This document shows, in pieces, positions 1 to 64,000 of a stretch of 64,000 nucleotides of DNA; the first letter of the stretch is position 1, and each line of letters begins with the position of its first letter. The position numbers and the translations under genes are program-made. Source of the DNA: a virus. Its lineage: Duplodnaviria > Heunggongvirae > Uroviricota > Caudoviricetes. The notes beneath the pieces are model-generated. The model was given only the letters and a program-made list of their open reading frames with translations, searched no databases and was not told where the DNA came from. Where the stretch lies: the IMG/VR virus record IMGVR_UViG_3300018475_000095, one strand, 5' to 3'.

Positions 1-522
1 TGTACTATCATATCCTGTTGCTCCCTCAATCGCGATAATATAAGTCCCATATGAATAATAAGTATGAGTGTTAGTGGTGTCAGTAATGGTTTTATCTCCC
101 TCGTAATCCCAATATTTAGTACCGTTAAAATTTACAGTAACTGTGTGTCCCTCAGTTTCTATATTAGGAGCAATATCTTCAGTTATTTCAACTATTACTT
201 CAACCATTCCGCTCTTAGTTTCATAAACTGGTCCAGCCATTATATCTCTTTTAGTTACAACTGTCGAGGTTCCTGCTTGGTCTAAATCAGGACATGAGCT
301 CACCCAACCGGTTGCAACTAATCTATCATGATTAGTTGGTAAGGCAGGCAAAGTAAAAATGTCTCCAGTATTAAGCCATTCTTCTTTTAAAACTGTCCCG
401 TCAATATCAACTGCGCGGCATAAATAAGTGCCTGTAGAAACTTTAGCTGTAGTAACAAAGTTTACCGATTCTAAACTAAAAAGTTTATTGCTAAGAGGGC
501 TTTTGTTAAGTATTCTTCCCAT
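1..522 (-). CDS. hypothetical protein, 5' part only (start ATG at 522..520, gene runs off window start)
   Basis: Open minus-strand frame from ATG 520-522 to position 1 with no stop. Its ATG abuts the stop of the upstream 592-aa gene. Absent from the ORF track because no stop lies in the window. Confidence 0.5.
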   Translation of the reverse strand, partial: MGRILNKSPLSNKLFSLESVNFVTTAKVSTGTYLCRAVDIDGTVLKEEWLNTGDIFTLPALPTNHDRLVATGWVSSCPDLDQAGTSTVVTKRDIMAGPVYETKSGMVEVIVEITEDIAPNIETEGHTVTVNFNGTKYWDYEGDKTITDTTNTHTYYSYGTYIIAIEGATGYDST

Positions 523-2301
523 CTATACCTCCCAGTTAGTACTTATTGCTTGATATAAAATGTTATAATCAATCACATCTGTGCCATTCGTCATTGCAAT
601 TGATTGTAATTTATTTTCATTATTTCTAGTGATTGTTATATCATCTAATTCTACTTCTGGAATTATTATTTCTTTATAAGTACCATCATCTGATAAATAA
701 CTATTACCACTACCAGAAGTTATTATTTTATCTACTTTTGCTTTATCTGAATTTATATAATTGTTTTCTTGAATCCAAGCATTATTTTGATATAAATAAG
801 TTATATCATTATCTCTAACATATACTTTTAGTCCATCATATTTATTTGTTAAAGCATTTCTTTCTAAAAGTGTTTGCACAATCAAATAATTTAAGTTTGA
901 TTCTATATCAGATAATTTATCTCCTAAATTATTAACTGACATCTCACCATTTAAATCAACATTTATCTTTAGATTTTCTGTAGAAGATCTAACAACACCT
1001 AATGTTTCTGTAGTTGCTACTCCTACCAATGCTTGACCTAAATCTGTCCAACTAAAATCATTTGGATAATTATTATTTAAAATCCAAGTATGATTGTCTT
1101 CTAAGTTAGTAACACGAGTACCATTCCATATTTCTCTTGGGTCATCTATACTAGTTATTTGGTCTAAAGCATATTGTGTTAATTCACTTAATGTAGATGC
1201 TGATGCATCATAATTACCTTCAGAATCTAATACTATATTATCAGTTGGTAGATCTGGAGTTGTTGTATCAAAATCATAAGGATTTAAATATCCTCCAACA
1301 CCTTCTATCGCATCTACCCTTTGAAATAATTCATTTATATTTTCAGTATTAACTTCATTATCCGCCTGCAATTCTCTCACATCTGAAGGTGTAATTACTC
1401 CAGTTGGATCACCTATTGCAACTGCTTGTAATTCATTTTCACCAGTATAAATAATGAATGAAATAATATCATTTACTACTGGAGTTCCTTCAATAGTTAA
1501 TCCAAATTCATTCGCAGTAGCTATTACATCTATATTTAATAATTTCCAAGTTGGGGAATTTGATATATCTAAAGTACCATCTGTAATTACTAATTCAGGG
1601 ACTGCTGTTATATGTAAAGTATCCGCTGTTTGTGAAGTTTGTAGTTTACCAGTATCCGCAGCGTCTACATATTGAAGTTGAATCTCAGATCCATTCTTAA
1701 TATGCATGTTAAAATCATGAATTTTTTCTATAAATTTGATAGTATCTATTTCAAAAGATATTATAGAAGAAGAATCTATTTCTTTATCTTCTACATGAAC
1801 ATCAAAAGGTCTTGCACCAGTACCAACTATAGTCTTACCATCTACATATACACCTTTTAAAGCAAGTTTTTTATTCTCTTCTTCGCCTACTAATTCAAGA
1901 GTATCATTATCTGGTAAAAACCCAGCTTGTATTTCTACGCCATGATTTTCCCTACCATAGTTATAAAACCTTAATTTACCTGTACCATTAATTTCTTCTA
2001 TATTTATTTGTTTTGCTTTTCTTTCAATCTCTGAATCTTTAGCAATTCTAGCAGCTTCTTCGAGGTTTATATTTGTTTGAAGTACATTATCTGCTTCTAT
2101 TCTACTAGTGATCTCTGCATCAATTTTAGTGTCTAAATAAGTATCTTTATCTTTTAAAGAAGTTAATTTCTCTGGTAATTTTCTAATAGCATCTATGCTA
2201 TGAGCACCGTAAGCATTTCTATTTGATAGTTGACTGTGGTCTATTACTGATTTATTAGCAATCTCTTTTATTTGGTTGTCTACTTTTTTAACTATTCCCA
2301 T
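523..2301 (-). CDS. large hypothetical protein, possible tail fibre / receptor-binding structural protein
   Basis: 592-aa ORF whose C-terminal half is rich in T/S/N/G/D, as in fibre proteins. No catalytic motif recognised. Confidence 0.5.
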   Translation of the reverse strand: MGIVKKVDNQIKEIANKSVIDHSQLSNRNAYGAHSIDAIRKLPEKLTSLKDKDTYLDTKIDAEITSRIEADNVLQTNINLEEAARIAKDSEIERKAKQINIEEINGTGKLRFYNYGRENHGVEIQAGFLPDNDTLELVGEEENKKLALKGVYVDGKTIVGTGARPFDVHVEDKEIDSSSIISFEIDTIKFIEKIHDFNMHIKNGSEIQLQYVDAADTGKLQTSQTADTLHITAVPELVITDGTLDISNSPTWKLLNIDVIATANEFGLTIEGTPVVNDIISFIIYTGENELQAVAIGDPTGVITPSDVRELQADNEVNTENINELFQRVDAIEGVGGYLNPYDFDTTTPDLPTDNIVLDSEGNYDASASTLSELTQYALDQITSIDDPREIWNGTRVTNLEDNHTWILNNNYPNDFSWTDLGQALVGVATTETLGVVRSSTENLKINVDLNGEMSVNNLGDKLSDIESNLNYLIVQTLLERNALTNKYDGLKVYVRDNDITYLYQNNAWIQENNYINSDKAKVDKIITSGSGNSYLSDDGTYKEIIIPEVELDDITITRNNENKLQSIAMTNGTDVIDYNILYQAISTNWEV

Positions 2302-2625
2302 TATTTCCTCGTTATAAAATAAAAAATATCTTACATCTACTTGTGATAGATAGTAAGATATTATAGCAAAAATTACCTATATAAAATAGGCTGAATTTAT
2401 TCAATTTTAATTTTCGCTATACAGTAACTATCTCTAGTTCAACAAGCTTTATTTTAATTATCAATAAATTTAGCAATAAAAAAGAAGCTTTTTAGGCCTC
2501 TTTATAAAGTTTTTTATTATTTATATTAAGTTGATAATAATATTCATCTAAGGTTATTTCTTTAGCCTCTAAGAGTATATCTAATCTTATTCTATTTGCT
2601 TTATATATTTGTTCTTCTATTGTCA

Positions 2626-3267
2626 TTATTGAACTTTTGTATATAATACCCAAACATCTATTAAATTATCTAATCTATCACATTTTGTTACAGTAGATAT
2701 ATCTAATTTATTTTCAGGTGTTACATATATCTCTGATTTACATAAATCTGAACCAGATGTTACACTAACCCTGCCATCATTGCCTGCTACTACATATCCA
2801 CCACATTCTATAATAGAATATGTATCAGATGTTATTTCATTTGTAACTTTTTGATTTGCATTTATGCTTACTATGAATGATTTTCTAATGCCAAATACTC
2901 TTCTAGTTGTATTTGATGAGTCAATTATATTATAACCCATATCTAATTCTTCACCATAAGGTTGTACTAACAAGTCCGCTAATGTCTTTCTTGAATCTTC
3001 TATTGTAACCCAAGAATAAATATCTCCTTGTTTCTTTCTTAAGTATTCACCATCTTCAATTGGCTCTGTTATAACATGGTCTGTTTTTATAACTGGTAAA
3101 TTTTCAAAAGTATGAATAGCATCACCTATTTTAAAGTCATAAGTAGTTCCATTAAAAGCAATAGCTGGCTCACCTTTTGCTAATACAACATCTTTCATAT
3201 TAGCAATATCATCTTGTCTGAATATTATTTTAGTTATTTTTTTATCCATTATATACTCCTTTAGCAT
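2626..3267 (-). CDS. hypothetical protein
   Basis: 213-aa ORF, co-oriented and tightly packed with its neighbours. Confidence 0.55.
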   Translation of the reverse strand: MLKEYIMDKKITKIIFRQDDIANMKDVVLAKGEPAIAFNGTTYDFKIGDAIHTFENLPVIKTDHVITEPIEDGEYLRKKQGDIYSWVTIEDSRKTLADLLVQPYGEELDMGYNIIDSSNTTRRVFGIRKSFIVSINANQKVTNEITSDTYSIIECGGYVVAGNDGRVSVTSGSDLCKSEIYVTPENKLDISTVTKCDRLDNLIDVWVLYTKVQ

Positions 3268-3757
3268 TTATTGGCAATAATTCTAATTCAAAAATTGAAT
3301 CTGCTCTACCACCACTTATCTCTAACCCATATTGACTTAAATCAACATATTCATTGCCGCCATCAGAAAAAGCTGTTCCACCATTTATATATAAATCAGG
3401 TGTGTTTTCATACACATAATATGTAGCATTATCATCTAATTTAGATAATCTATTAAACTCTTCTTGAGATAAAATGTATTGATCTATTTTTAACTTAGCT
3501 ACATTACCTTCTTTGTCAAGTATTAAGCCAGATTTTTCTAAAAGTTTAATTTCATCACCAAATGAATCACTATTTATCTGAACCCATTTACCTTCTGTAG
3601 AATTAGGTTCTCTAACTCTCACATAATAAAGATTGTTTGATTGAGATTCATCTAGGTCTTTTACAAAGTTTTCATCATTATCTAATTGACTAACTTTAGT
3701 AGGTATAAGACCTTTTGTATAAGCAGATAATTTAGCTCTAATTCTTATTGGTTCCAT
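3242..3757 (-). CDS. hypothetical protein
   Basis: 171-aa ORF whose end overlaps the downstream gene. Confidence 0.55.
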   Translation of the reverse strand: MEPIRIRAKLSAYTKGLIPTKVSQLDNDENFVKDLDESQSNNLYYVRVREPNSTEGKWVQINSDSFGDEIKLLEKSGLILDKEGNVAKLKIDQYILSQEEFNRLSKLDDNATYYVYENTPDLYINGGTAFSDGGNEYVDLSQYGLEISGGRADSIFELELLPINAKGVYNG

Positions 3758-3766
3758 CTTACCTCC

Positions 3767-4255
3767 TTATTTAACATTTAGCACACAATCTTCCATTTGA
3801 AGAACTGTTTGGTCAAAACCTAATTTTTCATCACTTATACTTAGAGAGCAATAATAAACTCCTCTAACTAATTTATTAGATAACTCTTGATCTATAGAAA
3901 AAATTACTTTACTAGATGTTGCTTTAATTACCTGTGTGTATATAATCTCTCTTCTAAAATTATATAAATTCATAGTAACTAATTTTCCATCTATAAATTC
4001 ATCTATTGGAGACCATTGAAGGCTTCCTTCAACTGTAATTTCACCTTCTATATTAAATTCTAAGTCAAAAGTATTGCCATAATACCACCAATAACCAACT
4101 AAATTACCTTCTATATCATAATCAGCATAATAAGGTCTTGTTGGTTTACATAGGTCTAAATTTGGACAACATTTTTCTGGAGGTGGGCAAGTAGGTCTAT
4201 TACTTGGTATATACATGTCTGGTATATTTTCGTAATTTGAAAACATATTTGGCAT
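3767..4255 (-). CDS. hypothetical protein with Cys/Pro-rich N-terminus
   Basis: 162-aa ORF with N-terminal CPPPEKCCPNLDLC. Confidence 0.55.
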   Translation of the reverse strand: MPNMFSNYENIPDMYIPSNRPTCPPPEKCCPNLDLCKPTRPYYADYDIEGNLVGYWWYYGNTFDLEFNIEGEITVEGSLQWSPIDEFIDGKLVTMNLYNFRREIIYTQVIKATSSKVIFSIDQELSNKLVRGVYYCSLSISDEKLGFDQTVLQMEDCVLNVK

Positions 4256-4268
4256 TACTTACTCTCCT

Positions 4269-4574
4269 TTATACTTCTTCAAAATTTTCTTCTTTATCTA
4301 TTAATATAGAATCTAATTCTTCTTCATCTCTTAATACTTCTACTGCTTTAAATTCTATATTTGCTCCATCATAATATTCTATATCTGCTTGAGCTTCTTT
4401 AACTAATCCATCATAGTATTTTCTAGCAGCTTCTTCAAAAGCAAAATATCTTCTACTTACATTACCATTTAAAGATAAAGTAACTTCATAGTATTTTCTA
4501 AATCTTCTTTCTATTTGAGATACAAAAGTATTTAATTCTTCCGATTCTCCAAAGTCTTCTCTTAAAAATTTCAT
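4269..4574 (-). CDS. hypothetical protein
   Basis: 101-aa ORF. Confidence 0.5.
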   Translation of the reverse strand: MKFLREDFGESEELNTFVSQIERRFRKYYEVTLSLNGNVSRRYFAFEEAARKYYDGLVKEAQADIEYYDGANIEFKAVEVLRDEEELDSILIDKEENFEEV

Positions 4575-4584
4575 TTATAATCTC

Positions 4585-5112
4585 CTAAAAGCTAGATAAA
4601 TTTTTATTAGAATTTACTTTACTAAATTTTTCTTTATAATTCTTGTTTGCTTGATTTATTATTTTAATAGCTTCTATAGCATCATATATGGTTTCATCTA
4701 ATATCATATTAGATTTTTTACCTTTATATCTCTTAAGAAATTTTAAAGTCTTCTTTTCTAATTTATCTATATGATCGATTGGTTCATCGTTTGCAATAAC
4801 TAATACTTTATCATCAACTTCACCATCATCAATTGTTTTAATAACTCCTATCGGCTGAACTGAAACAATATCTAAAATGCCTCTTTGCTTGTTAGATAAT
4901 AATATCATATCCAATGGGTCACCATCTCCAGCAAAAGTTTCTGGAAAACATCCATAATAAAATGGATATTTTCCTATTACTTTCCTTACGCAGATTACAT
5001 GATCATTATTAGGTTCAACTAATTCATATTTACTGTTTGTCCCTTTAGGGATTTCAATGATTCCTGCATATGCAGAATCTTCTTTTAATCTAATATCTTT
5101 TATATAATTCAT
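4585..5112 (-). CDS. ppa: inorganic pyrophosphatase (family I)
   Basis: EIPKGTNSKYE and DGDPLDMILL match the family I PPase signature motifs. Confidence 0.85.
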   Translation of the reverse strand: MNYIKDIRLKEDSAYAGIIEIPKGTNSKYELVEPNNDHVICVRKVIGKYPFYYGCFPETFAGDGDPLDMILLSNKQRGILDIVSVQPIGVIKTIDDGEVDDKVLVIANDEPIDHIDKLEKKTLKFLKRYKGKKSNMILDETIYDAIEAIKIINQANKNYKEKFSKVNSNKNLSSF

Positions 5113-5124
5113 TATAAAATCTCT

Positions 5125-7377
5125 CTATAATCTAATATCTGGATCATCATCTATATTATAAAAATCTTCATCCGAGATAATTGTTTCTTCACCTATATCT
5201 TCATTCTTTTCTTTAACTGAATGTGCTATAGCAACTGCTTGTTTTGGATCTTTACCTGCTTCTATTTCTGTTTCTACATTTTTCTTAAATGCTTCTTCTG
5301 AAGATGATTGAATAAGTTTTTCAACTATATTTCTATTTAAATCAAGAACATGTTCATCGTGCTCTTCATATTCACCATCACAATATGCACCATAGCATTC
5401 ACCAAAACTGCTTACATGTATTTTATCTTTACCTATTTCTTTAGCATATTCAACAGCAGCATCAAATGAATCAAATTCATCTTCTTGTTCGCCATCTTTG
5501 TCTACAGTAAATGTAACGATTCCTTTCTCTTCGGCTCTAGATAAAGCTGTAAAATACTCATCTTCTAATTGAGTATAGATGTCTGCTCTACCTTCTTGCA
5601 ATTTGTTACTAAATAATTTAAATAGATCTTTATGAACAATAAATTCCGAACCATGTATGTCTACATCAATGATATCTTCGAAATCAGTTTCTGTGCTTCC
5701 TTCTACTTCATAAGTGGCGTTTCTAGTTACATAAATATAATCTTCTGCAGTTTCTTTTAATTTATTAGTTAATTCTCTAGCTTCTTCCCTAGTTAAATTA
5801 TCACCTTTAATTTCACCATCTGAATCTACTATATAATATGAATTAATTAAATGAGTATCTTCTGTTAAATCTTTATGCTTAGGATATTTTAAATGAAAAG
5901 TAGAATTTTTACCGTGTTTTCCATATGCAGTTAAATGATCGTCAATTATAAATGAAATATTTTTTGATAATAGAAAATCTTTAAATTCATCTTCTGCTTC
6001 TGCTTTAATAGTTATTTGATAAGGAGATTGATCTATTTTTCTTTTTGCATCTTCAATAGATAGAGCTTCTAATAATTCAACATCTTCTTTTTTATGCCAT
6101 TTTCTATAAGCATCTGTTTTTAAATAAGCAGTTATAATTCCAAGATCTTCATGATCAAAATAAGCGCTGTCATCATATTTTTGGATAATTAAGTCTAACT
6201 TATTTGCTAATTTATCCATTTGAGTGTAAGGCAACTGTGCTCTAACTTCCACCCTTGTTTGAAAATTATTAATTGGAATAATATCTACATAAAGATAATC
6301 TCCAATTAAATCATTATAATCTTCTTCATCTAAACCTGAGAACCTCTCTCTTACAGCTTGTTTAATTTCTTGTTTTAAAGAAACTATATTTATATCTTCT
6401 GTTAAACTTTCATCGCATTTTCTGATTACTTTAACATTGCTATCAGCTATGAATTCTTCTTTATCAGAAGGTTCTAATCCAAGTAAAGTTAATAAGCTAG
6501 AATTTTGTTCATAACCAGCATACATCTTAGCAAATTCTTTAGCTATCTCTTCTGGCAAGTATTTTTTATTTATTCTGTCTAAGTAATCTTGGCATAGTAC
6601 TGGGCAAAAATCCATTTTAGCTTTTCTTGTTTCAGGAGCTTCTACTTCATAACAATATTTATAAGTATTAGCATAATCTTCATCTTTATGATCAAGCATA
6701 TGTATGAGATGTTCAGGATCTAAATTTAATTGATCTTTATAAGCATCAATAACTTCAGAGCTTAATTTGTAAGTTTTATTTATAATATCACCTACTTTAT
6801 ATTCAGTGTCGCTATAATGATATAAAGGAGCATTTATATCTTCATTTAATTCACTAATTACATTACCTTCATCGTCAAATAAATCATAATATTCTATGGC
6901 TTCTAAAAATTCTTGTGTAGAATAATCTGGGTCATAGATATGACATGCAGCAGCTACTGCTTTTACGTCTGATAGGTCTTTAGGCGAATAATCTCTTTCC
7001 CAACCTATTATATTATGAAGAACATATAAAGTATGTTCCATTGATGGCATAGTATCGATATCTTCTTCTAATTCATCTAAATTAGCTTTAGGTGGATAAA
7101 TAGTAACATTGTGAATAGCACTATAAGTATCAGAACCATCTTCTTCAGTGACTTCTTTTTCAATACTGAAATCTATATCACCTAAAGTATCTTCAATTAT
7201 TTTATCAGCATACAAATGATCATGTTTCCAATCTCCCCAACTGATAGATACTGCGAATGAATCTTTGCCTGTAGGCCAAATATCTGGATAAATTCTTGCA
7301 TCAGCTAACGCTTTACTAACTCTATCTATTATCTCTTCTGTGCTACTAGCTGCAACAGCTTCTTTTAATAATTTCAT
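5125..7377 (-). CDS. large highly acidic hypothetical protein
   Basis: 750-aa ORF, very D/E-rich, with no recognised catalytic motif. Confidence 0.65.
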   Translation of the reverse strand: MKLLKEAVAASSTEEIIDRVSKALADARIYPDIWPTGKDSFAVSISWGDWKHDHLYADKIIEDTLGDIDFSIEKEVTEEDGSDTYSAIHNVTIYPPKANLDELEEDIDTMPSMEHTLYVLHNIIGWERDYSPKDLSDVKAVAAACHIYDPDYSTQEFLEAIEYYDLFDDEGNVISELNEDINAPLYHYSDTEYKVGDIINKTYKLSSEVIDAYKDQLNLDPEHLIHMLDHKDEDYANTYKYCYEVEAPETRKAKMDFCPVLCQDYLDRINKKYLPEEIAKEFAKMYAGYEQNSSLLTLLGLEPSDKEEFIADSNVKVIRKCDESLTEDINIVSLKQEIKQAVRERFSGLDEEDYNDLIGDYLYVDIIPINNFQTRVEVRAQLPYTQMDKLANKLDLIIQKYDDSAYFDHEDLGIITAYLKTDAYRKWHKKEDVELLEALSIEDAKRKIDQSPYQITIKAEAEDEFKDFLLSKNISFIIDDHLTAYGKHGKNSTFHLKYPKHKDLTEDTHLINSYYIVDSDGEIKGDNLTREEARELTNKLKETAEDYIYVTRNATYEVEGSTETDFEDIIDVDIHGSEFIVHKDLFKLFSNKLQEGRADIYTQLEDEYFTALSRAEEKGIVTFTVDKDGEQEDEFDSFDAAVEYAKEIGKDKIHVSSFGECYGAYCDGEYEEHDEHVLDLNRNIVEKLIQSSSEEAFKKNVETEIEAGKDPKQAVAIAHSVKEKNEDIGEETIISDEDFYNIDDDPDIRL

Positions 7378-7379
7378 TC

Positions 7380-8249
7380 TTACTCCTTTAACCCATGCGC
7401 TTCATCTAAATCTAATTTATCTTCTTCGAAGAATTCTTCACTATCATAAATTTTTGCTAACTCATCTTTATATCTTGTTAAATGATTTTCAATGGTATCT
7501 TTTATATTGTTAGATATTATTACTTTATCATATCCTTCTTTATAGCCCTTATCATCTAGCATACTTATTTTCTTTCTTAATATAGATACTTTTTTATCTA
7601 ATTCAGCTGTTTCATTTAGAGATTCTTCTGCTACTTCTTCGATTGTATCTAAGATAACCTTAGTGTGACTTATACTATTATATTGTCTATCAATCGCTAT
7701 ACCTAAAAGTTTACCTCTTATATAACCATCTTCATATTCAATTTCAACAGTTTTATTTATAAAAGGACTTAAAGCCTTTATTAATTCAGTATTTTGTTCT
7801 TGATAATCTTCATCATAACCTCAGTAATCTGAGTGATAATTAAATTTTTCAGCTTCATTGACTGTTTTAATTAGTTTATAATAATGATCTACTTCACTAA
7901 GGGATGAAACATCTAATTCTTCTACTTCTTTATTGCCGTATGTACTATCGAATATTAAATAAGATATATCTTCTATTTCCTCGTTAGATTCTTTTAATGA
8001 TTCATCTATATCATTTTCTTTTATATTTTCAATATCTTGAGCTAAGTATTCTAACGGCTGTATTAGATCATTTCTAATATATGTAGCTAATTCTTTATAA
8101 GTAGTTGCTTTAGTATATGCGCCTCTTATAGTATTTCTTATCTCATAGATAAAACTATTCATGTCATCTAATACATTTAAATCAACATCATAGTTATCTT
8201 CTAACTCCCACCCGTCGTTAATATCTTCTAATAATTTTTTAAATTGCAT
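7380..8249 (-). CDS. hypothetical protein with one in-frame TGA (7821-7823), probably read as Trp
   Basis: Track ORFs 7821..8249 and 7380..7562 are in the same frame. The 258 nt between them are open (verified codon by codon), so a single TGA separates two open halves. Confidence 0.55.
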
Positions 8250-9115
8250 TATGCGTCTCCTTCAATATATGGAAGATTTATTATATCTTCTCTTAATAAT
8301 TTTAATTTCGTTATCTCAATTATCATCAGATGTTTTATATTTAACCAGTAAGATAATTCTGAATTAGGTTCAATTATTAATTTTAAGTCTTCATTTTCTC
8401 TAGCTTTAAACACTAAATATATTTGATCTTTTATTCTAGTTGATTTCAAAAAACCATATTTGAAATAAAGGTTACCTAATTGATTTATTTCTTCAAAATC
8501 TAGTTTAACGAGATAATACCTATTACTAATAAATTTAGCATTTAAAGTAACTTCTTTATTTTCACTTTCTTTAATTATTAAACCTATTTTAGCTTGTTCT
8601 CTATTTAGCACATTAAAATCAGTATTATTTTCAGTTAATTGTAATTCTTTATACTCATTTTTATATGAATAGCCAGGTAGATAATTTATAGTTCTATCTA
8701 GTATTATTTTTAACCATGTAGATTTATGTAAATAATTTAAATCTACTAATATTGGTTCTTTTATATATACTTCGTTGATATCTTCTGTAGACTCAAATAT
8801 TAGATGTACTTTTATTTTCTCTTGCTTGCTGTAATCTATGACTGATATATTATTCCATTTTAAATATTTTGGGAAACGTTTATCTATATCCAAAGTATTT
8901 TTATTAAGTATGCCTATCTTAACTTCTGTGATATCTTTCGAAGCAGTCATATAATTACATCTGAAATATAATTTTGTTAGATCTGGTAAAATCAATTCTT
9001 GTTCAATACCAAATATTTTTGAACTAGAAGTAAGTTTGCCATTTTCATATCTGCAGTTTATAAATTTTCATTGATCGTTTTCAAATTTTGTATCAAGTAA
9101 TAAATTATATGACAT
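8249..9115 (-). CDS. hypothetical protein with one in-frame TGA (9068-9070)
   Basis: AAGGAGA RBS followed by ATG at 9115..9113, then 15 codons, a TGA, and an open frame running into track ORF 8249..8995. Confidence 0.55.
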
Positions 9116-9169
9116 ACTATCTCCTTAAAATAAAAGAAGCTATATTTAAATCAATAGCTTCTTTACTAA

Positions 9170-9595
9170 TTATTCTTCTATATCTTTAACTTCTGAAGCT
9201 TCATCTTCTTCTGGAACTGCGTATATTGGTTCTTCTACATGTTTAAGTGTATTTTCTTTTCTTAAAATCTCTTTTCTTGATTTAGTTGCATCTTTTAGTT
9301 CATTAGCAAGTTTTAATTTTTTATTATGCAATTCTATTTGTTTGTCAACTTTCAAAAGTTTTGCATCTAGTTTTTTATCAGCAAGTTCAAAGTCTCTTTG
9401 ACGTTTAATTTCATCTCTATGTTTTCTTGCTTCAGATCTTTTATCAATATCTTCTCTTTTATCTTGAACTGCTTTTTTAATTTTATAACCAAGTGCTTTA
9501 CTTTCGCTTACAATAAATGGAATAACAAATAAAACTAAAATAAATATTCCAAATGCTGCTAATAAAGCTAACATAATCCATCCAAATATTTCCAT
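9170..9595 (-). CDS. membrane-anchored coiled-coil protein
   Basis: N-terminal TM helix followed by a K/E-rich helical region. Confidence 0.55.
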   Translation of the reverse strand: MEIFGWIMLALLAAFGIFILVLFVIPFIVSESKALGYKIKKAVQDKREDIDKRSEARKHRDEIKRQRDFELADKKLDAKLLKVDKQIELHNKKLKLANELKDATKSRKEILRKENTLKHVEEPIYAVPEEDEASEVKDIEE

Positions 9596-9617
9596 ATTCT
9601 TATCTTCCTTTTAAATA

Positions 9618-11342
9618 TTAATAATGCATACCTTCTTCAGGGTCTTCATCCATAACTTCGTGAGGTATTTCATTTAATATATCAGAAGCTTCTGCTTCTC
9701 CGTCTTCTATAGTCTGGGTATTAGGAGATATTGTGCTTAAAGAAGTTTCAAGCATGCCTACATGGTTCATTTCTTCATTAACTATATCTTTAAATACTTT
9801 TGCAATATCATGATAACCTTCTAATTCTGCTGCTACTATAGCATCATTATAATCTTGAATTGCGTCTCATTCTTCTTTAATTAGTTTAGTTAATTCAGCT
9901 GCTAATCCTGCTTCTGGACCTGGTTGAATTGAATCTGGTGTTATTTCACCCCCATCCTCGATAGTAGTTCCATCAGTATAATCTTCTTTTAATTCTTGTT
10001 CTAATTCTGCAGCTTCAATTCTGTCACCGAGAGAACCTTCTTCTCTTTCTTTAACCATTTTTTTAATAGTCTCTTCTCTCGCTCTTTCTTCTGCCGCTTT
10101 TTGTTCATCTTCAAAAGATTCTTCTAACTTGCCACCATTTCTCCAAGTTAAATAAACTGTATCATATGGGATTTTAAAAGCTTTAGATATAATTTCAAAT
10201 ATGCCTTCTCTTACTGCGCTATCGAAGCCTTCTCCATCTTCTGAAGCTATTCTATAAAAATCTTCTCCTGATTGCATTTCTGACCATATATCAGCGATAG
10301 TTTTTGTTGGGTGTATTTTATCTAATTGAAATTCTTCTGGGGATATTTCTGCGTAAACTTCTTTTATTTTTCTTTCAGGTCTAATATCAAATTGAGCATA
10401 GAAGTCTTCAAAAGATTCTTTAACTATCTCAGTATCTTCTAACAATCTGATACCTTTTCTAATATCTTCATTTTCAGTTGGTCTTACAGAAGTTATTTCA
10501 ATATCTTTATCGGGTTTCTCATCTAAGAATTTCTCTTTAGCTTCTTTTTCATTAGAAGCTTTAACTCTTACTGCACCATATCCACCATATTCAAATCCCT
10601 CTCTATTATAATGAATAGTAAATTCTTTTTCTAAATTATTAATATCTTCTTTAATAATTTCTTTTTCTTTAAACCCCAAATCTTTTAAAACTTGTTTAGC
10701 ATATGTTGGATTTGTTTTGCTTTGCTTAACTATTTTATCACCATCATATATTACGATAGTTCCATCATCTTTTATATCAAAAGACATTTCTTTGCCGGCT
10801 GCGCCAGAAGTGCTATATATTTCTTCTTCTAAGCTTTCAGTGTCTATATAAAGAGAAGGTATACCTAATGTTGATTTAACATAATACTTAAAGCCATACT
10901 TATCTACGATTGCTTTAGCATCATCAAGATCTTTTTCATCTTTTATAAATTCGTATGATTTATCTTTTCTACTAAGTTGTATCTGACCTTCAGGTTGTCT
11001 CTTTCCTATCCTATAGCCAATTGGATCTGCGTTAACTAGATATTTAGCTTTACGTAATTCATCATATAAATCATCTAATATATCTTCTTTAGTTTTCTCT
11101 TTCTTTTCATCTAAAATATCTTCAAACAAACTTTCATCTAAATGCATTTTCTTTGCACCACTAACCATTTTAGGATTTTTTGGTTTTTCATCATGTTTAG
11201 GTTCTGCTTGTATTTTAGTGAACTCTGCTTTCTTTTTTTCTGCTTTTTCTATATCTCTGATAGCAGCTGCATAAGTTTGATCAACTTCACCATGATCTTC
11301 TTTCTCTACTGGAGCAAGTCCTATATTTTCATTCAATATCAT
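9618..11342 (-). CDS. acidic hypothetical protein with in-frame TGA (9867-9869)
   Basis: Track ORF 9867..11342 continues after the TGA for 82 more sense codons to a TAA at 9618-9620 (verified). Confidence 0.5.
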
Positions 11343-11354
11343 TTTATATTCTCC

Positions 11355-11966
11355 TTATTTAATTACTTTATCCAATTGACCTGGTAAAGTATAGATATAA
11401 CCCTCATCTAACCATTCAACTTGAGTTTTATCTTGGGCATAGATACATATTGCTTTTATACCTACGTAAGAAGTACAAGTAAGTAATAAACCTGTTAAAA
11501 CACAGATTAAAGCACCAAATACTCTTGATTTAGTAGTTAATTTTCTATAAACTCTATTTACTTTTTCAGCTTGTCTTTCTTGTTTTTTAATTAGTTTTTC
11601 TACTTTTTTATCTATTGCTTTTGCTCTTTTTATCTTAGCAGTATTTAAAACTTCTGCTTTAATTAAATTTTTCTTTCTATATATTATAACACTAATTATA
11701 ACTTCAATAACATATACAATAGTTGCAAACAAACTTGCAAAAGTTACTTTAAACATTAAGTCACTTAATATTGATAAATAAGTAGCATGTATATTTGTAA
11801 AGAAATCTATTTTGGAAAGATAATAACCACCTATAAGCGAACCAACTGTTATGAATAAATTCACTAAACTTGCTTTCCATCCAAGTTTCTTACCAATTAG
11901 TATAGATGATACAAATACACTAACTAATACTAAATTAACTATTATTGGAAATATGATACCCATCAT
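11355..11966 (-). CDS. membrane protein
   Basis: Several predicted TM helices and a basic helical segment. Confidence 0.55.
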   Translation of the reverse strand: MMGIIFPIIVNLVLVSVFVSSILIGKKLGWKASLVNLFITVGSLIGGYYLSKIDFFTNIHATYLSILSDLMFKVTFASLFATIVYVIEVIISVIIYRKKNLIKAEVLNTAKIKRAKAIDKKVEKLIKKQERQAEKVNRVYRKLTTKSRVFGALICVLTGLLLTCTSYVGIKAICIYAQDKTQVEWLDEGYIYTLPGQLDKVIK

Positions 11967-11999
11967 TATTATATTCTCCTTATTTTATACATTAAATTT

Positions 12000-12027
12000 A
12001 GCAGGTTATTAGATTAAATAACCTGCT
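12000..12027. terminator. 10-bp hairpin between genes 12042..12434 and 11355..11966
   Basis: AGCAGGTTAT / ATAACCTGCT; the T-run is better on the plus side, so orientation is ambiguous. Confidence 0.35.
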
Positions 12028-12041
12028 CCTATTTTAATTTT

Positions 12042-12434
12042 TTAAACTAATTGCATTGAATTCATATTAATTTCTATAGCAACAGTACCTTCAGCTATTT
12101 CTTTCTTACCATCATCTACTGAAACAACTTTAATATAAAATTCATTTGGTATATTAGTTAATCTAACACCTCTAGCTATATCGTTTAATTCATTATTAGG
12201 CGATATTTCATCATTAAAGTTAATTGTAAATCTTTGAATAGTTAAAGGTTTTTGACTTATACCGCAATCGATACCTAATTCAAAAGTTATTCTTCTAACA
12301 TCTTTAGGATCTATAGTATCACCTTCTTGTTTAGTACCCTTAATTGCTATTAGATAGCAGTAATTAAAATTATCTGAATCTGTTTGTAACCATTCCCCTA
12401 AAGTTATTTTGCTGATTATATTTGATAGTGCCAT
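12042..12434 (-). CDS. hypothetical protein
   Basis: 130-aa ORF. Confidence 0.55.
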   Translation of the reverse strand: MALSNIISKITLGEWLQTDSDNFNYCYLIAIKGTKQEGDTIDPKDVRRITFELGIDCGISQKPLTIQRFTINFNDEISPNNELNDIARGVRLTNIPNEFYIKVVSVDDGKKEIAEGTVAIEINMNSMQLV

Positions 12435-12448
12435 TTATTCTTCTCTCC

Positions 12449-13261
12449 TTACAAAGTATCTAATAATTGATTTTTCTTTTGATTATATTCTTCTTCTGTT
12501 ATTAAATTGTTATCTTTCAATTCTTTTAACTTTCTTAACTTATCTTGAAGTCTAAATGAAGAAGTTATTTTTTGATTTTTATCTTTCTTTGCTTGTTCTT
12601 CTTCCATTTGTTCTTCTAATTCTTTTATAGCTTCTTCTGTTTCTAAGTAGTCTGGTTTTTTAATTACATAACTATAAAGCATATAGAATATTGTAAGAAC
12701 TATTAAAGCCCAAGCAATTGAAATCATAATCCAAAGCAGTGCTTGTGAACTTATAAACATTGTTAATAAACAAGTAATTGCTAATCCAATCCATAATATA
12801 CTAAATAATAATTCACACCACCAATTGAAATGTTTTTCTTTTATACTTCTAATTGTAACAAATATTTTCCATATACCTATAACTGAAAGAAAACAAGTTA
12901 AGAATATTCTTATGTCTGAAGTACCTATAAATATACCATGCATTATTTTATCTAATTGCAATACACTTAATAATATACCGCTTATAATTATTAAAGCACC
13001 CATACATAAGGTTAATATACCATCTGCACATAGATAATTTCGTTTAGCTTTATAATCAGTAAATACATTTATTTGTAATATACCTTGCCAAATAAGTAAA
13101 ATTAACATTAAACTTATTGTGTATATAAAAGTCATAGTCAATTTACTTTCAAATGTAACTGTTAATAAACTTGTTAGCATTATTAAAGTAATGAATGCAA
13201 GGCCAGTTAAAACACTGGCCACGATGCATTTTATTTTTGTTGAATTTGATAAAAATTTCAT
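12449..13261 (-). CDS. polytopic membrane protein with C-terminal SHOCT-like motif
   Basis: Multiple TM segments; C-terminal LKELKDNNLITEEEYNQKKNQLL resembles SHOCT. Confidence 0.55.
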   Translation of the reverse strand: MKFLSNSTKIKCIVASVLTGLAFITLIMLTSLLTVTFESKLTMTFIYTISLMLILLIWQGILQINVFTDYKAKRNYLCADGILTLCMGALIIISGILLSVLQLDKIMHGIFIGTSDIRIFLTCFLSVIGIWKIFVTIRSIKEKHFNWWCELLFSILWIGLAITCLLTMFISSQALLWIMISIAWALIVLTIFYMLYSYVIKKPDYLETEEAIKELEEQMEEEQAKKDKNQKITSSFRLQDKLRKLKELKDNNLITEEEYNQKKNQLLDTL

Positions 13262-13270
13262 TCAACCTCC

Positions 13271-14740
13271 TTATTCTCGGTTAAAATCTAAATCTATCAC
13301 TAAATGCCCATTTTCATATCCTGATCTTGATCTTACTTCTAGGGCAAGAGTAAATGGTTGATCGAATCTAGAACTGTCTATTAAAGCATTAATAGCTCTT
13401 TTTATTTCTTTTATAAACATTTCTGAATCTTCAGTTGTAAACTCTCCTTGAGTTATCCAAGTAAATTCGATAACATCATCACTTGTAACTTCACTATCCC
13501 ACATTTTAAATCTCATATTATCTGGGATATTAGATTCATTTATCTTTGTTTCTGCGAATGGAGGATATGGATCACCTCTAAAACGCGGACTATTTACTCT
13601 AATCATATTAGCAAACATTTTTAAATCTTCTTCAGAATAATCATTTTCATCTAATGTTTCAGGATCAAGTTCATCTTCAAATAATTTAGATTCTAAAAAT
13701 TTATTTAGATCTTCTACTTTATTTTCTTGCAACAATGCGACTATTTGTTTTTTATCCTCATTTGTTAACTTACAAGCTTCATACATATTAACTAAATCGG
13801 TTTCGCAAGTATCCATATCAATCTTATTTAATTCTTCTCTGATATTCATCTTTGATTCAACTCCCCTATTAATATATTCTCTTGGTTCGTAGTTGTACAG
13901 CCTACCACCAACATATGTAAATAATTTAGGTCCTTCATCTTTCGTTGTTATAATTAAATGCGAGTTATCAAAGGTTTTTTCATCTATAACTTCTTCTACT
14001 CTAATTATATCAGAATAGTTAAAATAACCAGCCCTTACTATATCATCAACAATGCCTGATAAATTATCTATTATATCTTCTTTTGATTCTTCTTTATTAT
14101 TTGAAGTTAATTCAATTCCTTTATATTCTATGCTTTCACTCATAGCTGTGCTAGATGTACTTGTTTCACTAGATCCCATATTTTTATTAAATGTTGCTAT
14201 CCCTTTTTCTACATTACCAGCGTTCAACTTAACAAATGCTCCTAATCCTTTTTGATGCTTTTTAGCAAATTCTTCTGCATCTTTTAAAGGATTTTTTGAT
14301 TCATTTTCTAATAATTTCATTTCTCTTATCACTCCACATGCTATCTTATCTCCAGCATCACCTGCTGGTTGACTTGTAAAATCATCTCTCTGTGAATGCA
14401 ATATAATTGCTTTTCCAATGATTTCATCGACTGTAAATCTATCTGTTTCTTGTTCTATATGAACTTTTCCGGTTGATGTATTTATAGAAGATAAATCACC
14501 TTTATGATTTGGATGTCTTTTTCTATCTGGATTGTAATGCTTACCTACATCTTTAAATTCATCTTGCTCATCTCCTGAGCAATTACCTTTAGCATGTATA
14601 TGAAATCCTAAGAAAGTTGATTTTGGTAATCCTTTTATATCAGCTGTAATTTTTACTTTATCGTCCAACTGGGTAAATTTAACTTCTCCACTTATATCTG
14701 GATGTTTACTATTACCATATATTCTAGCTATTGCATTCAT
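13271..14740 (-). CDS. sodC: Cu/Zn superoxide dismutase domain fused to a ~340-aa C-terminal extension
   Basis: GFHIHAKGNC, HYNP, HKGDL and DKIACGVI match the SodC metal-binding and signature motifs. Confidence 0.8.
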   Translation of the reverse strand: MNAIARIYGNSKHPDISGEVKFTQLDDKVKITADIKGLPKSTFLGFHIHAKGNCSGDEQDEFKDVGKHYNPDRKRHPNHKGDLSSINTSTGKVHIEQETDRFTVDEIIGKAIILHSQRDDFTSQPAGDAGDKIACGVIREMKLLENESKNPLKDAEEFAKKHQKGLGAFVKLNAGNVEKGIATFNKNMGSSETSTSSTAMSESIEYKGIELTSNNKEESKEDIIDNLSGIVDDIVRAGYFNYSDIIRVEEVIDEKTFDNSHLIITTKDEGPKLFTYVGGRLYNYEPREYINRGVESKMNIREELNKIDMDTCETDLVNMYEACKLTNEDKKQIVALLQENKVEDLNKFLESKLFEDELDPETLDENDYSEEDLKMFANMIRVNSPRFRGDPYPPFAETKINESNIPDNMRFKMWDSEVTSDDVIEFTWITQGEFTTEDSEMFIKEIKRAINALIDSSRFDQPFTLALEVRSRSGYENGHLVIDLDFNRE

Positions 14741-15043
14741 CTATCTTCTAGTATCTCCTCTTTACGATAAATTTAGCTAAAACTTTTGAAATTAAATTCT
14801 GTTTGGATTAAATTTTTTAATTTTAGCGCTGTAAACTCGTTTAGAGTTTACATAAACATTATTTTTCATAATTTTTGCTGCGCTATAGCTATCATAATCA
14901 ATCTATATCAAGCATATATTATATATATTAATATTATTTATAGAGACTTTAAGTCTCTATAATATATTTATATAAGCGCTTATATAGAAGCTTTGTAGCA
15001 AACTTTAATTATTTAAGTAAGGTTTACACTGGAGTTTACTTTT
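14741..15043. promoter_or_regulatory. long AT-rich non-coding region with perfect palindromes and five GTTTAC repeats
   Basis: TATAGAGACTT-T-AAGTCTCTATA, TATAAGCGCTTATA and GTAAACTCGTTTAGAGTTTAC, plus GTTTAC repeated five times within about 230 bp. Confidence 0.45.
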
Positions 15044-15214
15044 TTATACTTTTTTAGTTTTAAGTTTACCGCAGTTTACACATTGAAGAACATACTTATG
15101 ATATATTGGTAAATCATTTTTTGTATTATTTGTTTTTAACCAATGATTAAAATCATCATCATAAACTTGCACTACTTTTATAATCTTATATTTATGTTTA
15201 CAGAACCAACACAT
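15044..15214 (-). CDS. small C4 zinc-ribbon protein (56 aa)
   Basis: GAGGT upstream; ATG overlaps the upstream stop; paired CWFC and CVNC motifs. Below the ORF-track size cutoff. Confidence 0.3.
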   Translation of the reverse strand: MCWFCKHKYKIIKVVQVYDDDFNHWLKTNNTKNDLPIYHKYVLQCVNCGKLKTKKV

Positions 15215-15216
15215 AT

Positions 15217-15453
15217 CTACCTCTTTTTATAATTAAATTCATTTAGACCTACTGTCATTCCAACAATAGTTTTAATTTCATTCCATCTATTATCTTCTTT
15301 TAGGTGTGGATTTATAGTACTAGGTTGTCGCTTTAAATAATCAATAATACCAAGTACATTCCCTACATATAACATATCATCATATACATAAGGTTCAAAT
15401 TCTGGATAGTTCATGTTTCTTGCCAATACTCTAAAATATGGACTTTCTGTCAT
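15217..15453 (-). CDS. hypothetical protein; frame stays open upstream through a TAG (15514-15516) to an RBS-equipped ATG at 15564
   Basis: AGGAGGG then ATG at 15564..15562, 16 codons, a TAG, then in frame into this ORF (verified). Confidence 0.5.
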   Translation of the reverse strand: MTESPYFRVLARNMNYPEFEPYVYDDMLYVGNVLGIIDYLKRQPSTINPHLKEDNRWNEIKTIVGMTVGLNEFNYKKR

Positions 15454-15556
15454 AGTTAATTCAAAATCTGCAAGACCATTATTAAATGTAATTACATTTC
15501 CTAATGCAAGATACTAGTAAAATATTGATATATCACTCATTGCTAATAATTCTTCT

Positions 15557-15880
15557 TTATTCATTAGACCCTCCTAGCTGTTTCATCTTTAAAAATTCAT
15601 TTAAGCCTTTGTGTACTATATACTGATTTAACATAAATTTACCCTCTGATGTCAAACCACCCTCAATTATTCTTCCATCCTCAATATTATCTACTGCTAA
15701 GTCAATCAGATTATCACATTCTTTAGCAATTAATCCTATTTTCAATGGCTCATAACTTATAGATTGTTCTTGACTTAATTTAATCATATCTTCCTCAGAT
15801 ATCTCATAAGCGATAATACTTACATCAATCTTATCACCAACAGTGAACTGCTTAAAAGTTTTGTTAAAATATGTAATCAT
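15557..15880 (-). CDS. hypothetical protein
   Basis: 107-aa ORF. Confidence 0.55.
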   Translation of the reverse strand: MITYFNKTFKQFTVGDKIDVSIIAYEISEEDMIKLSQEQSISYEPLKIGLIAKECDNLIDLAVDNIEDGRIIEGGLTSEGKFMLNQYIVHKGLNEFLKMKQLGGSNE

Positions 15881-15892
15881 ACAATAAATCTC

Positions 15893-16354
15893 CTAGAATG
15901 CACTTTCTTTATTAATTTTAGACGCTTCTTTTTTCTGCATTTTTATATCTTCTAGAATCGCCTTATTAACTGTTAGTTCTAGAGTATTAGATAGTATGCA
16001 AACAAAGTTCCAATATCCTTTTGGATTCTTTCTCCATAACTCATCTTGATATCCCTTTCTTATGTAAAATATCCTCTCTACTTTATATTTAGATTTTACT
16101 TTTTCAATAATCTTTAATTCTCTAGGTTTTAATTCATTTACAGTAAATTTATTAATATTAGGCTGTTTGATTGAATCTTGATATGTTTTCTGTTGTGAGA
16201 CAAGCTGCTCTTGTTTATCTCTAACTTTACAAATTTTATTTTCATTTAATTTGGCTAATTGATATGGTTTTAATGCTTCTAAAACAGATTTTTTGCTAAC
16301 ATGTTTATTATTTTTGTAATACTTCTTATCATCGCGAATTTCATATATAGTCAT
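15893..16354 (-). CDS. basic hypothetical protein
   Basis: 153-aa K-rich ORF. Confidence 0.55.
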   Translation of the reverse strand: MTIYEIRDDKKYYKNNKHVSKKSVLEALKPYQLAKLNENKICKVRDKQEQLVSQQKTYQDSIKQPNINKFTVNELKPRELKIIEKVKSKYKVERIFYIRKGYQDELWRKNPKGYWNFVCILSNTLELTVNKAILEDIKMQKKEASKINKESAF

Positions 16355-16355
16355 A

Positions 16356-17384
16356 TTATCTCCAAATTTGATTTAATTCAGGGCATTGAACGATTTCAAG
16401 CATCTCATTTATATTATTTTTTAATTTATAATGATTACTTCTTGATTGAATGCTATTTTTAGCAAAAGTTTCATTAACTAAATCTATATACATTGTATGT
16501 GAACCTTCATCTCCTCTATAAAAAGATGACCATGTTTTCTCACTTAATTTCCCTTTCATCTCAAGTTGTTCGATAGCTAAGTTATCAAAAGATGTTACTT
16601 CAAAATGTTCAGTTAAATCTAATATATTTTCTTTTAACCATTTGATATTTTTAGAAACTTTGTCTCCTAAAAATAAATTGTAATCTACACCTCTACCAAA
16701 TTCTTTATACCCTAAAATAAGTATCTTTAAACCCTGGTCTTTCAATTGGTTATATTGCTCTGCTGTGGTTATACCTGCAATAGTATGAATAACAGATGTT
16801 GAATGTTCTTTACACCAATCAATCATATTTTGTGTGTAAGTAGATGGACTAACACCAATACCATGAATATAACTATCATCTAACCATTTCTCGATAATTT
16901 CTTTATTTCTCATCAAAGTAATTTCATTAACAGTTAAATTTGCAAGTATGTCTCTTTCTTTACAAAATTCTAATAATAAATCTAAATCTTCATGTAAAGG
17001 TTCATTACCATTAATTGCCAATTCAGTGCCAGGGTGCAAAGAGTATAAGAAACTATTTTTATCTTCAATAAATTTTTTAATGTTAGCTTCTTTACCATTT
17101 GGTGTACACTCCAAATAACAGAATTTACAACCCATGTTACATCTTTCAGATATAGACATATCACAATTAAGTGGAAAATCTGCTTTAAATTCTTCATCTG
17201 ATAAAACAGTAGTTATTTGTGTTCCATCTTTTCTATTTATCTCGCAGATACCATTTCCATTTTTAAATTGAATCCAATCTCCTTGTTGTTTTCTATATGC
17301 ATATTGCATAGCAAAATTACAAATTTCTTTGTCTTTAAGTTGTTCTTCAGTTAATCCTAATTCTTCTATTACATCTTTAAACAT
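16356..17384 (-). CDS. radical SAM enzyme of unknown function
   Basis: CNMGCKFC is a CxxxCxxC cluster; 342 aa. Confidence 0.75.
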   Translation of the reverse strand: MFKDVIEELGLTEEQLKDKEICNFAMQYAYRKQQGDWIQFKNGNGICEINRKDGTQITTVLSDEEFKADFPLNCDMSISERCNMGCKFCYLECTPNGKEANIKKFIEDKNSFLYSLHPGTELAINGNEPLHEDLDLLLEFCKERDILANLTVNEITLMRNKEIIEKWLDDSYIHGIGVSPSTYTQNMIDWCKEHSTSVIHTIAGITTAEQYNQLKDQGLKILILGYKEFGRGVDYNLFLGDKVSKNIKWLKENILDLTEHFEVTSFDNLAIEQLEMKGKLSEKTWSSFYRGDEGSHTMYIDLVNETFAKNSIQSRSNHYKLKNNINEMLEIVQCPELNQIWR

Positions 17385-17385
17385 A

Positions 17386-17595
17386 TTATTCTCCTTCTCT
17401 TATATAATACAGTTCCACACGCTCTTCATAATGCGCTTGAACACAATTATCTTCAATTATTATCTTTCTTTCTCCTGGGCAATTCCTATAAACCCATCTA
17501 ATCAAGTCTTCAAAACTAAAATCTTTCTCTGGTATAAACATTCTATCTTCTTTGCTTGTCTTGAATAGACTAATTACTTTGCATGTAACTACCAT
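17386..17595 (-). CDS. hypothetical protein
   Basis: 69-aa ORF. Confidence 0.45.
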   Translation of the reverse strand: MVVTCKVISLFKTSKEDRMFIPEKDFSFEDLIRWVYRNCPGERKIIIEDNCVQAHYEERVELYYIREGE

Positions 17596-17599
17596 AATA

Positions 17600-17650
17600 C
17601 CTCCTATTTAATCATCCATATTATATATTATACAAAATAAAAAGTAAACT
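17600..17650 (-). promoter_or_regulatory. class A promoter (AGTTTACT-N17-TATAAT) for gene 17386..17595
   Basis: One of 8 conserved copies; see findings. Confidence 0.5.
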
Positions 17651-17666
17651 AAATTTCATTAAAAAA

Positions 17667-17688
17667 GAAGAATTATTTAAAATTCTTC
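17667..17688 (-). terminator. intrinsic terminator hairpin after gene 17677..18231
   Basis: GAAGAATT / AATTCTTC stem followed by a U-run on the minus strand. Confidence 0.45.
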
Positions 17689-18231
17689 TTCATCAAATAT
17701 TATTTCAAAATTTTCTTTTTTATATTTTTCTTTGTCAATTATATCATCTCTTTCATCTATATAATTACCAAAATTTAGATCTCTCATTATACATATTTTA
17801 CTTGAAAAAACAACTTTTGCAAGATGATCTAAAATATATTCTTGCGCATTTTTTTCTAATAATGGTGCCATATGACAATTTATAACATCACAAAAACTTA
17901 TTATAGATCTATCATTACAATAACCTTTTTTACTATTCCAAGGCAAATCATATCTAGGTTTTTCAAAAATGCAATTTGGAAAAGTTTTGATAATTAGATC
18001 ATATAGCTTCCAATATTTAGATACTACCGAGTAACTATATAAATATGATAATATATCATAAGGCTCATCTAGTATCATATCATAATCAAAATTTTCCAAT
18101 GGAATATTTACTTCATATTCTGAAGCTAATAATTCAAACTGGGTATCTGTTTTATCCGTTTTGCAAATTGCTAAGCTATGAATAGATGAACTATTTGTTT
18201 CGAATGTATTATTTCTAATTTTTTGATTCAT
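17677..18231 (-). CDS. FETNSSS-family paralog 1
   Basis: N-terminal MNQKIRNNTFETNSSSIHSLAI is shared with three other ORFs in the window. Confidence 0.6.
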   Translation of the reverse strand: MNQKIRNNTFETNSSSIHSLAICKTDKTDTQFELLASEYEVNIPLENFDYDMILDEPYDILSYLYSYSVVSKYWKLYDLIIKTFPNCIFEKPRYDLPWNSKKGYCNDRSIISFCDVINCHMAPLLEKNAQEYILDHLAKVVFSSKICIMRDLNFGNYIDERDDIIDKEKYKKENFEIIFDEEEF

Positions 18232-18276
18232 TTTATTAATTTCTCCTTGTTATTTTTAATAATATTAATTCCTTAG

Positions 18277-18402
18277 TTAATATTTTACTAAAATAATCGC
18301 AACTAAAAAAAATAATAATGTCGCTATAAGAATTAGTAACCCTTCTATCATAATTAATTCCTTTTTAAAAATTTTATATCTTTTTATAAACCTTTCAATC
18401 AT
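18277..18402 (-). CDS. small hydrophobic peptide (41 aa)
   Basis: ATGA overlap with the upstream stop; single TM helix; below track cutoff. Confidence 0.3.
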   Translation of the reverse strand: MIERFIKRYKIFKKELIMIEGLLILIATLLFFLVAIILVKY

Positions 18403-18611
18403 TTATCCAATATTTCTTCTACTTTATGATATGTATGGATAGAACCGAGTATCCAACCAGCTGAAAAAGCAGAATTGTACGAAGTATCTTCTAATTTTAA
18501 TTCTTCTGATTTTATCTCAGTTTTAATGCTTTCTAAAATAGTTTTATCATCTCTTTTTGAAAGTTGTTTATCAAACATTATCTTCATTAGCAATTCTTGG
18601 TCTTTATTCAT
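18399..18611 (-). CDS. hypothetical protein
   Basis: 70-aa ORF. Confidence 0.45.
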   Translation of the reverse strand: MNKDQELLMKIMFDKQLSKRDDKTILESIKTEIKSEELKLEDTSYNSAFSAGWILGSIHTYHKVEEILDK

Positions 18612-19272
18612 TCACAGAACCCTCTTTTGTGGTATCAATATTTACATATATAGGCGTATTATAAAGATCCCAATAATTAGCATAATCTTTCCAAGCTTTA
18701 TTCAAAATATCTTCTTTATGTTTCTCTTTTAATTTAGATTCTTTTATTATTTCTTTGAAATGAGTATAAGCAATAAAATAGTTATTTTTTGCAAAATCAT
18801 CAAAACCTAATTTGTAAGCAGACATTAATAACTTTAAATTTTTTAATGTTTCTTTTCGTGCATTAATTTCTGTGTCAGTTACATTAAATGGGTCTAAGAC
18901 TTCTAACTTACCTATTTTAAATCTATCATCTTTACCGCTAATAAATTTATAATTTAAAAATTTATCTTTAATAACAAAATCTATTTCTTTATTTATTTCT
19001 TGAGCTTCTTTTGCAAGTCTTTTAAATTCATCTAATTGAGAAGTGACTGCATAACTACAATCTTGGAAAGACCAATCATTATTGCTTTTCACATAAATTT
19101 GCCCATCTTTTATATCTAAAGTATTAGGTGGTGTTAAACCTTCTTTAATTCCTCTTGCAATACTTTCTTTTAAAGAATTATTTGATTCTAATTGTTTATC
19201 CATACTGATAATTATATCAATTAATTCTTCTCTTGTACATTCTGCTAATTTCTTCATTTCCAAATCTGTCAT
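18604..19272 (-). CDS. hypothetical protein
   Basis: 222-aa ORF. Confidence 0.55.
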   Translation of the reverse strand: MTDLEMKKLAECTREELIDIIISMDKQLESNNSLKESIARGIKEGLTPPNTLDIKDGQIYVKSNNDWSFQDCSYAVTSQLDEFKRLAKEAQEINKEIDFVIKDKFLNYKFISGKDDRFKIGKLEVLDPFNVTDTEINARKETLKNLKLLMSAYKLGFDDFAKNNYFIAYTHFKEIIKESKLKEKHKEDILNKAWKDYANYWDLYNTPIYVNIDTTKEGSVNE

Positions 19273-20252
19273 TATTTTATCTCCTTACTATGATTAAATT
19301 GGTCAGCTTCATTTAACAATTTTAAATTATTAAATTTTATATCCCCAAATACTTGTCTCCACTTCCTTTCAGATTTTTCAGTTTTAATATTATACATATG
19401 CATATGATAATTTATGTAAAATACTATATCTAATGTAGTATCATATTTAGGATAATCTTCTCCTAATTGTTCTATCATATACCAAGACATATAATTACAT
19501 AATACTTTATAAGCACCAACATTGGCATGATTATAGTAATGTGCATTAGGGTCATTTTCTTTATATGTCTGCGTATCAAGTTTGCCTATATCATGTAATA
19601 ATCCTGCTTCATATAAAACATTATCTATATCATATAATTGATTAGCAACCGATTCTAAATGTTCATGTAATAATTGAGTATGATGTTTATTATGTTGGTC
19701 AAATCCAAATGCAGATTTCATCATATTATTAAAATTTTCTACAGACTCATTATGCCCTATAATATTATACAGTAATATGTTGTCCCATCCTTCTTCATAA
19801 AAAGGTACTTCAAAAGATTCTAAATATCTTCTAACCACTTCTAATGGAACTTGATGAGAATTTATATCTTCATTTCTTTTTTTAACTCTTTCTATACATA
19901 CTTCATAAGGCGTGTTTACTATGTAACAAATCTTTTTACAAGGTTCTTTTATATTTAAAAATATTTGTTTTCTAGATTTAATTGTAATATTAGTTGCATC
20001 TAGGATAACATTTAATCCTTGTTTCAAAGCTATATTTGCTTGATTATATAAGCGTCTAAAAATAAATTCATTGTTCTCATCTGGAAATTCTTTTCTTAAT
20101 TTATCACTAGATAATACAATCATGTTATATTTCAAACTCAATTCTTCTGCAATAGTTGATTTACCGGAACCTTGCAAACCACACATCACAACCAGTTTAG
20201 GTAACCTATCTTCTGCTATGTCTAATCCTATTATTTTTATATCTTTATTCAT
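19272..20252 (-). CDS. polynucleotide kinase (P-loop) fused to an HD-domain phosphohydrolase
   Basis: Walker A GLQGSGKST at the N-terminus; HD motif HEHLESV...LLHDIGK in the C-terminal half. Confidence 0.75.
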   Translation of the reverse strand: MNKDIKIIGLDIAEDRLPKLVVMCGLQGSGKSTIAEELSLKYNMIVLSSDKLRKEFPDENNEFIFRRLYNQANIALKQGLNVILDATNITIKSRKQIFLNIKEPCKKICYIVNTPYEVCIERVKKRNEDINSHQVPLEVVRRYLESFEVPFYEEGWDNILLYNIIGHNESVENFNNMMKSAFGFDQHNKHHTQLLHEHLESVANQLYDIDNVLYEAGLLHDIGKLDTQTYKENDPNAHYYNHANVGAYKVLCNYMSWYMIEQLGEDYPKYDTTLDIVFYINYHMHMYNIKTEKSERKWRQVFGDIKFNNLKLLNEADQFNHSKEIK

Positions 20253-20733
20253 GCTGATTGCCTCTCTTTAAGAAAGTTTCATTTTGTATAGTATAATTAT
20301 CTAATTCGGCTTCAAATTTAGCTATTTTCAATAATACTCTATTTATTTTCCTCCTTGCTTTATGGAGTTTTGTTAAAGAGGTATCTAACATAACTCTTAA
20401 TTTTTCAATTTCTTTACCTCTCTCAGCAATTTCTTGGCTTGATTTTGTATATTCTCTTTCCAAATTTATATATAATTTATATAACTCGTCAGATAATGTA
20501 AACTTACTAAATGAAGATTTCAATACTAGTTTTGCTTCTAGGTCGGTTACCTTGTCTTGCAATTTTTCGTTCTCATCTCTAAAATCTTGAGCAAGTTTCA
20601 ACCACATATTATCCAAACTAATATGAGTTTTATGGTCTTTATATAATTCATTATAACAGTTGTTACATAAGCCCATTTCCCAATGGATATCTCCTGTTAA
20701 AATTTCATTTCCGCATTTAACACATTTACTCAC
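20245..20733 (-). CDS. zinc-finger / coiled-coil protein
   Basis: CVKCGNE...CNNC at the N-terminus, followed by a coiled coil. Confidence 0.5.
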   Translation of the reverse strand: MSKCVKCGNEILTGDIHWEMGLCNNCYNELYKDHKTHISLDNMWLKLAQDFRDENEKLQDKVTDLEAKLVLKSSFSKFTLSDELYKLYINLEREYTKSSQEIAERGKEIEKLRVMLDTSLTKLHKARRKINRVLLKIAKFEAELDNYTIQNETFLKRGNQHE

Positions 20734-21196
20734 TTTTCATCATCTCCTTTTTGAGTTGTTCTACTTGGTTGTCGATTATTTCTTCAATATCGTCTAAAAA
20801 TAAGTTACAATAATTCTTTCGCCAGCTATTTAATATCAACGATTTTAAATTTTTAATTCGCTCTACTGCGAATGAGATTTTATCTTGGTTGCTTTCTACA
20901 AATTTTGCAAACTTTTGATGTAGCCAATTAAACTCTTTTTCTTTCTCTGCAAGATGTTGTTTGAGTTCGTAATTCTCATTGGTTTGCTCAATAAATTGTT
21001 TTTCATAGATAGCAATTCTTCTTTTAATTTGCTCATCTTTAGTATTAGTAAATTGCACGCTTTTAAATTTTTTAAAAAATTTGGCGGTGTCTCTTGCAAG
21101 GTCGTCAACCCGTATCCCATCGCACAAAGGCCAGTTGGCTCTATCCCTATAACCTTGATAAAAATCCTCTAACTGTTTTTCGAATTCTTTATCCAT
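20726..21196 (-). CDS. hypothetical coiled-coil protein
   Basis: 156-aa ORF. Confidence 0.5.
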   Translation of the reverse strand: MDKEFEKQLEDFYQGYRDRANWPLCDGIRVDDLARDTAKFFKKFKSVQFTNTKDEQIKRRIAIYEKQFIEQTNENYELKQHLAEKEKEFNWLHQKFAKFVESNQDKISFAVERIKNLKSLILNSWRKNYCNLFLDDIEEIIDNQVEQLKKEMMKSE

Positions 21197-21240
21197 TTTT
21201 ATAATCTCCTTATTAATTATTTATATTATACAATAATTAC

Positions 21241-23172
21241 TTATAAAAGTAAATTAATTTCATGAGCTTTTATCTGAATTTTTCTTTTTAACTCTTTTAA
21301 TTTTGATTTAGATAATACTATACTTATATGACACCCAAAATCTTCAAATGGATCTTTTATCTCATTCATTGGATCAGTAAATTCTAAAATACTATTTCCA
21401 GTATAAGGTTTCCATGAATATAATGTACATGCACTAGATCTAGAATAAAAATGTTTTCTCAGTACCTGAGGTATTTCTTCATTTGTTATATTAAAAAATT
21501 TTTCTAAATCGCTATGGCTTCTTAATATTAATTCTATTTCACAGTACTTTCTATCATTGTCATTAGCAAACCAAATATAATTTCTCGTACCATATAAACT
21601 ATAGTAAATATTACCATAGTCAGTTTCAGTATAACCATCATATCTAGCAAAAGATTGTTTATGCTCATTTTCAAAAGTTTTTAAACTATAAGTATTTAAA
21701 TCGTCATTATCTCTAAATGCTTCCCAAAACATTTTTCTATTATCTTGATTATTGTTAGAATAACTATTCTTATAGTTATCTTTAAACCCATCTCTATCAG
21801 GTGTTTCTATCATTATTTTAACTATGGATTTAATATTTTTAGAAATATTATTTTGGTGCCAGTCTTCTAATTTTTTACGCCCTTCATAGTTATCTTGCTC
21901 TTTTAAACAAGCTTCTATATGATCCTTTTGTTGTTTTCTGATATTCCACCAGATATATTTTTCAGCTGTTTCCTTATCTCCAATAAAACTTTTTAATATA
22001 GGTAATTCTGTTTTTAATGGGTATTGATCAATTAAATAATCAAATAATGAATTTGAATATGATTTACCTTCATAGATATAAGTATCTGCTTTGATATTAT
22101 TCGGAAGAATAGGCAACTGTAGCTCATTAGAAGATACTAAAGCTTTAGAATCATTGAGTGGTAATAATTTTACTTCAGACGAGAAGTATTTCCTATTAAA
22201 GTTTTCTTCTATTGAATTGCAGAAATATTTGTTGTAAATTAAAGTCATTATTAAAGTAGAATATATAACACCTTCATCATCAAATAGATCAACTATATTA
22301 TAGCCACTTTCTTTTGCGTTATCATTAAAAGGTAATAATACTTGATTCACATGCTCATTTGATTGCTTTATCTTATCTAATTTATAATAAGGTAACCAAT
22401 CATAGTCTATCTTATCTCTCATAGCTCTGCCAGGGTTTCTAGACTTAAAAGCACCTTCAGGACTATCATAAGTTACCCTATCTGATACTACCCATACGAC
22501 ACCATTATTCTTAAAACCAAAAGCAAAGAAAGAATCTAAGTTATTATCATAGTATTCATCTTCAATCTTTTCGTTTGTTCTATCTATCAAAGCCATACAT
22601 ATAAAATTATCTTCACTTGCATTTTTCATTTTATCTACAAATAATTTTAAATGTTGAAATCTATATAATCTAGGGAGTATTGTTACATTTTTATTTATTT
22701 TAATTTCACCTTCACTAAATTTCTCATGCTTAAAAGAATATTTATTATTAAACTTTTCAATAGCTTTAGTTATGATATTTTCTATCTTTTTAATAGATTC
22801 AATATCTTCTTCTGTATAATTTTTACCTAACACTGAAGCATGTTTAATGATTAAATCTATGAATTTATGGTACACTTCTCCGGCTTTACCTGAATTCAAT
22901 AAATATTCAACATGAACAAATTTTTTCTTTTCTTCATACCAATTACCATCAAGTAATTCTTCAATAGTATAGTAATGTTCTTTAATAAAAGATTTGTAAG
23001 CTTCTCTCATAGTTAATACACTTAATAGTCCAGTATTATCTATATCTAAATAATTTTTTGCTTTATGGCAAAGAGCATCACTTTCAACACCAAACCTAAT
23101 AGAATTATCTGTAGGATCTTTTCCAGTAGCCTTTAAATATGCTTCAAATATTTCATTTAATTCATTTATCAT
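21241..23172 (-). CDS. large hypothetical protein
   Basis: 643-aa ORF with no recognised motif. Confidence 0.6.
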   Translation of the reverse strand: MINELNEIFEAYLKATGKDPTDNSIRFGVESDALCHKAKNYLDIDNTGLLSVLTMREAYKSFIKEHYYTIEELLDGNWYEEKKKFVHVEYLLNSGKAGEVYHKFIDLIIKHASVLGKNYTEEDIESIKKIENIITKAIEKFNNKYSFKHEKFSEGEIKINKNVTILPRLYRFQHLKLFVDKMKNASEDNFICMALIDRTNEKIEDEYYDNNLDSFFAFGFKNNGVVWVVSDRVTYDSPEGAFKSRNPGRAMRDKIDYDWLPYYKLDKIKQSNEHVNQVLLPFNDNAKESGYNIVDLFDDEGVIYSTLIMTLIYNKYFCNSIEENFNRKYFSSEVKLLPLNDSKALVSSNELQLPILPNNIKADTYIYEGKSYSNSLFDYLIDQYPLKTELPILKSFIGDKETAEKYIWWNIRKQQKDHIEACLKEQDNYEGRKKLEDWHQNNISKNIKSIVKIMIETPDRDGFKDNYKNSYSNNNQDNRKMFWEAFRDNDDLNTYSLKTFENEHKQSFARYDGYTETDYGNIYYSLYGTRNYIWFANDNDRKYCEIELILRSHSDLEKFFNITNEEIPQVLRKHFYSRSSACTLYSWKPYTGNSILEFTDPMNEIKDPFEDFGCHISIVLSKSKLKELKRKIQIKAHEINLLL

Positions 23173-23177
23173 ATTTA

Positions 23178-23555
23178 CTACTCCTTTAATTTAATGTCCA
23201 ATTTTTCTTTTAACTTTTTAAGTAGATTATCCATATTTGTTTCAGTAATCGAATACTCTTCTAATTCATCTTTATTCTCAATTACGATATCATTTATGAT
23301 ATTATCTATCTCTTCTGTGAATATTGCAGGTCGTTTTATTTCCTTTAAAGCAAATATTTTATAATTCAATTTTAAATCATTTAATTTATTAAATATCTCT
23401 TCATCTGAATAAGAGAATTTATAACCGGTAATTAATTCTTTATCATAAACACTAGATCCAAATTTATTCTCTAGAATGATACCATATATAGCATCTTTAA
23501 CTTCTGCTACTGTGTTGATCTCATTTCCTTTTACTTTCCAAATTTTATTTAACAT
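23178..23555 (-). CDS. hypothetical protein
   Basis: 125-aa ORF. Confidence 0.5.
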   Translation of the reverse strand: MLNKIWKVKGNEINTVAEVKDAIYGIILENKFGSSVYDKELITGYKFSYSDEEIFNKLNDLKLNYKIFALKEIKRPAIFTEEIDNIINDIVIENKDELEEYSITETNMDNLLKKLKEKLDIKLKE

Positions 23556-23556
23556 A

Positions 23557-23985
23557 TTAACTCCTTTTATCTATAAAATATAATTTATCATATTGTGAAT
23601 ATTTGCTATAATCTTCTTTAATAGCTATAAAATATTTACCAGTAGGTCTTTTTGCGGTTTTCTTATATGTACCCCATATACTTTCTTCTATTTCACCTGT
23701 CTCATACTCTTCATATTCAATATTTATTTGAGCCCTTTCAGAAGTAGGTTCAGCATCTTCATAATGAAACACACCGCCAACATCCTTAGAATGCCAAGTA
23801 CTATTATAAAATCTCCTTTGTCTTATTGGTTCAACATCACATACTTTAATTTGGTATTGTTGAGTTTTCTTAACATCAACAAAATACTCTGTTCTGTTAA
23901 TAACTTCAGCTTTCCAAACTTTACCATTTTTATCAATTCTAGTAAATACATCTCCGACTTTAATATCTGGTGCATATTCAAACAT
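23557..23985 (-). CDS. hypothetical protein
   Basis: 142-aa ORF. Confidence 0.5.
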   Translation of the reverse strand: MFEYAPDIKVGDVFTRIDKNGKVWKAEVINRTEYFVDVKKTQQYQIKVCDVEPIRQRRFYNSTWHSKDVGGVFHYEDAEPTSERAQINIEYEEYETGEIEESIWGTYKKTAKRPTGKYFIAIKEDYSKYSQYDKLYFIDKRS

Positions 23986-23999
23986 ATTATATCTCCTAC

Positions 24000-24034
24000 T
24001 TAATTATATTTATATTATATAATATTATAATAAA
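24000..24034 (-). promoter_or_regulatory. sigma70-like promoter of cassette class A (TTTACT-N17-TATAAT) for gene 23557..23985
   Basis: Minus strand reads AGTTTACT then 17 nt then TATAAT, then AGGAGAT and ATG. Confidence 0.5.
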
Positions 24035-24063
24035 AAAGTAAACTAATTTTCATAGTTTACTTT
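24035..24063 (-). terminator. intrinsic terminator hairpin (AAAGTAAACTA / TAGTTTACTTT) plus U-tract, overlapping the -35 of the next promoter
   Basis: 11-bp stem with a 7-nt loop, followed on the minus strand by TTTTTTATTAT. Confidence 0.55.
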
Positions 24064-24070
24064 AAAATTT

Positions 24071-25240
24071 TTAATCTTCTTTTTCTAATTTATAACCTAA
24101 TAAATTCATTTTCTTATCTTTAGATAATTCTTTCCATTCTTGCTTTATAAAATATTCTATTGGGTCTATATCTAAATATTTAAATAGAAACCCTGATAAG
24201 TCTTTATGTTCAGTTAAAATATAATTAGCTAGTTCTTTTCGTTTTTCTTTTTCATTTTCATAGAGGAAAGTATTACTTTTAAATAACATATCATCAATAG
24301 CATCATATATTTTATTTTGCATTTCTTTATATTTAGTTTCTATTTCATTAAATAAATCAGTATATTCTGGGAATAGTCCTAAAAATTCTGATTGCTCATT
24401 CTTTTCTATAATTGAAAGAATTTTTGCTCTTGAATTAACTCCATTATTTTTTAAATAATGTGCAGCTACGTATGCAGGTGATTTAATCTTAATTCTTTTC
24501 CAATATTTATCTACTACAACAAATCCTTCTTCATCATAGCCCATATATTCTACTCTATTCAAGCATTCTTTTAAATTTTGAAAAGGAAATTGTTTTGGAG
24601 TTTTAATAAATTTACTCAACTCAAGAGAATTTGGATCTAACTCTTCAAATGCGAATTTGCATCTTACGCCAATCAAGTATAAAGCATCTTTTCTATATGG
24701 AACAACTACTCTAGATTCTGGAGTTACTAATTCAAATGTATAGCAGTATAATCTATTCAAGCATTCAAACATAGAAGAATTGTTTGGAAAAGTATAATTT
24801 GAGAGAGCTCTGTCAAATAAATCTCTAAAAGATATTCCAAAGTCTCCAACAGGAGCATTACTTGCATCTAATTCACTTGAAGTAGACACCCTCCATTTAT
24901 GTAAGTAATCATCATACCACACAAGCATCTTAGATCCATCTACTTTTTCTAATACTTTTGCACTATCCCAGTCTATCTTATCAGCAAAACTTTCTTGGAC
25001 ATTAAAAAATTTATAGAAAGATAAAGCTGCTGGCTCTAAAATATTTTTGTCTATAATAAGACCTCTACATTCTCTGCATATATCTTCATTAAAATCTGAG
25101 TTTATTTGATTATATTTTAATAATACATAATTTTCATCTTCGTTTATGAATAAATTATAAGGAGCAGCTTGTAGCAACTCTCTCCAATTTTCATGACTCT
25201 TCATAAATTGAATAGTTTTAAGCATTTTCTTCCTCCTCAT
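24071..25240 (-). CDS. RNA ligase, Rnl1-like nucleotidyltransferase family
   Basis: EKVDGS is the KxDG adenylation motif in an Rnl1-like context; 389 aa. Confidence 0.65.
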   Translation of the reverse strand: MRRKKMLKTIQFMKSHENWRELLQAAPYNLFINEDENYVLLKYNQINSDFNEDICRECRGLIIDKNILEPAALSFYKFFNVQESFADKIDWDSAKVLEKVDGSKMLVWYDDYLHKWRVSTSSELDASNAPVGDFGISFRDLFDRALSNYTFPNNSSMFECLNRLYCYTFELVTPESRVVVPYRKDALYLIGVRCKFAFEELDPNSLELSKFIKTPKQFPFQNLKECLNRVEYMGYDEEGFVVVDKYWKRIKIKSPAYVAAHYLKNNGVNSRAKILSIIEKNEQSEFLGLFPEYTDLFNEIETKYKEMQNKIYDAIDDMLFKSNTFLYENEKEKRKELANYILTEHKDLSGFLFKYLDIDPIEYFIKQEWKELSKDKKMNLLGYKLEKED

Positions 25241-25308
25241 ATAATTCTACTTTTTCAAGAAAATAATTTTTCTTGAAAGAACCATTCTTCTCTACTTTAT
25301 CTAAATAT

Positions 25309-25668
25309 TTATCCATTATAAACTCCTTTATCTATAACTTCTTGCTTGTGTTTAAGATTCATATATCTATCATACATAAATTTTACCCAATAATTAAATA
25401 TATTTTCATTATCTTTTTTGGTTATATAAGAACAAGGTTTAAGCAAACCTAGTTCGACATCAGGACCGTATCCAGTTCTAGATCTATAAAATTTATCCTT
25501 TTCACCTTCACTTATATAAACATCTTTTGTAGTTAATCTAACTTTTTTACTCTTGGAACTATTCTTAGATAACCAGATAACTCCTTTTTCCCAGTTATAA
25601 TGAAGCATAAAAGCAAAACCTGGTTGGGTATCTATTAATATTGATTCTTTAGTTAATTGCATCTTCAT
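25309..25668 (-). CDS. hypothetical protein
   Basis: 119-aa ORF. Confidence 0.5.
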   Translation of the reverse strand: MKMQLTKESILIDTQPGFAFMLHYNWEKGVIWLSKNSSKSKKVRLTTKDVYISEGEKDKFYRSRTGYGPDVELGLLKPCSYITKKDNENIFNYWVKFMYDRYMNLKHKQEVIDKGVYNG

Positions 25669-25966
25669 CTCCTTTTTTAATTAATCCTTTTTCATAACTC
25701 CAATCATATCTTGAAATTATATCTTTTGCTTCTATTAAATCTTTTTCATCTAGTTGAAAATCAATAGCCTGTGGATTAAAATGAGACTTAATTATAGCTT
25801 CTTCTAATGTTGGATATATGTCAATACTACATCCTTCAAAACCTTTATGTCCTATCATATTGTAACCATCATAATCTTCAATATCAGCAGATGTATATGT
25901 TATCACACATTTTTCATGTTTATCGTAATAATCCCATTCTTGACATACTACATATGTTCTATCCAT
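25649..25966 (-). CDS. hypothetical protein
   Basis: 105-aa ORF. Confidence 0.45.
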   Translation of the reverse strand: MDRTYVVCQEWDYYDKHEKCVITYTSADIEDYDGYNMIGHKGFEGCSIDIYPTLEEAIIKSHFNPQAIDFQLDEKDLIEAKDIISRYDWSYEKGLIKKGDEDAIN

Positions 25967-25970
25967 ATTA

Positions 25971-26278
25971 TTAAACCTCCTCGAGTTTACTTAAATCAAA
26001 TCTATATAAAGGGTAAGCACAGAACCCACTAAATCCATACTCACCTGTCGGATAAGCTATTTTATTCTCTTGTAAAAAATCCTCAACCCATGGGATATTG
26101 TTAGTATCTATATAAGCACATGCTTCATCACCTATACAATCACTAGCATCTATATTTACTGTTAATACTGCTATCATTTCCTTGTTATCTGATAAAAATA
26201 CCGCTAATGAACCATTATTAGCATAAGAATCTTTATGCAATGTATAATGTTTATTTTTATGTATGCTGCATCTAACAT
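25971..26278 (-). CDS. hypothetical protein; true start probably ATG 26278..26276 joined by a -1 shift in an A5 run
   Basis: AAAGGAG then 8 nt then ATG opens a frame that is -1 relative to track ORF 25971..26240, which starts on TTG with no RBS. The two frames overlap across ACATAAAAATAAAC. Confidence 0.45.
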
Positions 26279-26424
26279 AGTTTTTTCTCCTTTATTTATA
26301 TATACATTAATATTATATATCAATAAAAAGAAAAAGTAAACTAATTTTAACTAGTTTACTTTAAATTTTATTATTCATTACTTTCACAATCTTCTTGCAG
26401 TATATAATCTGGGTCAAATATTAT

Positions 26425-27018
26425 TTAATAAAATTTCTTTGTGAGTAATTCTACATTTTTAAGTTCGTAGCTTGGAATCATTAATAAATCATCTAATCCT
26501 TTACCTTCATCATACAGATGCTCTAAATCTCTTTTTTCTGGAATAATTACTTGTTTATCTTCACCGATATATTTCTTTATTGCATTCACAAATGCTTTGA
26601 TTAAAGGTACTTCATAAAATCTTTCATCCATAAGTTTTCTTCTAAGTTCATAATCACATCTTTTTGGATTTGTTTTTATGTGATGACAACCTTTACTATC
26701 ATAATAATCTTCTAAATATTTAGGCTCGTCATAGTTAGTATACTCTGATTCTTTTACTATTTCATCACATTGATCATCTACTTCTGATGCAATAAATCTT
26801 AACAAGGTTTGTGCTTTATCAAAAGTACTTCTTGCGGTAAATTGATATGAGCTTGTCCACCCCATTGTCCTTCTAGAAACTTTACTTGTTATCTCTAAAT
26901 CTTGTCCTGGAATTATTTCTCTTGCATTTTTAGTTTCTTTACTTTGTTTAATAATGGCTAAGCTATGATAACTTGAACTATTAGTCTCAAATGTTTCTAA
27001 TCTTATAGTTTGTTTCAT
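26425..27018 (-). CDS. FETNSSS-family paralog 2
   Basis: N-terminal MKQTIRLETFETNSSSYHSLAII. Confidence 0.6.
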   Translation of the reverse strand: MKQTIRLETFETNSSSYHSLAIIKQSKETKNAREIIPGQDLEITSKVSRRTMGWTSSYQFTARSTFDKAQTLLRFIASEVDDQCDEIVKESEYTNYDEPKYLEDYYDSKGCHHIKTNPKRCDYELRRKLMDERFYEVPLIKAFVNAIKKYIGEDKQVIIPEKRDLEHLYDEGKGLDDLLMIPSYELKNVELLTKKFY

Positions 27019-27567
27019 TTATTCATTCTCCATTTCTTTTATAATACTTGATATTATTTTAAGTTTTCTCTGTCTACTTAATTCAGAATCTAGTGTATCG
27101 TATACTGTTATTAATTTATCTGCTTTTAAATCATTCTTTGCTTTTTCTTTTAACTCATATTCTTCTTTTGCTTTCAAAAATTGAGCAAGTCCTGCATCAG
27201 TCATAGTATACAAATCTTCTAATTTCCGTATATTGGAATCCTCATCCAAATTACAGCCAGCATAAACTATCAATACAAAACTTAATAAAACAAATATTGT
27301 TTCTATAATTGCTGCTATAACATTAGCAAGTAAAGTGGTGTATGACTCTGCACTTAAACAAACGCCATTTAAAACTGATAAAGCTACAGAGATTATAAGA
27401 AATATAACACTCCATATTTGGGTGCACCTATGATTCTTTTCTTCCTCTATCAACATTCGAGTATATTCATAGTCAATATCCATATGCATAGAACTTTTAG
27501 AGGTATCTAAATGGTCTATTACATACTCTACTCTACCAAAAACATAATTTCTTGTAAATTTATGCAT
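27019..27567 (-). CDS. membrane protein
   Basis: Two TM helices. Confidence 0.5.
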   Translation of the reverse strand: MHKFTRNYVFGRVEYVIDHLDTSKSSMHMDIDYEYTRMLIEEEKNHRCTQIWSVIFLIISVALSVLNGVCLSAESYTTLLANVIAAIIETIFVLLSFVLIVYAGCNLDEDSNIRKLEDLYTMTDAGLAQFLKAKEEYELKEKAKNDLKADKLITVYDTLDSELSRQRKLKIISSIIKEMENE

Positions 27568-27596
27568 ATATAAATTCTCCTATATAATTATACAGT

Positions 27597-27935
27597 TTAA
27601 TCCAATAAACCCAATTGATTTAATTCATATAAACAAAAGAAACTATACTTTGAAACTAAATTTTTCTTTATAAGTTTTAAATATGTTTTCTTTGAATTAG
27701 ACTTATGGAGTTCATTACAAATATATTCAATATTCTCTTTAGAACTTGCATCTATGTATAAATCATGTAAATGCAAGTAATGAATATCTAATGTTACATA
27801 TTTCCCATCTCTTGGGTAAGTTTTCGTAAACTTATCACATTTAATAGATATAACACCATTACTAAAAATAAAGTCCCAACCTGTTAAAAAACGGTCACTT
27901 ATCCACTCCCAGTCTTTCTTTGAAATATATTCCAT
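27597..27935 (-). CDS. hypothetical protein
   Basis: 112-aa ORF. Confidence 0.5.
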   Translation of the reverse strand: MEYISKKDWEWISDRFLTGWDFIFSNGVISIKCDKFTKTYPRDGKYVTLDIHYLHLHDLYIDASSKENIEYICNELHKSNSKKTYLKLIKKNLVSKYSFFCLYELNQLGLLD

Positions 27936-27946
27936 AATAACCCCCT

Positions 27947-29272
27947 TTAATACATTGATATATCAGTCTTATCTTCTCTTATCCACTTGAATACAGGAAA
28001 CCTTAATCCAAAAGTACCTTGTTGATTGGCTGATATTTCAAAATATTGTATTTCAATTATTTTATTTAAAATTTTATCTGGGTTATCCCAATAATACTCT
28101 CTATCCTCATCAGTCAAACCCGAACCTACATCATTTTGATAAGTAAACCCATCAGGACCAATAAATTCAATCTTTAATGCTCCAAGTTTACCTTTATTTT
28201 TTCCTGTACCTTCTTCCATACCAACAACTTTAACATCGCAGGTTTGCATTTTCTTAACTTTAAGTAAGCCTTTGCTTCTTTTACATTCATAAGGGGCATC
28301 TGCAATATTAATCATGACACCCTCACCTCCAGCAGCTGTTATAATATCTAATTGTTCAGTAATAACCTGTTTATCATCACCATAATATAAGATAGGAACG
28401 TCAACTATATGAGGTAATTTCATAAAAGTAAATTGTTTTAATAATTGCTCTTTTCTTAAAGATGCAGGCGCATTACAATAACCATTTTGAAAATCTGTAA
28501 TTGGAATCATGTCAAAAACATTGAATATAAGATTAGTTTTTTCTTTATCTGCACTAGTAACTTTTACAGTTGCCCTATATAAATCTTTACTCTCTAAATT
28601 ATCTTTGTTATCTAACAGTAGTTCACCATCATATACATAACCCATAGGTAACTGTTTTGCTTCTTCTTCAAGTTCTATCAATTGCTCTATTAACTGACCT
28701 TGTCTGGAAAAGAATTTTGCACCTGAAAAACCATCGTTAATTAAAACACATCTGACACCATCTAACTTTGGAGTCAAAATAAATTGAATCCCTTCTGGAA
28801 CAAGTTTATCTGGATTGTCAAAATATTTTTGTGCTAACATCACGTCGAAGCAAGGTATAAAATTATCACCCCAAATTTTATTTATAGTTGTTGATTGAAT
28901 ACCCAATTTAATATCTTTAGAAACTATTTTTAATATAAGTTCAGAATAATCTTTATTAGACATAGCACATTTTAAGACTTCAATTAAAGTTGAATCTGAA
29001 CCAGTGTTATTCAACTTAACATAATTAAGTAAGTCAAATATATCATAAGTTTCTGGTATATCTTCTTTACTTATAAATGAAGATTTAATTCTATCTATTT
29101 TCTTTTTTGAGATACCTGTGACAATATAGGGGTTGAATATAAAATGAACTATTTGTTTTACATATTCATTTTCTTTATATTTATCTAACACAGCTTCTTT
29201 ATATAATCTAGAATTACTAGAGTTAATTTCATTTACAAATTCTTCAAATACTTTTAAAACCATTTTATTCAA
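27947..29272 (-). CDS. ATP-dependent DNA ligase
   Basis: TPKLDGVRC (motif I, KxDGxR), EGVMIN (motif IV) and LLKVKK (motif V). Confidence 0.85.
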   Translation of the reverse strand: MNKMVLKVFEEFVNEINSSNSRLYKEAVLDKYKENEYVKQIVHFIFNPYIVTGISKKKIDRIKSSFISKEDIPETYDIFDLLNYVKLNNTGSDSTLIEVLKCAMSNKDYSELILKIVSKDIKLGIQSTTINKIWGDNFIPCFDVMLAQKYFDNPDKLVPEGIQFILTPKLDGVRCVLINDGFSGAKFFSRQGQLIEQLIELEEEAKQLPMGYVYDGELLLDNKDNLESKDLYRATVKVTSADKEKTNLIFNVFDMIPITDFQNGYCNAPASLRKEQLLKQFTFMKLPHIVDVPILYYGDDKQVITEQLDIITAAGGEGVMINIADAPYECKRSKGLLKVKKMQTCDVKVVGMEEGTGKNKGKLGALKIEFIGPDGFTYQNDVGSGLTDEDREYYWDNPDKILNKIIEIQYFEISANQQGTFGLRFPVFKWIREDKTDISMY

Positions 29273-29999
29273 TCTCCTTTAACATATCTTGAACTTTATC
29301 TTTACCATATTTTTCTTCTAATTTACTTATTGCTTCTTCTTTAATATGAGTAATAAGTAGTTTTGCCTGTTCTTCTGTTTTTGCAGTTCTATCAGATGTT
29401 AAAGTGTCCCAATTCTCATCTCTAATGCACCAATTACATTGGAATTTATTAAAAGGATAATTAGATGTATCTACCCAATTATCAACATAAGGAGTAGCTT
29501 TTTCATTCTTATCTGAACAAGTGAGAGTCATACTTAATTGTCTTACTCTAACTTTTTTATACTCATATTTAGGTAGAGATGGTCTATAATTTTTACAAAT
29601 AGGACAATCAACAGATTCTATTCTATTACCTAAAGTGACTGCAACTTTTCCATTTTCACAATAAGGACAAGTTAGATAAGTATACCCATTTGAATATATC
29701 TTATAAACAGTATCACCAACTTTAATATCAGTGTGGAGTAATTTCTCTAACCATTTATTATGTTGTTCTTGGGCTGCTTTACTTATTTCATTATCAAAAT
29801 CTTCAAGTTTCTTTTCATACTCTTCTTTAAGTCCATTCGCAACCATCATCATAGTTTTAACTTCATCTTTATTTACATCATATTTCTTAGCATTATTTAC
29901 AATCTCATTCTTTAACATTGTTTGTAATTTTGCTGAATACTCATTAAATAAATCTTCTATCTCTGATGGTTCTCTATAATAATCTTCATAATCATACAT
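29265..29999 (-). CDS. zinc-ribbon containing hypothetical protein
   Basis: CPYCENGK...CPICKN and CNWC. Confidence 0.5.
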   Translation of the reverse strand: MYDYEDYYREPSEIEDLFNEYSAKLQTMLKNEIVNNAKKYDVNKDEVKTMMMVANGLKEEYEKKLEDFDNEISKAAQEQHNKWLEKLLHTDIKVGDTVYKIYSNGYTYLTCPYCENGKVAVTLGNRIESVDCPICKNYRPSLPKYEYKKVRVRQLSMTLTCSDKNEKATPYVDNWVDTSNYPFNKFQCNWCIRDENWDTLTSDRTAKTEEQAKLLITHIKEEAISKLEEKYGKDKVQDMLKEIE

Positions 30000-30000
30000 G

Positions 30001-30678
30001 TTACTTAATCTCCTCTACATAACACCAGCTTTGTGGGGCTTTATTTATTTGTTTATAAATACAATTTGCACCATCAAAGTCGATCCCACAAGCCCAACAA
30101 CCTTCACTTGTGTCATAATAGTTATATTTACAATCACTATTTTTATTGCAAGGATAATCATCACAATCTAAGTCTTTTTTAAATTCATTTAACGCTTTTG
30201 GTTGTTTATAAATTTTCAAATCATCTATACACCATGCGTATAAAGTTTTACCTTTACCATAATTATCTAGTTGCTCTTCAGTTAAACAAGATGCCTCTAA
30301 TTGACTTGGCATTATATCATACATTCTTTTTGGTAGCCAATCATTATAATCTCTATCAATAGTTTCAATATCATGCAATGTAAATTCTGCAACTACTTTA
30401 CCATTTAATTTTGTACCGCAACTCAAATTACCATTTACTTGCTTTCCAGTACCTTTATATAACATGAATCTTTCATCTTTAATATGATAAAAAGCATACT
30501 TAGTAGATTGAGTACAATAAATATAAACTTTACAAGGCAGATTGCATTTTGGGATTGATTTTCTGATTTCAAGAATTTTCTTACCGGTAAATATTTTCTC
30601 AACCCATTCAGGTTTAATACTAATTAAAATAGATCTCATTTTCTCTCCTCCTATCCAAAATAAACCCAAAATTTCCAA
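30001..30678 (-). CDS. ASCH/PUA-like domain protein with Cys-rich C-terminus
   Basis: SIKPEWVEKIFTGKKILEIRK resembles the ASCH N-terminal strand. Confidence 0.5.
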   Translation of the reverse strand: MEILGLFWIGGEKMRSILISIKPEWVEKIFTGKKILEIRKSIPKCNLPCKVYIYCTQSTKYAFYHIKDERFMLYKGTGKQVNGNLSCGTKLNGKVVAEFTLHDIETIDRDYNDWLPKRMYDIMPSQLEASCLTEEQLDNYGKGKTLYAWCIDDLKIYKQPKALNEFKKDLDCDDYPCNKNSDCKYNYYDTSEGCWACGIDFDGANCIYKQINKAPQSWCYVEEIK

Positions 30679-31115
30679 ACTTGAATATTTAGTTTTTGTT
30701 CTTTTAATTCTTTTATTTTGTTATTGTTATCTATAAACACTTCTATTTGTGCTTTAACAAGCTCATTGCTATTAATTTCTGGGTATACTACCAATAGCGT
30801 TTGTATGTCTTCACCTTGTAAACTATCAAATATGTTTAATTCGTGCTCAAGATATTTCTCTACTGTAGCTGTGATAGTTGTTTCGATATTTGTATTCTCC
30901 TCAGTGTACATTTGTATTTTATCATCAATAATACTACTTTCTGATATAGTTATCCCACCTACTATAAGTGTTACAAAAGCACCAAGCGATAAAAGAATGC
31001 CTAAAATAATACCTATATAACTATATGGATTTTCATCTCCATAATCTGTTAGTTTATATACTAACAAACCTGATATAAGTATACCTACAGAAATTAAAAA
31101 TAAAACTATTAACAT
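30651..31115 (-). CDS. membrane protein
   Basis: Two TM helices. Confidence 0.5.
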   Translation of the reverse strand: MLIVLFLISVGILISGLLVYKLTDYGDENPYSYIGIILGILLSLGAFVTLIVGGITISESSIIDDKIQMYTEENTNIETTITATVEKYLEHELNIFDSLQGEDIQTLLVVYPEINSNELVKAQIEVFIDNNNKIKELKEQKLNIQVWKFWVYFG

Positions 31116-31129
31116 AATATCATATCTCC

Positions 31130-32299
31130 TTAATTATTTATTTCAATTATATATCTAATAGTACATTGATTACTATTATATACAATATATTCATCGTTTC
31201 TTAAATCAGCACCACCTCTAGCAAATACTGAATTACATTTTTGTGATTTAACTTGATCTTCAGTAATCCTGCCCATCCAAGATTTATAACTTTCATTATC
31301 TAAAATTCGCCATTCTTGACCTGTAGCAAATTCAAATATAGTTAGATAAGCTTTATTACTTGAGCCAGATGCCCAATAACTACCTCTTAATGATGTATAA
31401 CCAATGCTTTTTCTTGCTTTATTAGCTGCATATATACCATTACCAAACATCGAACCTGTTAAGACAACACCCTTAGGTCTAATTTTTAACCCTGTTTGCA
31501 TAATGCTTAGATAATTCTCATTTCTACTTCCATGATATAAAAGTCTTGTTTTAAGATTATCTGGATTAAATACTTTCTCAGTTTCATGATTTGTAACTCT
31601 AAATATTTTTTGATTATTAACTCTAAAATCAGTATTGGCAGCTATAAATTCTCTTTCTTCTTGCGTTGCTAATCTACAATCAAACCCAAGTGTTTCTAAT
31701 GTTATATCTTCAATTTTATTAGATTGGGTATTCAAATTAACTTGTGATTTAAGTGTGTTGAGTTTATTTTGTTCTTCTTGTAATAATTCTATAAATTCTT
31801 GTTTAGTGTAATTAGGTTTTAAGAAAAAAGCTCTTGTATCATACATTTTTCTTGGTATAGTTGTATACACCTTTTGAAGATAGTTATTTATAATATTATA
31901 AGGTAATTTTGTTAAATCCAAGTCATTCAACTCGTCTAATATTTCTTGGACTTTATTTATTTGAATATCTGAAATTGAGTCCAGTGATACTTCATAATTT
32001 GATTTGATAGACTGTTTTGCACAACTCATAAGAAATGAAATTAAATCTTTAACATCTTTATCATCTATCTTTAAAGAAGCTTTTTTAATGTCTTGAGATA
32101 AAGATTCACTTATATCAACATACCCTTTCTTTATTTTTTCATTGTATTTTTTATCCCATTGAGACATAGAGTAAGAAGTTTTTACACTTGTAGCTCCAAC
32201 TCTTCCATATTCAACTTCGAAAGTACCGTCACCGAGATCTGTCATATTGTAAAACTTATTATTATTGTTAGGTGTAACACATATTAACTTTTTATTCAT
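31130..32299 (-). CDS. PARP-like ADP-ribosyltransferase (N-terminal WGR domain plus PARP catalytic domain)
   Basis: LLYHGSRNEN...GSMFGNGIYAANKARKS matches the PARP H-G-S/Y-[FY]/E signature region. N-terminal FEVEYGRVG resembles the WGR motif. Confidence 0.8.
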   Translation of the reverse strand: MNKKLICVTPNNNNKFYNMTDLGDGTFEVEYGRVGATSVKTSYSMSQWDKKYNEKIKKGYVDISESLSQDIKKASLKIDDKDVKDLISFLMSCAKQSIKSNYEVSLDSISDIQINKVQEILDELNDLDLTKLPYNIINNYLQKVYTTIPRKMYDTRAFFLKPNYTKQEFIELLQEEQNKLNTLKSQVNLNTQSNKIEDITLETLGFDCRLATQEEREFIAANTDFRVNNQKIFRVTNHETEKVFNPDNLKTRLLYHGSRNENYLSIMQTGLKIRPKGVVLTGSMFGNGIYAANKARKSIGYTSLRGSYWASGSSNKAYLTIFEFATGQEWRILDNESYKSWMGRITEDQVKSQKCNSVFARGGADLRNDEYIVYNSNQCTIRYIIEINN

Positions 32300-32454
32300 T
32301 ATACAATCTCCCTGTAATATAAAATATTATTTTCAAATGTGATATTTGCTAAACCTTTGTTTATCTTATCTTTATATAAAATATACAGAAAAGTAGAACA
32401 TATATTAAGTTCTAATTCATTATTTATATTATAAGATTCTTTTACTACTACCAT
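32299..32454 (-). CDS. small ORF (51 aa) translationally coupled to the PARP-like gene
   Basis: AAAGGAG plus 5 nt then ATG at 32454..32452; its TAA overlaps the PARP ATG (TAATG). Confidence 0.4.
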   Translation of the reverse strand: MVVVKESYNINNELELNICSTFLYILYKDKINKGLANITFENNILYYREIV

Positions 32455-32539
32455 AGCTACTCCTTTTAATTATAAATATTATATAAGATTATGATTAAAA
32501 AGTAAACTAATTTTAACAGAAAAATAAAAAAGTTGATAA

Positions 32540-33412
32540 TTAATTATCAACTTCTAAACTTATATATTTTAATATTGGTTTAAAATCATCTAGTGAATGA
32601 GTTTTAAGAATAAGTTTGATTGGTATATTTCTGCCATAAGTTAAATGCTTAAAACATTCTAATACTGATGCAAATGTTATCATAGCTGATTGATTTATAT
32701 CAACATCCTCTTCATCTTCTATTTCAATACATTTTATAAATTCATTATTATAATTATCTATCTCTTCCATAAATTCATTATAAACATCATCATTTACAAA
32801 TCTATTAATGTAATATAGACTAAATGTTTTAATATCATCAATCCAAAAATGCTTACCACTAGATATATAATCTATATTATCTAAATCAATAATACCTTTT
32901 TTAAATAATTTTTTAAACTCTTGGTATTCATCACCATCTACAATAACAGTGTACCTAGGGTCAAGGATAAATTCTCTCAAAGATATATTATTCTTTTCAA
33001 TATAATCAAATACATCTTCGCCTGTGTCATTTATACCAGCATATCCATAAGATTTTTCTGGTTTCTTTTTCCAAGGGTATTCTTCTTCACAATATAATTT
33101 TATTTTCTCCCTAGAACATCCTGTAAGCTCATAAACAAGATCTTCAACTTCTTTTAACCTTTCTTTTTCTTTTTTGAAACCTACATAATGTGCTACATAA
33201 TATCTTAGTTTATCTTTTGGACTAGATAAAACTTCAAAAGGTGTTCTTCCAAAAGAATGAGTATCACAACATCCAAATAGTTCAAAATCATTGCCATAAT
33301 AGTGCAATGATTTATCACTAACTGAGTAAGGTTTAACTTTCTTAGATATAACTAAACTATGCATTGAACTGCTATTTGTTTCAAAGGTTGAATTTCTAAT
33401 AAGTTGTTTCAT
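32540..33412 (-). CDS. FETNSSS-family paralog 3
   Basis: N-terminal MKQLIRNSTFETNSSSMHSLVI. Confidence 0.6.
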   Translation of the reverse strand: MKQLIRNSTFETNSSSMHSLVISKKVKPYSVSDKSLHYYGNDFELFGCCDTHSFGRTPFEVLSSPKDKLRYYVAHYVGFKKEKERLKEVEDLVYELTGCSREKIKLYCEEEYPWKKKPEKSYGYAGINDTGEDVFDYIEKNNISLREFILDPRYTVIVDGDEYQEFKKLFKKGIIDLDNIDYISSGKHFWIDDIKTFSLYYINRFVNDDVYNEFMEEIDNYNNEFIKCIEIEDEEDVDINQSAMITFASVLECFKHLTYGRNIPIKLILKTHSLDDFKPILKYISLEVDN

Positions 33413-33414
33413 AT

Positions 33415-33624
33415 TTAATAATCTCCTAAATTATCTAGTAATAAACGTTCTGCTCGTTTCATTAATCCAAGAATTGCATATACTTCATCCATACTATCTA
33501 TACTTTCAATTTTGTTTATAGCTTCATATAGTAGATCTGTTATTTTATTATGGTTATCCAAAGTTAAACTATGAGTAGAACTTGAGTTTGTTTCAAAAGT
33601 CTTATTTCTAATAAACTGTTTCAT
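33415..33624 (-). CDS. FETNSSS-family paralog 4 (short, 69 aa)
   Basis: N-terminal MKQFIRNKTFETNSSSTHSLTL; lies in tandem with paralog 3. Confidence 0.5.
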   Translation of the reverse strand: MKQFIRNKTFETNSSSTHSLTLDNHNKITDLLYEAINKIESIDSMDEVYAILGLMKRAERLLLDNLGDY

Positions 33625-33625
33625 A

Positions 33626-34264
33626 TTATAATATATCCTTTAAATCTTCATATTTTATTTTAACAATAATTCTATTCCCGCATCTATCTTTCAATTCAAA
33701 TTTAGGTCTTGCAACAAGTCCTTCAATCAAGTGCCCATTCTTTGCTATAGCACTTCTTCTTTCTGTTTTAACATAGTTGATCCCTCTACTTAATGGACCT
33801 TCAAATAAAATAGGTACAATATCTAATTTAAAGTAATTCGCTATATCTTCTACAGATTCTCTTGGTTGATAATTATCTCCTATTTGAACATCAAATAAAA
33901 TAAAATCTACATCATTTCTATAAGCTCCACCTGATTGAATTTTAGGTCCATATCCTTCACCATATAAGGTTACTTCCATTTCACCAAATTTTTGTTCAAA
34001 TAGTTCTTCATTAGCATTACCACCGAATAATTCATTTAGTCTATTTACTAAAAATGCAGGCATTGATGCATTATCTGTTCTTCCACCAAACGTTACTTTA
34101 TGACCATCCCAATGAACTCTAACATTAGTACCATCCACTTTTTCAGTAAATTGCCAAGTTAAATCTTTTAAAAATTCTATAGTTGGGTTTCTATATTTAT
34201 CTATAGTCTTTTTAGTTTCTTCATCTCTTGCATAAATTGCTTCAATTTTATTATATTTTCTCAT
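33626..34264 (-). CDS. minimal nucleotidyltransferase-type ligase (Rnl2-like)
   Basis: EKVDGTNVRV (KxDG), EGLVARP (motif IV-like) and KIKYEDL (motif V-like). Confidence 0.6.
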   Translation of the reverse strand: MRKYNKIEAIYARDEETKKTIDKYRNPTIEFLKDLTWQFTEKVDGTNVRVHWDGHKVTFGGRTDNASMPAFLVNRLNELFGGNANEELFEQKFGEMEVTLYGEGYGPKIQSGGAYRNDVDFILFDVQIGDNYQPRESVEDIANYFKLDIVPILFEGPLSRGINYVKTERRSAIAKNGHLIEGLVARPKFELKDRCGNRIIVKIKYEDLKDIL

Positions 34265-34808
34265 TGTTTTTATACCATCCTTCTAAGAATAAATCATACA
34301 TTTTACGCATTTCAGTTTCCAGGTGCTCTTCATAAGTAGATAATGAAAATAAAATATCTGTTTTTAAGAAATCCTGACTAGTATCTGGTTTTTGAGCACC
34401 TTGTCTATAAACTAAGATTTTCCCTGGAGCTAATCCCTCTTCTTCTAAGCTATCGATATCAACTGAACCATCTTCTATTAGAGCAGTTGGGAAAGCATAT
34501 CTATTTATAATTGTTAAAGCATTATTTTTAACTTTATTATAAGCTACTTGTAGGTTATATACTAGAGATACAAATCCATATCTGCCATATAAATCTTTAT
34601 CCTTTACCCCTTTATTTTTAAGTAAATTTATATAAGGTAATATTATATTATATACCTCTCTTTCTTGCCAATAATAATCTCTAGGCATCTCTTCTATTTC
34701 ACCAATATGATTCAAACTTAAATATTGTTCACCGTAAGCAAACCTTTTATAGAATTCCTTACAAACTTTTTCATGTTTTTTATTCAAATAAATGCTATTA
34801 TAGATCAT
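34251..34808 (-). CDS. hypothetical protein
   Basis: 185-aa ORF whose end overlaps the ligase start. Confidence 0.5.
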   Translation of the reverse strand: MIYNSIYLNKKHEKVCKEFYKRFAYGEQYLSLNHIGEIEEMPRDYYWQEREVYNIILPYINLLKNKGVKDKDLYGRYGFVSLVYNLQVAYNKVKNNALTIINRYAFPTALIEDGSVDIDSLEEEGLAPGKILVYRQGAQKPDTSQDFLKTDILFSLSTYEEHLETEMRKMYDLFLEGWYKNNEKI

Positions 34809-34821
34809 TTGTTCTCTCCTT

Positions 34822-35232
34822 TTATTTTAAAGCATCCATAGCTTCATTTGCTAATTTATCTGCCCTGTTATTAAATTCATTATCTGAGTGTCCTTTTACT
34901 TTTATGAATCTAATATCTTTAAATTTATTTATATATGTATACAGTTCTTCCCATAAATCTAAATTAGCTTTTTTATTCCAATTTAAATTAATTGTACTAA
35001 CTACATATTGGCTATCTGAATATACTTCAATAGGAATATCATATACTTTTAATGCTTTTAACCCTTCTATCACAGATAAAATTTCCATTTTATTATTAGT
35101 TGTATTTCGAAAAGCATTTTTTAGTTCTTTATATTGATCTTGGTACTGAAGCACTATCCCATAACCACCTATGTTTTCTGCAAATTGATTTCCTCTACAA
35201 GCACCATCAGCATATATCTTAATTTTCTCCAT
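34822..35232 (-). CDS. rnhA: ribonuclease HI
   Basis: YADGACRGN, MEILSVIEGL, SDSQYV and KGHSDNEFNNRADKLA match RNase H catalytic blocks. Confidence 0.85.
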   Translation of the reverse strand: MEKIKIYADGACRGNQFAENIGGYGIVLQYQDQYKELKNAFRNTTNNKMEILSVIEGLKALKVYDIPIEVYSDSQYVVSTINLNWNKKANLDLWEELYTYINKFKDIRFIKVKGHSDNEFNNRADKLANEAMDALK

Positions 35233-36490
35233 TTAAGTATCTCCTTGTAATTTCAGATAAAGTTTCTATTGTGTTTAGTTGGGAATTCTCCATAACTTTG
35301 CCTAATAAGAAATTAAGAACCTTACCTATCTTCTCACCACTTATATCAAATGTAGATTGAAGAAAGTGCCCATCTATTGCCAAGTCTTGTAATCTATATG
35401 GTTGACTTGTAATTTCTGACAAATCTATTCCTTCTATTTTTGTGTAAATACCCAAATACTTGCATACGTATGCATGTTCAAATTTATTGAATAGTTGCTT
35501 GATTGTTAGGACAATATCTTGTTGCTGAACATCTTCCATAAACTTTGACATCTTATAATAGCTAATAACCTCTTTGATTTGTTGGTTACTATATTTATAT
35601 AACCTCATCCAAATTTCTGCATCTATCATTGACTTATACTTATTCAATATTGAATACAACTTTAACATAGGTGGGTTGTCATTATCTATATCTATGATGA
35701 CCTGGTTACTACCCCATTTACTTACTTTGTTTTGAGGTATCTCAAATATCTCTGCTAGTGTTTCTATTGTTGAATTTAAAGTTTCAGAATTACCTTTTGA
35801 ATATTCTAATATCTTCTTAACTTCTTCAGTAATTCTTTCTTTTGATACATTCTTTAAGAGACTACCAGTACCCGCTATAACATTGCTTGTTGCATTCTCT
35901 AACTCAAAATTATACTTACAAGCAAATCTAATGCCCCTTAAAATTCTCAAAGCATCTTCTTTTATTCTAACCTGTGGGTCTCCTACTGCTTTAACTATTT
36001 TATTTTTAATATCTTCAACACCATTATGTGGGTCTACTATACCTACTAATGGGTTATAAGCAATAGCATTCATAGTAAAATCTCTTCTATCTAAATCATC
36101 TATAATAGATTCACCAAAAGTTACATTATTTGGTCTTCTACCATCAGTGTAATCGCTATCATATCTAAATGTGGTTATTTCATAAATACCTGCAAGATGT
36201 TCATATTTATTTAATTTATATTTTTCTATAACTTCAATAGTCATAGTGCCATATTTTTCTCCTGTTGGAATAACTTTAAAATAAATATCCATATCACTCT
36301 TGTGAAAACTATTATCTTCAAATAGTTTCTTTGTTTCAGCAGGTAAAGCACTTGTTGCTATATCCCAATCTTTTGGTTCAATACCTAATATAGAATCTCT
36401 AATAGCGCCACCAACTGCATATGCTGCATAACCATTTTCATTTAACATGTTTATTAGTAATTCAACATATTTTGGTAATTTTATCTCCAT
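35219..36490 (-). CDS. cca: tRNA nucleotidyltransferase (CCA-adding enzyme / poly(A) polymerase family)
   Basis: YAVGGAIRD...DWDIAT is the class II head-domain motif. Confidence 0.8.
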   Translation of the reverse strand: MEIKLPKYVELLINMLNENGYAAYAVGGAIRDSILGIEPKDWDIATSALPAETKKLFEDNSFHKSDMDIYFKVIPTGEKYGTMTIEVIEKYKLNKYEHLAGIYEITTFRYDSDYTDGRRPNNVTFGESIIDDLDRRDFTMNAIAYNPLVGIVDPHNGVEDIKNKIVKAVGDPQVRIKEDALRILRGIRFACKYNFELENATSNVIAGTGSLLKNVSKERITEEVKKILEYSKGNSETLNSTIETLAEIFEIPQNKVSKWGSNQVIIDIDNDNPPMLKLYSILNKYKSMIDAEIWMRLYKYSNQQIKEVISYYKMSKFMEDVQQQDIVLTIKQLFNKFEHAYVCKYLGIYTKIEGIDLSEITSQPYRLQDLAIDGHFLQSTFDISGEKIGKVLNFLLGKVMENSQLNTIETLSEITRRYLNGEN

Positions 36491-36491
36491 A

Positions 36492-36923
36492 TTAATCGTC
36501 CTCTCTTACAATTAATCTAACAATTTCACAATTAAATAATTGGTCAATATCGATATGATGTTGAGCATCTTCTTCTGTTTTAAATTTTAATACAGTAGGA
36601 TCTGCAATATTAGTGTAATTTGTACCTAAACCATACTCATTTATAAATTCACCTGTATCTCTATTTTTAATAACATACATATACATGTCTGTAAACCAGA
36701 ATTTAATTCTATTTGGAATTACAATTAATACATTGCATTTATCACAACATCTATCTCCAGAAGTAGTAATTAATGGTCTTATGTCATTTCCATAATTATC
36801 ATATTCAACATTGCAAAAACAGCATCTTCCTTTCTTTTTCATATTACTCTCCTTTTCTATATCCTGCATTCCATAATGCAATAGCAATTCTAAGTGAATC
36901 ATTATCTTCTGGATCATATTCAT
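36492..36923 (-). CDS. Cys-rich hypothetical protein
   Basis: CCFCN and CCDKCN. Confidence 0.5.
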   Translation of the reverse strand: MNMIQKIMIHLELLLHYGMQDIEKESNMKKKGRCCFCNVEYDNYGNDIRPLITTSGDRCCDKCNVLIVIPNRIKFWFTDMYMYVIKNRDTGEFINEYGLGTNYTNIADPTVLKFKTEEDAQHHIDIDQLFNCEIVRLIVREDD

Positions 36924-37404
36924 TTTCTTCTACAAGATTTGCAATTTCAAGTATCTCTTCTTCGCATGCCATAAAGTAATCTTTATCGATAATAACTAAC
37001 TTATCTTTATATCTTTTATCATAGGTTGGAAACCACATCTCCCTACGCTCTTGCAAGTTTTTTCTTAAATCTTCTTTCTTTGGCCAATATTCACTGTAAG
37101 GTATATAAGTTTCTACCCGCTTTTGAAATTCAATTTCAAATTGTTCTTTTGATACATCTTTACCATTTATTTTATAGATAAACTTATTTTTAGATTCAAA
37201 ATAAATTATATTATATTTTTTATCATAATAAAATGATTTTTCATCATATTTAAAATATAATTTATCATCAAATTCTGTTATAAAAGTAAAATAAGGTATA
37301 TGATAGCCTTCTGTTAATTTAACATCTTTATTATCTTTTACTCGATAGATATTACCCTCTATCAATTTTAAATATATATTTTCATCTTTATATTCATAAT
37401 TCAT
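36844..37404 (-). CDS. hypothetical protein
   Basis: 186-aa ORF. Confidence 0.5.
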   Translation of the reverse strand: MNYEYKDENIYLKLIEGNIYRVKDNKDVKLTEGYHIPYFTFITEFDDKLYFKYDEKSFYYDKKYNIIYFESKNKFIYKINGKDVSKEQFEIEFQKRVETYIPYSEYWPKKEDLRKNLQERREMWFPTYDKRYKDKLVIIDKDYFMACEEEILEIANLVEENEYDPEDNDSLRIAIALWNAGYRKGE

Positions 37405-37407
37405 ATA

Positions 37408-37602
37408 TTATTCTCCTTTATCTGGTGTTCTATCATCAAAATCAAGTTTGGTTAATAAATCAATCAATTTATTTAAATGTTCTTCATTTAATTTATCAAA
37501 GTTAAGAGTTTCTACTTTCTCACTAATGAAATTCCAAAACTCTACCTCTACCCCATATTCACCAAAACCTGTTTGGTATACTTTATAATTATCATGAAAC
37601 AT
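37408..37602 (-). CDS. hypothetical protein
   Basis: 64-aa ORF. Confidence 0.4.
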   Translation of the reverse strand: MFHDNYKVYQTGFGEYGVEVEFWNFISEKVETLNFDKLNEEHLNKLIDLLTKLDFDDRTPDKGE

Positions 37603-37673
37603 ATTTATTTTCCTCCTTTAATTATAAATATTATATATTATTGAAAAAGAAAAGTAAACTATTTTTCATTAGT

Positions 37674-37865
37674 TTACTCAAAATCTTTTATTTCATATTC
37701 ATCTTTAGATAATATTATTACATTAGGATCTAAACTCATCTCACCTTTTTGTAATTTATTTGCACATTCTTTACAACAAATTCTACCATCTGGAGTTGCA
37801 AATATCTGATGTTTACAATCTCCTCCACAGAAATAGCACTCTTGCCCATAAAACTTCTGCTCCAT
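37674..37865 (-). CDS. small zinc-ribbon protein
   Basis: CYFCGGDC...CCKEC. Confidence 0.45.
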   Translation of the reverse strand: MEQKFYGQECYFCGGDCKHQIFATPDGRICCKECANKLQKGEMSLDPNVIILSKDEYEIKDFE

Positions 37866-38410
37866 TATTTTTCGGTACCTCTATTTTGAAATTTTTTATT
37901 ATAACCACATGGATTAAATTCTGTGCACACGCCTCCTCTATATGCACAAAGTGGAACAAGTAAATCTTTGAACTCTGGATTGACCTCAATTACTTGTCTG
38001 CAGATTTCTTTTACTACATCTCTTGTTTCAGGTGAGGCTTGGTTACATAATCTTTTATGAGCCAAGAATAATAGTTCTTGTGCATTGATGGACATAATAT
38101 GAGATACAATCGCACCTTGTGGTTTTTCTGCTCTTGGTGTTGCATCATTTGTTCTATCATCTCTTTGTGTTTGCACATAATGATTAACCCCAATATGATG
38201 TCTTACAAGATGAACTGATACATAATAAGGTATCTCCATTTTAATACCAAACCATAATTCTCTTATAGGTGAATGTTCTGCCATAAGTAATTTTACTTTC
38301 CAAGCATCCGTTGCATCTTTTGTAGATGTTTTACCTACCGTGTTGAGCGTACATTTTCGAACATATCTCCAATCTTCTTTGGTTGGATGTTTTAAAATTT
38401 CTACTTTCAT
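37865..38410 (-). CDS. divergent ThyX-like (flavin-dependent thymidylate synthase-like) protein
   Basis: EHSPIRELWFGIKMEIPYYVSVHLVRHHIGVNHYVQTQR parallels the ThyX RHR...S...R block, but reads RHH and is only 181 aa. Confidence 0.5.
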   Translation of the reverse strand: MKVEILKHPTKEDWRYVRKCTLNTVGKTSTKDATDAWKVKLLMAEHSPIRELWFGIKMEIPYYVSVHLVRHHIGVNHYVQTQRDDRTNDATPRAEKPQGAIVSHIMSINAQELLFLAHKRLCNQASPETRDVVKEICRQVIEVNPEFKDLLVPLCAYRGGVCTEFNPCGYNKKFQNRGTEK

Positions 38411-39498
38411 TATAGTATGATCTCCTCCAATGGTTCTTTGTATTTTAATACAGTATCAGTTATAACTTTACTGTTTACATCGGTGACAAATTTATTCAAT
38501 TCATCATAATTAGGTGTTTTTTGCAATGTAGAATGTCTCTCTGCTAATTGTAATCTTTTATTTAATCCATTTAAAGTATTTGTAAATTCTGCTGTTAAAT
38601 GACCATCTTTTATAAACTTACCATTTCTGATATCCAATAGAAAATCCCTATCATCTTCTCTATAAGAATTTAATACACCTTTCTCTAGTATCTCACAACA
38701 AGTTATGATTAGTCTAAATAAGTGCATGCAATGTTTATTCAATTTTTCCATAGTTGGTTTAGTATTTCTTTGATTTATTTTATTATAACTTTTTTCTATA
38801 GTTAATATATCATTTAAAGAACTTCTTACTAGGTCTATTGGTGCTTGTTTTATATTACAGTCAATATAAAGTTTATCTAAATCTGCAGTAACATTTATAC
38901 AGCCGTCTGCAAATAATTTGTTTGATTCAGATAGTTTCATCATAGCAACATCCATTGTTTGCTTTATATGTTTTACTTTTTCTTCTTCAGTATATTCAGT
39001 ACTTGCTAAAGCATTTTCAATTTTTCTTAATTGCGCTACTGCGTAACCATTAAATGTTTGATAACATTTTTTACTTAATAATAAAGGTAAACTATCAAGT
39101 AAGTCATGCCCAATTTCATTAAATATAAGATAATGTTTGAAACCTAACATTTCAATCACATTTGGGTTATTTGCCATAGCAAGTTTGATAAATTGATTAA
39201 ACTCATAAATAGTTGTGTCTGTGCTCGAATCTTCTCTTTGTTTAAAAGTTTTTAACCCAATCAATTCATCTTTAGTGGGTAGCATAACTCCTCTTATATC
39301 AATATCACTACCTTCTACATTAGTACCATATCCATGAGAACCTGATATAACTAAGAAGCATAATCTATCTTTATATTCTTCTAGCCATCTATACTCAGGT
39401 TTACTTATTATTTCTTTTATATTCAACATACATTTATCCTTTCTAATTTTATCAGCAACTAATTTGGCTAGAGTTCTTACTTCATCTATATTAGACAT
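38410..39498 (-). CDS. pol-beta superfamily minimal nucleotidyltransferase
   Basis: GSHGYGTNVEGSDIDI is the GS...DxD NTase motif. Confidence 0.65.
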   Translation of the reverse strand: MSNIDEVRTLAKLVADKIRKDKCMLNIKEIISKPEYRWLEEYKDRLCFLVISGSHGYGTNVEGSDIDIRGVMLPTKDELIGLKTFKQREDSSTDTTIYEFNQFIKLAMANNPNVIEMLGFKHYLIFNEIGHDLLDSLPLLLSKKCYQTFNGYAVAQLRKIENALASTEYTEEEKVKHIKQTMDVAMMKLSESNKLFADGCINVTADLDKLYIDCNIKQAPIDLVRSSLNDILTIEKSYNKINQRNTKPTMEKLNKHCMHLFRLIITCCEILEKGVLNSYREDDRDFLLDIRNGKFIKDGHLTAEFTNTLNGLNKRLQLAERHSTLQKTPNYDELNKFVTDVNSKVITDTVLKYKEPLEEIIL

Positions 39499-39500
39499 TA

Positions 39501-39929
39501 CTAATCCCCCATCTCTGAAAATGGAACTAAATCAATATTGCTAACTTTTTTACCATATTCAAGTTCAAGTTCTGCCATTATTGAATTTTCAGTAACAATT
39601 TCATCTTTTTCAATATGTCTAGCAAAAACATTACCAGAGCCATCCTTATAGCTAACATACATTACATACTGACCAAATTCTATTGGTCTATTTCTTTCTC
39701 GCTCTATCCACTCAAGTCTTTCTTTTTCTTTTCTTTCTGCTATTAAAGCCTCTTCTTTTTGTTTTAAAATTTTAAACTCTTCTTCGGTAGTTATTGTAAC
39801 AGTTTCACCATTCTCTAAATTTAATTTACAGTAATAAGGATTGCCCCAAGCATAATGAGCATCAATCACATTTACTCCATTTATAGAATCTAATAATGTC
39901 ATAAAATACCTCCTAAATTTATTATACAA
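39501..39929 (-). CDS. hypothetical protein
   Basis: 142-aa ORF. Confidence 0.5.
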   Translation of the reverse strand: MYNKFRRYFMTLLDSINGVNVIDAHYAWGNPYYCKLNLENGETVTITTEEEFKILKQKEEALIAERKEKERLEWIERERNRPIEFGQYVMYVSYKDGSGNVFARHIEKDEIVTENSIMAELELEYGKKVSNIDLVPFSEMGD

Positions 39930-39990
39930 TATTATTATATAATAAAAAGAATGAAAAGTAAACTAAATTTCATTCTTTTTGTATAAATTA

Positions 39991-40119
39991 TTAATTATCT
40001 TTATGATCTTTTATAACATCAGCTAATATGTCAAGTCCACACAAACAAGTAGCTAATATACTAAACCAAAGTGGGCAAGAAGTTACCCATACTGATACTA
40101 TGAATAATGCACTAAGCAT
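39991..40119 (-). CDS. small membrane peptide (42 aa)
   Basis: GGAGG plus 5 nt then ATG, overlapping the end of the SPFH gene; hydrophobic. Confidence 0.35.
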   Translation of the reverse strand: MLSALFIVSVWVTSCPLWFSILATCLCGLDILADVIKDHKDN

Positions 40120-41158
40120 TTGAACCTCCAATATAACCTAACAATTCTTTAAGGAATTCATCCCCTACTAATGTTTCAGGTAACTTACCATCCCATTTGT
40201 CTATCGCCATTTGAGTTAAAATTGCTTCTTTAACTTCTGCTGTTAAAGTATTCCAAGTTGCATTCATTATTTCAAGAGCTTCTGCCTCTGCTTGTGCAAG
40301 TACTAACTCTGATTCAGCTTCTTTCTTTGCTTTTTCTAATAATGCTTCAGCTTCTTTTTTAGCAACCTCTAGTTGTTGTTCTGCTTGAATAATTGCTTTT
40401 TCTTTTTCATACTCTGCTTTGATTTTTTCTTGTTCTGCAATCATCTTATCTTCTACGGTTTTTTCAAAAGCATCACTAAAACTAATATCTGTTAATACAA
40501 CACTTGTGATATTAACATAATAGTCGTTTGTAATTGCGGCTCTAATCGATTCTTCTACATCTGGTGATACAGTTGCTCTTGTTTCAATTATTTTCATTGC
40601 GGATTTTTGAGATAACACACTTTTCATTTTCTCATTAGCAACTGTTTCAATTCTTGATTGTAGCATTTCAAGACCACCATAATTAGTTGCTATTTTCATT
40701 GCATTTTCTTGTTGAATTTGAAATTGAATTACTAACTCAATATCCATCGTTTGTCCATCACTAGAATATGCCTGTGTTTGAATAGTCGACTGTTGAACTT
40801 TTGTATCATAAATTTCGTACTTATGACTTAACCAAAAATCAAAATGCATTCCTGGAGTTCTAACTTCTTTAGCTTCACCCCAAATCTTTACTACAGCTAC
40901 TTGTCCTGCTTCAATCTGATGATAGCTACCTGGTACTATGATGAGCACAAAGAAACTTACAAGTGCAAGTATGCTTGATGCAATCAATTGAATTAGTTTT
41001 GGTTTCTTAATATATGTAACTGTCTTTTTTCCTCTAATATATTCAGCAACTTGAGTATCAACTTCTTTTTGTCCTTTCAAATTCTTAGCAGAAAAACAAG
41101 CCCAAGTTATTCCTACTGCTAATAAAATTAATGGTAAAATAATGAATATAATTTTCAT
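40112..41158 (-). CDS. SPFH/band-7 (stomatin/prohibitin-like) membrane protein
   Basis: N-terminal TM helix, YHQIEAGQVAVVKIWGE SPFH core, and an Ala/Glu-rich coiled coil. Confidence 0.8.
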   Translation of the reverse strand: MKIIFIILPLILLAVGITWACFSAKNLKGQKEVDTQVAEYIRGKKTVTYIKKPKLIQLIASSILALVSFFVLIIVPGSYHQIEAGQVAVVKIWGEAKEVRTPGMHFDFWLSHKYEIYDTKVQQSTIQTQAYSSDGQTMDIELVIQFQIQQENAMKIATNYGGLEMLQSRIETVANEKMKSVLSQKSAMKIIETRATVSPDVEESIRAAITNDYYVNITSVVLTDISFSDAFEKTVEDKMIAEQEKIKAEYEKEKAIIQAEQQLEVAKKEAEALLEKAKKEAESELVLAQAEAEALEIMNATWNTLTAEVKEAILTQMAIDKWDGKLPETLVGDEFLKELLGYIGGSNA

Positions 41159-41172
41159 TTTCTCTTATCTCC

Positions 41173-41475
41173 TTAAATTAAATTAGAATCTTCATATTTA
41201 ATATTTAAAAAACTTTCTTTATAATCATCTACAGATTGCAAAGAATCAATTTCTACATATCTCTTGACTGCCTCCTCTTCATTTATTTTATCCAAGAAAA
41301 TCACATTAGTATCTAAATCTATCTGTAATACTTCTCTTTTTAATAATCCAGAAGGCAAATATTTAATTTCATAAATTAATACCTCATCTAATGTTTCTAT
41401 TCTATCTTCTACTCTAGCTTGCAATTTAAATTTCACGCTACCTCTAAGAAGTCTTTCTAAATCTTTTAATTTCAT
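41173..41475 (-). CDS. hypothetical protein
   Basis: 100-aa ORF. Confidence 0.5.
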   Translation of the reverse strand: MKLKDLERLLRGSVKFKLQARVEDRIETLDEVLIYEIKYLPSGLLKREVLQIDLDTNVIFLDKINEEEAVKRYVEIDSLQSVDDYKESFLNIKYEDSNLI

Positions 41476-41636
41476 TTACTCACCTCTATTTTAGATACAG
41501 TAATAATTTGGCAATATGGATAATCTTGTTTAAATTTAATACAAGCTTCTTTCTTACTGTTGGATTCATATTTTTTATTAAAACTTAGTAAACCTGTATT
41601 AATATCTATAAAAGATATTATGTATTGTTTTTTCAT
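41472..41636 (-). CDS. small ORF (54 aa)
   Basis: ATGA overlaps at both ends with the flanking genes. Confidence 0.35.
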   Translation of the reverse strand: MKKQYIISFIDINTGLLSFNKKYESNSKKEACIKFKQDYPYCQIITVSKIEVSK

Positions 41637-42046
41637 ATTCTTTCCTTTTCTATTTCTTTAAATTTATTAAATAAATGTGCTTTATATTTATACTTTAAAT
41701 CAATGACGCGCTGCTCTAAAACTTGAATAACTTCTTTCTTAGTTGTATCAGGTGTAACTACGATTCCTAATGCCCCTACTCTTGATTCATGATCACTAAT
41801 TCTTGTTGTTACATATCTATCACCATAAAAGAACATTATGTAATAACTATTAGTGGATATAGATTTATCTACTTTAAATGAAATCTCTGGATATTTAATT
41901 TTTATATTATTTTGCAATATAGTTTGTATTGAAGTTTCGGTTAAAGTAAATAGCTTATCTTTATTTCTTTTTTTATTAGCTCTAGCTTCTTTTAATTTTC
42001 TTTGATATTCTTTTAAATAAGCATCTAGCACTCTAGGTTTTTTCAT
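41633..42046 (-). CDS. basic hypothetical protein
   Basis: 137-aa ORF. Confidence 0.5.
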   Translation of the reverse strand: MKKPRVLDAYLKEYQRKLKEARANKKRNKDKLFTLTETSIQTILQNNIKIKYPEISFKVDKSISTNSYYIMFFYGDRYVTTRISDHESRVGALGIVVTPDTTKKEVIQVLEQRVIDLKYKYKAHLFNKFKEIEKERI

Positions 42047-42424
42047 TTAGTCCTCCTTTGTCCAATAATTACCAATTGATTTTCTAGAACAATCCCATGT
42101 ATCTACTAATTCAAAATTATCGACGCATGTCAAATGATTAGCGACTGAAATAATAGCTTTTCTCTCCATCTGATACTCTATAAATTCAAATACAGTATAT
42201 TTTGTATTAAATGATGTTCTAGGTTGCTTATGCTTTACCCAACCTTTTTGTTCTAAGTATTTTTCATACACTTGTTTTTCATTCGGCATTCTTTTCATCT
42301 TCATTCCAAGTTTGCAGAGATCATCATAGGTTTCTTCCCAGGTTTGATCTAGAGAATAAGCTATCGCACGAATAACACAGTCACCAGCTTTTATGCCTTT
42401 TGGATTCATATTATATTTTATCAC
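42047..42424 (-). CDS. hypothetical protein
   Basis: 125-aa ORF. Confidence 0.5.
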   Translation of the reverse strand: MIKYNMNPKGIKAGDCVIRAIAYSLDQTWEETYDDLCKLGMKMKRMPNEKQVYEKYLEQKGWVKHKQPRTSFNTKYTVFEFIEYQMERKAIISVANHLTCVDNFELVDTWDCSRKSIGNYWTKED

Positions 42425-42498
42425 GTTAACCTCCTATATTATAATTATATACTATCATTAACAAAAAGCAAACCGATTTTGAATATATTTATATAAAA

Positions 42499-42831
42499 TT
42501 ATTCATTTGAAACAATCTCAATATGTTTCTCATTGTTAAACCAGTTAGTATTATATTTGCTTATAATAGAGATCTTAAATACAGAAATTGATCTCACAAA
42601 ATCTTGTAAATCTTTTTTATTACCGCAATATAAAGGGTCATTACCTGTTATTATAACTTGACAGATATCATTATTATTTATTTGTGATATTAATGTATTT
42701 TTAATATCTAAATACTTAAAATTCTTATTATCTTTTGGCGGTGACTTTCTGCATTGCTTGCAATTATTACTACATCCTGCTACATATACATAAGCTATAT
42801 CTTGTTTAAATTCTACTTTTTCTATAAACAT
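42499..42831 (-). CDS. second small NrdG-like radical-SAM activase-like protein
   Basis: GCSNNCKQC cluster and ITGNDPLY. Confidence 0.5.
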   Translation of the reverse strand: MFIEKVEFKQDIAYVYVAGCSNNCKQCRKSPPKDNKNFKYLDIKNTLISQINNNDICQVIITGNDPLYCGNKKDLQDFVRSISVFKISIISKYNTNWFNNEKHIEIVSNE

Positions 42832-42907
42832 ATTAACACCTCTTTATATCATATATTATATAATAAAAAGATAGAGAAGTAAACTGATTTCTCTATCTTT
42901 TAATACA

Positions 42908-43360
42908 TTAATTTAATCTTATTATTCTTTGATTGCTGGAACCTCTAAATGGTAATGTAATATCTCTTTTATCTTGTTCAAATTTCCCATCCACTAAAAC
43001 GTCTATGTAATTTAATACACCAAAGTTTTTCATGTCTTCATACAAATAACCAGTATATAACCAAATAGTTTTACTAGGAAATTTTTCTTTTATCTCTTTT
43101 GTTAGAGCTACAATTTCATCTCTGTTTCCTGGATAAAATGGATCCCCACCACTAAATGTAATCCCATCTATGTAATCTCTATCTAATAATTCAAATAATT
43201 TTTGTTTGGTTTGTTCTGTAAATAGTTTACCTCGTGTCTCGTCCCAACATTCTGGATTGTGACAGCCTTTGCAGTAGTGTGAACAGCCTGTAACAAATAA
43301 AACAACTCTGACACCTTCACCATCTGCAATAGAGCAATCTAAAATTTGTTGATATCTCAT
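42908..43360 (-). CDS. nrdG: anaerobic ribonucleotide reductase activating protein
   Basis: GCSHYCKGC radical-SAM cluster and FSGGDPF. Confidence 0.85.
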   Translation of the reverse strand: MRYQQILDCSIADGEGVRVVLFVTGCSHYCKGCHNPECWDETRGKLFTEQTKQKLFELLDRDYIDGITFSGGDPFYPGNRDEIVALTKEIKEKFPSKTIWLYTGYLYEDMKNFGVLNYIDVLVDGKFEQDKRDITLPFRGSSNQRIIRLN

Positions 43361-43361
43361 A

Positions 43362-43619
43362 TTATCTCACCTTAATTTTTTTCTTATTTAATATTTGTGA
43401 ATTGCTATAAACTAAATAATTTGTTAAAGGTTCGCCTTGCCAGCCAGAAAAGCCTTGATATATAATTCCATCTTTTCCAAATATTTCAAATATAGCATCA
43501 TAAGCTTCATCAGTATATTTATTTTGTACATTAAACAATATTTCACTAATAATATCATTATCACTATTGTTATATGCAAATAAAGATTCTACACAATTAT
43601 TTAAAACATTTTCATAACC
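43362..43619 (-). pseudogene. start-less in-frame continuation downstream of the ART-like gene, possibly a decayed C-terminal domain
   Basis: Eighty-five-codon open frame in phase with the upstream gene across its TAA, with no ATG. It ends 2 nt before the nrdG ATG. Confidence 0.3.
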
Positions 43620-43934
43620 TTAATCTTCATACCAACCATAGTTAGATAAATAATCTTTTCCAATAGGATCTACATATTTTCTAATATAATTTTTAACTTG
43701 ATTTTTAGCTATAGTTATACTGTCATCTCAAAATGGTTTTCTAATTAATAAATCTGCTTCTATAACATAATCACCATAACTTTTAGCTTGATTAATTTCG
43801 TCTGTAAAGTAAAAGCCAAATCCATGCCCTAATGCATGAGCTCCAATGAATTGCTGCTCAAATCTGTCGAATTCTGCATTAGATCCATGATATGCGTGGT
43901 ATAAATTATTAATCTCTTCCTTTAAAAATTTCAT
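43620..43934 (-). CDS. small H-Y-E-class ADP-ribosyltransferase-like protein with in-frame TGA (43728-43730)
   Basis: AYHGSNAEF and GHGFGFYFTDE resemble the PARP HGS and GKGIYFAD motifs. After the TGA, 35 more sense codons run to a TAA (verified). Confidence 0.45.
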
Positions 43935-44016
43935 TACGTCTCCTAAATAAATATCTTATACTTATTCCACCTATACCGTTTCCTAAAACTATAATTAATA
44001 ATCTTAATAATACCTC

Positions 44017-44493
44017 TCAAGAATATATAAAAGTAAAATTAAAGTAAAACATGTCTGCAATACAGTGTTCTAATCCTATAACTACAAAGATAATAACTCC
44101 AAAGAAAAGAGATAAAATACCTCTTATATCTTTGAACTTATTGTATCCTTCTACCGCTATATAAATTAATATGTTACATAAAATTCCGAGTATAAATAAA
44201 CTTATATAGGAATCACTTAATTTGATTTCACATATTGCATTTGCATACTCTATTAGATTAATTAACCGTGTAGCTCTACACATTAAAGCTAGTAATAATG
44301 TTCCTATAAAATTACCAAGTAAAGTTATAACTACTTCTAAATAATTTTTCTTTTCTATAACATAACAAATCTTACCTGTGAATAAATTTAATTTAAAAGT
44401 AAGTATAACAAATAATCCTACAGTAAATAAGAAAGCACCCACTATTTTATCAGGAGATGATAGATAGGCTAAACAGCCTATCCCTATAAACAT
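44017..44493 (-). CDS. polytopic membrane protein
   Basis: Four or five TM helices. Confidence 0.5.
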   Translation of the reverse strand: MFIGIGCLAYLSSPDKIVGAFLFTVGLFVILTFKLNLFTGKICYVIEKKNYLEVVITLLGNFIGTLLLALMCRATRLINLIEYANAICEIKLSDSYISLFILGILCNILIYIAVEGYNKFKDIRGILSLFFGVIIFVVIGLEHCIADMFYFNFTFIYS

Positions 44494-44530
44494 TCCTGCT
44501 AAGATTGATTTAATAAATCAATTTAATATT

Positions 44531-47500
44531 TTATTCAATAGGAACTCCTGTGTGTTTGACTCTATCTTCTACTTCCGCTATCTTACCTTCATTAAAATTA
44601 TGATAATCTGTAGAAACATATCCTGTAACTCTTCTTAATCTTTCAATATTATCTGAACCACATTCTGGACATTTATCATTCATTTCTTCTTGATGTCCGC
44701 AGTCCATACAAACATCATTTGGTACGTTTATAGCAAAGTAAGGTATATCTTTATCCATAGCATAATTAACTAATTTTTCAATAGCTTCTATATTATGAAT
44801 TGAAGATGAATCTAATTCTACATAAGTAATACACCCAGCTGAAGAATAACCTGTTAATTGACTTTCAATATCTATTTTATCAAAAGCATTTATGTTATGG
44901 TATACTGGAACATGCATTGAATTAGTAAAATATTTTCTATCAGATATATTTGGAATAATACCATATTTTTCTTTAAATTTAGTCATAGCAGTTTTACATA
45001 AAGATTCTGCAGGAGTATAATAAACACCAAAATTTAATTTATATTGTTCTTTAAAATAAGCACATTTATCTTTAAATAATTGTTCTATCTTTTTAGCAAG
45101 TTCCATACCTTCTTTTGTAGTATGGTCTTTTCCAATTAATATTTGTAAACATTCAGCAAGACCTAATTGACCTATAACTAATGTTCCATGTTTTAAAGCA
45201 CTCCTAATTCCTTCTTCTGGAATATAACCAGCCATTGTGTTATTTTCATACATAAATGGGGCTGATTTAGGTGATTGGCTACAGATATGCTCAAATCTTT
45301 CTATCAAAGAGTCTTTTGCTTCATTTATTTTACATTCAAGTAATCTCATAAATACATCTATATCTGATTCTTCTGAAGCTCTTGTACATTCTTTAGATTT
45401 CATTGCTATTGTTGGTAATATAATAGTAGTAGGTGCAATATTTCCTCTACCATCTTTTTGTTGTTTTAAACCATTAATATCCCAACCATTTGCAGTTCTA
45501 CAGTTATGCATTATAATATCTGAACCTATAAATGAACCAGTTTCAGTACCTATATCGTAGCTATCAACTGCTTCCCAATGCCAACATATATCAGTTATTT
45601 CTAACTCTAAATTATCAGCTCTATAAAGTTTATCACCTATTTTTAATTGATCTGCTCTTGTAAATTTATCTCCTGTCCATAGAGGGTGATCTTCAGTACA
45701 AGACAAACAATATTCTTTATCGTATTCTTTGTAATAGATATGCATCATATACGGAGTATTTAATTTATCATTTTTAAAGATATGTTTGATCTTTACCCAT
45801 TTATTATCTCTATCTAATACTTTAATATCAAATTCAGATAAATCAATCAATTCTTGTTTTTTACTCAAATCAACTTTAAATACAGGTCTATCATATACTC
45901 TATGCCTAGATTTTTGAGTAATTAACTTATAATATTTCTTATCTGTTCCTCTAGGATTTATATTTGCATTCTTTTGAATATAAAGGTTTTCAGCTTCTTT
46001 ATAATCTTCAGTTATTTCTAATACTTTAAATTCATAATTAGCTGTATCAATATCCCCAAAATTTATTCCTGCATCAATCCCACCTGTTTTGCCTATAGCA
46101 CATTTATGCTCAGCGCATCTTCTAGAAATAGAACTTGAACTTCCAATATATGTGACATCTTCTGGTAAATAAGTTATTGAATAAACACCTGGTAGATTAG
46201 GTAATCCAGATTTTTCTTGATAATGTCTACCTAAAGGCTCTTCATTTAATTTTTCTCTGTTATACCAAATCTGTGTTTTCTTATAATTTTGTAAATCATC
46301 TGTTTTACAATAATCAAATAAGTCTCTGATAGATAAGTCAATAGGTTCTTCATTTCCTATTTTAACTGTTAGATGTTCATGACCACTCAAAGCACCCATT
46401 GTACTAAAATATGTTTTTGGATCATTTACATCGTAACCTGCATTACCACTCCAATCAACTGAGGCATAATTTGGATACAATCTCTTTGAAGTTGATTTTA
46501 ATGCTAACTTAAATAAGTCATAATTTGGATCGCCCGGTTTTCTGTTAACACCTTTCATGCACTGGAATATACCACAAGGGAATATACTTGTTCTATGATA
46601 TTTTCCTAAACCTTCAATAGATACATTTAACAATTCTTCTGTTATCATTCTACCTTCTGGTAAAGTGCAAGTTCCATAATTTATAGAGCTAAATGGTAGT
46701 TGTTGTCCACTTCTTGATTGTAATGAATTTAAATTGTGATATAATGCTTCAACTGCTTGATGTGTTTCTTTTTCAGTTTGTCTCATAGCATATTCATAAG
46801 CATCTTGATTTAGTTTATATTTTTCGTCAATTATAGAAGTTTCTTTTGTAATTCCTTCTAAATACTTTTCATTACCGAACCAATATAATCCTTCTTTATA
46901 ATGTTTATAAAAACTCTTTCTTACATAAGGGACCATTGACCAATCAAAGTGAGTATATGATACACCACCAAATTGACATAAACTTTGTAATTGCATTATA
47001 ACAGCTGACAATTGCATCGCTGTATTTACTGTTCCAGCAGGTCTTATATCTGTCTGTTTAACTTTAAATCCTTTTGCTAATAAATCATCTAAAGGAATTG
47101 ATAAACAATTATGCATACCACTTGCATAAGCATCTAAATCATGTATATAAATTTCATTATTAATATGATTATTTCTAGTAGTTTCTGATACTAAATTATT
47201 AAGTGCATATTCTTTTAATATAGTTCCAAATGCTTCTTTCTCTCTTCCACTGAAAGTATTTTCATCTAGGTTTGCATTTGAATTTTCTACATTCTTTGCT
47301 TCTAGTTTAGCTTTAACTTTATTCATTAGTTCAGTATAACTATTTCTAGCTAGTTTATGTAATTGTCTATATTCTATGTATGCTTTTGCTTGTTCATATT
47401 TATTAGCTTCCATCAAAGTTAGTTCTACAATATCTTGAATTTGTTCTACAGTATAATTTTTTCTTTTATCTAATTGTTGTGTTACTTTATTTGTTAATTC

Positions 47501-47626
47501 TGTTATCACACCATCATTAACATACTCACCTTTAGGACAACAATCTTCAAAACAACCTAATATTGCTTTCCATATTTTATACTCATCAAATTTTTGCTTT
47601 GATCCATCTCGTTTTATAATTTGCAT
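44531..47626 (-). CDS. nrdD: anaerobic ribonucleoside-triphosphate reductase, interrupted by an intein-like insertion
   Basis: Class III RNR; C-terminal CMDCGHQ...CPECGS zinc ribbon plus glycyl-radical RVTGYVS. At 1031 aa it is far longer than typical NrdD. Confidence 0.9.
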   Translation of the reverse strand: MQIIKRDGSKQKFDEYKIWKAILGCFEDCCPKGEYVNDGVITELTNKVTQQLDKRKNYTVEQIQDIVELTLMEANKYEQAKAYIEYRQLHKLARNSYTELMNKVKAKLEAKNVENSNANLDENTFSGREKEAFGTILKEYALNNLVSETTRNNHINNEIYIHDLDAYASGMHNCLSIPLDDLLAKGFKVKQTDIRPAGTVNTAMQLSAVIMQLQSLCQFGGVSYTHFDWSMVPYVRKSFYKHYKEGLYWFGNEKYLEGITKETSIIDEKYKLNQDAYEYAMRQTEKETHQAVEALYHNLNSLQSRSGQQLPFSSINYGTCTLPEGRMITEELLNVSIEGLGKYHRTSIFPCGIFQCMKGVNRKPGDPNYDLFKLALKSTSKRLYPNYASVDWSGNAGYDVNDPKTYFSTMGALSGHEHLTVKIGNEEPIDLSIRDLFDYCKTDDLQNYKKTQIWYNREKLNEEPLGRHYQEKSGLPNLPGVYSITYLPEDVTYIGSSSSISRRCAEHKCAIGKTGGIDAGINFGDIDTANYEFKVLEITEDYKEAENLYIQKNANINPRGTDKKYYKLITQKSRHRVYDRPVFKVDLSKKQELIDLSEFDIKVLDRDNKWVKIKHIFKNDKLNTPYMMHIYYKEYDKEYCLSCTEDHPLWTGDKFTRADQLKIGDKLYRADNLELEITDICWHWEAVDSYDIGTETGSFIGSDIIMHNCRTANGWDINGLKQQKDGRGNIAPTTIILPTIAMKSKECTRASEESDIDVFMRLLECKINEAKDSLIERFEHICSQSPKSAPFMYENNTMAGYIPEEGIRSALKHGTLVIGQLGLAECLQILIGKDHTTKEGMELAKKIEQLFKDKCAYFKEQYKLNFGVYYTPAESLCKTAMTKFKEKYGIIPNISDRKYFTNSMHVPVYHNINAFDKIDIESQLTGYSSAGCITYVELDSSSIHNIEAIEKLVNYAMDKDIPYFAINVPNDVCMDCGHQEEMNDKCPECGSDNIERLRRVTGYVSTDYHNFNEGKIAEVEDRVKHTGVPIE
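45506..46396 (-). mobile_element. intein-like (Hint) element within nrdD carrying a GIY-YIG endonuclease domain
   Basis: Block-A-like ALSGHEHLTVKIG...IRDL, GIY-YIG core GVYSITYL...YIGSS...R...EH, block-B-like TEDHPLWT, and block F/G SYDIGTETGSFIGSDIIMHN followed by Cys. Confidence 0.55.
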
Positions 47627-47720
47627 TGATATCCTCCTTATGATTTATACAGTGAATAAAATAGTTCTTATAAACGTTTTAAATGTTCATAAGAACTACT
47701 ATATCTCCTTTTCTTTGAAT

Positions 47721-48212
47721 TTATATCTTATAATTCTCGTATAATATACCAGAACTATAATATCTTTTTATCTTTTTTATAATATCTTCTGGTAAAATAT
47801 CTTTTGTATTAAAATACTTACCAGCTTTTCTATCTCCTCTAATACCTATTCATATAATAGGATATTTAGTCAGCCAATTTTCTAACGTATCTAGTTGAGA
47901 ATAAGTAGGTAATTTCGTAGGTAATTCTATGTAAGGATCTGAATCTGTTAATACTCCATCATTTACTCTTATGCAATTAAAATCGTCTATAAGAATAAGT
48001 TTGTCTAGTTCGAATGGTGAAGTCTCTATTAAATTATTATCATAAAGAAAATCATCTACTCACATGTGAGATCCTTCCTCTATATTTAAATATTCACCAT
48101 CCTTCAGTATATAAGCAGCCCCACCAAAATAACCAAAGCTTATTTGATTATCAAATAAATTTAAAATTTCTTGATATAAAGCTATGTTTGAATTTTCTCT
48201 TAAAAATCTCAT
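47721..48212 (-). pseudogene. degenerate or frameshifted gene with an additional in-frame TGA at 47850-47852
   Basis: ATG 48212 gives 53 codons then TGA. Downstream coding potential moves between frames, and the final 105-codon open frame contains one TGA. Confidence 0.35.
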
Positions 48213-48415
48213 TATTTTCCTCTATACAATAGGCCAGAAGCTTGATCCCCTCTAGCAATTATCCTACCATAAAAATCCCTTGTAACATTAGATGCTTTAT
48301 CATATCTACCAAGTATCCTACGATAAAAATCTCTTATGACTTTATTTCCTTTATCATCAGTTTGAATATAACCTATAATTTTACCATAAAAATCTCTTAT
48401 TATTTCTTCTTGCAT
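48212..48415 (-). CDS. small tandem-repeat protein
   Basis: Three roughly 20-aa repeats: IRDFYGKIIGY, IRDFYRRILGRY and TRDFYGRIIARG. Confidence 0.5.
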   Translation of the reverse strand: MQEEIIRDFYGKIIGYIQTDDKGNKVIRDFYRRILGRYDKASNVTRDFYGRIIARGDQASGLLYRGK

Positions 48416-48789
48416 TAGTTTTCTTTCTCCATATAATTTATAATATTATACAGTTTTTGAAATTTCTCTTCTTCCGAATATTCTTCTTGTTTATCAAATG
48501 CTTGAGTTATAGCATACCTTGGCATATTCAAAAAACTCTGAATTCTCTTTATTATCTTTGATTCGGAGAACTCTGTTTGAAAGAATGATATATCACAAAC
48601 TTTGCAAGGTATATTCCCATCATCTATATAAGGGCCAGCTTCAAGTATTTTAGAAAAGCCTAATTCTGTTCTTATCCATAAATATACTTTAACACCTTTA
48701 TCACTGAACGCCTCTATAAAACAATTACCCAAATTTTCTATATTTAGTGTATCTGAATATGTTTGTACATAATAATATTTAAATTCCAT
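48415..48789 (-). CDS. hypothetical protein
   Basis: 124-aa ORF. Confidence 0.5.
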   Translation of the reverse strand: MEFKYYYVQTYSDTLNIENLGNCFIEAFSDKGVKVYLWIRTELGFSKILEAGPYIDDGNIPCKVCDISFFQTEFSESKIIKRIQSFLNMPRYAITQAFDKQEEYSEEEKFQKLYNIINYMEKEN

Positions 48790-48895
48790 CTTAAATTATC
48801 CTTAATAGTTTACTATTAATGTAAACTTAGTAGTATATTTATTTTATTAATCCTTTTAGAATAAAAAGAATATAGTAAACTCCTATGTAAACTTT

Positions 48896-49483
48896 TTACT
48901 GTAAAGTTTCAAAAGTATTTACACTCAGTTCATGACAAACTCGTATCTCATAATCAGTTTCTGTTAATCTCTTTTTATACTCTCTCGATTGTAATTGACC
49001 TTGAATTAAAATCTTGTCCCCAACATTTAATTTATTTAATGCCTTAGCACACTTCCCTCATGCAACACAAGGTAAATATACATTTAATACTTGCCCATTA
49101 TTTTCTATATTGTTTGCTAATATAAAATCTAAAACATCTTTTCCAGATGATGTTTTTCTTAAATTATTCTTTTTACATATTCTACCATCTATGTATGCGA
49201 GATTATTAGGACTTTCTTCTGCTTCATCAAAATAAGTAAATACAAATAATTCTACTTTATTTCTATCTTCTTCTTGTCTATTAAAAGTTCTAATATTACC
49301 TAGAATAGATATTTCTTGATTTTCTTTATATGGGTTTGAAAACTTTTTAAATTTTAAATTTATAATATCTTCTTTTCCATTTTCTCTTCTAGTTATTAGA
49401 TTAGCTTTATAAAATTCTATATCTTGTATATAATGAGAATATTCTATATTTTTTATTATTCCATTTAATTGTATCTTGTTCAT
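48896..49483 (-). CDS. ssb: single-stranded DNA-binding protein with in-frame TGA at 49058-49060
   Basis: The N-terminal OB half is track ORF 49058..49483. After the TGA the frame continues GKCAKALNKLNVGDKILIQGQLQSREYKKR...TDYEIRV to TAA 48896. The TGA sits at the conserved CV(T/A)W Trp position of SSB. Confidence 0.75.
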
Positions 49484-50514
49484 TATTTAAATACTCTTTT
49501 AACTGAGCTTGAATCTATCGAAATTGTATTTGTGTAGTCTGATGAAGCACTTGTATTTTTCCAAATCAATGTTCCAGCATCATGACCAAAATCAATTCTA
49601 TAAGTGCCAGTTGCTGAATCATAATCATATAATCTACATGTAAATATATAGGATATAAGTTGATTTCCCTCATTGTAACTATGTATTAAAACAGAACTTG
49701 AACTAAAGGTGCTAGTATTTATATTATCAAAAGATAATTTATGCGTGGAAGTAAAAGATTCACCATTAGAAGTATAAGTACTTCTAATCATCAATTCAAT
49801 ATTAAGACTCTCATACTGACCTAATTTTATGTATAAATTATCAGAAAAAGTTGCTGGGGTATAATTACCATCTCTAGAATCTAATGTGTATAATAATGTT
49901 GTATAAGGTATGTTTGTTGTGTCATAATCATAGTTAGTTAAAGGTGCATTATTTATATTCAATATATTTTTATTTAGAGTTAAGCTTTTGTTTTCTCCAT
50001 CATTATTCCTTATTGCATTTACAACATTAGTTGCCAATTCTGGCACATAATTTACATAGTCCTCATTGTATTTATACATTAATGCAACTGGTTTAGAATA
50101 ATCTAAATTCGCAAAATCGCCTTCTATATCTTCTTCTTGTTTAAGTAAATTTAAATTAAGTATAGATTCCCAACCATTTATTGGGTTATCATATTCGTAT
50201 AAGGCATTTATTGACTCATTATCTGAAACAGAACTTAAAGTTAATCTACCATAATATGTAAGGGTAGTCTGTGGGTGAGTAAATTTAAAATGAAATATCA
50301 ACTTATTAGTTTCTGTTTTAAAATAAATTGGAGGATTTGAATCATCTACTAAAATAGTATGACCATAATATCCATTCCAACTTATATTGAAATATACTTG
50401 ACCTGCGTTGTTATATTTAAATTTAATAAAATCTGTTCTAGTAGAAGATACAACTGTTTCTCCAATCCAATCCCCTATAAAAGAATCTATTATAGAATTA
50501 AAACTAGCCCACAT
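49483..50514 (-). CDS. S/T/N/Y-rich hypothetical protein; probable true start at ATG 50729 through a -1 shift in an A4 run
   Basis: The frame stays open 68 codons upstream of the annotated ATG with no in-frame start. An AAGGAGA-ATG at 50729 lies in the +1-offset frame and ends after 19 codons. Confidence 0.55.
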   Translation of the reverse strand: MWASFNSIIDSFIGDWIGETVVSSTRTDFIKFKYNNAGQVYFNISWNGYYGHTILVDDSNPPIYFKTETNKLIFHFKFTHPQTTLTYYGRLTLSSVSDNESINALYEYDNPINGWESILNLNLLKQEEDIEGDFANLDYSKPVALMYKYNEDYVNYVPELATNVVNAIRNNDGENKSLTLNKNILNINNAPLTNYDYDTTNIPYTTLLYTLDSRDGNYTPATFSDNLYIKLGQYESLNIELMIRSTYTSNGESFTSTHKLSFDNINTSTFSSSSVLIHSYNEGNQLISYIFTCRLYDYDSATGTYRIDFGHDAGTLIWKNTSASSDYTNTISIDSSSVKRVFK

Positions 50515-50803
50515 ATCAAAATTATCTTGATGTATAGGTTTATCTAGAGATACTATAAAATTTTTATTATAAATACTTGTAGCATTTTTAAGAGGGGTGT
50601 TTTTATTGTTGGTAGTTGAATATAATAAATTCGTGTCAGTCTCGAAAAATAATTGACCTGGGACTATTTCTAAGTCACTTGCTTTTCTTTTATCTGAAGT
50701 ACTCTTGCTAATCTTATTCTATTATTCATTTAAAGTCTCCTTGATTTATCATCTAATAAATTTAGCAGTTAAATAAAAAATTGAAGTATTTAAAACTTCA
50801 ATT

Positions 50804-51337
50804 TTATTTGTTTATTTCTATCAATTCATCAAGTGTTTTAGGTTCAAAATCTATTACATCTGCGCCAACATTAAATCTATTTGGAATAACTTTATACCCA
50901 TTATCTGCATTATGCACATGTCCATATAAATGATAACTACCTCTATACATTCCATCCCAATCTTCTATAGGATAGTGGAACATTATAATTCTTCTATTTT
51001 TGTCATCATAGATATCTTTATACATTTGTATAGATTCAAACAGTTTTTCTTTACATTGATTATTATAGCTTTTTAACCATTTACTATCATGATTGCCTAT
51101 TATTAAATGTTTCTTACCATTTAAGTTTTTAATTAAAGTAAATAACTGCTGATAACCACCATTTGGACATTTGTAAGATAAATCACCTAATATATAAATC
51201 TCATCTTCAGGTTTTACTTTTTTATTGCAATTATGTATTAGAACCGCATGCATTCTTTCTAAATCTATAAAAGGTCTATTACAAATTCTAATTACATTTT
51301 CATGGAAGAAATGTGTATCACTAATAAAATACTGCAT
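50804..51337 (-). CDS. calcineurin-like metallophosphoesterase
   Basis: SDTHF, GDLSYK and GNHD motifs. Confidence 0.7.
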   Translation of the reverse strand: MQYFISDTHFFHENVIRICNRPFIDLERMHAVLIHNCNKKVKPEDEIYILGDLSYKCPNGGYQQLFTLIKNLNGKKHLIIGNHDSKWLKSYNNQCKEKLFESIQMYKDIYDDKNRRIIMFHYPIEDWDGMYRGSYHLYGHVHNADNGYKVIPNRFNVGADVIDFEPKTLDELIEINK

Positions 51338-52056
51338 TATTCTTCTTTTAACCCTTCAGCTACTTTATCAGCAATTTGTCCATGAGTTTCATTATCTACT
51401 TGATTTACTTCTACTTGAACTTCACCTTTTTGTACTTTAGTCATAAAATCAATTGCATCTGCAGTTTGTTTTAACTCTGGGTCCTCTTCAATTTCTTTTT
51501 GTAATTCTTTTCTTTTCAAATCTAAAGATTCTAAATACATCTCAACAATTTGCTGTCTTTCTTCATCAGTAGCATTATCAAAATCTTCTCCAACTTCAAG
51601 ACCAATATCAGCAAGTGTGATGCCTTCTAAATGATCTAATTCATGTTGGAATACATAAGCAGCCATACCAACCATTCTTCTTGACTCTGGTTTACCTAAT
51701 GCAGTTTGGTACATAACTTCAATTTGATTGTATCTTGGCACTAAATATTCTTTACCTGGTAAACTTAAACATCCCTCTCTATTAATACTCATACCTTTTG
51801 TTTGAGTTATAATTGGGTTGATAAATGCTCTAATATCCCCATTAAAATTGATTACAAATATTCTTTCTTTTTTACCAATTTGTGGAGCAGCTAATCCTAC
51901 ACCATTTTTACTTTCTCTTAAAGTTTGTTTTAATTCAACAACTGTTTCTCTAACTGCTTCATTGTTCTTTCTAACATCTACCTCATCACATCTGTTAGAA
52001 AGCTTTTCTAAATCTGTTACGATTTCTTTAATATAATTTTTATCATTACTAATCAT
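51337..52056 (-). CDS. def: peptide deformylase with C-terminal acidic extension
   Basis: GLAAPQIG, EGCLSLPG and QHELDHLEG motifs. Confidence 0.8.
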   Translation of the reverse strand: MISNDKNYIKEIVTDLEKLSNRCDEVDVRKNNEAVRETVVELKQTLRESKNGVGLAAPQIGKKERIFVINFNGDIRAFINPIITQTKGMSINREGCLSLPGKEYLVPRYNQIEVMYQTALGKPESRRMVGMAAYVFQHELDHLEGITLADIGLEVGEDFDNATDEERQQIVEMYLESLDLKRKELQKEIEEDPELKQTADAIDFMTKVQKGEVQVEVNQVDNETHGQIADKVAEGLKEE

Positions 52057-52087
52057 CTTTTCTTATCTCCTTAATATATTATACAGT

Positions 52088-52630
52088 TTATAAGTATTTA
52101 GTTGACACTAGTTCTACTAATATATCATACAAACTTGTTCCTCTAAAATCATTCTCTCTTGATAAGATATATCCAAAATCATATTCAAATAATTCTATAT
52201 AACCATCAGCAGCTTCTATGTCTATCTCTTCTTCTTTACCTTTTGGAATAAATACTAACGGATACATAAAAGGTTCAATGGTTTCATTTACTAACTCTTT
52301 ATTATAATAACCATCTAAACCTATTTCAATATAGTTATCAATAGCGCCAAAAGTTTCTATGAAATCTTTTTGACTTTCATAATAACCTTTCTTATAAGCA
52401 TCTATTATTAAATCTCTATGTATTATATCATATGAATTACCTATCATATACTTATCTATTCTAGCATCATATAATATTCTATATAAATCTGGGTTATTTA
52501 TCAAAATATCTTTTATATTGTATTCACTTAAATTTAGTTTGCTGCTACTTAAAGATTCTTCTAATCTCTCTTTAACTTTTATTTGATTAGAATTAAATAC
52601 TATTTTTTCTTTAATCAACCAATCGACCAT
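52088..52630 (-). CDS. hypothetical protein
   Basis: 180-aa ORF. Confidence 0.5.
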   Translation of the reverse strand: MVDWLIKEKIVFNSNQIKVKERLEESLSSSKLNLSEYNIKDILINNPDLYRILYDARIDKYMIGNSYDIIHRDLIIDAYKKGYYESQKDFIETFGAIDNYIEIGLDGYYNKELVNETIEPFMYPLVFIPKGKEEEIDIEAADGYIELFEYDFGYILSRENDFRGTSLYDILVELVSTKYL

Positions 52631-53355
52631 CCTGCATTTAAATACTTGTCTAAGTATTCTTTAGGTACTCGAGTATTTTTGGTGCCATCATTAATACCAA
52701 TAGTCCCTCTTAATTTATCTGCTCGTTTTTTCTTTGTTTCTTCTGACTGGGTAATACACCCCTTCAAACCTTTATTCCAAGGTATCTGACCTTTATGTGA
52801 GTCACTCATACGCTTTCTCTGTAATTCAGTTGCTTTATGCCCTAAATGATTAGTGTTACCTTTACTCCGTTCTCTACATTTCTCACAATACTCTGCTGAC
52901 ATTTTCTTGCCTTTATTCCAAGGTACTTGATTTAAATGTGCTAGTCTTTGTTTCTCACGAGTTTCATCTGATACATCATAAGTTTCTCTACTAGCCAAGC
53001 GTTTAGCTATCCATTCCTTTGATTGGGTCTTGCCAGAGTTTGTATCCCCACCATCTCCACCCGATGCCATATTGTAACAAAACTCTTTGCCAAATGAGTC
53101 TCTATAAAACTTTATTCAATAAATCTCTTTCTTATTTAACTCTTCTATAGTAGAGGCAGTGTCAATTGTCTCGACACCGAAATTACACTTACCATATTTA
53201 TTAATTGCCTCATAAAGTAATGATAGATTTCTATGTTCTTGAGCATATATTTCAGATGCTTTTAAGTGTTGGTTATATCTGGTCTCAACACTTTTAGTTG
53301 TCTTCCCAATGTATACTTTCCCATTTGAGTTGTTGGTTATTTTATAGATATACAT
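52615..53355 (-). CDS. GIY-YIG homing endonuclease with NUMOD3 DNA-binding repeats, one in-frame TGA (53116-53118)
   Basis: N-terminal IYKITNNSNGKVYIGKT...R...H catalytic domain (track ORF 53116..53355). After the TGA, 15 sense codons lead in frame into track ORF 52615..53070, which carries PWNKGxK NUMOD3 repeats (verified). Confidence 0.7.
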
Positions 53356-53645
53356 TAATGCTTGTCCCCAATATAATTTATTATTAAACTATAGACATCT
53401 GCATCAAAATCAGCTATTAGGTTTAACATATATGGTTCTGATATAGATTCATATACTAATGAGCTACCTTGTTCTGTCACTACTTGATTATCTTCTAATG
53501 GCTCTAGATCATCTGCATTTTCTAATTTTGAGAATATTTTACCGAACTCATTAGAGTTCATTATTAGCGCTACATATGAATTATCTTCTCCTTGCTGCAA
53601 CTTATTATTTATTCCCAAAGATTGTAAATATTCCTTTATATCCAT
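53355..53645 (-). CDS. hypothetical protein
   Basis: 96-aa ORF. Confidence 0.5.
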   Translation of the reverse strand: MDIKEYLQSLGINNKLQQGEDNSYVALIMNSNEFGKIFSKLENADDLEPLEDNQVVTEQGSSLVYESISEPYMLNLIADFDADVYSLIINYIGDKH

Positions 53646-53666
53646 TTTCTACCTCTCTTTTGTAAT

Positions 53667-54053
53667 TTAGCAGGATTTGATAGAATATTTATCGATTATA
53701 TCCAATAAAGCATTTTTGTAGTTTGAACAGCTTTCTGCTCCCTTTCTTCTCTTTTCTTTCAATTCTTCATCAGATAATGAAGCTCGATATGTTTTAGAAT
53801 CTAGCTTACTTCTCTCTAAGTACTCTTTATATCTTGCCTCTGAACTGCATCTGTAGACATGACATTTAGATATATTAAAAGCTTTTGCTATATCTTCATT
53901 AGTGATTTCAAGTTCTTTTTTGTTACTACATAAATATATAATTTGCTCCCTGTCTTCTTTTGATAGTTTACTTCTTCTGTCAAATTGCGTACCTTTTATT
54001 TTCAAGCTATTGAGTTCTTTTTGTTTTCTAACCATTATTATTACTTCCTTCAT
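53667..54053 (-). CDS. helix-turn-helix DNA-binding protein
   Basis: ITNEDIAKAFNISKCHVYR HTH-like segment. Confidence 0.5.
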   Translation of the reverse strand: MKEVIIMVRKQKELNSLKIKGTQFDRRSKLSKEDREQIIYLCSNKKELEITNEDIAKAFNISKCHVYRCSSEARYKEYLERSKLDSKTYRASLSDEELKEKRRKGAESCSNYKNALLDIIDKYSIKSC

Positions 54054-54378
54054 TCATTTTTTCTAATATTTCTTTTCCTTCATTTAAGATGTCATCTTTT
54101 GACTTAATTTCACCTATCTTCTTTAAATGTTTCTGATGTTGTTTAATATATTTATCTTTCTTCTCTTTTTTATTAGGAGTATTAAGTAAAAATATTATAT
54201 AACTTAATGTCATATAGTTTGTTTTAATTGGTTCAACTAATTTTTTCATATTATCAATCTGCTCCGGGCTGACAATATTTGTTTTTGCGTATTCTTCAAA
54301 GTCTTTTAAATTTTGAATCATCTCATTATATTGATCGCAAACTTGTTCATAATATTCTTTTATATGTTTTACACTCAT
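54028..54378 (-). CDS. hypothetical protein
   Basis: 116-aa ORF. Confidence 0.5.
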   Translation of the reverse strand: MSVKHIKEYYEQVCDQYNEMIQNLKDFEEYAKTNIVSPEQIDNMKKLVEPIKTNYMTLSYIIFLLNTPNKKEKKDKYIKQHQKHLKKIGEIKSKDDILNEGKEILEKMNEGSNNNG

Positions 54379-54380
54379 TT

Positions 54381-54947
54381 TTATTTCTCCTTATTTTCTT
54401 CAATCCAACATCTATAACATAATGCTTGATATTTATCATTAGAGCCTAATTCAATTTGTTCTCCATCTCTTATAATATTACCTTTCTTATCCACTCTTGC
54501 GTTTACTTGTGCTGGTTCTCCACATCTTTTACAACTCATTTCTAGTTCTTCTATAGAATCCGCTATTTCTAATAATCTCTTACTGCCCTCAAAAAGATGC
54601 GATGTAAAATCAGTTTTGAGCCCATAACAATATATTTTAACGTTATTTTTAATAGATAATAATTTTAAGTTGTTTATCTGTTCTTCTGTGCAAAATTGAG
54701 CTTCATCTATAATTACAGTATGTAATCTCTTTGCTTTAAATAAACCAGCTAAATTATCTTTAACATCAAATACAATAGCTTTTTCTTCTAATCCTATTCT
54801 ACTCTTTATTATATCAGATCCATCGCGTTCATCAATAGCTGGTTTCATTAGTACAACATTATACCCTGAAGTTTTTAATTCAAAATATCTCATAAGAGCT
54901 GAAGCTGTTTTCGAACTACCCATCGTTCCATATATAAACTTTAACAT
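54381..54947 (-). CDS. tdk: thymidine kinase
   Basis: YGTMGSSKT P-loop, VIIDEAQF and C-terminal CKRCG zinc ribbon. Confidence 0.85.
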   Translation of the reverse strand: MLKFIYGTMGSSKTASALMRYFELKTSGYNVVLMKPAIDERDGSDIIKSRIGLEEKAIVFDVKDNLAGLFKAKRLHTVIIDEAQFCTEEQINNLKLLSIKNNVKIYCYGLKTDFTSHLFEGSKRLLEIADSIEELEMSCKRCGEPAQVNARVDKKGNIIRDGEQIELGSNDKYQALCYRCWIEENKEK

Positions 54948-54959
54948 TTTAATCTCCTC

Positions 54960-54977
54960 ATTATAATATACAGTAAA
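54960..54977 (-). promoter_or_regulatory. class B promoter (extended -10 ACTGTATAT/ACTGTATAAT) for tdk
   Basis: One of 8 copies of ACTGTATAAT on the minus strand. Confidence 0.5.
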
Positions 54978-55010
54978 AAAAAGTCTATAATTATATGTTA
55001 TAGACTTTTT
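54978..55010 (-). terminator. intrinsic terminator (13-bp perfect stem) before tdk
   Basis: AAAAAGTCTATAA / TTATAGACTTTTT followed by a U-tract on the minus strand. Confidence 0.6.
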
Positions 55011-55052
55011 ATTTATAATTATTTTTTTTTTGTTTTCTTAACTTCAGCCGTC

Positions 55053-55586
55053 TTAAATCCTGTCTTTTCTTGATGATTCTAATAGAAGTTTTGGTTTAGG
55101 TTTAGGTTGTTCAGTAGGTTGATTAGGTTGATTCGGTGAAATAACATCCGCTAAGTTCTTTTGCTCTGCTTCAATAAGATAACCTAATTTTTTAGCTTGG
55201 TTTGTTTTACTTACAATTTTTTGATTATATTCATTAGTTTTTCTATCAATATCAACTTTCTTTTCTTCATTAAGAACATTTGTTTGTGTCTCTTTATTTG
55301 CTTTTAAAGCAGCAATTTGTGCTTGTAGACTATTGATTTGAGCATTTGTAGTATCAATTAAATTTGCTTTCTTTTGGTCATAAGTCTTAATAATATTTTC
55401 AATTTCAACTTTTTGTTGTTTCTTTAAAACTTCTATCTCACCTTCAATTTTCTTTTTCTTTTCAACCTTTCCAACTACTGAATTACCAAATATTGATAAT
55501 AGCCATTCTTTCTTAAAAATTGCTAATAAGATTAGTGCTACTACCAACAAACTTAAGATCACTGTAACAACTACCATATTATTCAT
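55053..55586 (-). CDS. membrane-anchored coiled-coil protein
   Basis: N-terminal TM helix and a Q/K-rich coiled coil. Confidence 0.5.
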   Translation of the reverse strand: MNNMVVVTVILSLLVVALILLAIFKKEWLLSIFGNSVVGKVEKKKKIEGEIEVLKKQQKVEIENIIKTYDQKKANLIDTTNAQINSLQAQIAALKANKETQTNVLNEEKKVDIDRKTNEYNQKIVSKTNQAKKLGYLIEAEQKNLADVISPNQPNQPTEQPKPKPKLLLESSRKDRI

Positions 55587-55842
55587 CTCCTTTTATTTGT
55601 AATTGATTAAAAATATATCTATGCTCTAAATCAGGTATTGCAAGAGGTATAATATTTACCCCATGCTCCATAAATAATTGTTTTAAAGCTAATATACACT
55701 CATGTATCTCGGATGGACTAAATCCTTCAACACAGCATTGAATAACATTTACTATATTATTATTTTTATCTATTTTAGTATTAATTACTTCTCTTATAGA
55801 TAACTCTTTTCCATCTTCAAAAAATTTTATTTCCATAGTCAC
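55579..55842 (-). CDS. hypothetical protein
   Basis: 87-aa ORF. Confidence 0.45.
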   Translation of the reverse strand: MTMEIKFFEDGKELSIREVINTKIDKNNNIVNVIQCCVEGFSPSEIHECILALKQLFMEHGVNIIPLAIPDLEHRYIFNQLQIKGDE

Positions 55843-56316
55843 CTACATCATTAAAGTACCAGTAGTATAGTAATGTTTTATTCTTTTTATAATATACGGG
55901 ATATCATCTAAAGACATATTTATAAAAAATTTAGGCTGATTTTGTATTTGTATACTTATCTCATCTCTATAATCTTTTATTCTAATTAAAGCCATTTCAA
56001 GAGATTTGTACTGCTCTTTAGTAGGTTTTTTGTTAGCCAATGTGACATACCCTACAAAACTATATCTTATGTAGCCTAAATCACTTAATAAGACCTCTGC
56101 ATCAGATGGACATGCAACATAATCTTCAGTCACTAAAAATTTATGTGCTTCATAATGGTCTTGCATCTCTAAGAATTTTCCATCTGGAAGTATATAAGAA
56201 CATTTTTGAAAATCATCTGTCAAAGGTAATCTTAAAGACAATACCTCTTCAATGACCTCATCATTCAGTATCCTTTGCAAAATATTTCTCCTTAATTTAA
56301 AATAATAACACGACAC
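55843..56316 (-). CDS. hypothetical protein
   Basis: 157-aa ORF. Confidence 0.5.
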   Translation of the reverse strand: MSCYYFKLRRNILQRILNDEVIEEVLSLRLPLTDDFQKCSYILPDGKFLEMQDHYEAHKFLVTEDYVACPSDAEVLLSDLGYIRYSFVGYVTLANKKPTKEQYKSLEMALIRIKDYRDEISIQIQNQPKFFINMSLDDIPYIIKRIKHYYTTGTLMM

Positions 56317-56545
56317 ATTCCTTTTCCGTTAAGGGCAACGAGCATTACCTAGACTTACTAGGGCTATAAGCAATTAGAAATCTCGTTCTAATTCAAAGAT
56401 ATAACCTGTATATCACAGACATTTCTTATAAGCTCTTTCGACTTATCGTGGATAAATCCAACTTAACATCTTTTTAAAAGATTGAAATGTAGTATTTAGA
56501 AAACTGTTTATGTATTAATGTTGCAGTTTACGTGTCGTTAAACAA

Positions 56546-56725
56546 TTAGTTCTTTTTAGAACTTTTATCCTTGTAACATGATTTATTAGTATTTACATCT
56601 AATTTACTTAAATCAAAATTTCTTTTGTTTAATTTGCAAGAATATAATTGAGAATTTTTATTTATATTTTGTACTTGAAAATACATACAATCTTTACAAC
56701 TTATAATCTTAATATTCTTGTTCAT
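56546..56725 (-). CDS. small Cys-containing ORF (about 59 aa)
   Basis: AGAGGT plus 7 nt then ATG; CKDC...C...C. Coordinates approximate. Confidence 0.3.
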   Translation of the reverse strand: MNKNIKIISCKDCMYFQVQNINKNSQLYSCKLNKRNFDLSKLDVNTNKSCYKDKSSKKN

Positions 56726-56736
56726 TAGATTTACCT

Positions 56737-57192
56737 CTATTTTGCTGAATTAATTATAGTATAAATTTCATTCACAGTATACCCTTCTTTTTTAAGAAGT
56801 AAAATCATAACTGCTTTTTCAATATCGTCTTCATCATCTTTAGAACGAGTAGTAACAAACTTTCTGTCATCATAAGTTAGCATTATAGTTTTATCTTTGC
56901 TTTTTATAACTTTTTTAATATTACGAAAATCTAGAATATCTTTATCTTCTTCAATCTCATTAAGATTATCTTCTCTAACAATAAAAGCACCTAGTTGATT
57001 TTCAATTAAAACATAACCATCTTTTCTATAATCAACATATTCAAATTCTGTTTTATTTTCTTCAATCTTAGATATATTGAGCATACCTTCAATAAGCTTT
57101 GTTGATATTTTATCATTGTCTTGATACTGGATATAATCAATAACTAAATCACTTCTATTTAAAAATTTCTTGTTTTTAATAGTAAATTTCAT
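56737..57192 (-). CDS. hypothetical protein
   Basis: 151-aa ORF. Confidence 0.5.
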   Translation of the reverse strand: MKFTIKNKKFLNRSDLVIDYIQYQDNDKISTKLIEGMLNISKIEENKTEFEYVDYRKDGYVLIENQLGAFIVREDNLNEIEEDKDILDFRNIKKVIKSKDKTIMLTYDDRKFVTTRSKDDEDDIEKAVMILLLKKEGYTVNEIYTIINSAK

Positions 57193-57199
57193 CTTTTCT

Positions 57200-57330
57200 T
57201 CTCCTTTAATAATATTAAGTTAAATAGCTCTGGTAACTTAGTAGGTGCACCATTACCAAAGCTAAGTTACTTAAAATGAGTAAGTTTGGTTAAAACAGCT
57301 CAACCAGCGTGAAGGTACTTACTCATTGAG
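57200..57330 (-). ncRNA. structured element immediately 3' of the suppressor tRNA
   Basis: Two perfect stems: ATGAGTAAGT/ACTTACTCAT (57276-85 with 57317-26) and GTAACTTAG/CTAAGTTAC (57233-41 with 57262-70), the latter enclosing the GGTGCACC palindrome. Confidence 0.35.
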
Positions 57331-57331
57331 C

Positions 57332-57425
57332 CAGGGGTTGCAGGAATCGAACCCGCGCTATAGGTTTTGGAGACCTATTGTTACGGTTTTGAAGACCGCT
57401 TGACTTCCAATTATCGTACACCCCT
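57332..57425 (-). tRNA. tRNA-Trp-like opal suppressor, anticodon UCA, with a second CCA-anticodon-like hairpin in the variable region
   Basis: Hand-folded from AGGGGTG (A1:U72, G73). D-loop AATTGGAA. Anticodon arm GCGGT-CTTCAAA-ACCGT. A 26-nt variable arm contains ATAGGT-CTCCAAA-ACCTAT. T-arm GCGGG-TTCGATT-CCTGC. No encoded CCA. Confidence 0.6.
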
Positions 57426-57745
57426 ACATGGATAAGTTGTTTCTTGGCTGTCTTTCCGCAAGTGTCAAGATTCTTTTTGTTAAGATTACTCTAATTTATC
57501 ATTGGCTCACTTATCAAGAACCAAACGTTTGCTAGTGGAACGCTACACCCTATCACTCCGTTGGTATAGGACAACATGGTTTTAAAGCGACTTTTCCTTG
57601 TCGAAATTATTTACAAGACCTGAAAAAGATATTCTCCCAACGAATAGTTTTTTAAAATTGCTGTAAAGGTCTTATTTTTTACAAGACACAGTATAAAACG
57701 AATTTCAAGTTCCTTATGTAGAATTGCTGTATGTGTCTTATTATA

Positions 57746-59251
57746 TTATACAGTTTTTAATGTAATTTCTGCATATCTATCTTTAGTTATTTCTTTTAGC
57801 AATGCTATATATGGATCTATTTCATTTGATAAAACCATATTTACGACTGCTGGACTAAATCCTGATACTAAAGCTACCCCTAAATCATTTTGAATTACTG
57901 GGATTGTCTTTGTTCTTGAATTAACATTCCAGAAAGACATTTTAGGTAATTTATAACCTGCATTCTCATATCTTTGTCTTATAGCATCAAATAATTTAGC
58001 ATCTGGAGCAGTATGATCCCATCTATTAGTTCTTGTTGCGTTTGTTGTAGCACATTCATCAAATTCCATATCTGATATAATTAAAATATTTGGTATCTCT
58101 TCTTGAGACATATTATTTTTAACTGCTGTTTTTAATATTAAATCAAATACAGCTTCAATATTAGTATTAGCAACCTCTGCTTCTGCATAAGCTACATTTA
58201 ATTTATCTTTTAAATTATCATATTTTTCAAAAGAAACTAATCTTGGTTGATTCGAAAAAGTGATAAATTTATCTTTAAACTCACCTTTACATCTTTCTGC
58301 AAAATAAATAGATAATGCAGTTGCAACATCTAATGCAGATGTGCTAGTCTTTCCTACATTACAAGTCATCGAACCTGAACCATCTCTAACTACTATAGTT
58401 GAACTATCTCCTTGAACATAATCAGGTAAAGATTTCCATAATTCTTCTAATGTGATATCTTTATTTCTACAATTTCTATACTTGCAAACTATATCATGAG
58501 GGAATAGAGTTGAAGCATTTATTTTTGTCTCACCTTTTTCAAGTTTAGATAAATAATCTCTTCTTCTATCTTCATCATGTCTTAAAAATGCCCCCATATA
58601 TTTTATGTTAGCTTGAGATGGTACATTTTCATATTTTATCTCTTCCCATTTATTTGAAGAACATTTTCTTTCTAACACATCTAAATGGTTTCTTAAATCA
58701 GAAAGCATTTTTCTATAATCTTTTTCTGACATTCCTAAATAAGATTTAATTCTCCTTGCTTTTCGTTTTGTTTCGCTTGAAGATGTATTTATTGATGGCA
58801 TCCATTTAGCTAATAATGATATAGGCTCTTTATTAACAAGATTTTTAGCATCTTTTCTCAATTGGGTTTTTACGTATTCAAGCATTTGTTTTTCTAGTTT
58901 AGTACCAAAGAAAACAAATAAATCATCGTATCTACCAAATTCAACAATCCAATCAAATACTCTTTCATCTAATTCATCTATAATTTCAGTTACACATGTT
59001 CTAAATAGTCTTCTTTCTCCTAAACCTTCTCTTGCATCTCTAGCATAGAATAGGTATTTAAGAGCGAGTTCTTTGTTTTCAAACCATGCTTTTTTAAATT
59101 CTATCTCAATTTCTTCTTCACTTGAATCCCTAAATGAAGATATTTTAAAGTTAAAGTCTAATAATGCTTTACCAGTAGCAGCATACCCTTTTGCACCATT
59201 TTCTGTGGTTGAGGTATTTAATTCATTTTTTAATCCTTGTAAAAATGTCAT
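57746..59251 (-). CDS. vWA-domain protein with Ro60/TROVE-like architecture (helical N-domain plus MIDAS)
   Basis: VVRDGSGSM is a MIDAS motif, preceded by a roughly 280-aa helical region. Size and domain order resemble Ro60/Rsr. Confidence 0.6.
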   Translation of the reverse strand: MTFLQGLKNELNTSTTENGAKGYAATGKALLDFNFKISSFRDSSEEEIEIEFKKAWFENKELALKYLFYARDAREGLGERRLFRTCVTEIIDELDERVFDWIVEFGRYDDLFVFFGTKLEKQMLEYVKTQLRKDAKNLVNKEPISLLAKWMPSINTSSSETKRKARRIKSYLGMSEKDYRKMLSDLRNHLDVLERKCSSNKWEEIKYENVPSQANIKYMGAFLRHDEDRRRDYLSKLEKGETKINASTLFPHDIVCKYRNCRNKDITLEELWKSLPDYVQGDSSTIVVRDGSGSMTCNVGKTSTSALDVATALSIYFAERCKGEFKDKFITFSNQPRLVSFEKYDNLKDKLNVAYAEAEVANTNIEAVFDLILKTAVKNNMSQEEIPNILIISDMEFDECATTNATRTNRWDHTAPDAKLFDAIRQRYENAGYKLPKMSFWNVNSRTKTIPVIQNDLGVALVSGFSPAVVNMVLSNEIDPYIALLKEITKDRYAEITLKTV

Positions 59252-59421
59252 AACAAGATTCTCCTTTTTAATTTATTTGCTGTTAAAATCTTTTATTTGT
59301 TTTTATTCACATGAGATTATACCATAAAATTTCAGGCACATCTTATGCTCTCCTATAATAATATACAGTAATTCACCTGAAATTTAACATCTAAATATAT
59401 TTATTTTTAATATTATTTATT

Positions 59422-60162
59422 CTATTCTTTTATTTTTAACACATTTATTCTTTTTGAATAAGCGGTCATTGCATCTAATGCTATAATTCCAGCATCTTCA
59501 AATGGTTCAAAGCACTCATATTCACTGCCATATTTCTTGTGTAGATTAAAATGCCCATACCCTGAATGCCAATGACCACATACTATAGTTTTATCTTTTT
59601 CTCTTACCCTATCATTCCATGCTTTCATACCATTGACCCATCGAGCACATTCCCAGTGATAATCATTACTATTTCTCCAATCTGGATTATAATTCAAAAT
59701 AGCATTGCTTGTCTCATAAGGTTCAGTTGCTGTTGTAAATGAAGGTATCCAACCGTGTACTATAATATATTTATCAACTTCAAAATAATTTACACAATTC
59801 TTTTTTATGAATTTAAGTACTTTCTTTAAATATCTTTCGTCTTGTAACTGCATACATGTAGATATAGTTCCATTTGAATAGTGATATGAAGAAGCAGCAC
59901 CACCTGTAAAATTTAACTCCTTAACACATTCTTCTAACAAATCTTCATGATTACCTCTTACATATACAAATCTTTTCTTATTGTTTAACCATTGAACAAA
60001 TTTAAATAATTCTACAGCCTCATTACCTCTATCAAATAAATCACCCGCCACTACTAGTATATGGTCTGGATTTTTTAAATCAAATTTTTTCTTCTTTAAT
60101 TCTTTCTTAAGTATGGAATAAAAACCATGGACATCACTAACTACAAAATATGTTTTACTCAC
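59422..60162 (-). CDS. calcineurin-like metallophosphoesterase
   Basis: SDVHG, GDLFDRG and GNHE motifs. Confidence 0.7.
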   Translation of the reverse strand: MSKTYFVVSDVHGFYSILKKELKKKKFDLKNPDHILVVAGDLFDRGNEAVELFKFVQWLNNKKRFVYVRGNHEDLLEECVKELNFTGGAASSYHYSNGTISTCMQLQDERYLKKVLKFIKKNCVNYFEVDKYIIVHGWIPSFTTATEPYETSNAILNYNPDWRNSNDYHWECARWVNGMKAWNDRVREKDKTIVCGHWHSGYGHFNLHKKYGSEYECFEPFEDAGIIALDAMTAYSKRINVLKIKE

Positions 60163-60523
60163 CTTGATTCCTCACTTCTATAACTTGAATATATTCTAAT
60201 AGACTACTGTACACCCTATTATCGTTATCACTGCAATTAAGAAACCTTGATTCAATACACTCAACTAATTCTTGATATGCTTTCTTATAATTTAATTTAT
60301 CTTCTACTATCACATCAATATCTTCACTTAATAGTAACCCTATTACTATATAATCACAAGGATAACCTGTTGTATGAGAAATACATTCTATGTGAGCTTC
60401 TTCTTTATTTTCATAAATATATTGATAGGTGTAAGTATCATCTCCTTTCTTATGATACTTTATTTTGCTATTAGGTTTAATATGTAACATATTCATAACT
60501 TCAATTAAATAATGACTATTCAT
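60155..60523 (-). CDS. hypothetical protein
   Basis: 122-aa ORF. Confidence 0.5.
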   Translation of the reverse strand: MNSHYLIEVMNMLHIKPNSKIKYHKKGDDTYTYQYIYENKEEAHIECISHTTGYPCDYIVIGLLLSEDIDVIVEDKLNYKKAYQELVECIESRFLNCSDNDNRVYSSLLEYIQVIEVRNQGE

Positions 60524-60703
60524 AATCTCTCCTATGTTTTTGTTTTCTACTATATTTCTTTTTATTTTTATAAACTTTACTTGGGTTAGAAGAAATGATA
60601 TTTATAAAATTTTCATCTCTTATTTTGATAAAAGTTGATTTAATGGTTTTATCAGGAAATACCATAGTAAATTTTTTCTTCATATTATATTATACAGTAA
60701 AAA

Positions 60704-60780
60704 ATGGCGATCCGTAGCGGACTTCAACCGCTGACCTTCTGCGTGACAGGCAGACGTTCTAACCAACTGAACTAACGGAC
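60704..60780 (-). tRNA. tRNA-Asp (GUC)
   Basis: Cloverleaf by hand: acceptor GGTCCGT/ACGGATC, anticodon loop CTGTCAC, CCA encoded. Confidence 0.7.
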
Positions 60781-60989
60781 CATATACCCTAACTTTATAT
60801 ACCTTCAAATAAATGCGTTAGGAACATTGATATTATCTTTTAGCTGTCAAGACAAGTATTAAGAAGCTCCTTTATCTCCCAAGGAAAGGACAAGAGTTTT
60901 ATCTGTACTCTGAAATCAGACAGCCAAAACATCTGCTTTTAAAGTTAGGATTCATAACATTAGTTTTAAGTGCACATTCCTAACAGGCT

Positions 60990-61078
60990 TGGCGGGGAGT
61001 GAGGGATTCGAACCCCCGTGCCCTTACAGACAAATGGTTTTCAAGACCATCCCAGTACGACCGCTTTGGTAACTCTCC
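60990..61078 (-). tRNA. tRNA-Ser (UGA), type II
   Basis: Anticodon loop CTTGAAA, long variable arm, T-loop TTCGAAT, CCA encoded. Confidence 0.65.
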
Positions 61079-61081
61079 ACG

Positions 61082-61157
61082 TGGTAGCTCTAAGGAGATT
61101 CGAACTCCTGTTTGCACATTGAAAGCGTGCTGTCCTAGCCAATTAGACGATAGAGCC
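61082..61157 (-). tRNA. tRNA-Glu (UUC)
   Basis: Acceptor GGCTCTA/TAGAGCT with G1:U72, loop CTTTCAA, T-loop TTCGAAT, CCA. Confidence 0.7.
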
Positions 61158-61163
61158 ATATTT

Positions 61164-61254
61164 TGGCGGTAAGTATTAGATTCGAACTAATAGTAGAAAT
61201 TGCTTCCTACGGCAGTTTAGCAAACTGCTGGTTTAACCATTCACCCAACTTACC
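61164..61254 (-). tRNA. tRNA-Ser (GCU), type II
   Basis: Acceptor GGTAAGT/ACTTACC, loop TTGCTAA, long variable arm, CCA. Confidence 0.7.
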
Positions 61255-61257
61255 ACA

Positions 61258-61333
61258 TGGTGCCTGGACTTAGAATCGAACTAAGATGGGTGGATTTTCA
61301 GTCCACTGCCTTGACCAACTAGGCTATCCAGGC
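61258..61333 (-). tRNA. tRNA-Phe (GAA)
   Basis: Acceptor GCCTGGA/TCCAGGC, loop CTGAAAA, T-loop TTCGATT, CCA. Confidence 0.75.
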
Positions 61334-61336
61334 ATA

Positions 61337-61412
61337 TGGTAGGAGAGATAGGACTTGAACCTATAATCTTCTGTGTATCAGACAGAAACCTTAACCATTT
61401 GGCCACTCTCCT
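61337..61412 (-). tRNA. tRNA-Ile (GAU)
   Basis: Acceptor AGGAGAG/CTCTCCT, loop CTGATAC, CCA. Confidence 0.7.
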
Positions 61413-61416
61413 ATAT

Positions 61417-61490
61417 TGGAGCGACATGTCGGATTTGAACCGACGACAACTGCTTGGAAGGCAGGAATGTTACCACTACACCAATGTCGC
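61417..61490 (-). tRNA. tRNA-Gly (UCC)
   Basis: Acceptor GCGACAT/ATGTCGC, loop CTTCCAA, T-loop TTCAAAT, CCA. Confidence 0.7.
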
Positions 61491-61493
61491 ATT

Positions 61494-61567
61494 TGGCAGG
61501 CCCTGAAAGACTCGAACTTCCAACAATGGTTTTGGAGACCATAGTTTTACCTTTAAACTAAGGGCCT
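61494..61567 (-). tRNA. tRNA-Trp (CCA)
   Basis: Acceptor AGGCCCT/AGGGCCT (A1:U72, G73), D-stem GTTT/AAAC, anticodon arm ATGGT-CTCCAAA-ACCAT, CCA. Confidence 0.75.
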
Positions 61568-61684
61568 AAAATTTGTAACCACCTATTGAGTTACCACTAC
61601 GCCGCCGATGGTTACATTCTTATATCGTACTTGATTCTCACCTTAATGACTAACTCTCGCGTAATAAGGAATAGATATAAGAAA

Positions 61685-61758
61685 TGGCAGGCTCTGATAG
61701 AATCGAACTACCACCTACAGAGTCAAAGTCTGTTGTTCTACCTTTAAACTAAAAGCCT
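61685..61758 (-). tRNA. tRNA-Gln (UUG)
   Basis: Loop CTTTGAC, T-loop TTCGATT, CCA. Confidence 0.65.
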
Positions 61759-61761
61759 ATA

Positions 61762-61837
61762 TGGTGTTCCCACCTGGATTCGAACCAAGATTTAAGGTTT
61801 AGAAGACCCTTGTACTAATCCCTTATACTATGAGAAC
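61762..61837 (-). tRNA. tRNA-Arg (UCU)
   Basis: Loop CTTCTAA, T-arm CTTGG-TTCGAAT-CCAGG, CCA. Confidence 0.7.
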
Positions 61838-61840
61838 AAA

Positions 61841-61916
61841 TGGTTGCGGGGACTGGGCTCGAACCAGTGACCTTCGGATAATGAGTCCGACGAGATTCCA
61901 TCTTCTCCACCCCGCT
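61841..61916 (-). tRNA. tRNA-Met (CAU) with unpaired 1:72 (A.A), possibly initiator-type
   Basis: Loop CTCATTA, T-loop TTCGAGC, acceptor AGCGGGG/CCCCGCA, CCA. Confidence 0.6.
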
Positions 61917-62179
61917 ATATAAATGTCTATGTGGAGTCACCTCACTAACAATATAAGACTGATACGACTTGCTATTTTGGATTACAAGCTTTACCTGCAA
62001 CTTAACATATGATACATTCGCAATCGATTAAGCTCTTTATTCGAGACATATCTCTGGTACTTAATGAAACCACCTATCTTTTGACTATAAGTTGATAAGT
62101 ACTTATTTATACCATAGGATTTACACCTATACTTTCCCGTATCCATATCGGGCTGGTCTAATATTTAACCTAGATATAA

Positions 62180-62264
62180 TGGTGGGATGTTATGGACTCG
62201 AACCACCGAACTCCGAAGAGATGAGATTTACAGTCTCAGGTCATTGCCGCTAGACAAACATCCC
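62180..62264 (-). tRNA. tRNA-Tyr (GUA), type II
   Basis: Acceptor GGGATGT/ACATCCC, loop CTGTAAA, long variable arm, CCA. Confidence 0.65.
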
Positions 62265-62267
62265 ATG

Positions 62268-62795
62268 TGGTGGACCCTCAGGGACTCGAACCCCGGACCA
62301 ACCGGTTCATCATCGATTGAGCTTATTTTAAGGAAGAAAGAATCTTATCAGCTAAGTAATCTTGCGCCATATGTATTCCGAGCTCTTGTTTATTTTTTGG
62401 TTCAACTAATCTCAACGTAAATGTTCTTGTTTTAATTTCCTCTTTAGGCAAAAGATAACATTTTCCAGCGATCGCTGTACAGAAGAAATCAATTTCTGAA
62501 TCATCATAAAATTTTACTCTTTTGTTATTACCGGAAGTTAATTGAACATACAAGTATTCATCATTATTTTTTAACTTTCCGCTTTTACATTGGATACGAT
62601 ATAATTTATTTTTATAATCAATAATAAAATCATATCTAAGTGAACCAAAAGGAATTGATATTCCGCAACCTAAACTTTGTAAATAATGCATTGAAGCAAG
62701 CTCAGCGCAATTTCCTTTAACAGCACTCTCTTCCATATAATACCTCTTAATCTTCTTGATGAGCCGGTAGCTCTAACCAACTGAGCTAAGGGTCC
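62268..62795 (-). tRNA. tRNA (CAU anticodon, Met/Ile2-type) interrupted between nt 36 and 37 by a 451-bp insertion (62308-62758)
   Basis: 5' half is GGACCCT-TA-GCTC-AGTTGGTTA-GAGC-T-ACCGG-CTCAT (62795..62759). 3' half is AA-CCGGT...CGGGG-TTCGAGT-CCCTG-AGGGTCC-A-CCA (62307..62268). The halves pair as the acceptor and anticodon stems. Confidence 0.6.
62323..62736 (-). CDS. Hjc-like PD-(D/E)xK nuclease encoded inside a tRNA anticodon-loop insertion
   Basis: GNCAELASMHYLQSLGCGI...YDFIIDYKNKLYRIQCK parallels the archaeal Hjc GxxAE...G...D...E(V)K pattern, with Q in place of E. AAGAGG RBS. Confidence 0.55.
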   Translation of the reverse strand: MEESAVKGNCAELASMHYLQSLGCGISIPFGSLRYDFIIDYKNKLYRIQCKSGKLKNNDEYLYVQLTSGNNKRVKFYDDSEIDFFCTAIAGKCYLLPKEEIKTRTFTLRLVEPKNKQELGIHMAQDYLADKILSSLK

Positions 62796-63067
62796 ACGGT
62801 CTTGGACGTTACATTTTTATTTTATAGACCATCATCCAAGGCAGGTCTAATTGTGTTTGGGCAGTTCATCTAACTCCATTTAACTACAGCTGCTGTTTCC
62901 GCACCATTTCCCTTCGAGATTTTTACTGATTATATAATCACGATTTTAGGAGCAACATCTTGAAGTAATGTGTCCCTTGGCTTCGTAGCACCCATACACA
63001 AATTTCTAATTTAATATCAATATATTTTATGTACACTTAAATATATTCTCTAAGGTATTAGCACCTA

Positions 63068-63143
63068 TGGAGCTTCCAGTCCGAGTCGAACGGACAACCT
63101 ACTGATTACAAGTCAGTTGCGCTGCCAATTGCGCCATGGAAGC
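63068..63143 (-). tRNA. tRNA-Thr (UGU)
   Basis: Acceptor GCTTCCA/TGGAAGC, D GCGC/GCGC, loop CTTGTAA, CCA. Confidence 0.75.
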
Positions 63144-63145
63144 AT

Positions 63146-63221
63146 TGGTCCGAATGGAGGGACTCGAACCCCCGACCTCATGGTCCCAAACCACGCAGTC
63201 TACCAACTGACCTACATTCGG
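63146..63221 (-). tRNA. tRNA-Pro (UGG)
   Basis: C1:G72, loop TTTGGGA with G37, T-loop TTCGAGT, CCA. Confidence 0.7.
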
Positions 63222-63480
63222 ATAAAGTATATTTTATATAATATGATAGGTTGGTTTATTCAAATTATATAAACTCGATTTATCAATTATTATTATCAGT
63301 TTTATAGTGTAACATCAAATATACAAACTTCCCACTTTTGTGCACCTTTTTGTCTCGTCAAAATTCTAAAAACGTATGTACCCTACCGCTTTCTACATAA
63401 GGAACGGAGATTTTACTTTGAAACTCACAAAGTCATGTCGAACCCATCTGCATTTTTATCTAACCGTCGTTAGAGGGTTA

Positions 63481-63555
63481 TGGTTGCGAATACAGGACTC
63501 GAACCTATAACTTACTGCGTATGAAGCAGCCACTCTACCATTGAGTTAATTCGCA
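63481..63555 (-). tRNA. tRNA-Met/Ile2 (CAU)
   Basis: Acceptor TGCGAAT/ATTCGCA, loop TTCATAC, T-loop TTCGAGT, CCA. Confidence 0.65.
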
Positions 63556-63759
63556 TTGTGCGTTTAACCTTAACGCAAAAGGACACATTTGGGTTTTTAG
63601 TTATTCCCACGACAGACCCATTATTTGCTTGTTTAACTATCCTGGCTTAATAAGAAACTATTAACCACTGTGAACTACTCTATCTAATTAACTCACATAT
63701 TAATTAGAGTAAATACCTTTCTAATAGAACTTGGTATTATCGGATTTATTTCTTATTAA

Positions 63760-63833
63760 TGGCTCCCCGGGTCCGATTCGAACGGACGGCCTATCGGTTA
63801 ACAGCCGAGTGCTCCACCGCTGAGCTATTGAGG
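63760..63833 (-). tRNA. tRNA-Asn (GUU)-like gene with a non-complementary 3' acceptor strand (possible pseudo or chimeric tRNA)
   Basis: Positions 1-65 are canonical: GCCTCAA-TA-GCTC...loop CTGTTAA...GTCCG-TTCGAAT-CGGAC. Positions 66-72 read CCGGGGA, which cannot pair with GCCTCAA. Confidence 0.4.
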
Positions 63834-64000
63834 CTTAACACTAAGTATTATATGCTTTGTTTTTCAATGTGTCAACACTTTTATGCAAATTTTATAAAAA
63901 AGATTTATTGTTTTTATAAATATTAAACAATGAAAAAATGTTTAAATAATTAAAAGTAAAAATACTGCATTCTATACCCCGGGTATCTTGGTGCGCGCCC

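Follow-up and report, generated by a model that had tools for sequence, protein, structure and literature searches.

How could a functional tRNA be recovered from a gene whose anticodon loop is occupied by the gene for an endonuclease? The question is raised by a CAU tRNA gene in a 64,000-nt stretch of a Caudoviricetes virus (IMG/VR record IMGVR_UViG_3300018475_000095; the whole stretch is referred to below as the window). The tRNA introns described from bacteria and phages are, to our knowledge, all regarded as self-splicing ribozymes. The splicing of tRNA introns by enzymes is seen as a distinguishing trait of archaea and eukaryotes, and how such introns arose has long been debated. The initial annotation of the locus framed the insert as a possible group I intron, and named splicing by a protein and a dead insertion as further options.

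A CAU tRNA gene split between positions 36 and 37

The features of the locus are collected in Table 1; on re-reading the sequence, all coordinates and sequence statements of the initial annotation proved correct. When introns are allowed, ARAGORN reports a tRNA at exactly 62268..62795 with an intron of 451 nt, but misplaces the junction. Its own junction (anticodon ATG, "tRNA-His") was dropped in favor of CAT on the basis of an intact homologue at another IMG/VR locus (L140), which equals the split tRNA in the D arm, the anticodon arm (loop CTCATAA), and the variable loop, and differs from it in compensated acceptor pairs and one T-loop base. This identity is far beyond chance, and sets the junction between CTCAT and AA. 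Across it the joined 77-nt tRNA reads ...GAGCTACCGGCTCAT then AACCGGTTGGTCC..., with the acceptor pair GGACCCT/AGGGTCC, and the halves fused at 36/37 give an ordinary ARAGORN tRNA call with anticodon CAT, in agreement with the split CAU tRNA first proposed. The split tRNA is an Ile2-type CAU tRNA. AUA makes up 52% of the isoleucine codons of the window and, at 47 per 1000, is its sixth most common codon, and no second AUA-decoding tRNA was found within the window. No terminator-like site is present on the minus strand between the promoter that heads the tRNA array and the split tRNA, and this promoter is the likely source of a transcript carrying both the split tRNA and the endonuclease ORF.

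Table 1. Coordinates of the split tRNA gene, its insert, and associated features of the window.
Feature	Coordinates	Strand	Description or evidence
tRNA 5' half	62795..62759	minus	GGACCCTTAGCTCAGTTGGTTAGAGCTACCGGCTCAT; acceptor 5' strand, D arm, anticodon stem 5' strand, C32 U33 C34 A35 U36
Insert	62758..62308	minus	451 nt; begins CAAGAAG, finishes GATGATG; between tRNA positions 36 and 37
Insert 5' leader	62737..62758	minus	22 nt; conserved CAAGAAG, P2a 5' strand, Shine-Dalgarno-like AAGAGG, P2b
P2a 5' strand	62752..62749	minus	+7..+10; RNAfold of joined ends
Shine-Dalgarno-like AAGAGG	62748..62743	minus	partly within helix P2b
P2b	62746..62744	minus	+13..+15; RNAfold of joined ends
Endonuclease ORF	62736..62323	minus	137 aa; I-Ssp6803I-family PD-(D/E)xK homing endonuclease; PF11645 PDDEXK_5
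Insert 3' tail	62308..62322	minus	15 nt; GCTCAATCGATGATG
tRNA 3' half	62307..62268	minus	AACCGGTTGGTCCGGGGTTCGAGTCCCTGAGGGTCCACCA; A37 A38, anticodon stem 3' strand, variable loop, T arm, acceptor 3' strand, encoded CCA
Sigma-70-type consensus promoter	63847..63875	minus	TTGACA-17-TATAAT (12/12); heads tRNA array
T4 Rnl1-type RNA ligase	24071..25240	minus	PHROG 562 (E 8e-46); PDB T4 Rnl1 2C5U (E 1.4e-5)
Polynucleotide kinase (P-loop) and HD phosphohydrolase fusion	19272..20252	minus	Pfam AAA_33 (5e-24), HD (7e-5)

The insert is almost filled by its ORF, the non-coding part amounting to 22 + 15 = 37 nt, the size first estimated. The ORF matches PF11645 with an E value of 1.6e-19, and its nearest solved structure, by sequence as well as by structure, is I-Ssp6803I (2OST), with Hjc in second place; both the Hjc-like PD-(D/E)xK call and the kinship with I-Ssp6803I noted in the initial annotation are thereby borne out. 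Residues E12, D36, Q49, and K51 are invariant or almost so in the family alignment, and the window ORF has the PD-(D/E)xK fold with the catalytic E, D, and Q/E-x-K.

Pairing across the junctions and the search for a ribozyme

Covariation shows that the two ends of the insert are paired to one another as well as to the anticodon, in a predicted rod that prolongs the anticodon stem and leaves the ORF as its loop. In the RNAfold structure for the window, tail bases -1 to -3 (AUG) pair with the anticodon CAU, -4 and -5 with +1 and +2, -8 to -11 with +7 to +10, and -12 to -14 with +13 to +15, while G-7 and A-6 lie in an internal loop facing AGAA. Across the family, 83% of rod cells are paired versus 56% in shuffles; the covariation score is 0.747 versus 0.231 for shuffled sequences (a level that 0 of 500 shuffles reach), and pairing falls to 29-44% when the partner is slid. 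The best-kept pairs are those next to the junctions (33-37, 34:-1, 35:-2, 36:-3, and +1:-4), which are paired in 95-100% of cases. In the clade of the window, 97.6% of rod cells are paired, with double changes in three of the four P2a pairs. The tRNA-typical C32/A38 mismatches are retained within the rod. The two exon-insert junctions lie opposite each other, 3 bp apart, on an uninterrupted helix, with the anticodon as a 3' overhang. This clade also conserves the insert termini CAAGWAG and YGAUGAUG, whose bases the covariation identifies as rod pairs. Hammerhead, hairpin, kink-turn, and C/D-box readings of these ends were considered and set aside: the resemblances (CUGAUGA, seen in L002 only; the AGAA loop; UGAUGA) are partial and not clade-wide.

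Could a self-splicing or self-cleaving RNA nevertheless be hidden in the insert, either as a group I core within the ORF or as ribozymes at its ends followed by joining by a ligase? In the window, U is the last base of the 5' exon and G that of the insert, which had been taken as a group I signature; the termini are conserved in the clade; and group I introns are known at tRNA-Ile2 36/37 and tRNA-fMet 33/34 (PMC13011429). However, a search with the group I model RF00028, the check that the initial annotation had named, gave no match at E<=10 over window positions 61800-63300 and none at E<=1 in 14 related loci, and the Rfam small-ribozyme families were without match in the window and in the same 14 loci. 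As a positive control, RF00028 scores 61.5 bits on the group I intron of a tRNA-Leu(UAA) in a related array (L016, 354-572). Third-codon-position identity among six homologues is flat along the ORF, at 0.35-0.65, and the synonymous-site scan found no elevated conservation anywhere in it. The roughly 200 nt or more of structured RNA expected of a group I intron appears neither as non-coding sequence, of which there are only 37 nt, nor as a constraint on coding, and on these grounds we reject a group I intron. The U and G termini are coincidental, since family-wide the exon simply finishes on anticodon base 36 (U, C, or G), and the insert on a base (A, C, G, or U) complementary to base 34; in the window, U36 pairs with tail A-3 and not with a 5' guide sequence. 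The rod, moreover, accounts for every conserved non-coding base. We therefore judge a hidden ribozyme, including one overlapping the ORF, to be very unlikely. The flanking gaps at 62796-63067 and 61917-62179 were also considered as sites of a trans-acting or displaced ribozyme and rejected: their position is not conserved in L002 or L006, and they have no Rfam match.

The rod also invites comparison with an archaeal-type bulge-helix-bulge intron, with EndA-like cutting and RtcB joining. The topology is shared: the end of the 5' exon pairs with the 3' end of the insert, the 5' end of the insert pairs further in, and the cuts would be staggered in the same way. Two 3-nt bulges flanking a 4-bp helix are, however, not seen, the best-kept pairs listed above running unbroken through both junctions, and no register, when checked by hand on the sequence, combines a 3-4-3 motif and a mature loop of 7 nt. 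In addition, the site is 36/37 and not 37/38, the insert resides in a phage whose promoters and tRNAs are of bacterial type, and a Pfam scan of 20 window proteins revealed no member of the EndA family. We regard such an intron as extremely improbable, and the insert is of a kind that we assign to none of the three classes of group I, group II, and bulge-helix-bulge introns.

A mobile family, and the case for splicing by protein

Inserts of this type were analyzed at 42 loci, with 40 distinct junction sequences; they occur in 13 anticodon classes and are invariably placed at 36/37; at 41 of these loci the halves fused at 36/37 form a valid tRNA. The tRNA body fits the anticodon (a long variable arm in Ser, G3-U70 in Ala, G37 in Pro, C38 in Asp), and the tRNAs concerned are mostly readers of A-ending codons. 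A leader of about 20-40 nt and a tail of about 13-17 nt surround the endonuclease gene, and the window architecture recurs at the homologous loci L001, L002/L003, L006, L214, and L215. Two comparisons provide indirect but clear evidence that the I-Ssp6803I-type element spreads into empty target sites, as would be expected from homing. Loci L010 (empty) and L011 (484-nt insert) differ by clean presence or absence within near-identical flanks, and L002 and L003 share an insert that is 98.0% identical in the midst of exons at 82-87% and flanks at 60-65% identity. Free-standing PF11645 relatives lie in intergenic positions among tRNA genes at five loci (L025, L040, L056, L060, and L069), which indicates that intergenic sites are usable and yet anticodon loops are repeatedly chosen; the window copy, interrupting a tRNA, is not itself a free-standing gene of the kind that sits between genes and interrupts nothing. 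Among the fetched loci we found no convincing ORF-less mini-rods, the candidates being chimeras or group I tRNA-Leu introns. Single-protein IMG/VR queries with the endonuclease and with the window's Rnl1 gave no useful close relatives; searches elsewhere yielded two distant matches in JGI metagenomes, four small MAG contigs in GTDB genomes, and matches to tRNAs only in GenBank phages. Full-text literature searches turned up no account of phage tRNAs interrupted by ORF-only PF11645 inserts.

The window contains a T4-type gene set for anticodon-loop repair, namely an Rnl1-family ligase together with a polynucleotide kinase/phosphatase. Rnl1-type ligases seal breaks in tRNA anticodon loops, and the ligase of the window (PHROG 562 being annotated as "RNA ligase and tail fiber protein attachment catalyst") is by homology a candidate sealing enzyme for the split tRNA. 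The kinase-HD protein, which falls in a polynucleotide kinase PHROG and matches the C. thermocellum Pnkp kinase domain (1.4e-8) and Pnkp1 (4e-6) in the PDB, is a candidate for the healing of RNA ends. The window further encodes RlaP, a CCA-adding enzyme, and a metallophosphoesterase.

Our preferred reading, to which we give a probability of about one half, is that the insert is a protein-spliced, ribozyme-less mobile tRNA intron. At the DNA level, where the proposal is well supported, the I-Ssp6803I-type enzyme would presumably cut the same tRNA gene where a co-infecting phage carries it uninterrupted, and repair would then copy the cassette in. At the RNA level, a protein endonuclease would cut both strands of the rod at the junctions, the tRNA body would keep the cut halves together, and the phage's Rnl1-type ligase would seal them within the anticodon loop, after healing by the Pnk/HD enzyme if the ends carry a cyclic phosphate and a 5'-OH; the outcome would be a restored tRNA reading AUA, the phage's commonest isoleucine codon. 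Splicing by protein is supported because the halves are canonical, the junction is defined, the rod covaries, no ribozyme is found, and the element is mobile; because the architecture is repeated at 36/37 in all 42 loci; because anticodon loops are repeatedly occupied in spite of usable intergenic sites; and because Rnl1 and Pnk-HD are present in a window where AUA is common and has no other decoder. On the opposite side, we know of no endonuclease whose cut across an unbroken RNA helix leaves a 3-nt 3' stagger, and simple arithmetic on the rod indicates that a 7-nt loop needs a stagger of 3 nt (or 1 nt). RNase III leaves a 2-nt stagger, which on a fully paired helix cannot give a 7-nt loop, and it was rejected as the sole nuclease. 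Given active homing into fresh intact tRNA genes, intact exons are no proof of post-insertion selection on tRNA function, and RNA-repair genes are widespread among large phages that have tRNA arrays, whether or not introns are present.

A stricter version of this proposal makes the insert a self-contained protein-only intron, whose own PD-(D/E)xK enzyme would cut both its DNA site and the pre-tRNA rod, in the latter case at both junctions with a 3-nt 3' stagger across the anticodon, leaving 5'-P/3'-OH ends for direct sealing by Rnl1. I-Ssp6803I is described as cutting DNA with such a 3-nt 3' stagger. The upper (insert) part of the rod, however, shows no mimicry of the endonuclease's DNA half-site, which lowers the standing of an RNA-cutting endonuclease, and we consider this version unlikely.

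The chief competitor, possible in our view rather than probable, is an unspliced selfish insertion: the endonuclease gene, bringing no splicing element, would have homed into the anticodon loop and inactivated the tRNA, and the rod and tRNA halves would now be of use to the endonuclease gene. Release of the unit from the polycistronic tRNA transcript would fall to RNase P and RNase Z, and the rod would protect the mRNA, mask the ribosome-binding site, or form an RNase III site; the Shine-Dalgarno-like AAGAGG does lie partly inside P2b. With homing recent and frequent, intact exons are expected even without selection. Locus L033 retains the endonuclease gene and the rod, including a bare anticodon stem-loop, without the surrounding tRNA body; at L019, where the tRNA 5' half is seemingly absent, and at L078, what is left of the tRNA is partial or rearranged. 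L033 and L019 thus suggest that the rod can survive for the endonuclease gene's own sake, and phage tRNA clusters are known to harbor homing endonucleases that are free-standing, such as T4 SegB (as cited in PMC8421152). A selfish insertion would, however, in every case have hit the tRNA where the damage is greatest, and this in 13 anticodon classes, mostly the readers of A-ending codons needed by AT-rich phages, although intergenic sites can be used, and in the window it would have destroyed the only AUA decoder seen. Nor would a mere clamp need what the rod displays, namely its tightest pairing exactly at both junctions and a helix unbroken from the anticodon stem; the tRNA-type C32/A38 mismatches likewise argue against an unspliced insertion. 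Thus, while the ribozyme option of the initial annotation has become very improbable, its other two alternatives both still stand, with splicing by a protein favored over a dead insertion.

Relation to known introns and tRNA-array endonucleases

A close parallel is the tRNA-fMet group I intron of Synechocystis PCC 6803, reported to be about 650 nt in length, which has the same endonuclease family (PF11645), the same type of target (a CAU tRNA gene, entered at its anticodon loop), and the same presumed homing. The I-Ssp6803I intron is a bona fide group I ribozyme with a passenger ORF, whereas the window ORF is not encoded in a self-splicing group I intron. Azoarcus-type group I introns, found in tRNA-Ile(CAU) after CAU (36/37), share tRNA type and insertion point with the window insert, but are ORF-less ribozymes of roughly 200 nt, whereas the window insert consists of an ORF, and no ribozyme was detected in it; the Azoarcus pre-tRNA-Ile system is named in PMC13168695. 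The tRNA-fMet group I intron site that goes with PF11645 genes is 33/34 (PMC13011429), as opposed to 36/37 here. The Synechocystis intron is, furthermore, cyanobacterial, while the window insert resides in a phage and has relatives in 12 further anticodon classes.

Protein-spliced introns of archaea and eukaryotes (EndA/Sen with RtcB or Trl1) likewise lie in the anticodon loop, pair with the anticodon and with themselves so as to lengthen the anticodon stem, and have both junctions on one helix. The window insert differs in its lack of bulges, its 36/37 site, its bacterial/viral setting, and the homing endonuclease gene that it carries. The ligase and kinase modules of fungal and plant Trl1 are relatives of T4 Rnl1 and Pnkp, and the cut-heal-seal chemistry proposed here would be that of the Trl1 pathway. 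T4 SegB and the endonucleases of the T5 tRNA region are also genes in phage tRNA arrays that target the tRNA genes of related phages, but they sit between tRNAs, as do the five free-standing PF11645 relatives that we place with them, and not within an anticodon loop with a junction-spanning rod. The "enigmatic" tRNA introns of Lak megaphages, located near the anticodon and varying in presence between otherwise similar genomes (PMC6784885), resemble the window insert as unexplained inserts in phage tRNA genes. Those shown are about 90 nt, with a tRNA-like piece and no ORF (PMC6784885), versus 451 nt with an ORF in the window, and in the one Lak intron that we inspected (Tyr GTA) an anticodon-complement rod was not seen.

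If the insert is spliced, it would represent a new intron class, and the origin of enzymatic tRNA splicing would become testable in a simple system. The archaeal splicing endonuclease EndA is thought to derive from PD-(D/E)xK nucleases; should the protein-only version be true, the insert would be a bacterial-virus counterpart of archaeal and eukaryal enzymatic tRNA splicing, and a living example of the proposed step from PD-(D/E)xK nuclease to EndA. If it is not spliced, homing endonucleases would routinely sacrifice the tRNAs that AT-rich phages most need, building tRNA-scaffolded mRNAs in the process. Standard ARAGORN and Rfam searches of the window did not detect the split gene; because standard tRNA finders miss such genes, phage tRNA repertoires are under-counted, and in the window the tRNA missed is the only AUA decoder seen.

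The interrupted CAU tRNA gene and its endonuclease

The window contains a gene for a CAU-anticodon tRNA that is divided after position 36 by an intervening sequence, a feature that is real, non-random and family-wide. The gene is missed by both the default tRNA finder and the Rfam tRNA model; ARAGORN, with introns allowed, calls one tRNA over exactly 62268..62795 with a 451-nt intron. The junction that ARAGORN places (anticodon ATG) is wrong, as both the joined halves and an intact homologue in IMG/VR locus L140 give CTCAT/AA, and halves joined at that point yield a normal tRNA call with anticodon CAT. The uninterrupted L140 gene is identical to that of the window in the D arm, anticodon arm (loop CTCATAA) and variable loop, and differs in compensated acceptor pairs and one T-loop base. 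The split tRNA of the initial annotation, with all coordinates and the 36/37 junction, is thus borne out by the sequence, the intron-aware call, the homologue and the joined halves.

Features of the split tRNA gene and of the proposed processing machinery in the window
Feature	Position	Strand	Details
tRNA 5' half	62795..62759	minus	GGACCCTTAGCTCAGTTGGTTAGAGCTACCGGCTCAT
Insert	62758..62308	minus	451 nt, CAAGAAG...GATGATG
tRNA 3' half	62307..62268	minus	AACCGGTTGGTCCGGGGTTCGAGTCCCTGAGGGTCCACCA
ORF, 137 aa	62736..62323	minus	leaves 22-nt leader and 15-nt tail
Rod strands	62768..62744 and 62321..62301	minus	
Consensus promoter	63875-63847	minus	TTGACA-17-TATAAT, 12/12; heads tRNA array
T4 Rnl1-type RNA ligase	24071-25240	minus	PHROG 562 8e-46; 2C5U 1.4e-5
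Polynucleotide kinase fused to HD phosphohydrolase (Pnk-HD)	19272-20252	minus	
RNA-repair-type genes, dense set	19272-20252, 24071-25240, 35219-36490, 38410-39498, 40112-41158, 57746-59251, 59422-60162	all minus	Pnk-HD, Rnl1, CCA-adding enzyme, RlaP, Band-7/SPFH, DUF2828+DUF7788, metallophosphoesterase

Because it carries G1-C72, the split tRNA is not an initiator; we take a separate gene at 61841-61916 to be initiator-like from its likeness to E. coli tRNA-fMet. Searched against the E. coli collection, the spliced sequence best matches a P1-type plasmid gene that bears a tRNA-Ile annotation, and the split tRNA is therefore probably a lysidine-dependent tRNA-Ile2 reading AUA. The phage needs this tRNA, given that AUA accounts for 52% of Ile codons and ranks sixth among all codons of the window's genes, and that a tRNA search found no other AUA decoder within the window.

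The ORF belongs to Pfam PF11645 (PDDEXK_5; 70.8 bits, cut-off 26.1). On its own it matches only I-Ssp6803I in the PDB (2OST, E 0.003), a structure that it retrieves at E 5e-15 when used as a family profile; in the family alignment D36, Q49 and K51 never vary, and E12 hardly does. Both the "Hjc-like" nuclease call and the suggested kinship with I-Ssp6803I were right.

The group I framing of the same annotation proved wrong. The Rfam model RF00028, which had been suggested for the insert, finds no match at E<=10 across window positions 61800-63300, and 14 related loci gave none at E<=1. The search works in such material: a true group I intron in the tRNA-Leu(UAA) gene of another, related phage array (L016 354-572) reaches 61.5 bits. 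Third-codon-position identity among six homologous ORFs (68% mean pairwise amino acid identity) stays at 0.35-0.65 along the whole gene without a peak, so the coding sequence conceals no RNA core. The "U...G" ends read as a group I signature are a coincidence that follows from the CAU anticodon: the bases that close the exon and the insert both vary with the anticodon, and that reading falls with them. We reject the insert as a group I intron and rate a hidden ribozyme as very unlikely.

A family of inserts with conserved pairing across the junctions

We found 29 protein homologues at E <= 0.001; nearly all of these, and of 78 IMG/VR loci, sit in tRNA arrays of phages, and two tRNA halves flank the endonuclease gene in most loci. 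In the 42 loci analysed (40 distinct junction sequences), inserts of 450-531 nt always follow tRNA position 36, in genes with anticodons CAU, UGC, GUC, UCU, UAC, UGU, UGG, UUU, GUU, UGA, GCU, UUC and UCC. Joining at 36/37 gives a valid tRNA with the expected anticodon in 41 of 42, the exception being cut by a contig end. The Ser tRNA bodies have the long variable arms that their anticodons predict, and reading by eye shows that Ala tRNAs carry G3-U70, Pro tRNAs G37 and Asp tRNAs C38.

Under RNAfold, insert bases -1 to -3 (counted from the 3' end) are complementary to the anticodon, +1 to +5 (from the 5' end) pair with -4 to -8, and U33 pairs with A37, so that the anticodon stem continues as an unbroken helix, which we term the rod. 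Beyond an internal loop comes a second helix, in which the leader pairs with the 3' end of the ORF, stop codon included; leader and tail are thus not spacer. Across the 40 distinct sequences, rod pairing occupies 83% of cells versus 56% in shuffles, with a covariation score of 0.747 (reached by 0 of 500 shuffles) versus 0.231, and sliding the partner by 1-3 columns leaves only 29-44% paired. The best-kept pairs adjoin the junctions (33-37, 100%; 34:-1, 97.5%; 35:-2, 95%; 36:-3, 100%; +1:-4, 97.5%), and the conserved rod places the two junctions on a single helix, 3 bp from each other, the anticodon forming the 3' overhang.

The window clade (n=7: the window, L001, L002, L003, L006, L214 and L215), whose proteins are 58-65% identical to that of the window, has its own variant of this anatomy, with a rod that pairs in 97.6% of cells versus 13-45% when slid. 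At its base is a 6-bp extension (U33-A37, CAU:AUG, C+1-G-4, A+2-U-5), followed by an internal loop of AGWA facing GA and by helix P2a (+7..+10 with -8..-11), in which three of four pairs show double changes (GAUU/AAUC, GGCU/AGCU, GUCU/AGAC, GUUC/GAGC, GUCU/AGAU, GUUC/GAAU). A 2-nt bulge separates P2a from P2b, which is GAA/UUC in the clade and GAG/CUC in the window.

We note in passing that one phage (L011) carries two inserts, at 2439-2984 and 4303-4859, in tRNA-Val(UAC) and tRNA-Asp(GUC), encoding endonucleases of different sub-clades. The Asp copies (L011, also L063) have GTC at both insert ends, making the junction ambiguous by 3 nt.

Mobility and possible splicing of the insert

L010 and L011 are near-identical phage segments whose flanks are almost identical apart from the insert: tRNA-Asp is intact in L010, and the same gene holds a 484-nt endonuclease insert in L011. 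The inserts of L002 and L003 are 98.0% identical (9 differences in 456 nt), far more alike than their exons (82-87%) and flanks (60-65%), with a compensated anticodon-stem change immediately beside the junction. The element therefore moves from one phage to another that has diverged from it, and co-converts only a very short tract, as expected of a homing element. Free-standing relatives lie between tRNA genes at L025, L040, L056, L060 and L069, the arrangement of T4 SegB (PMC8421152). At L078 1390-1960 the endonuclease ORF comes immediately after an intact tRNA-Asn and precedes a duplicate of the tRNA T-arm and acceptor 3' end, an architecture different from the anticodon-loop type.

The insert is very possibly a protein-spliced, ribozyme-less element with a junction-spanning rod; we put the probability of protein-dependent splicing at roughly 0.5. 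A protein nuclease would cut both strands of the rod, the tRNA body would hold the halves together, and Rnl1 would then seal them, preceded by healing should cutting leave 2',3'-cyclic phosphate and 5'-OH termini. Rnl1 and Pnkp form an established system for resealing tRNAs broken in the anticodon loop, and their modules are related to the fungal and plant tRNA-splicing ligase Trl1. By arithmetic on the rod, a 7-nt loop is regained with a stagger of 3 nt (or 1 nt) and no other, so RNase III, which staggers by 2 nt, does not fit as the sole nuclease. It seems improbable that the insert's own PD-(D/E)xK enzyme cuts the RNA; if it does, this would be categorically new and bear directly on the origin of enzymatic tRNA splicing.

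The main alternative, possible if somewhat doubtful, is that the insert is an unspliced selfish insertion whose rod is kept for the endonuclease gene itself. Intact exons alone are no proof of a working tRNA, since homing keeps supplying the insert with fresh, intact target genes. The rod can also persist for the endonuclease gene's sake: L033 1467-1961, flanked by complete tRNA-Leu and tRNA-Ala genes, has such a gene with a full rod (TCTGC-TTTGT-CAGAT...CATTG-TCAG-ACA-AA-GCAGA) on a bare anticodon stem-loop without acceptor, D or T arms, and L019 and L078 are other partial arrangements. A rod so retained might help to liberate the mRNA from its tRNA precursor, shield it or occlude the ribosome-binding site, which lies partly within P2b. 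Against a purely selfish, unspliced element, the most damaging position is reused even with intergenic sites available, and in the tRNAs that AT-rich phages most need; moreover, pairing is tightest precisely at the junctions, and the C32/A38 mismatches typical of tRNAs are kept inside the rod. An archaeal-type mechanism is hardly credible: the RNA topology resembles that of bulge-helix-bulge introns, but the insert has no bulges and lies one position upstream.

The closest relative is the I-Ssp6803I-encoding intron of cyanobacterial tRNA-fMet, a group I ribozyme at 33/34 (PMC13011429), whereas the insert lies at 36/37 with no ribozyme detected. The Azoarcus tRNA-Ile group I intron shares the insertion point, again in contrast to the ribozyme-less insert, and the Lak megaphage tRNA introns, reported as enigmatic (PMC6784885), are short and ORF-less, whereas ours carries an ORF. 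A full-text literature search, with most subscription journals outside its reach, turned up no account of phage tRNAs with PF11645 inserts of this ORF-only kind. We would class the insert as a new variety among the mobile tRNA intervening sequences that carry an endonuclease.

Other features of the window and of related arrays

The first element after the promoter of the tRNA array (63760-63835, minus strand) is tRNA-like, with an Asn-type loop CTGTTAA and unpaired acceptor strands; Rfam matches model positions 8-63 only and ARAGORN makes no call. Gaps of about 260-270 nt in the array (61917-62179, 62796-63067 and 63222-63480, minus strand) hold no tRNA, notable ORF or Rfam match. A 97-nt tRNA at 57330-57426 (minus strand) has anticodon TCA and was called "SeC"; it is a possible opal suppressor. 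TGA is the stop of only 6 of the 63 listed window ORFs.

Among related arrays, the L016 tRNA-Leu(UAA) gene with its canonical group I intron spans 329-642, and L030 757-1173 and L074 214-650 share its 3' end, with no RF00028 match at E<=0.01 in either. L007 has the same DUF2828/DUF7788 gene upstream of its tRNA array. ROOL RNAs (190-315 bits; L002 3561-4154, L007 3267-3839, L053 2412-2998) and a RAGATH-33 RNA (L074 664-792) share phage tRNA arrays with endonuclease inserts.

Elsewhere in the window, a 1031-aa ORF for the anaerobic ribonucleotide reductase NrdD (44531-47626, minus strand) has its ATP-cone and catalytic regions separated by a GIY-YIG nuclease domain (residues 480-555), which may be a second homing-endonuclease insertion, either in-frame or associated with an intron or intein. 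Two proteins are unusual phage cargo. One (31130-32299, minus strand) has a PARP catalytic domain and a weak WGR-domain match (E 3e-4, under the Pfam cut-off); the other (13271-14740, minus strand) is 489 aa long and begins with a Cu/Zn superoxide dismutase domain at its N-terminus.
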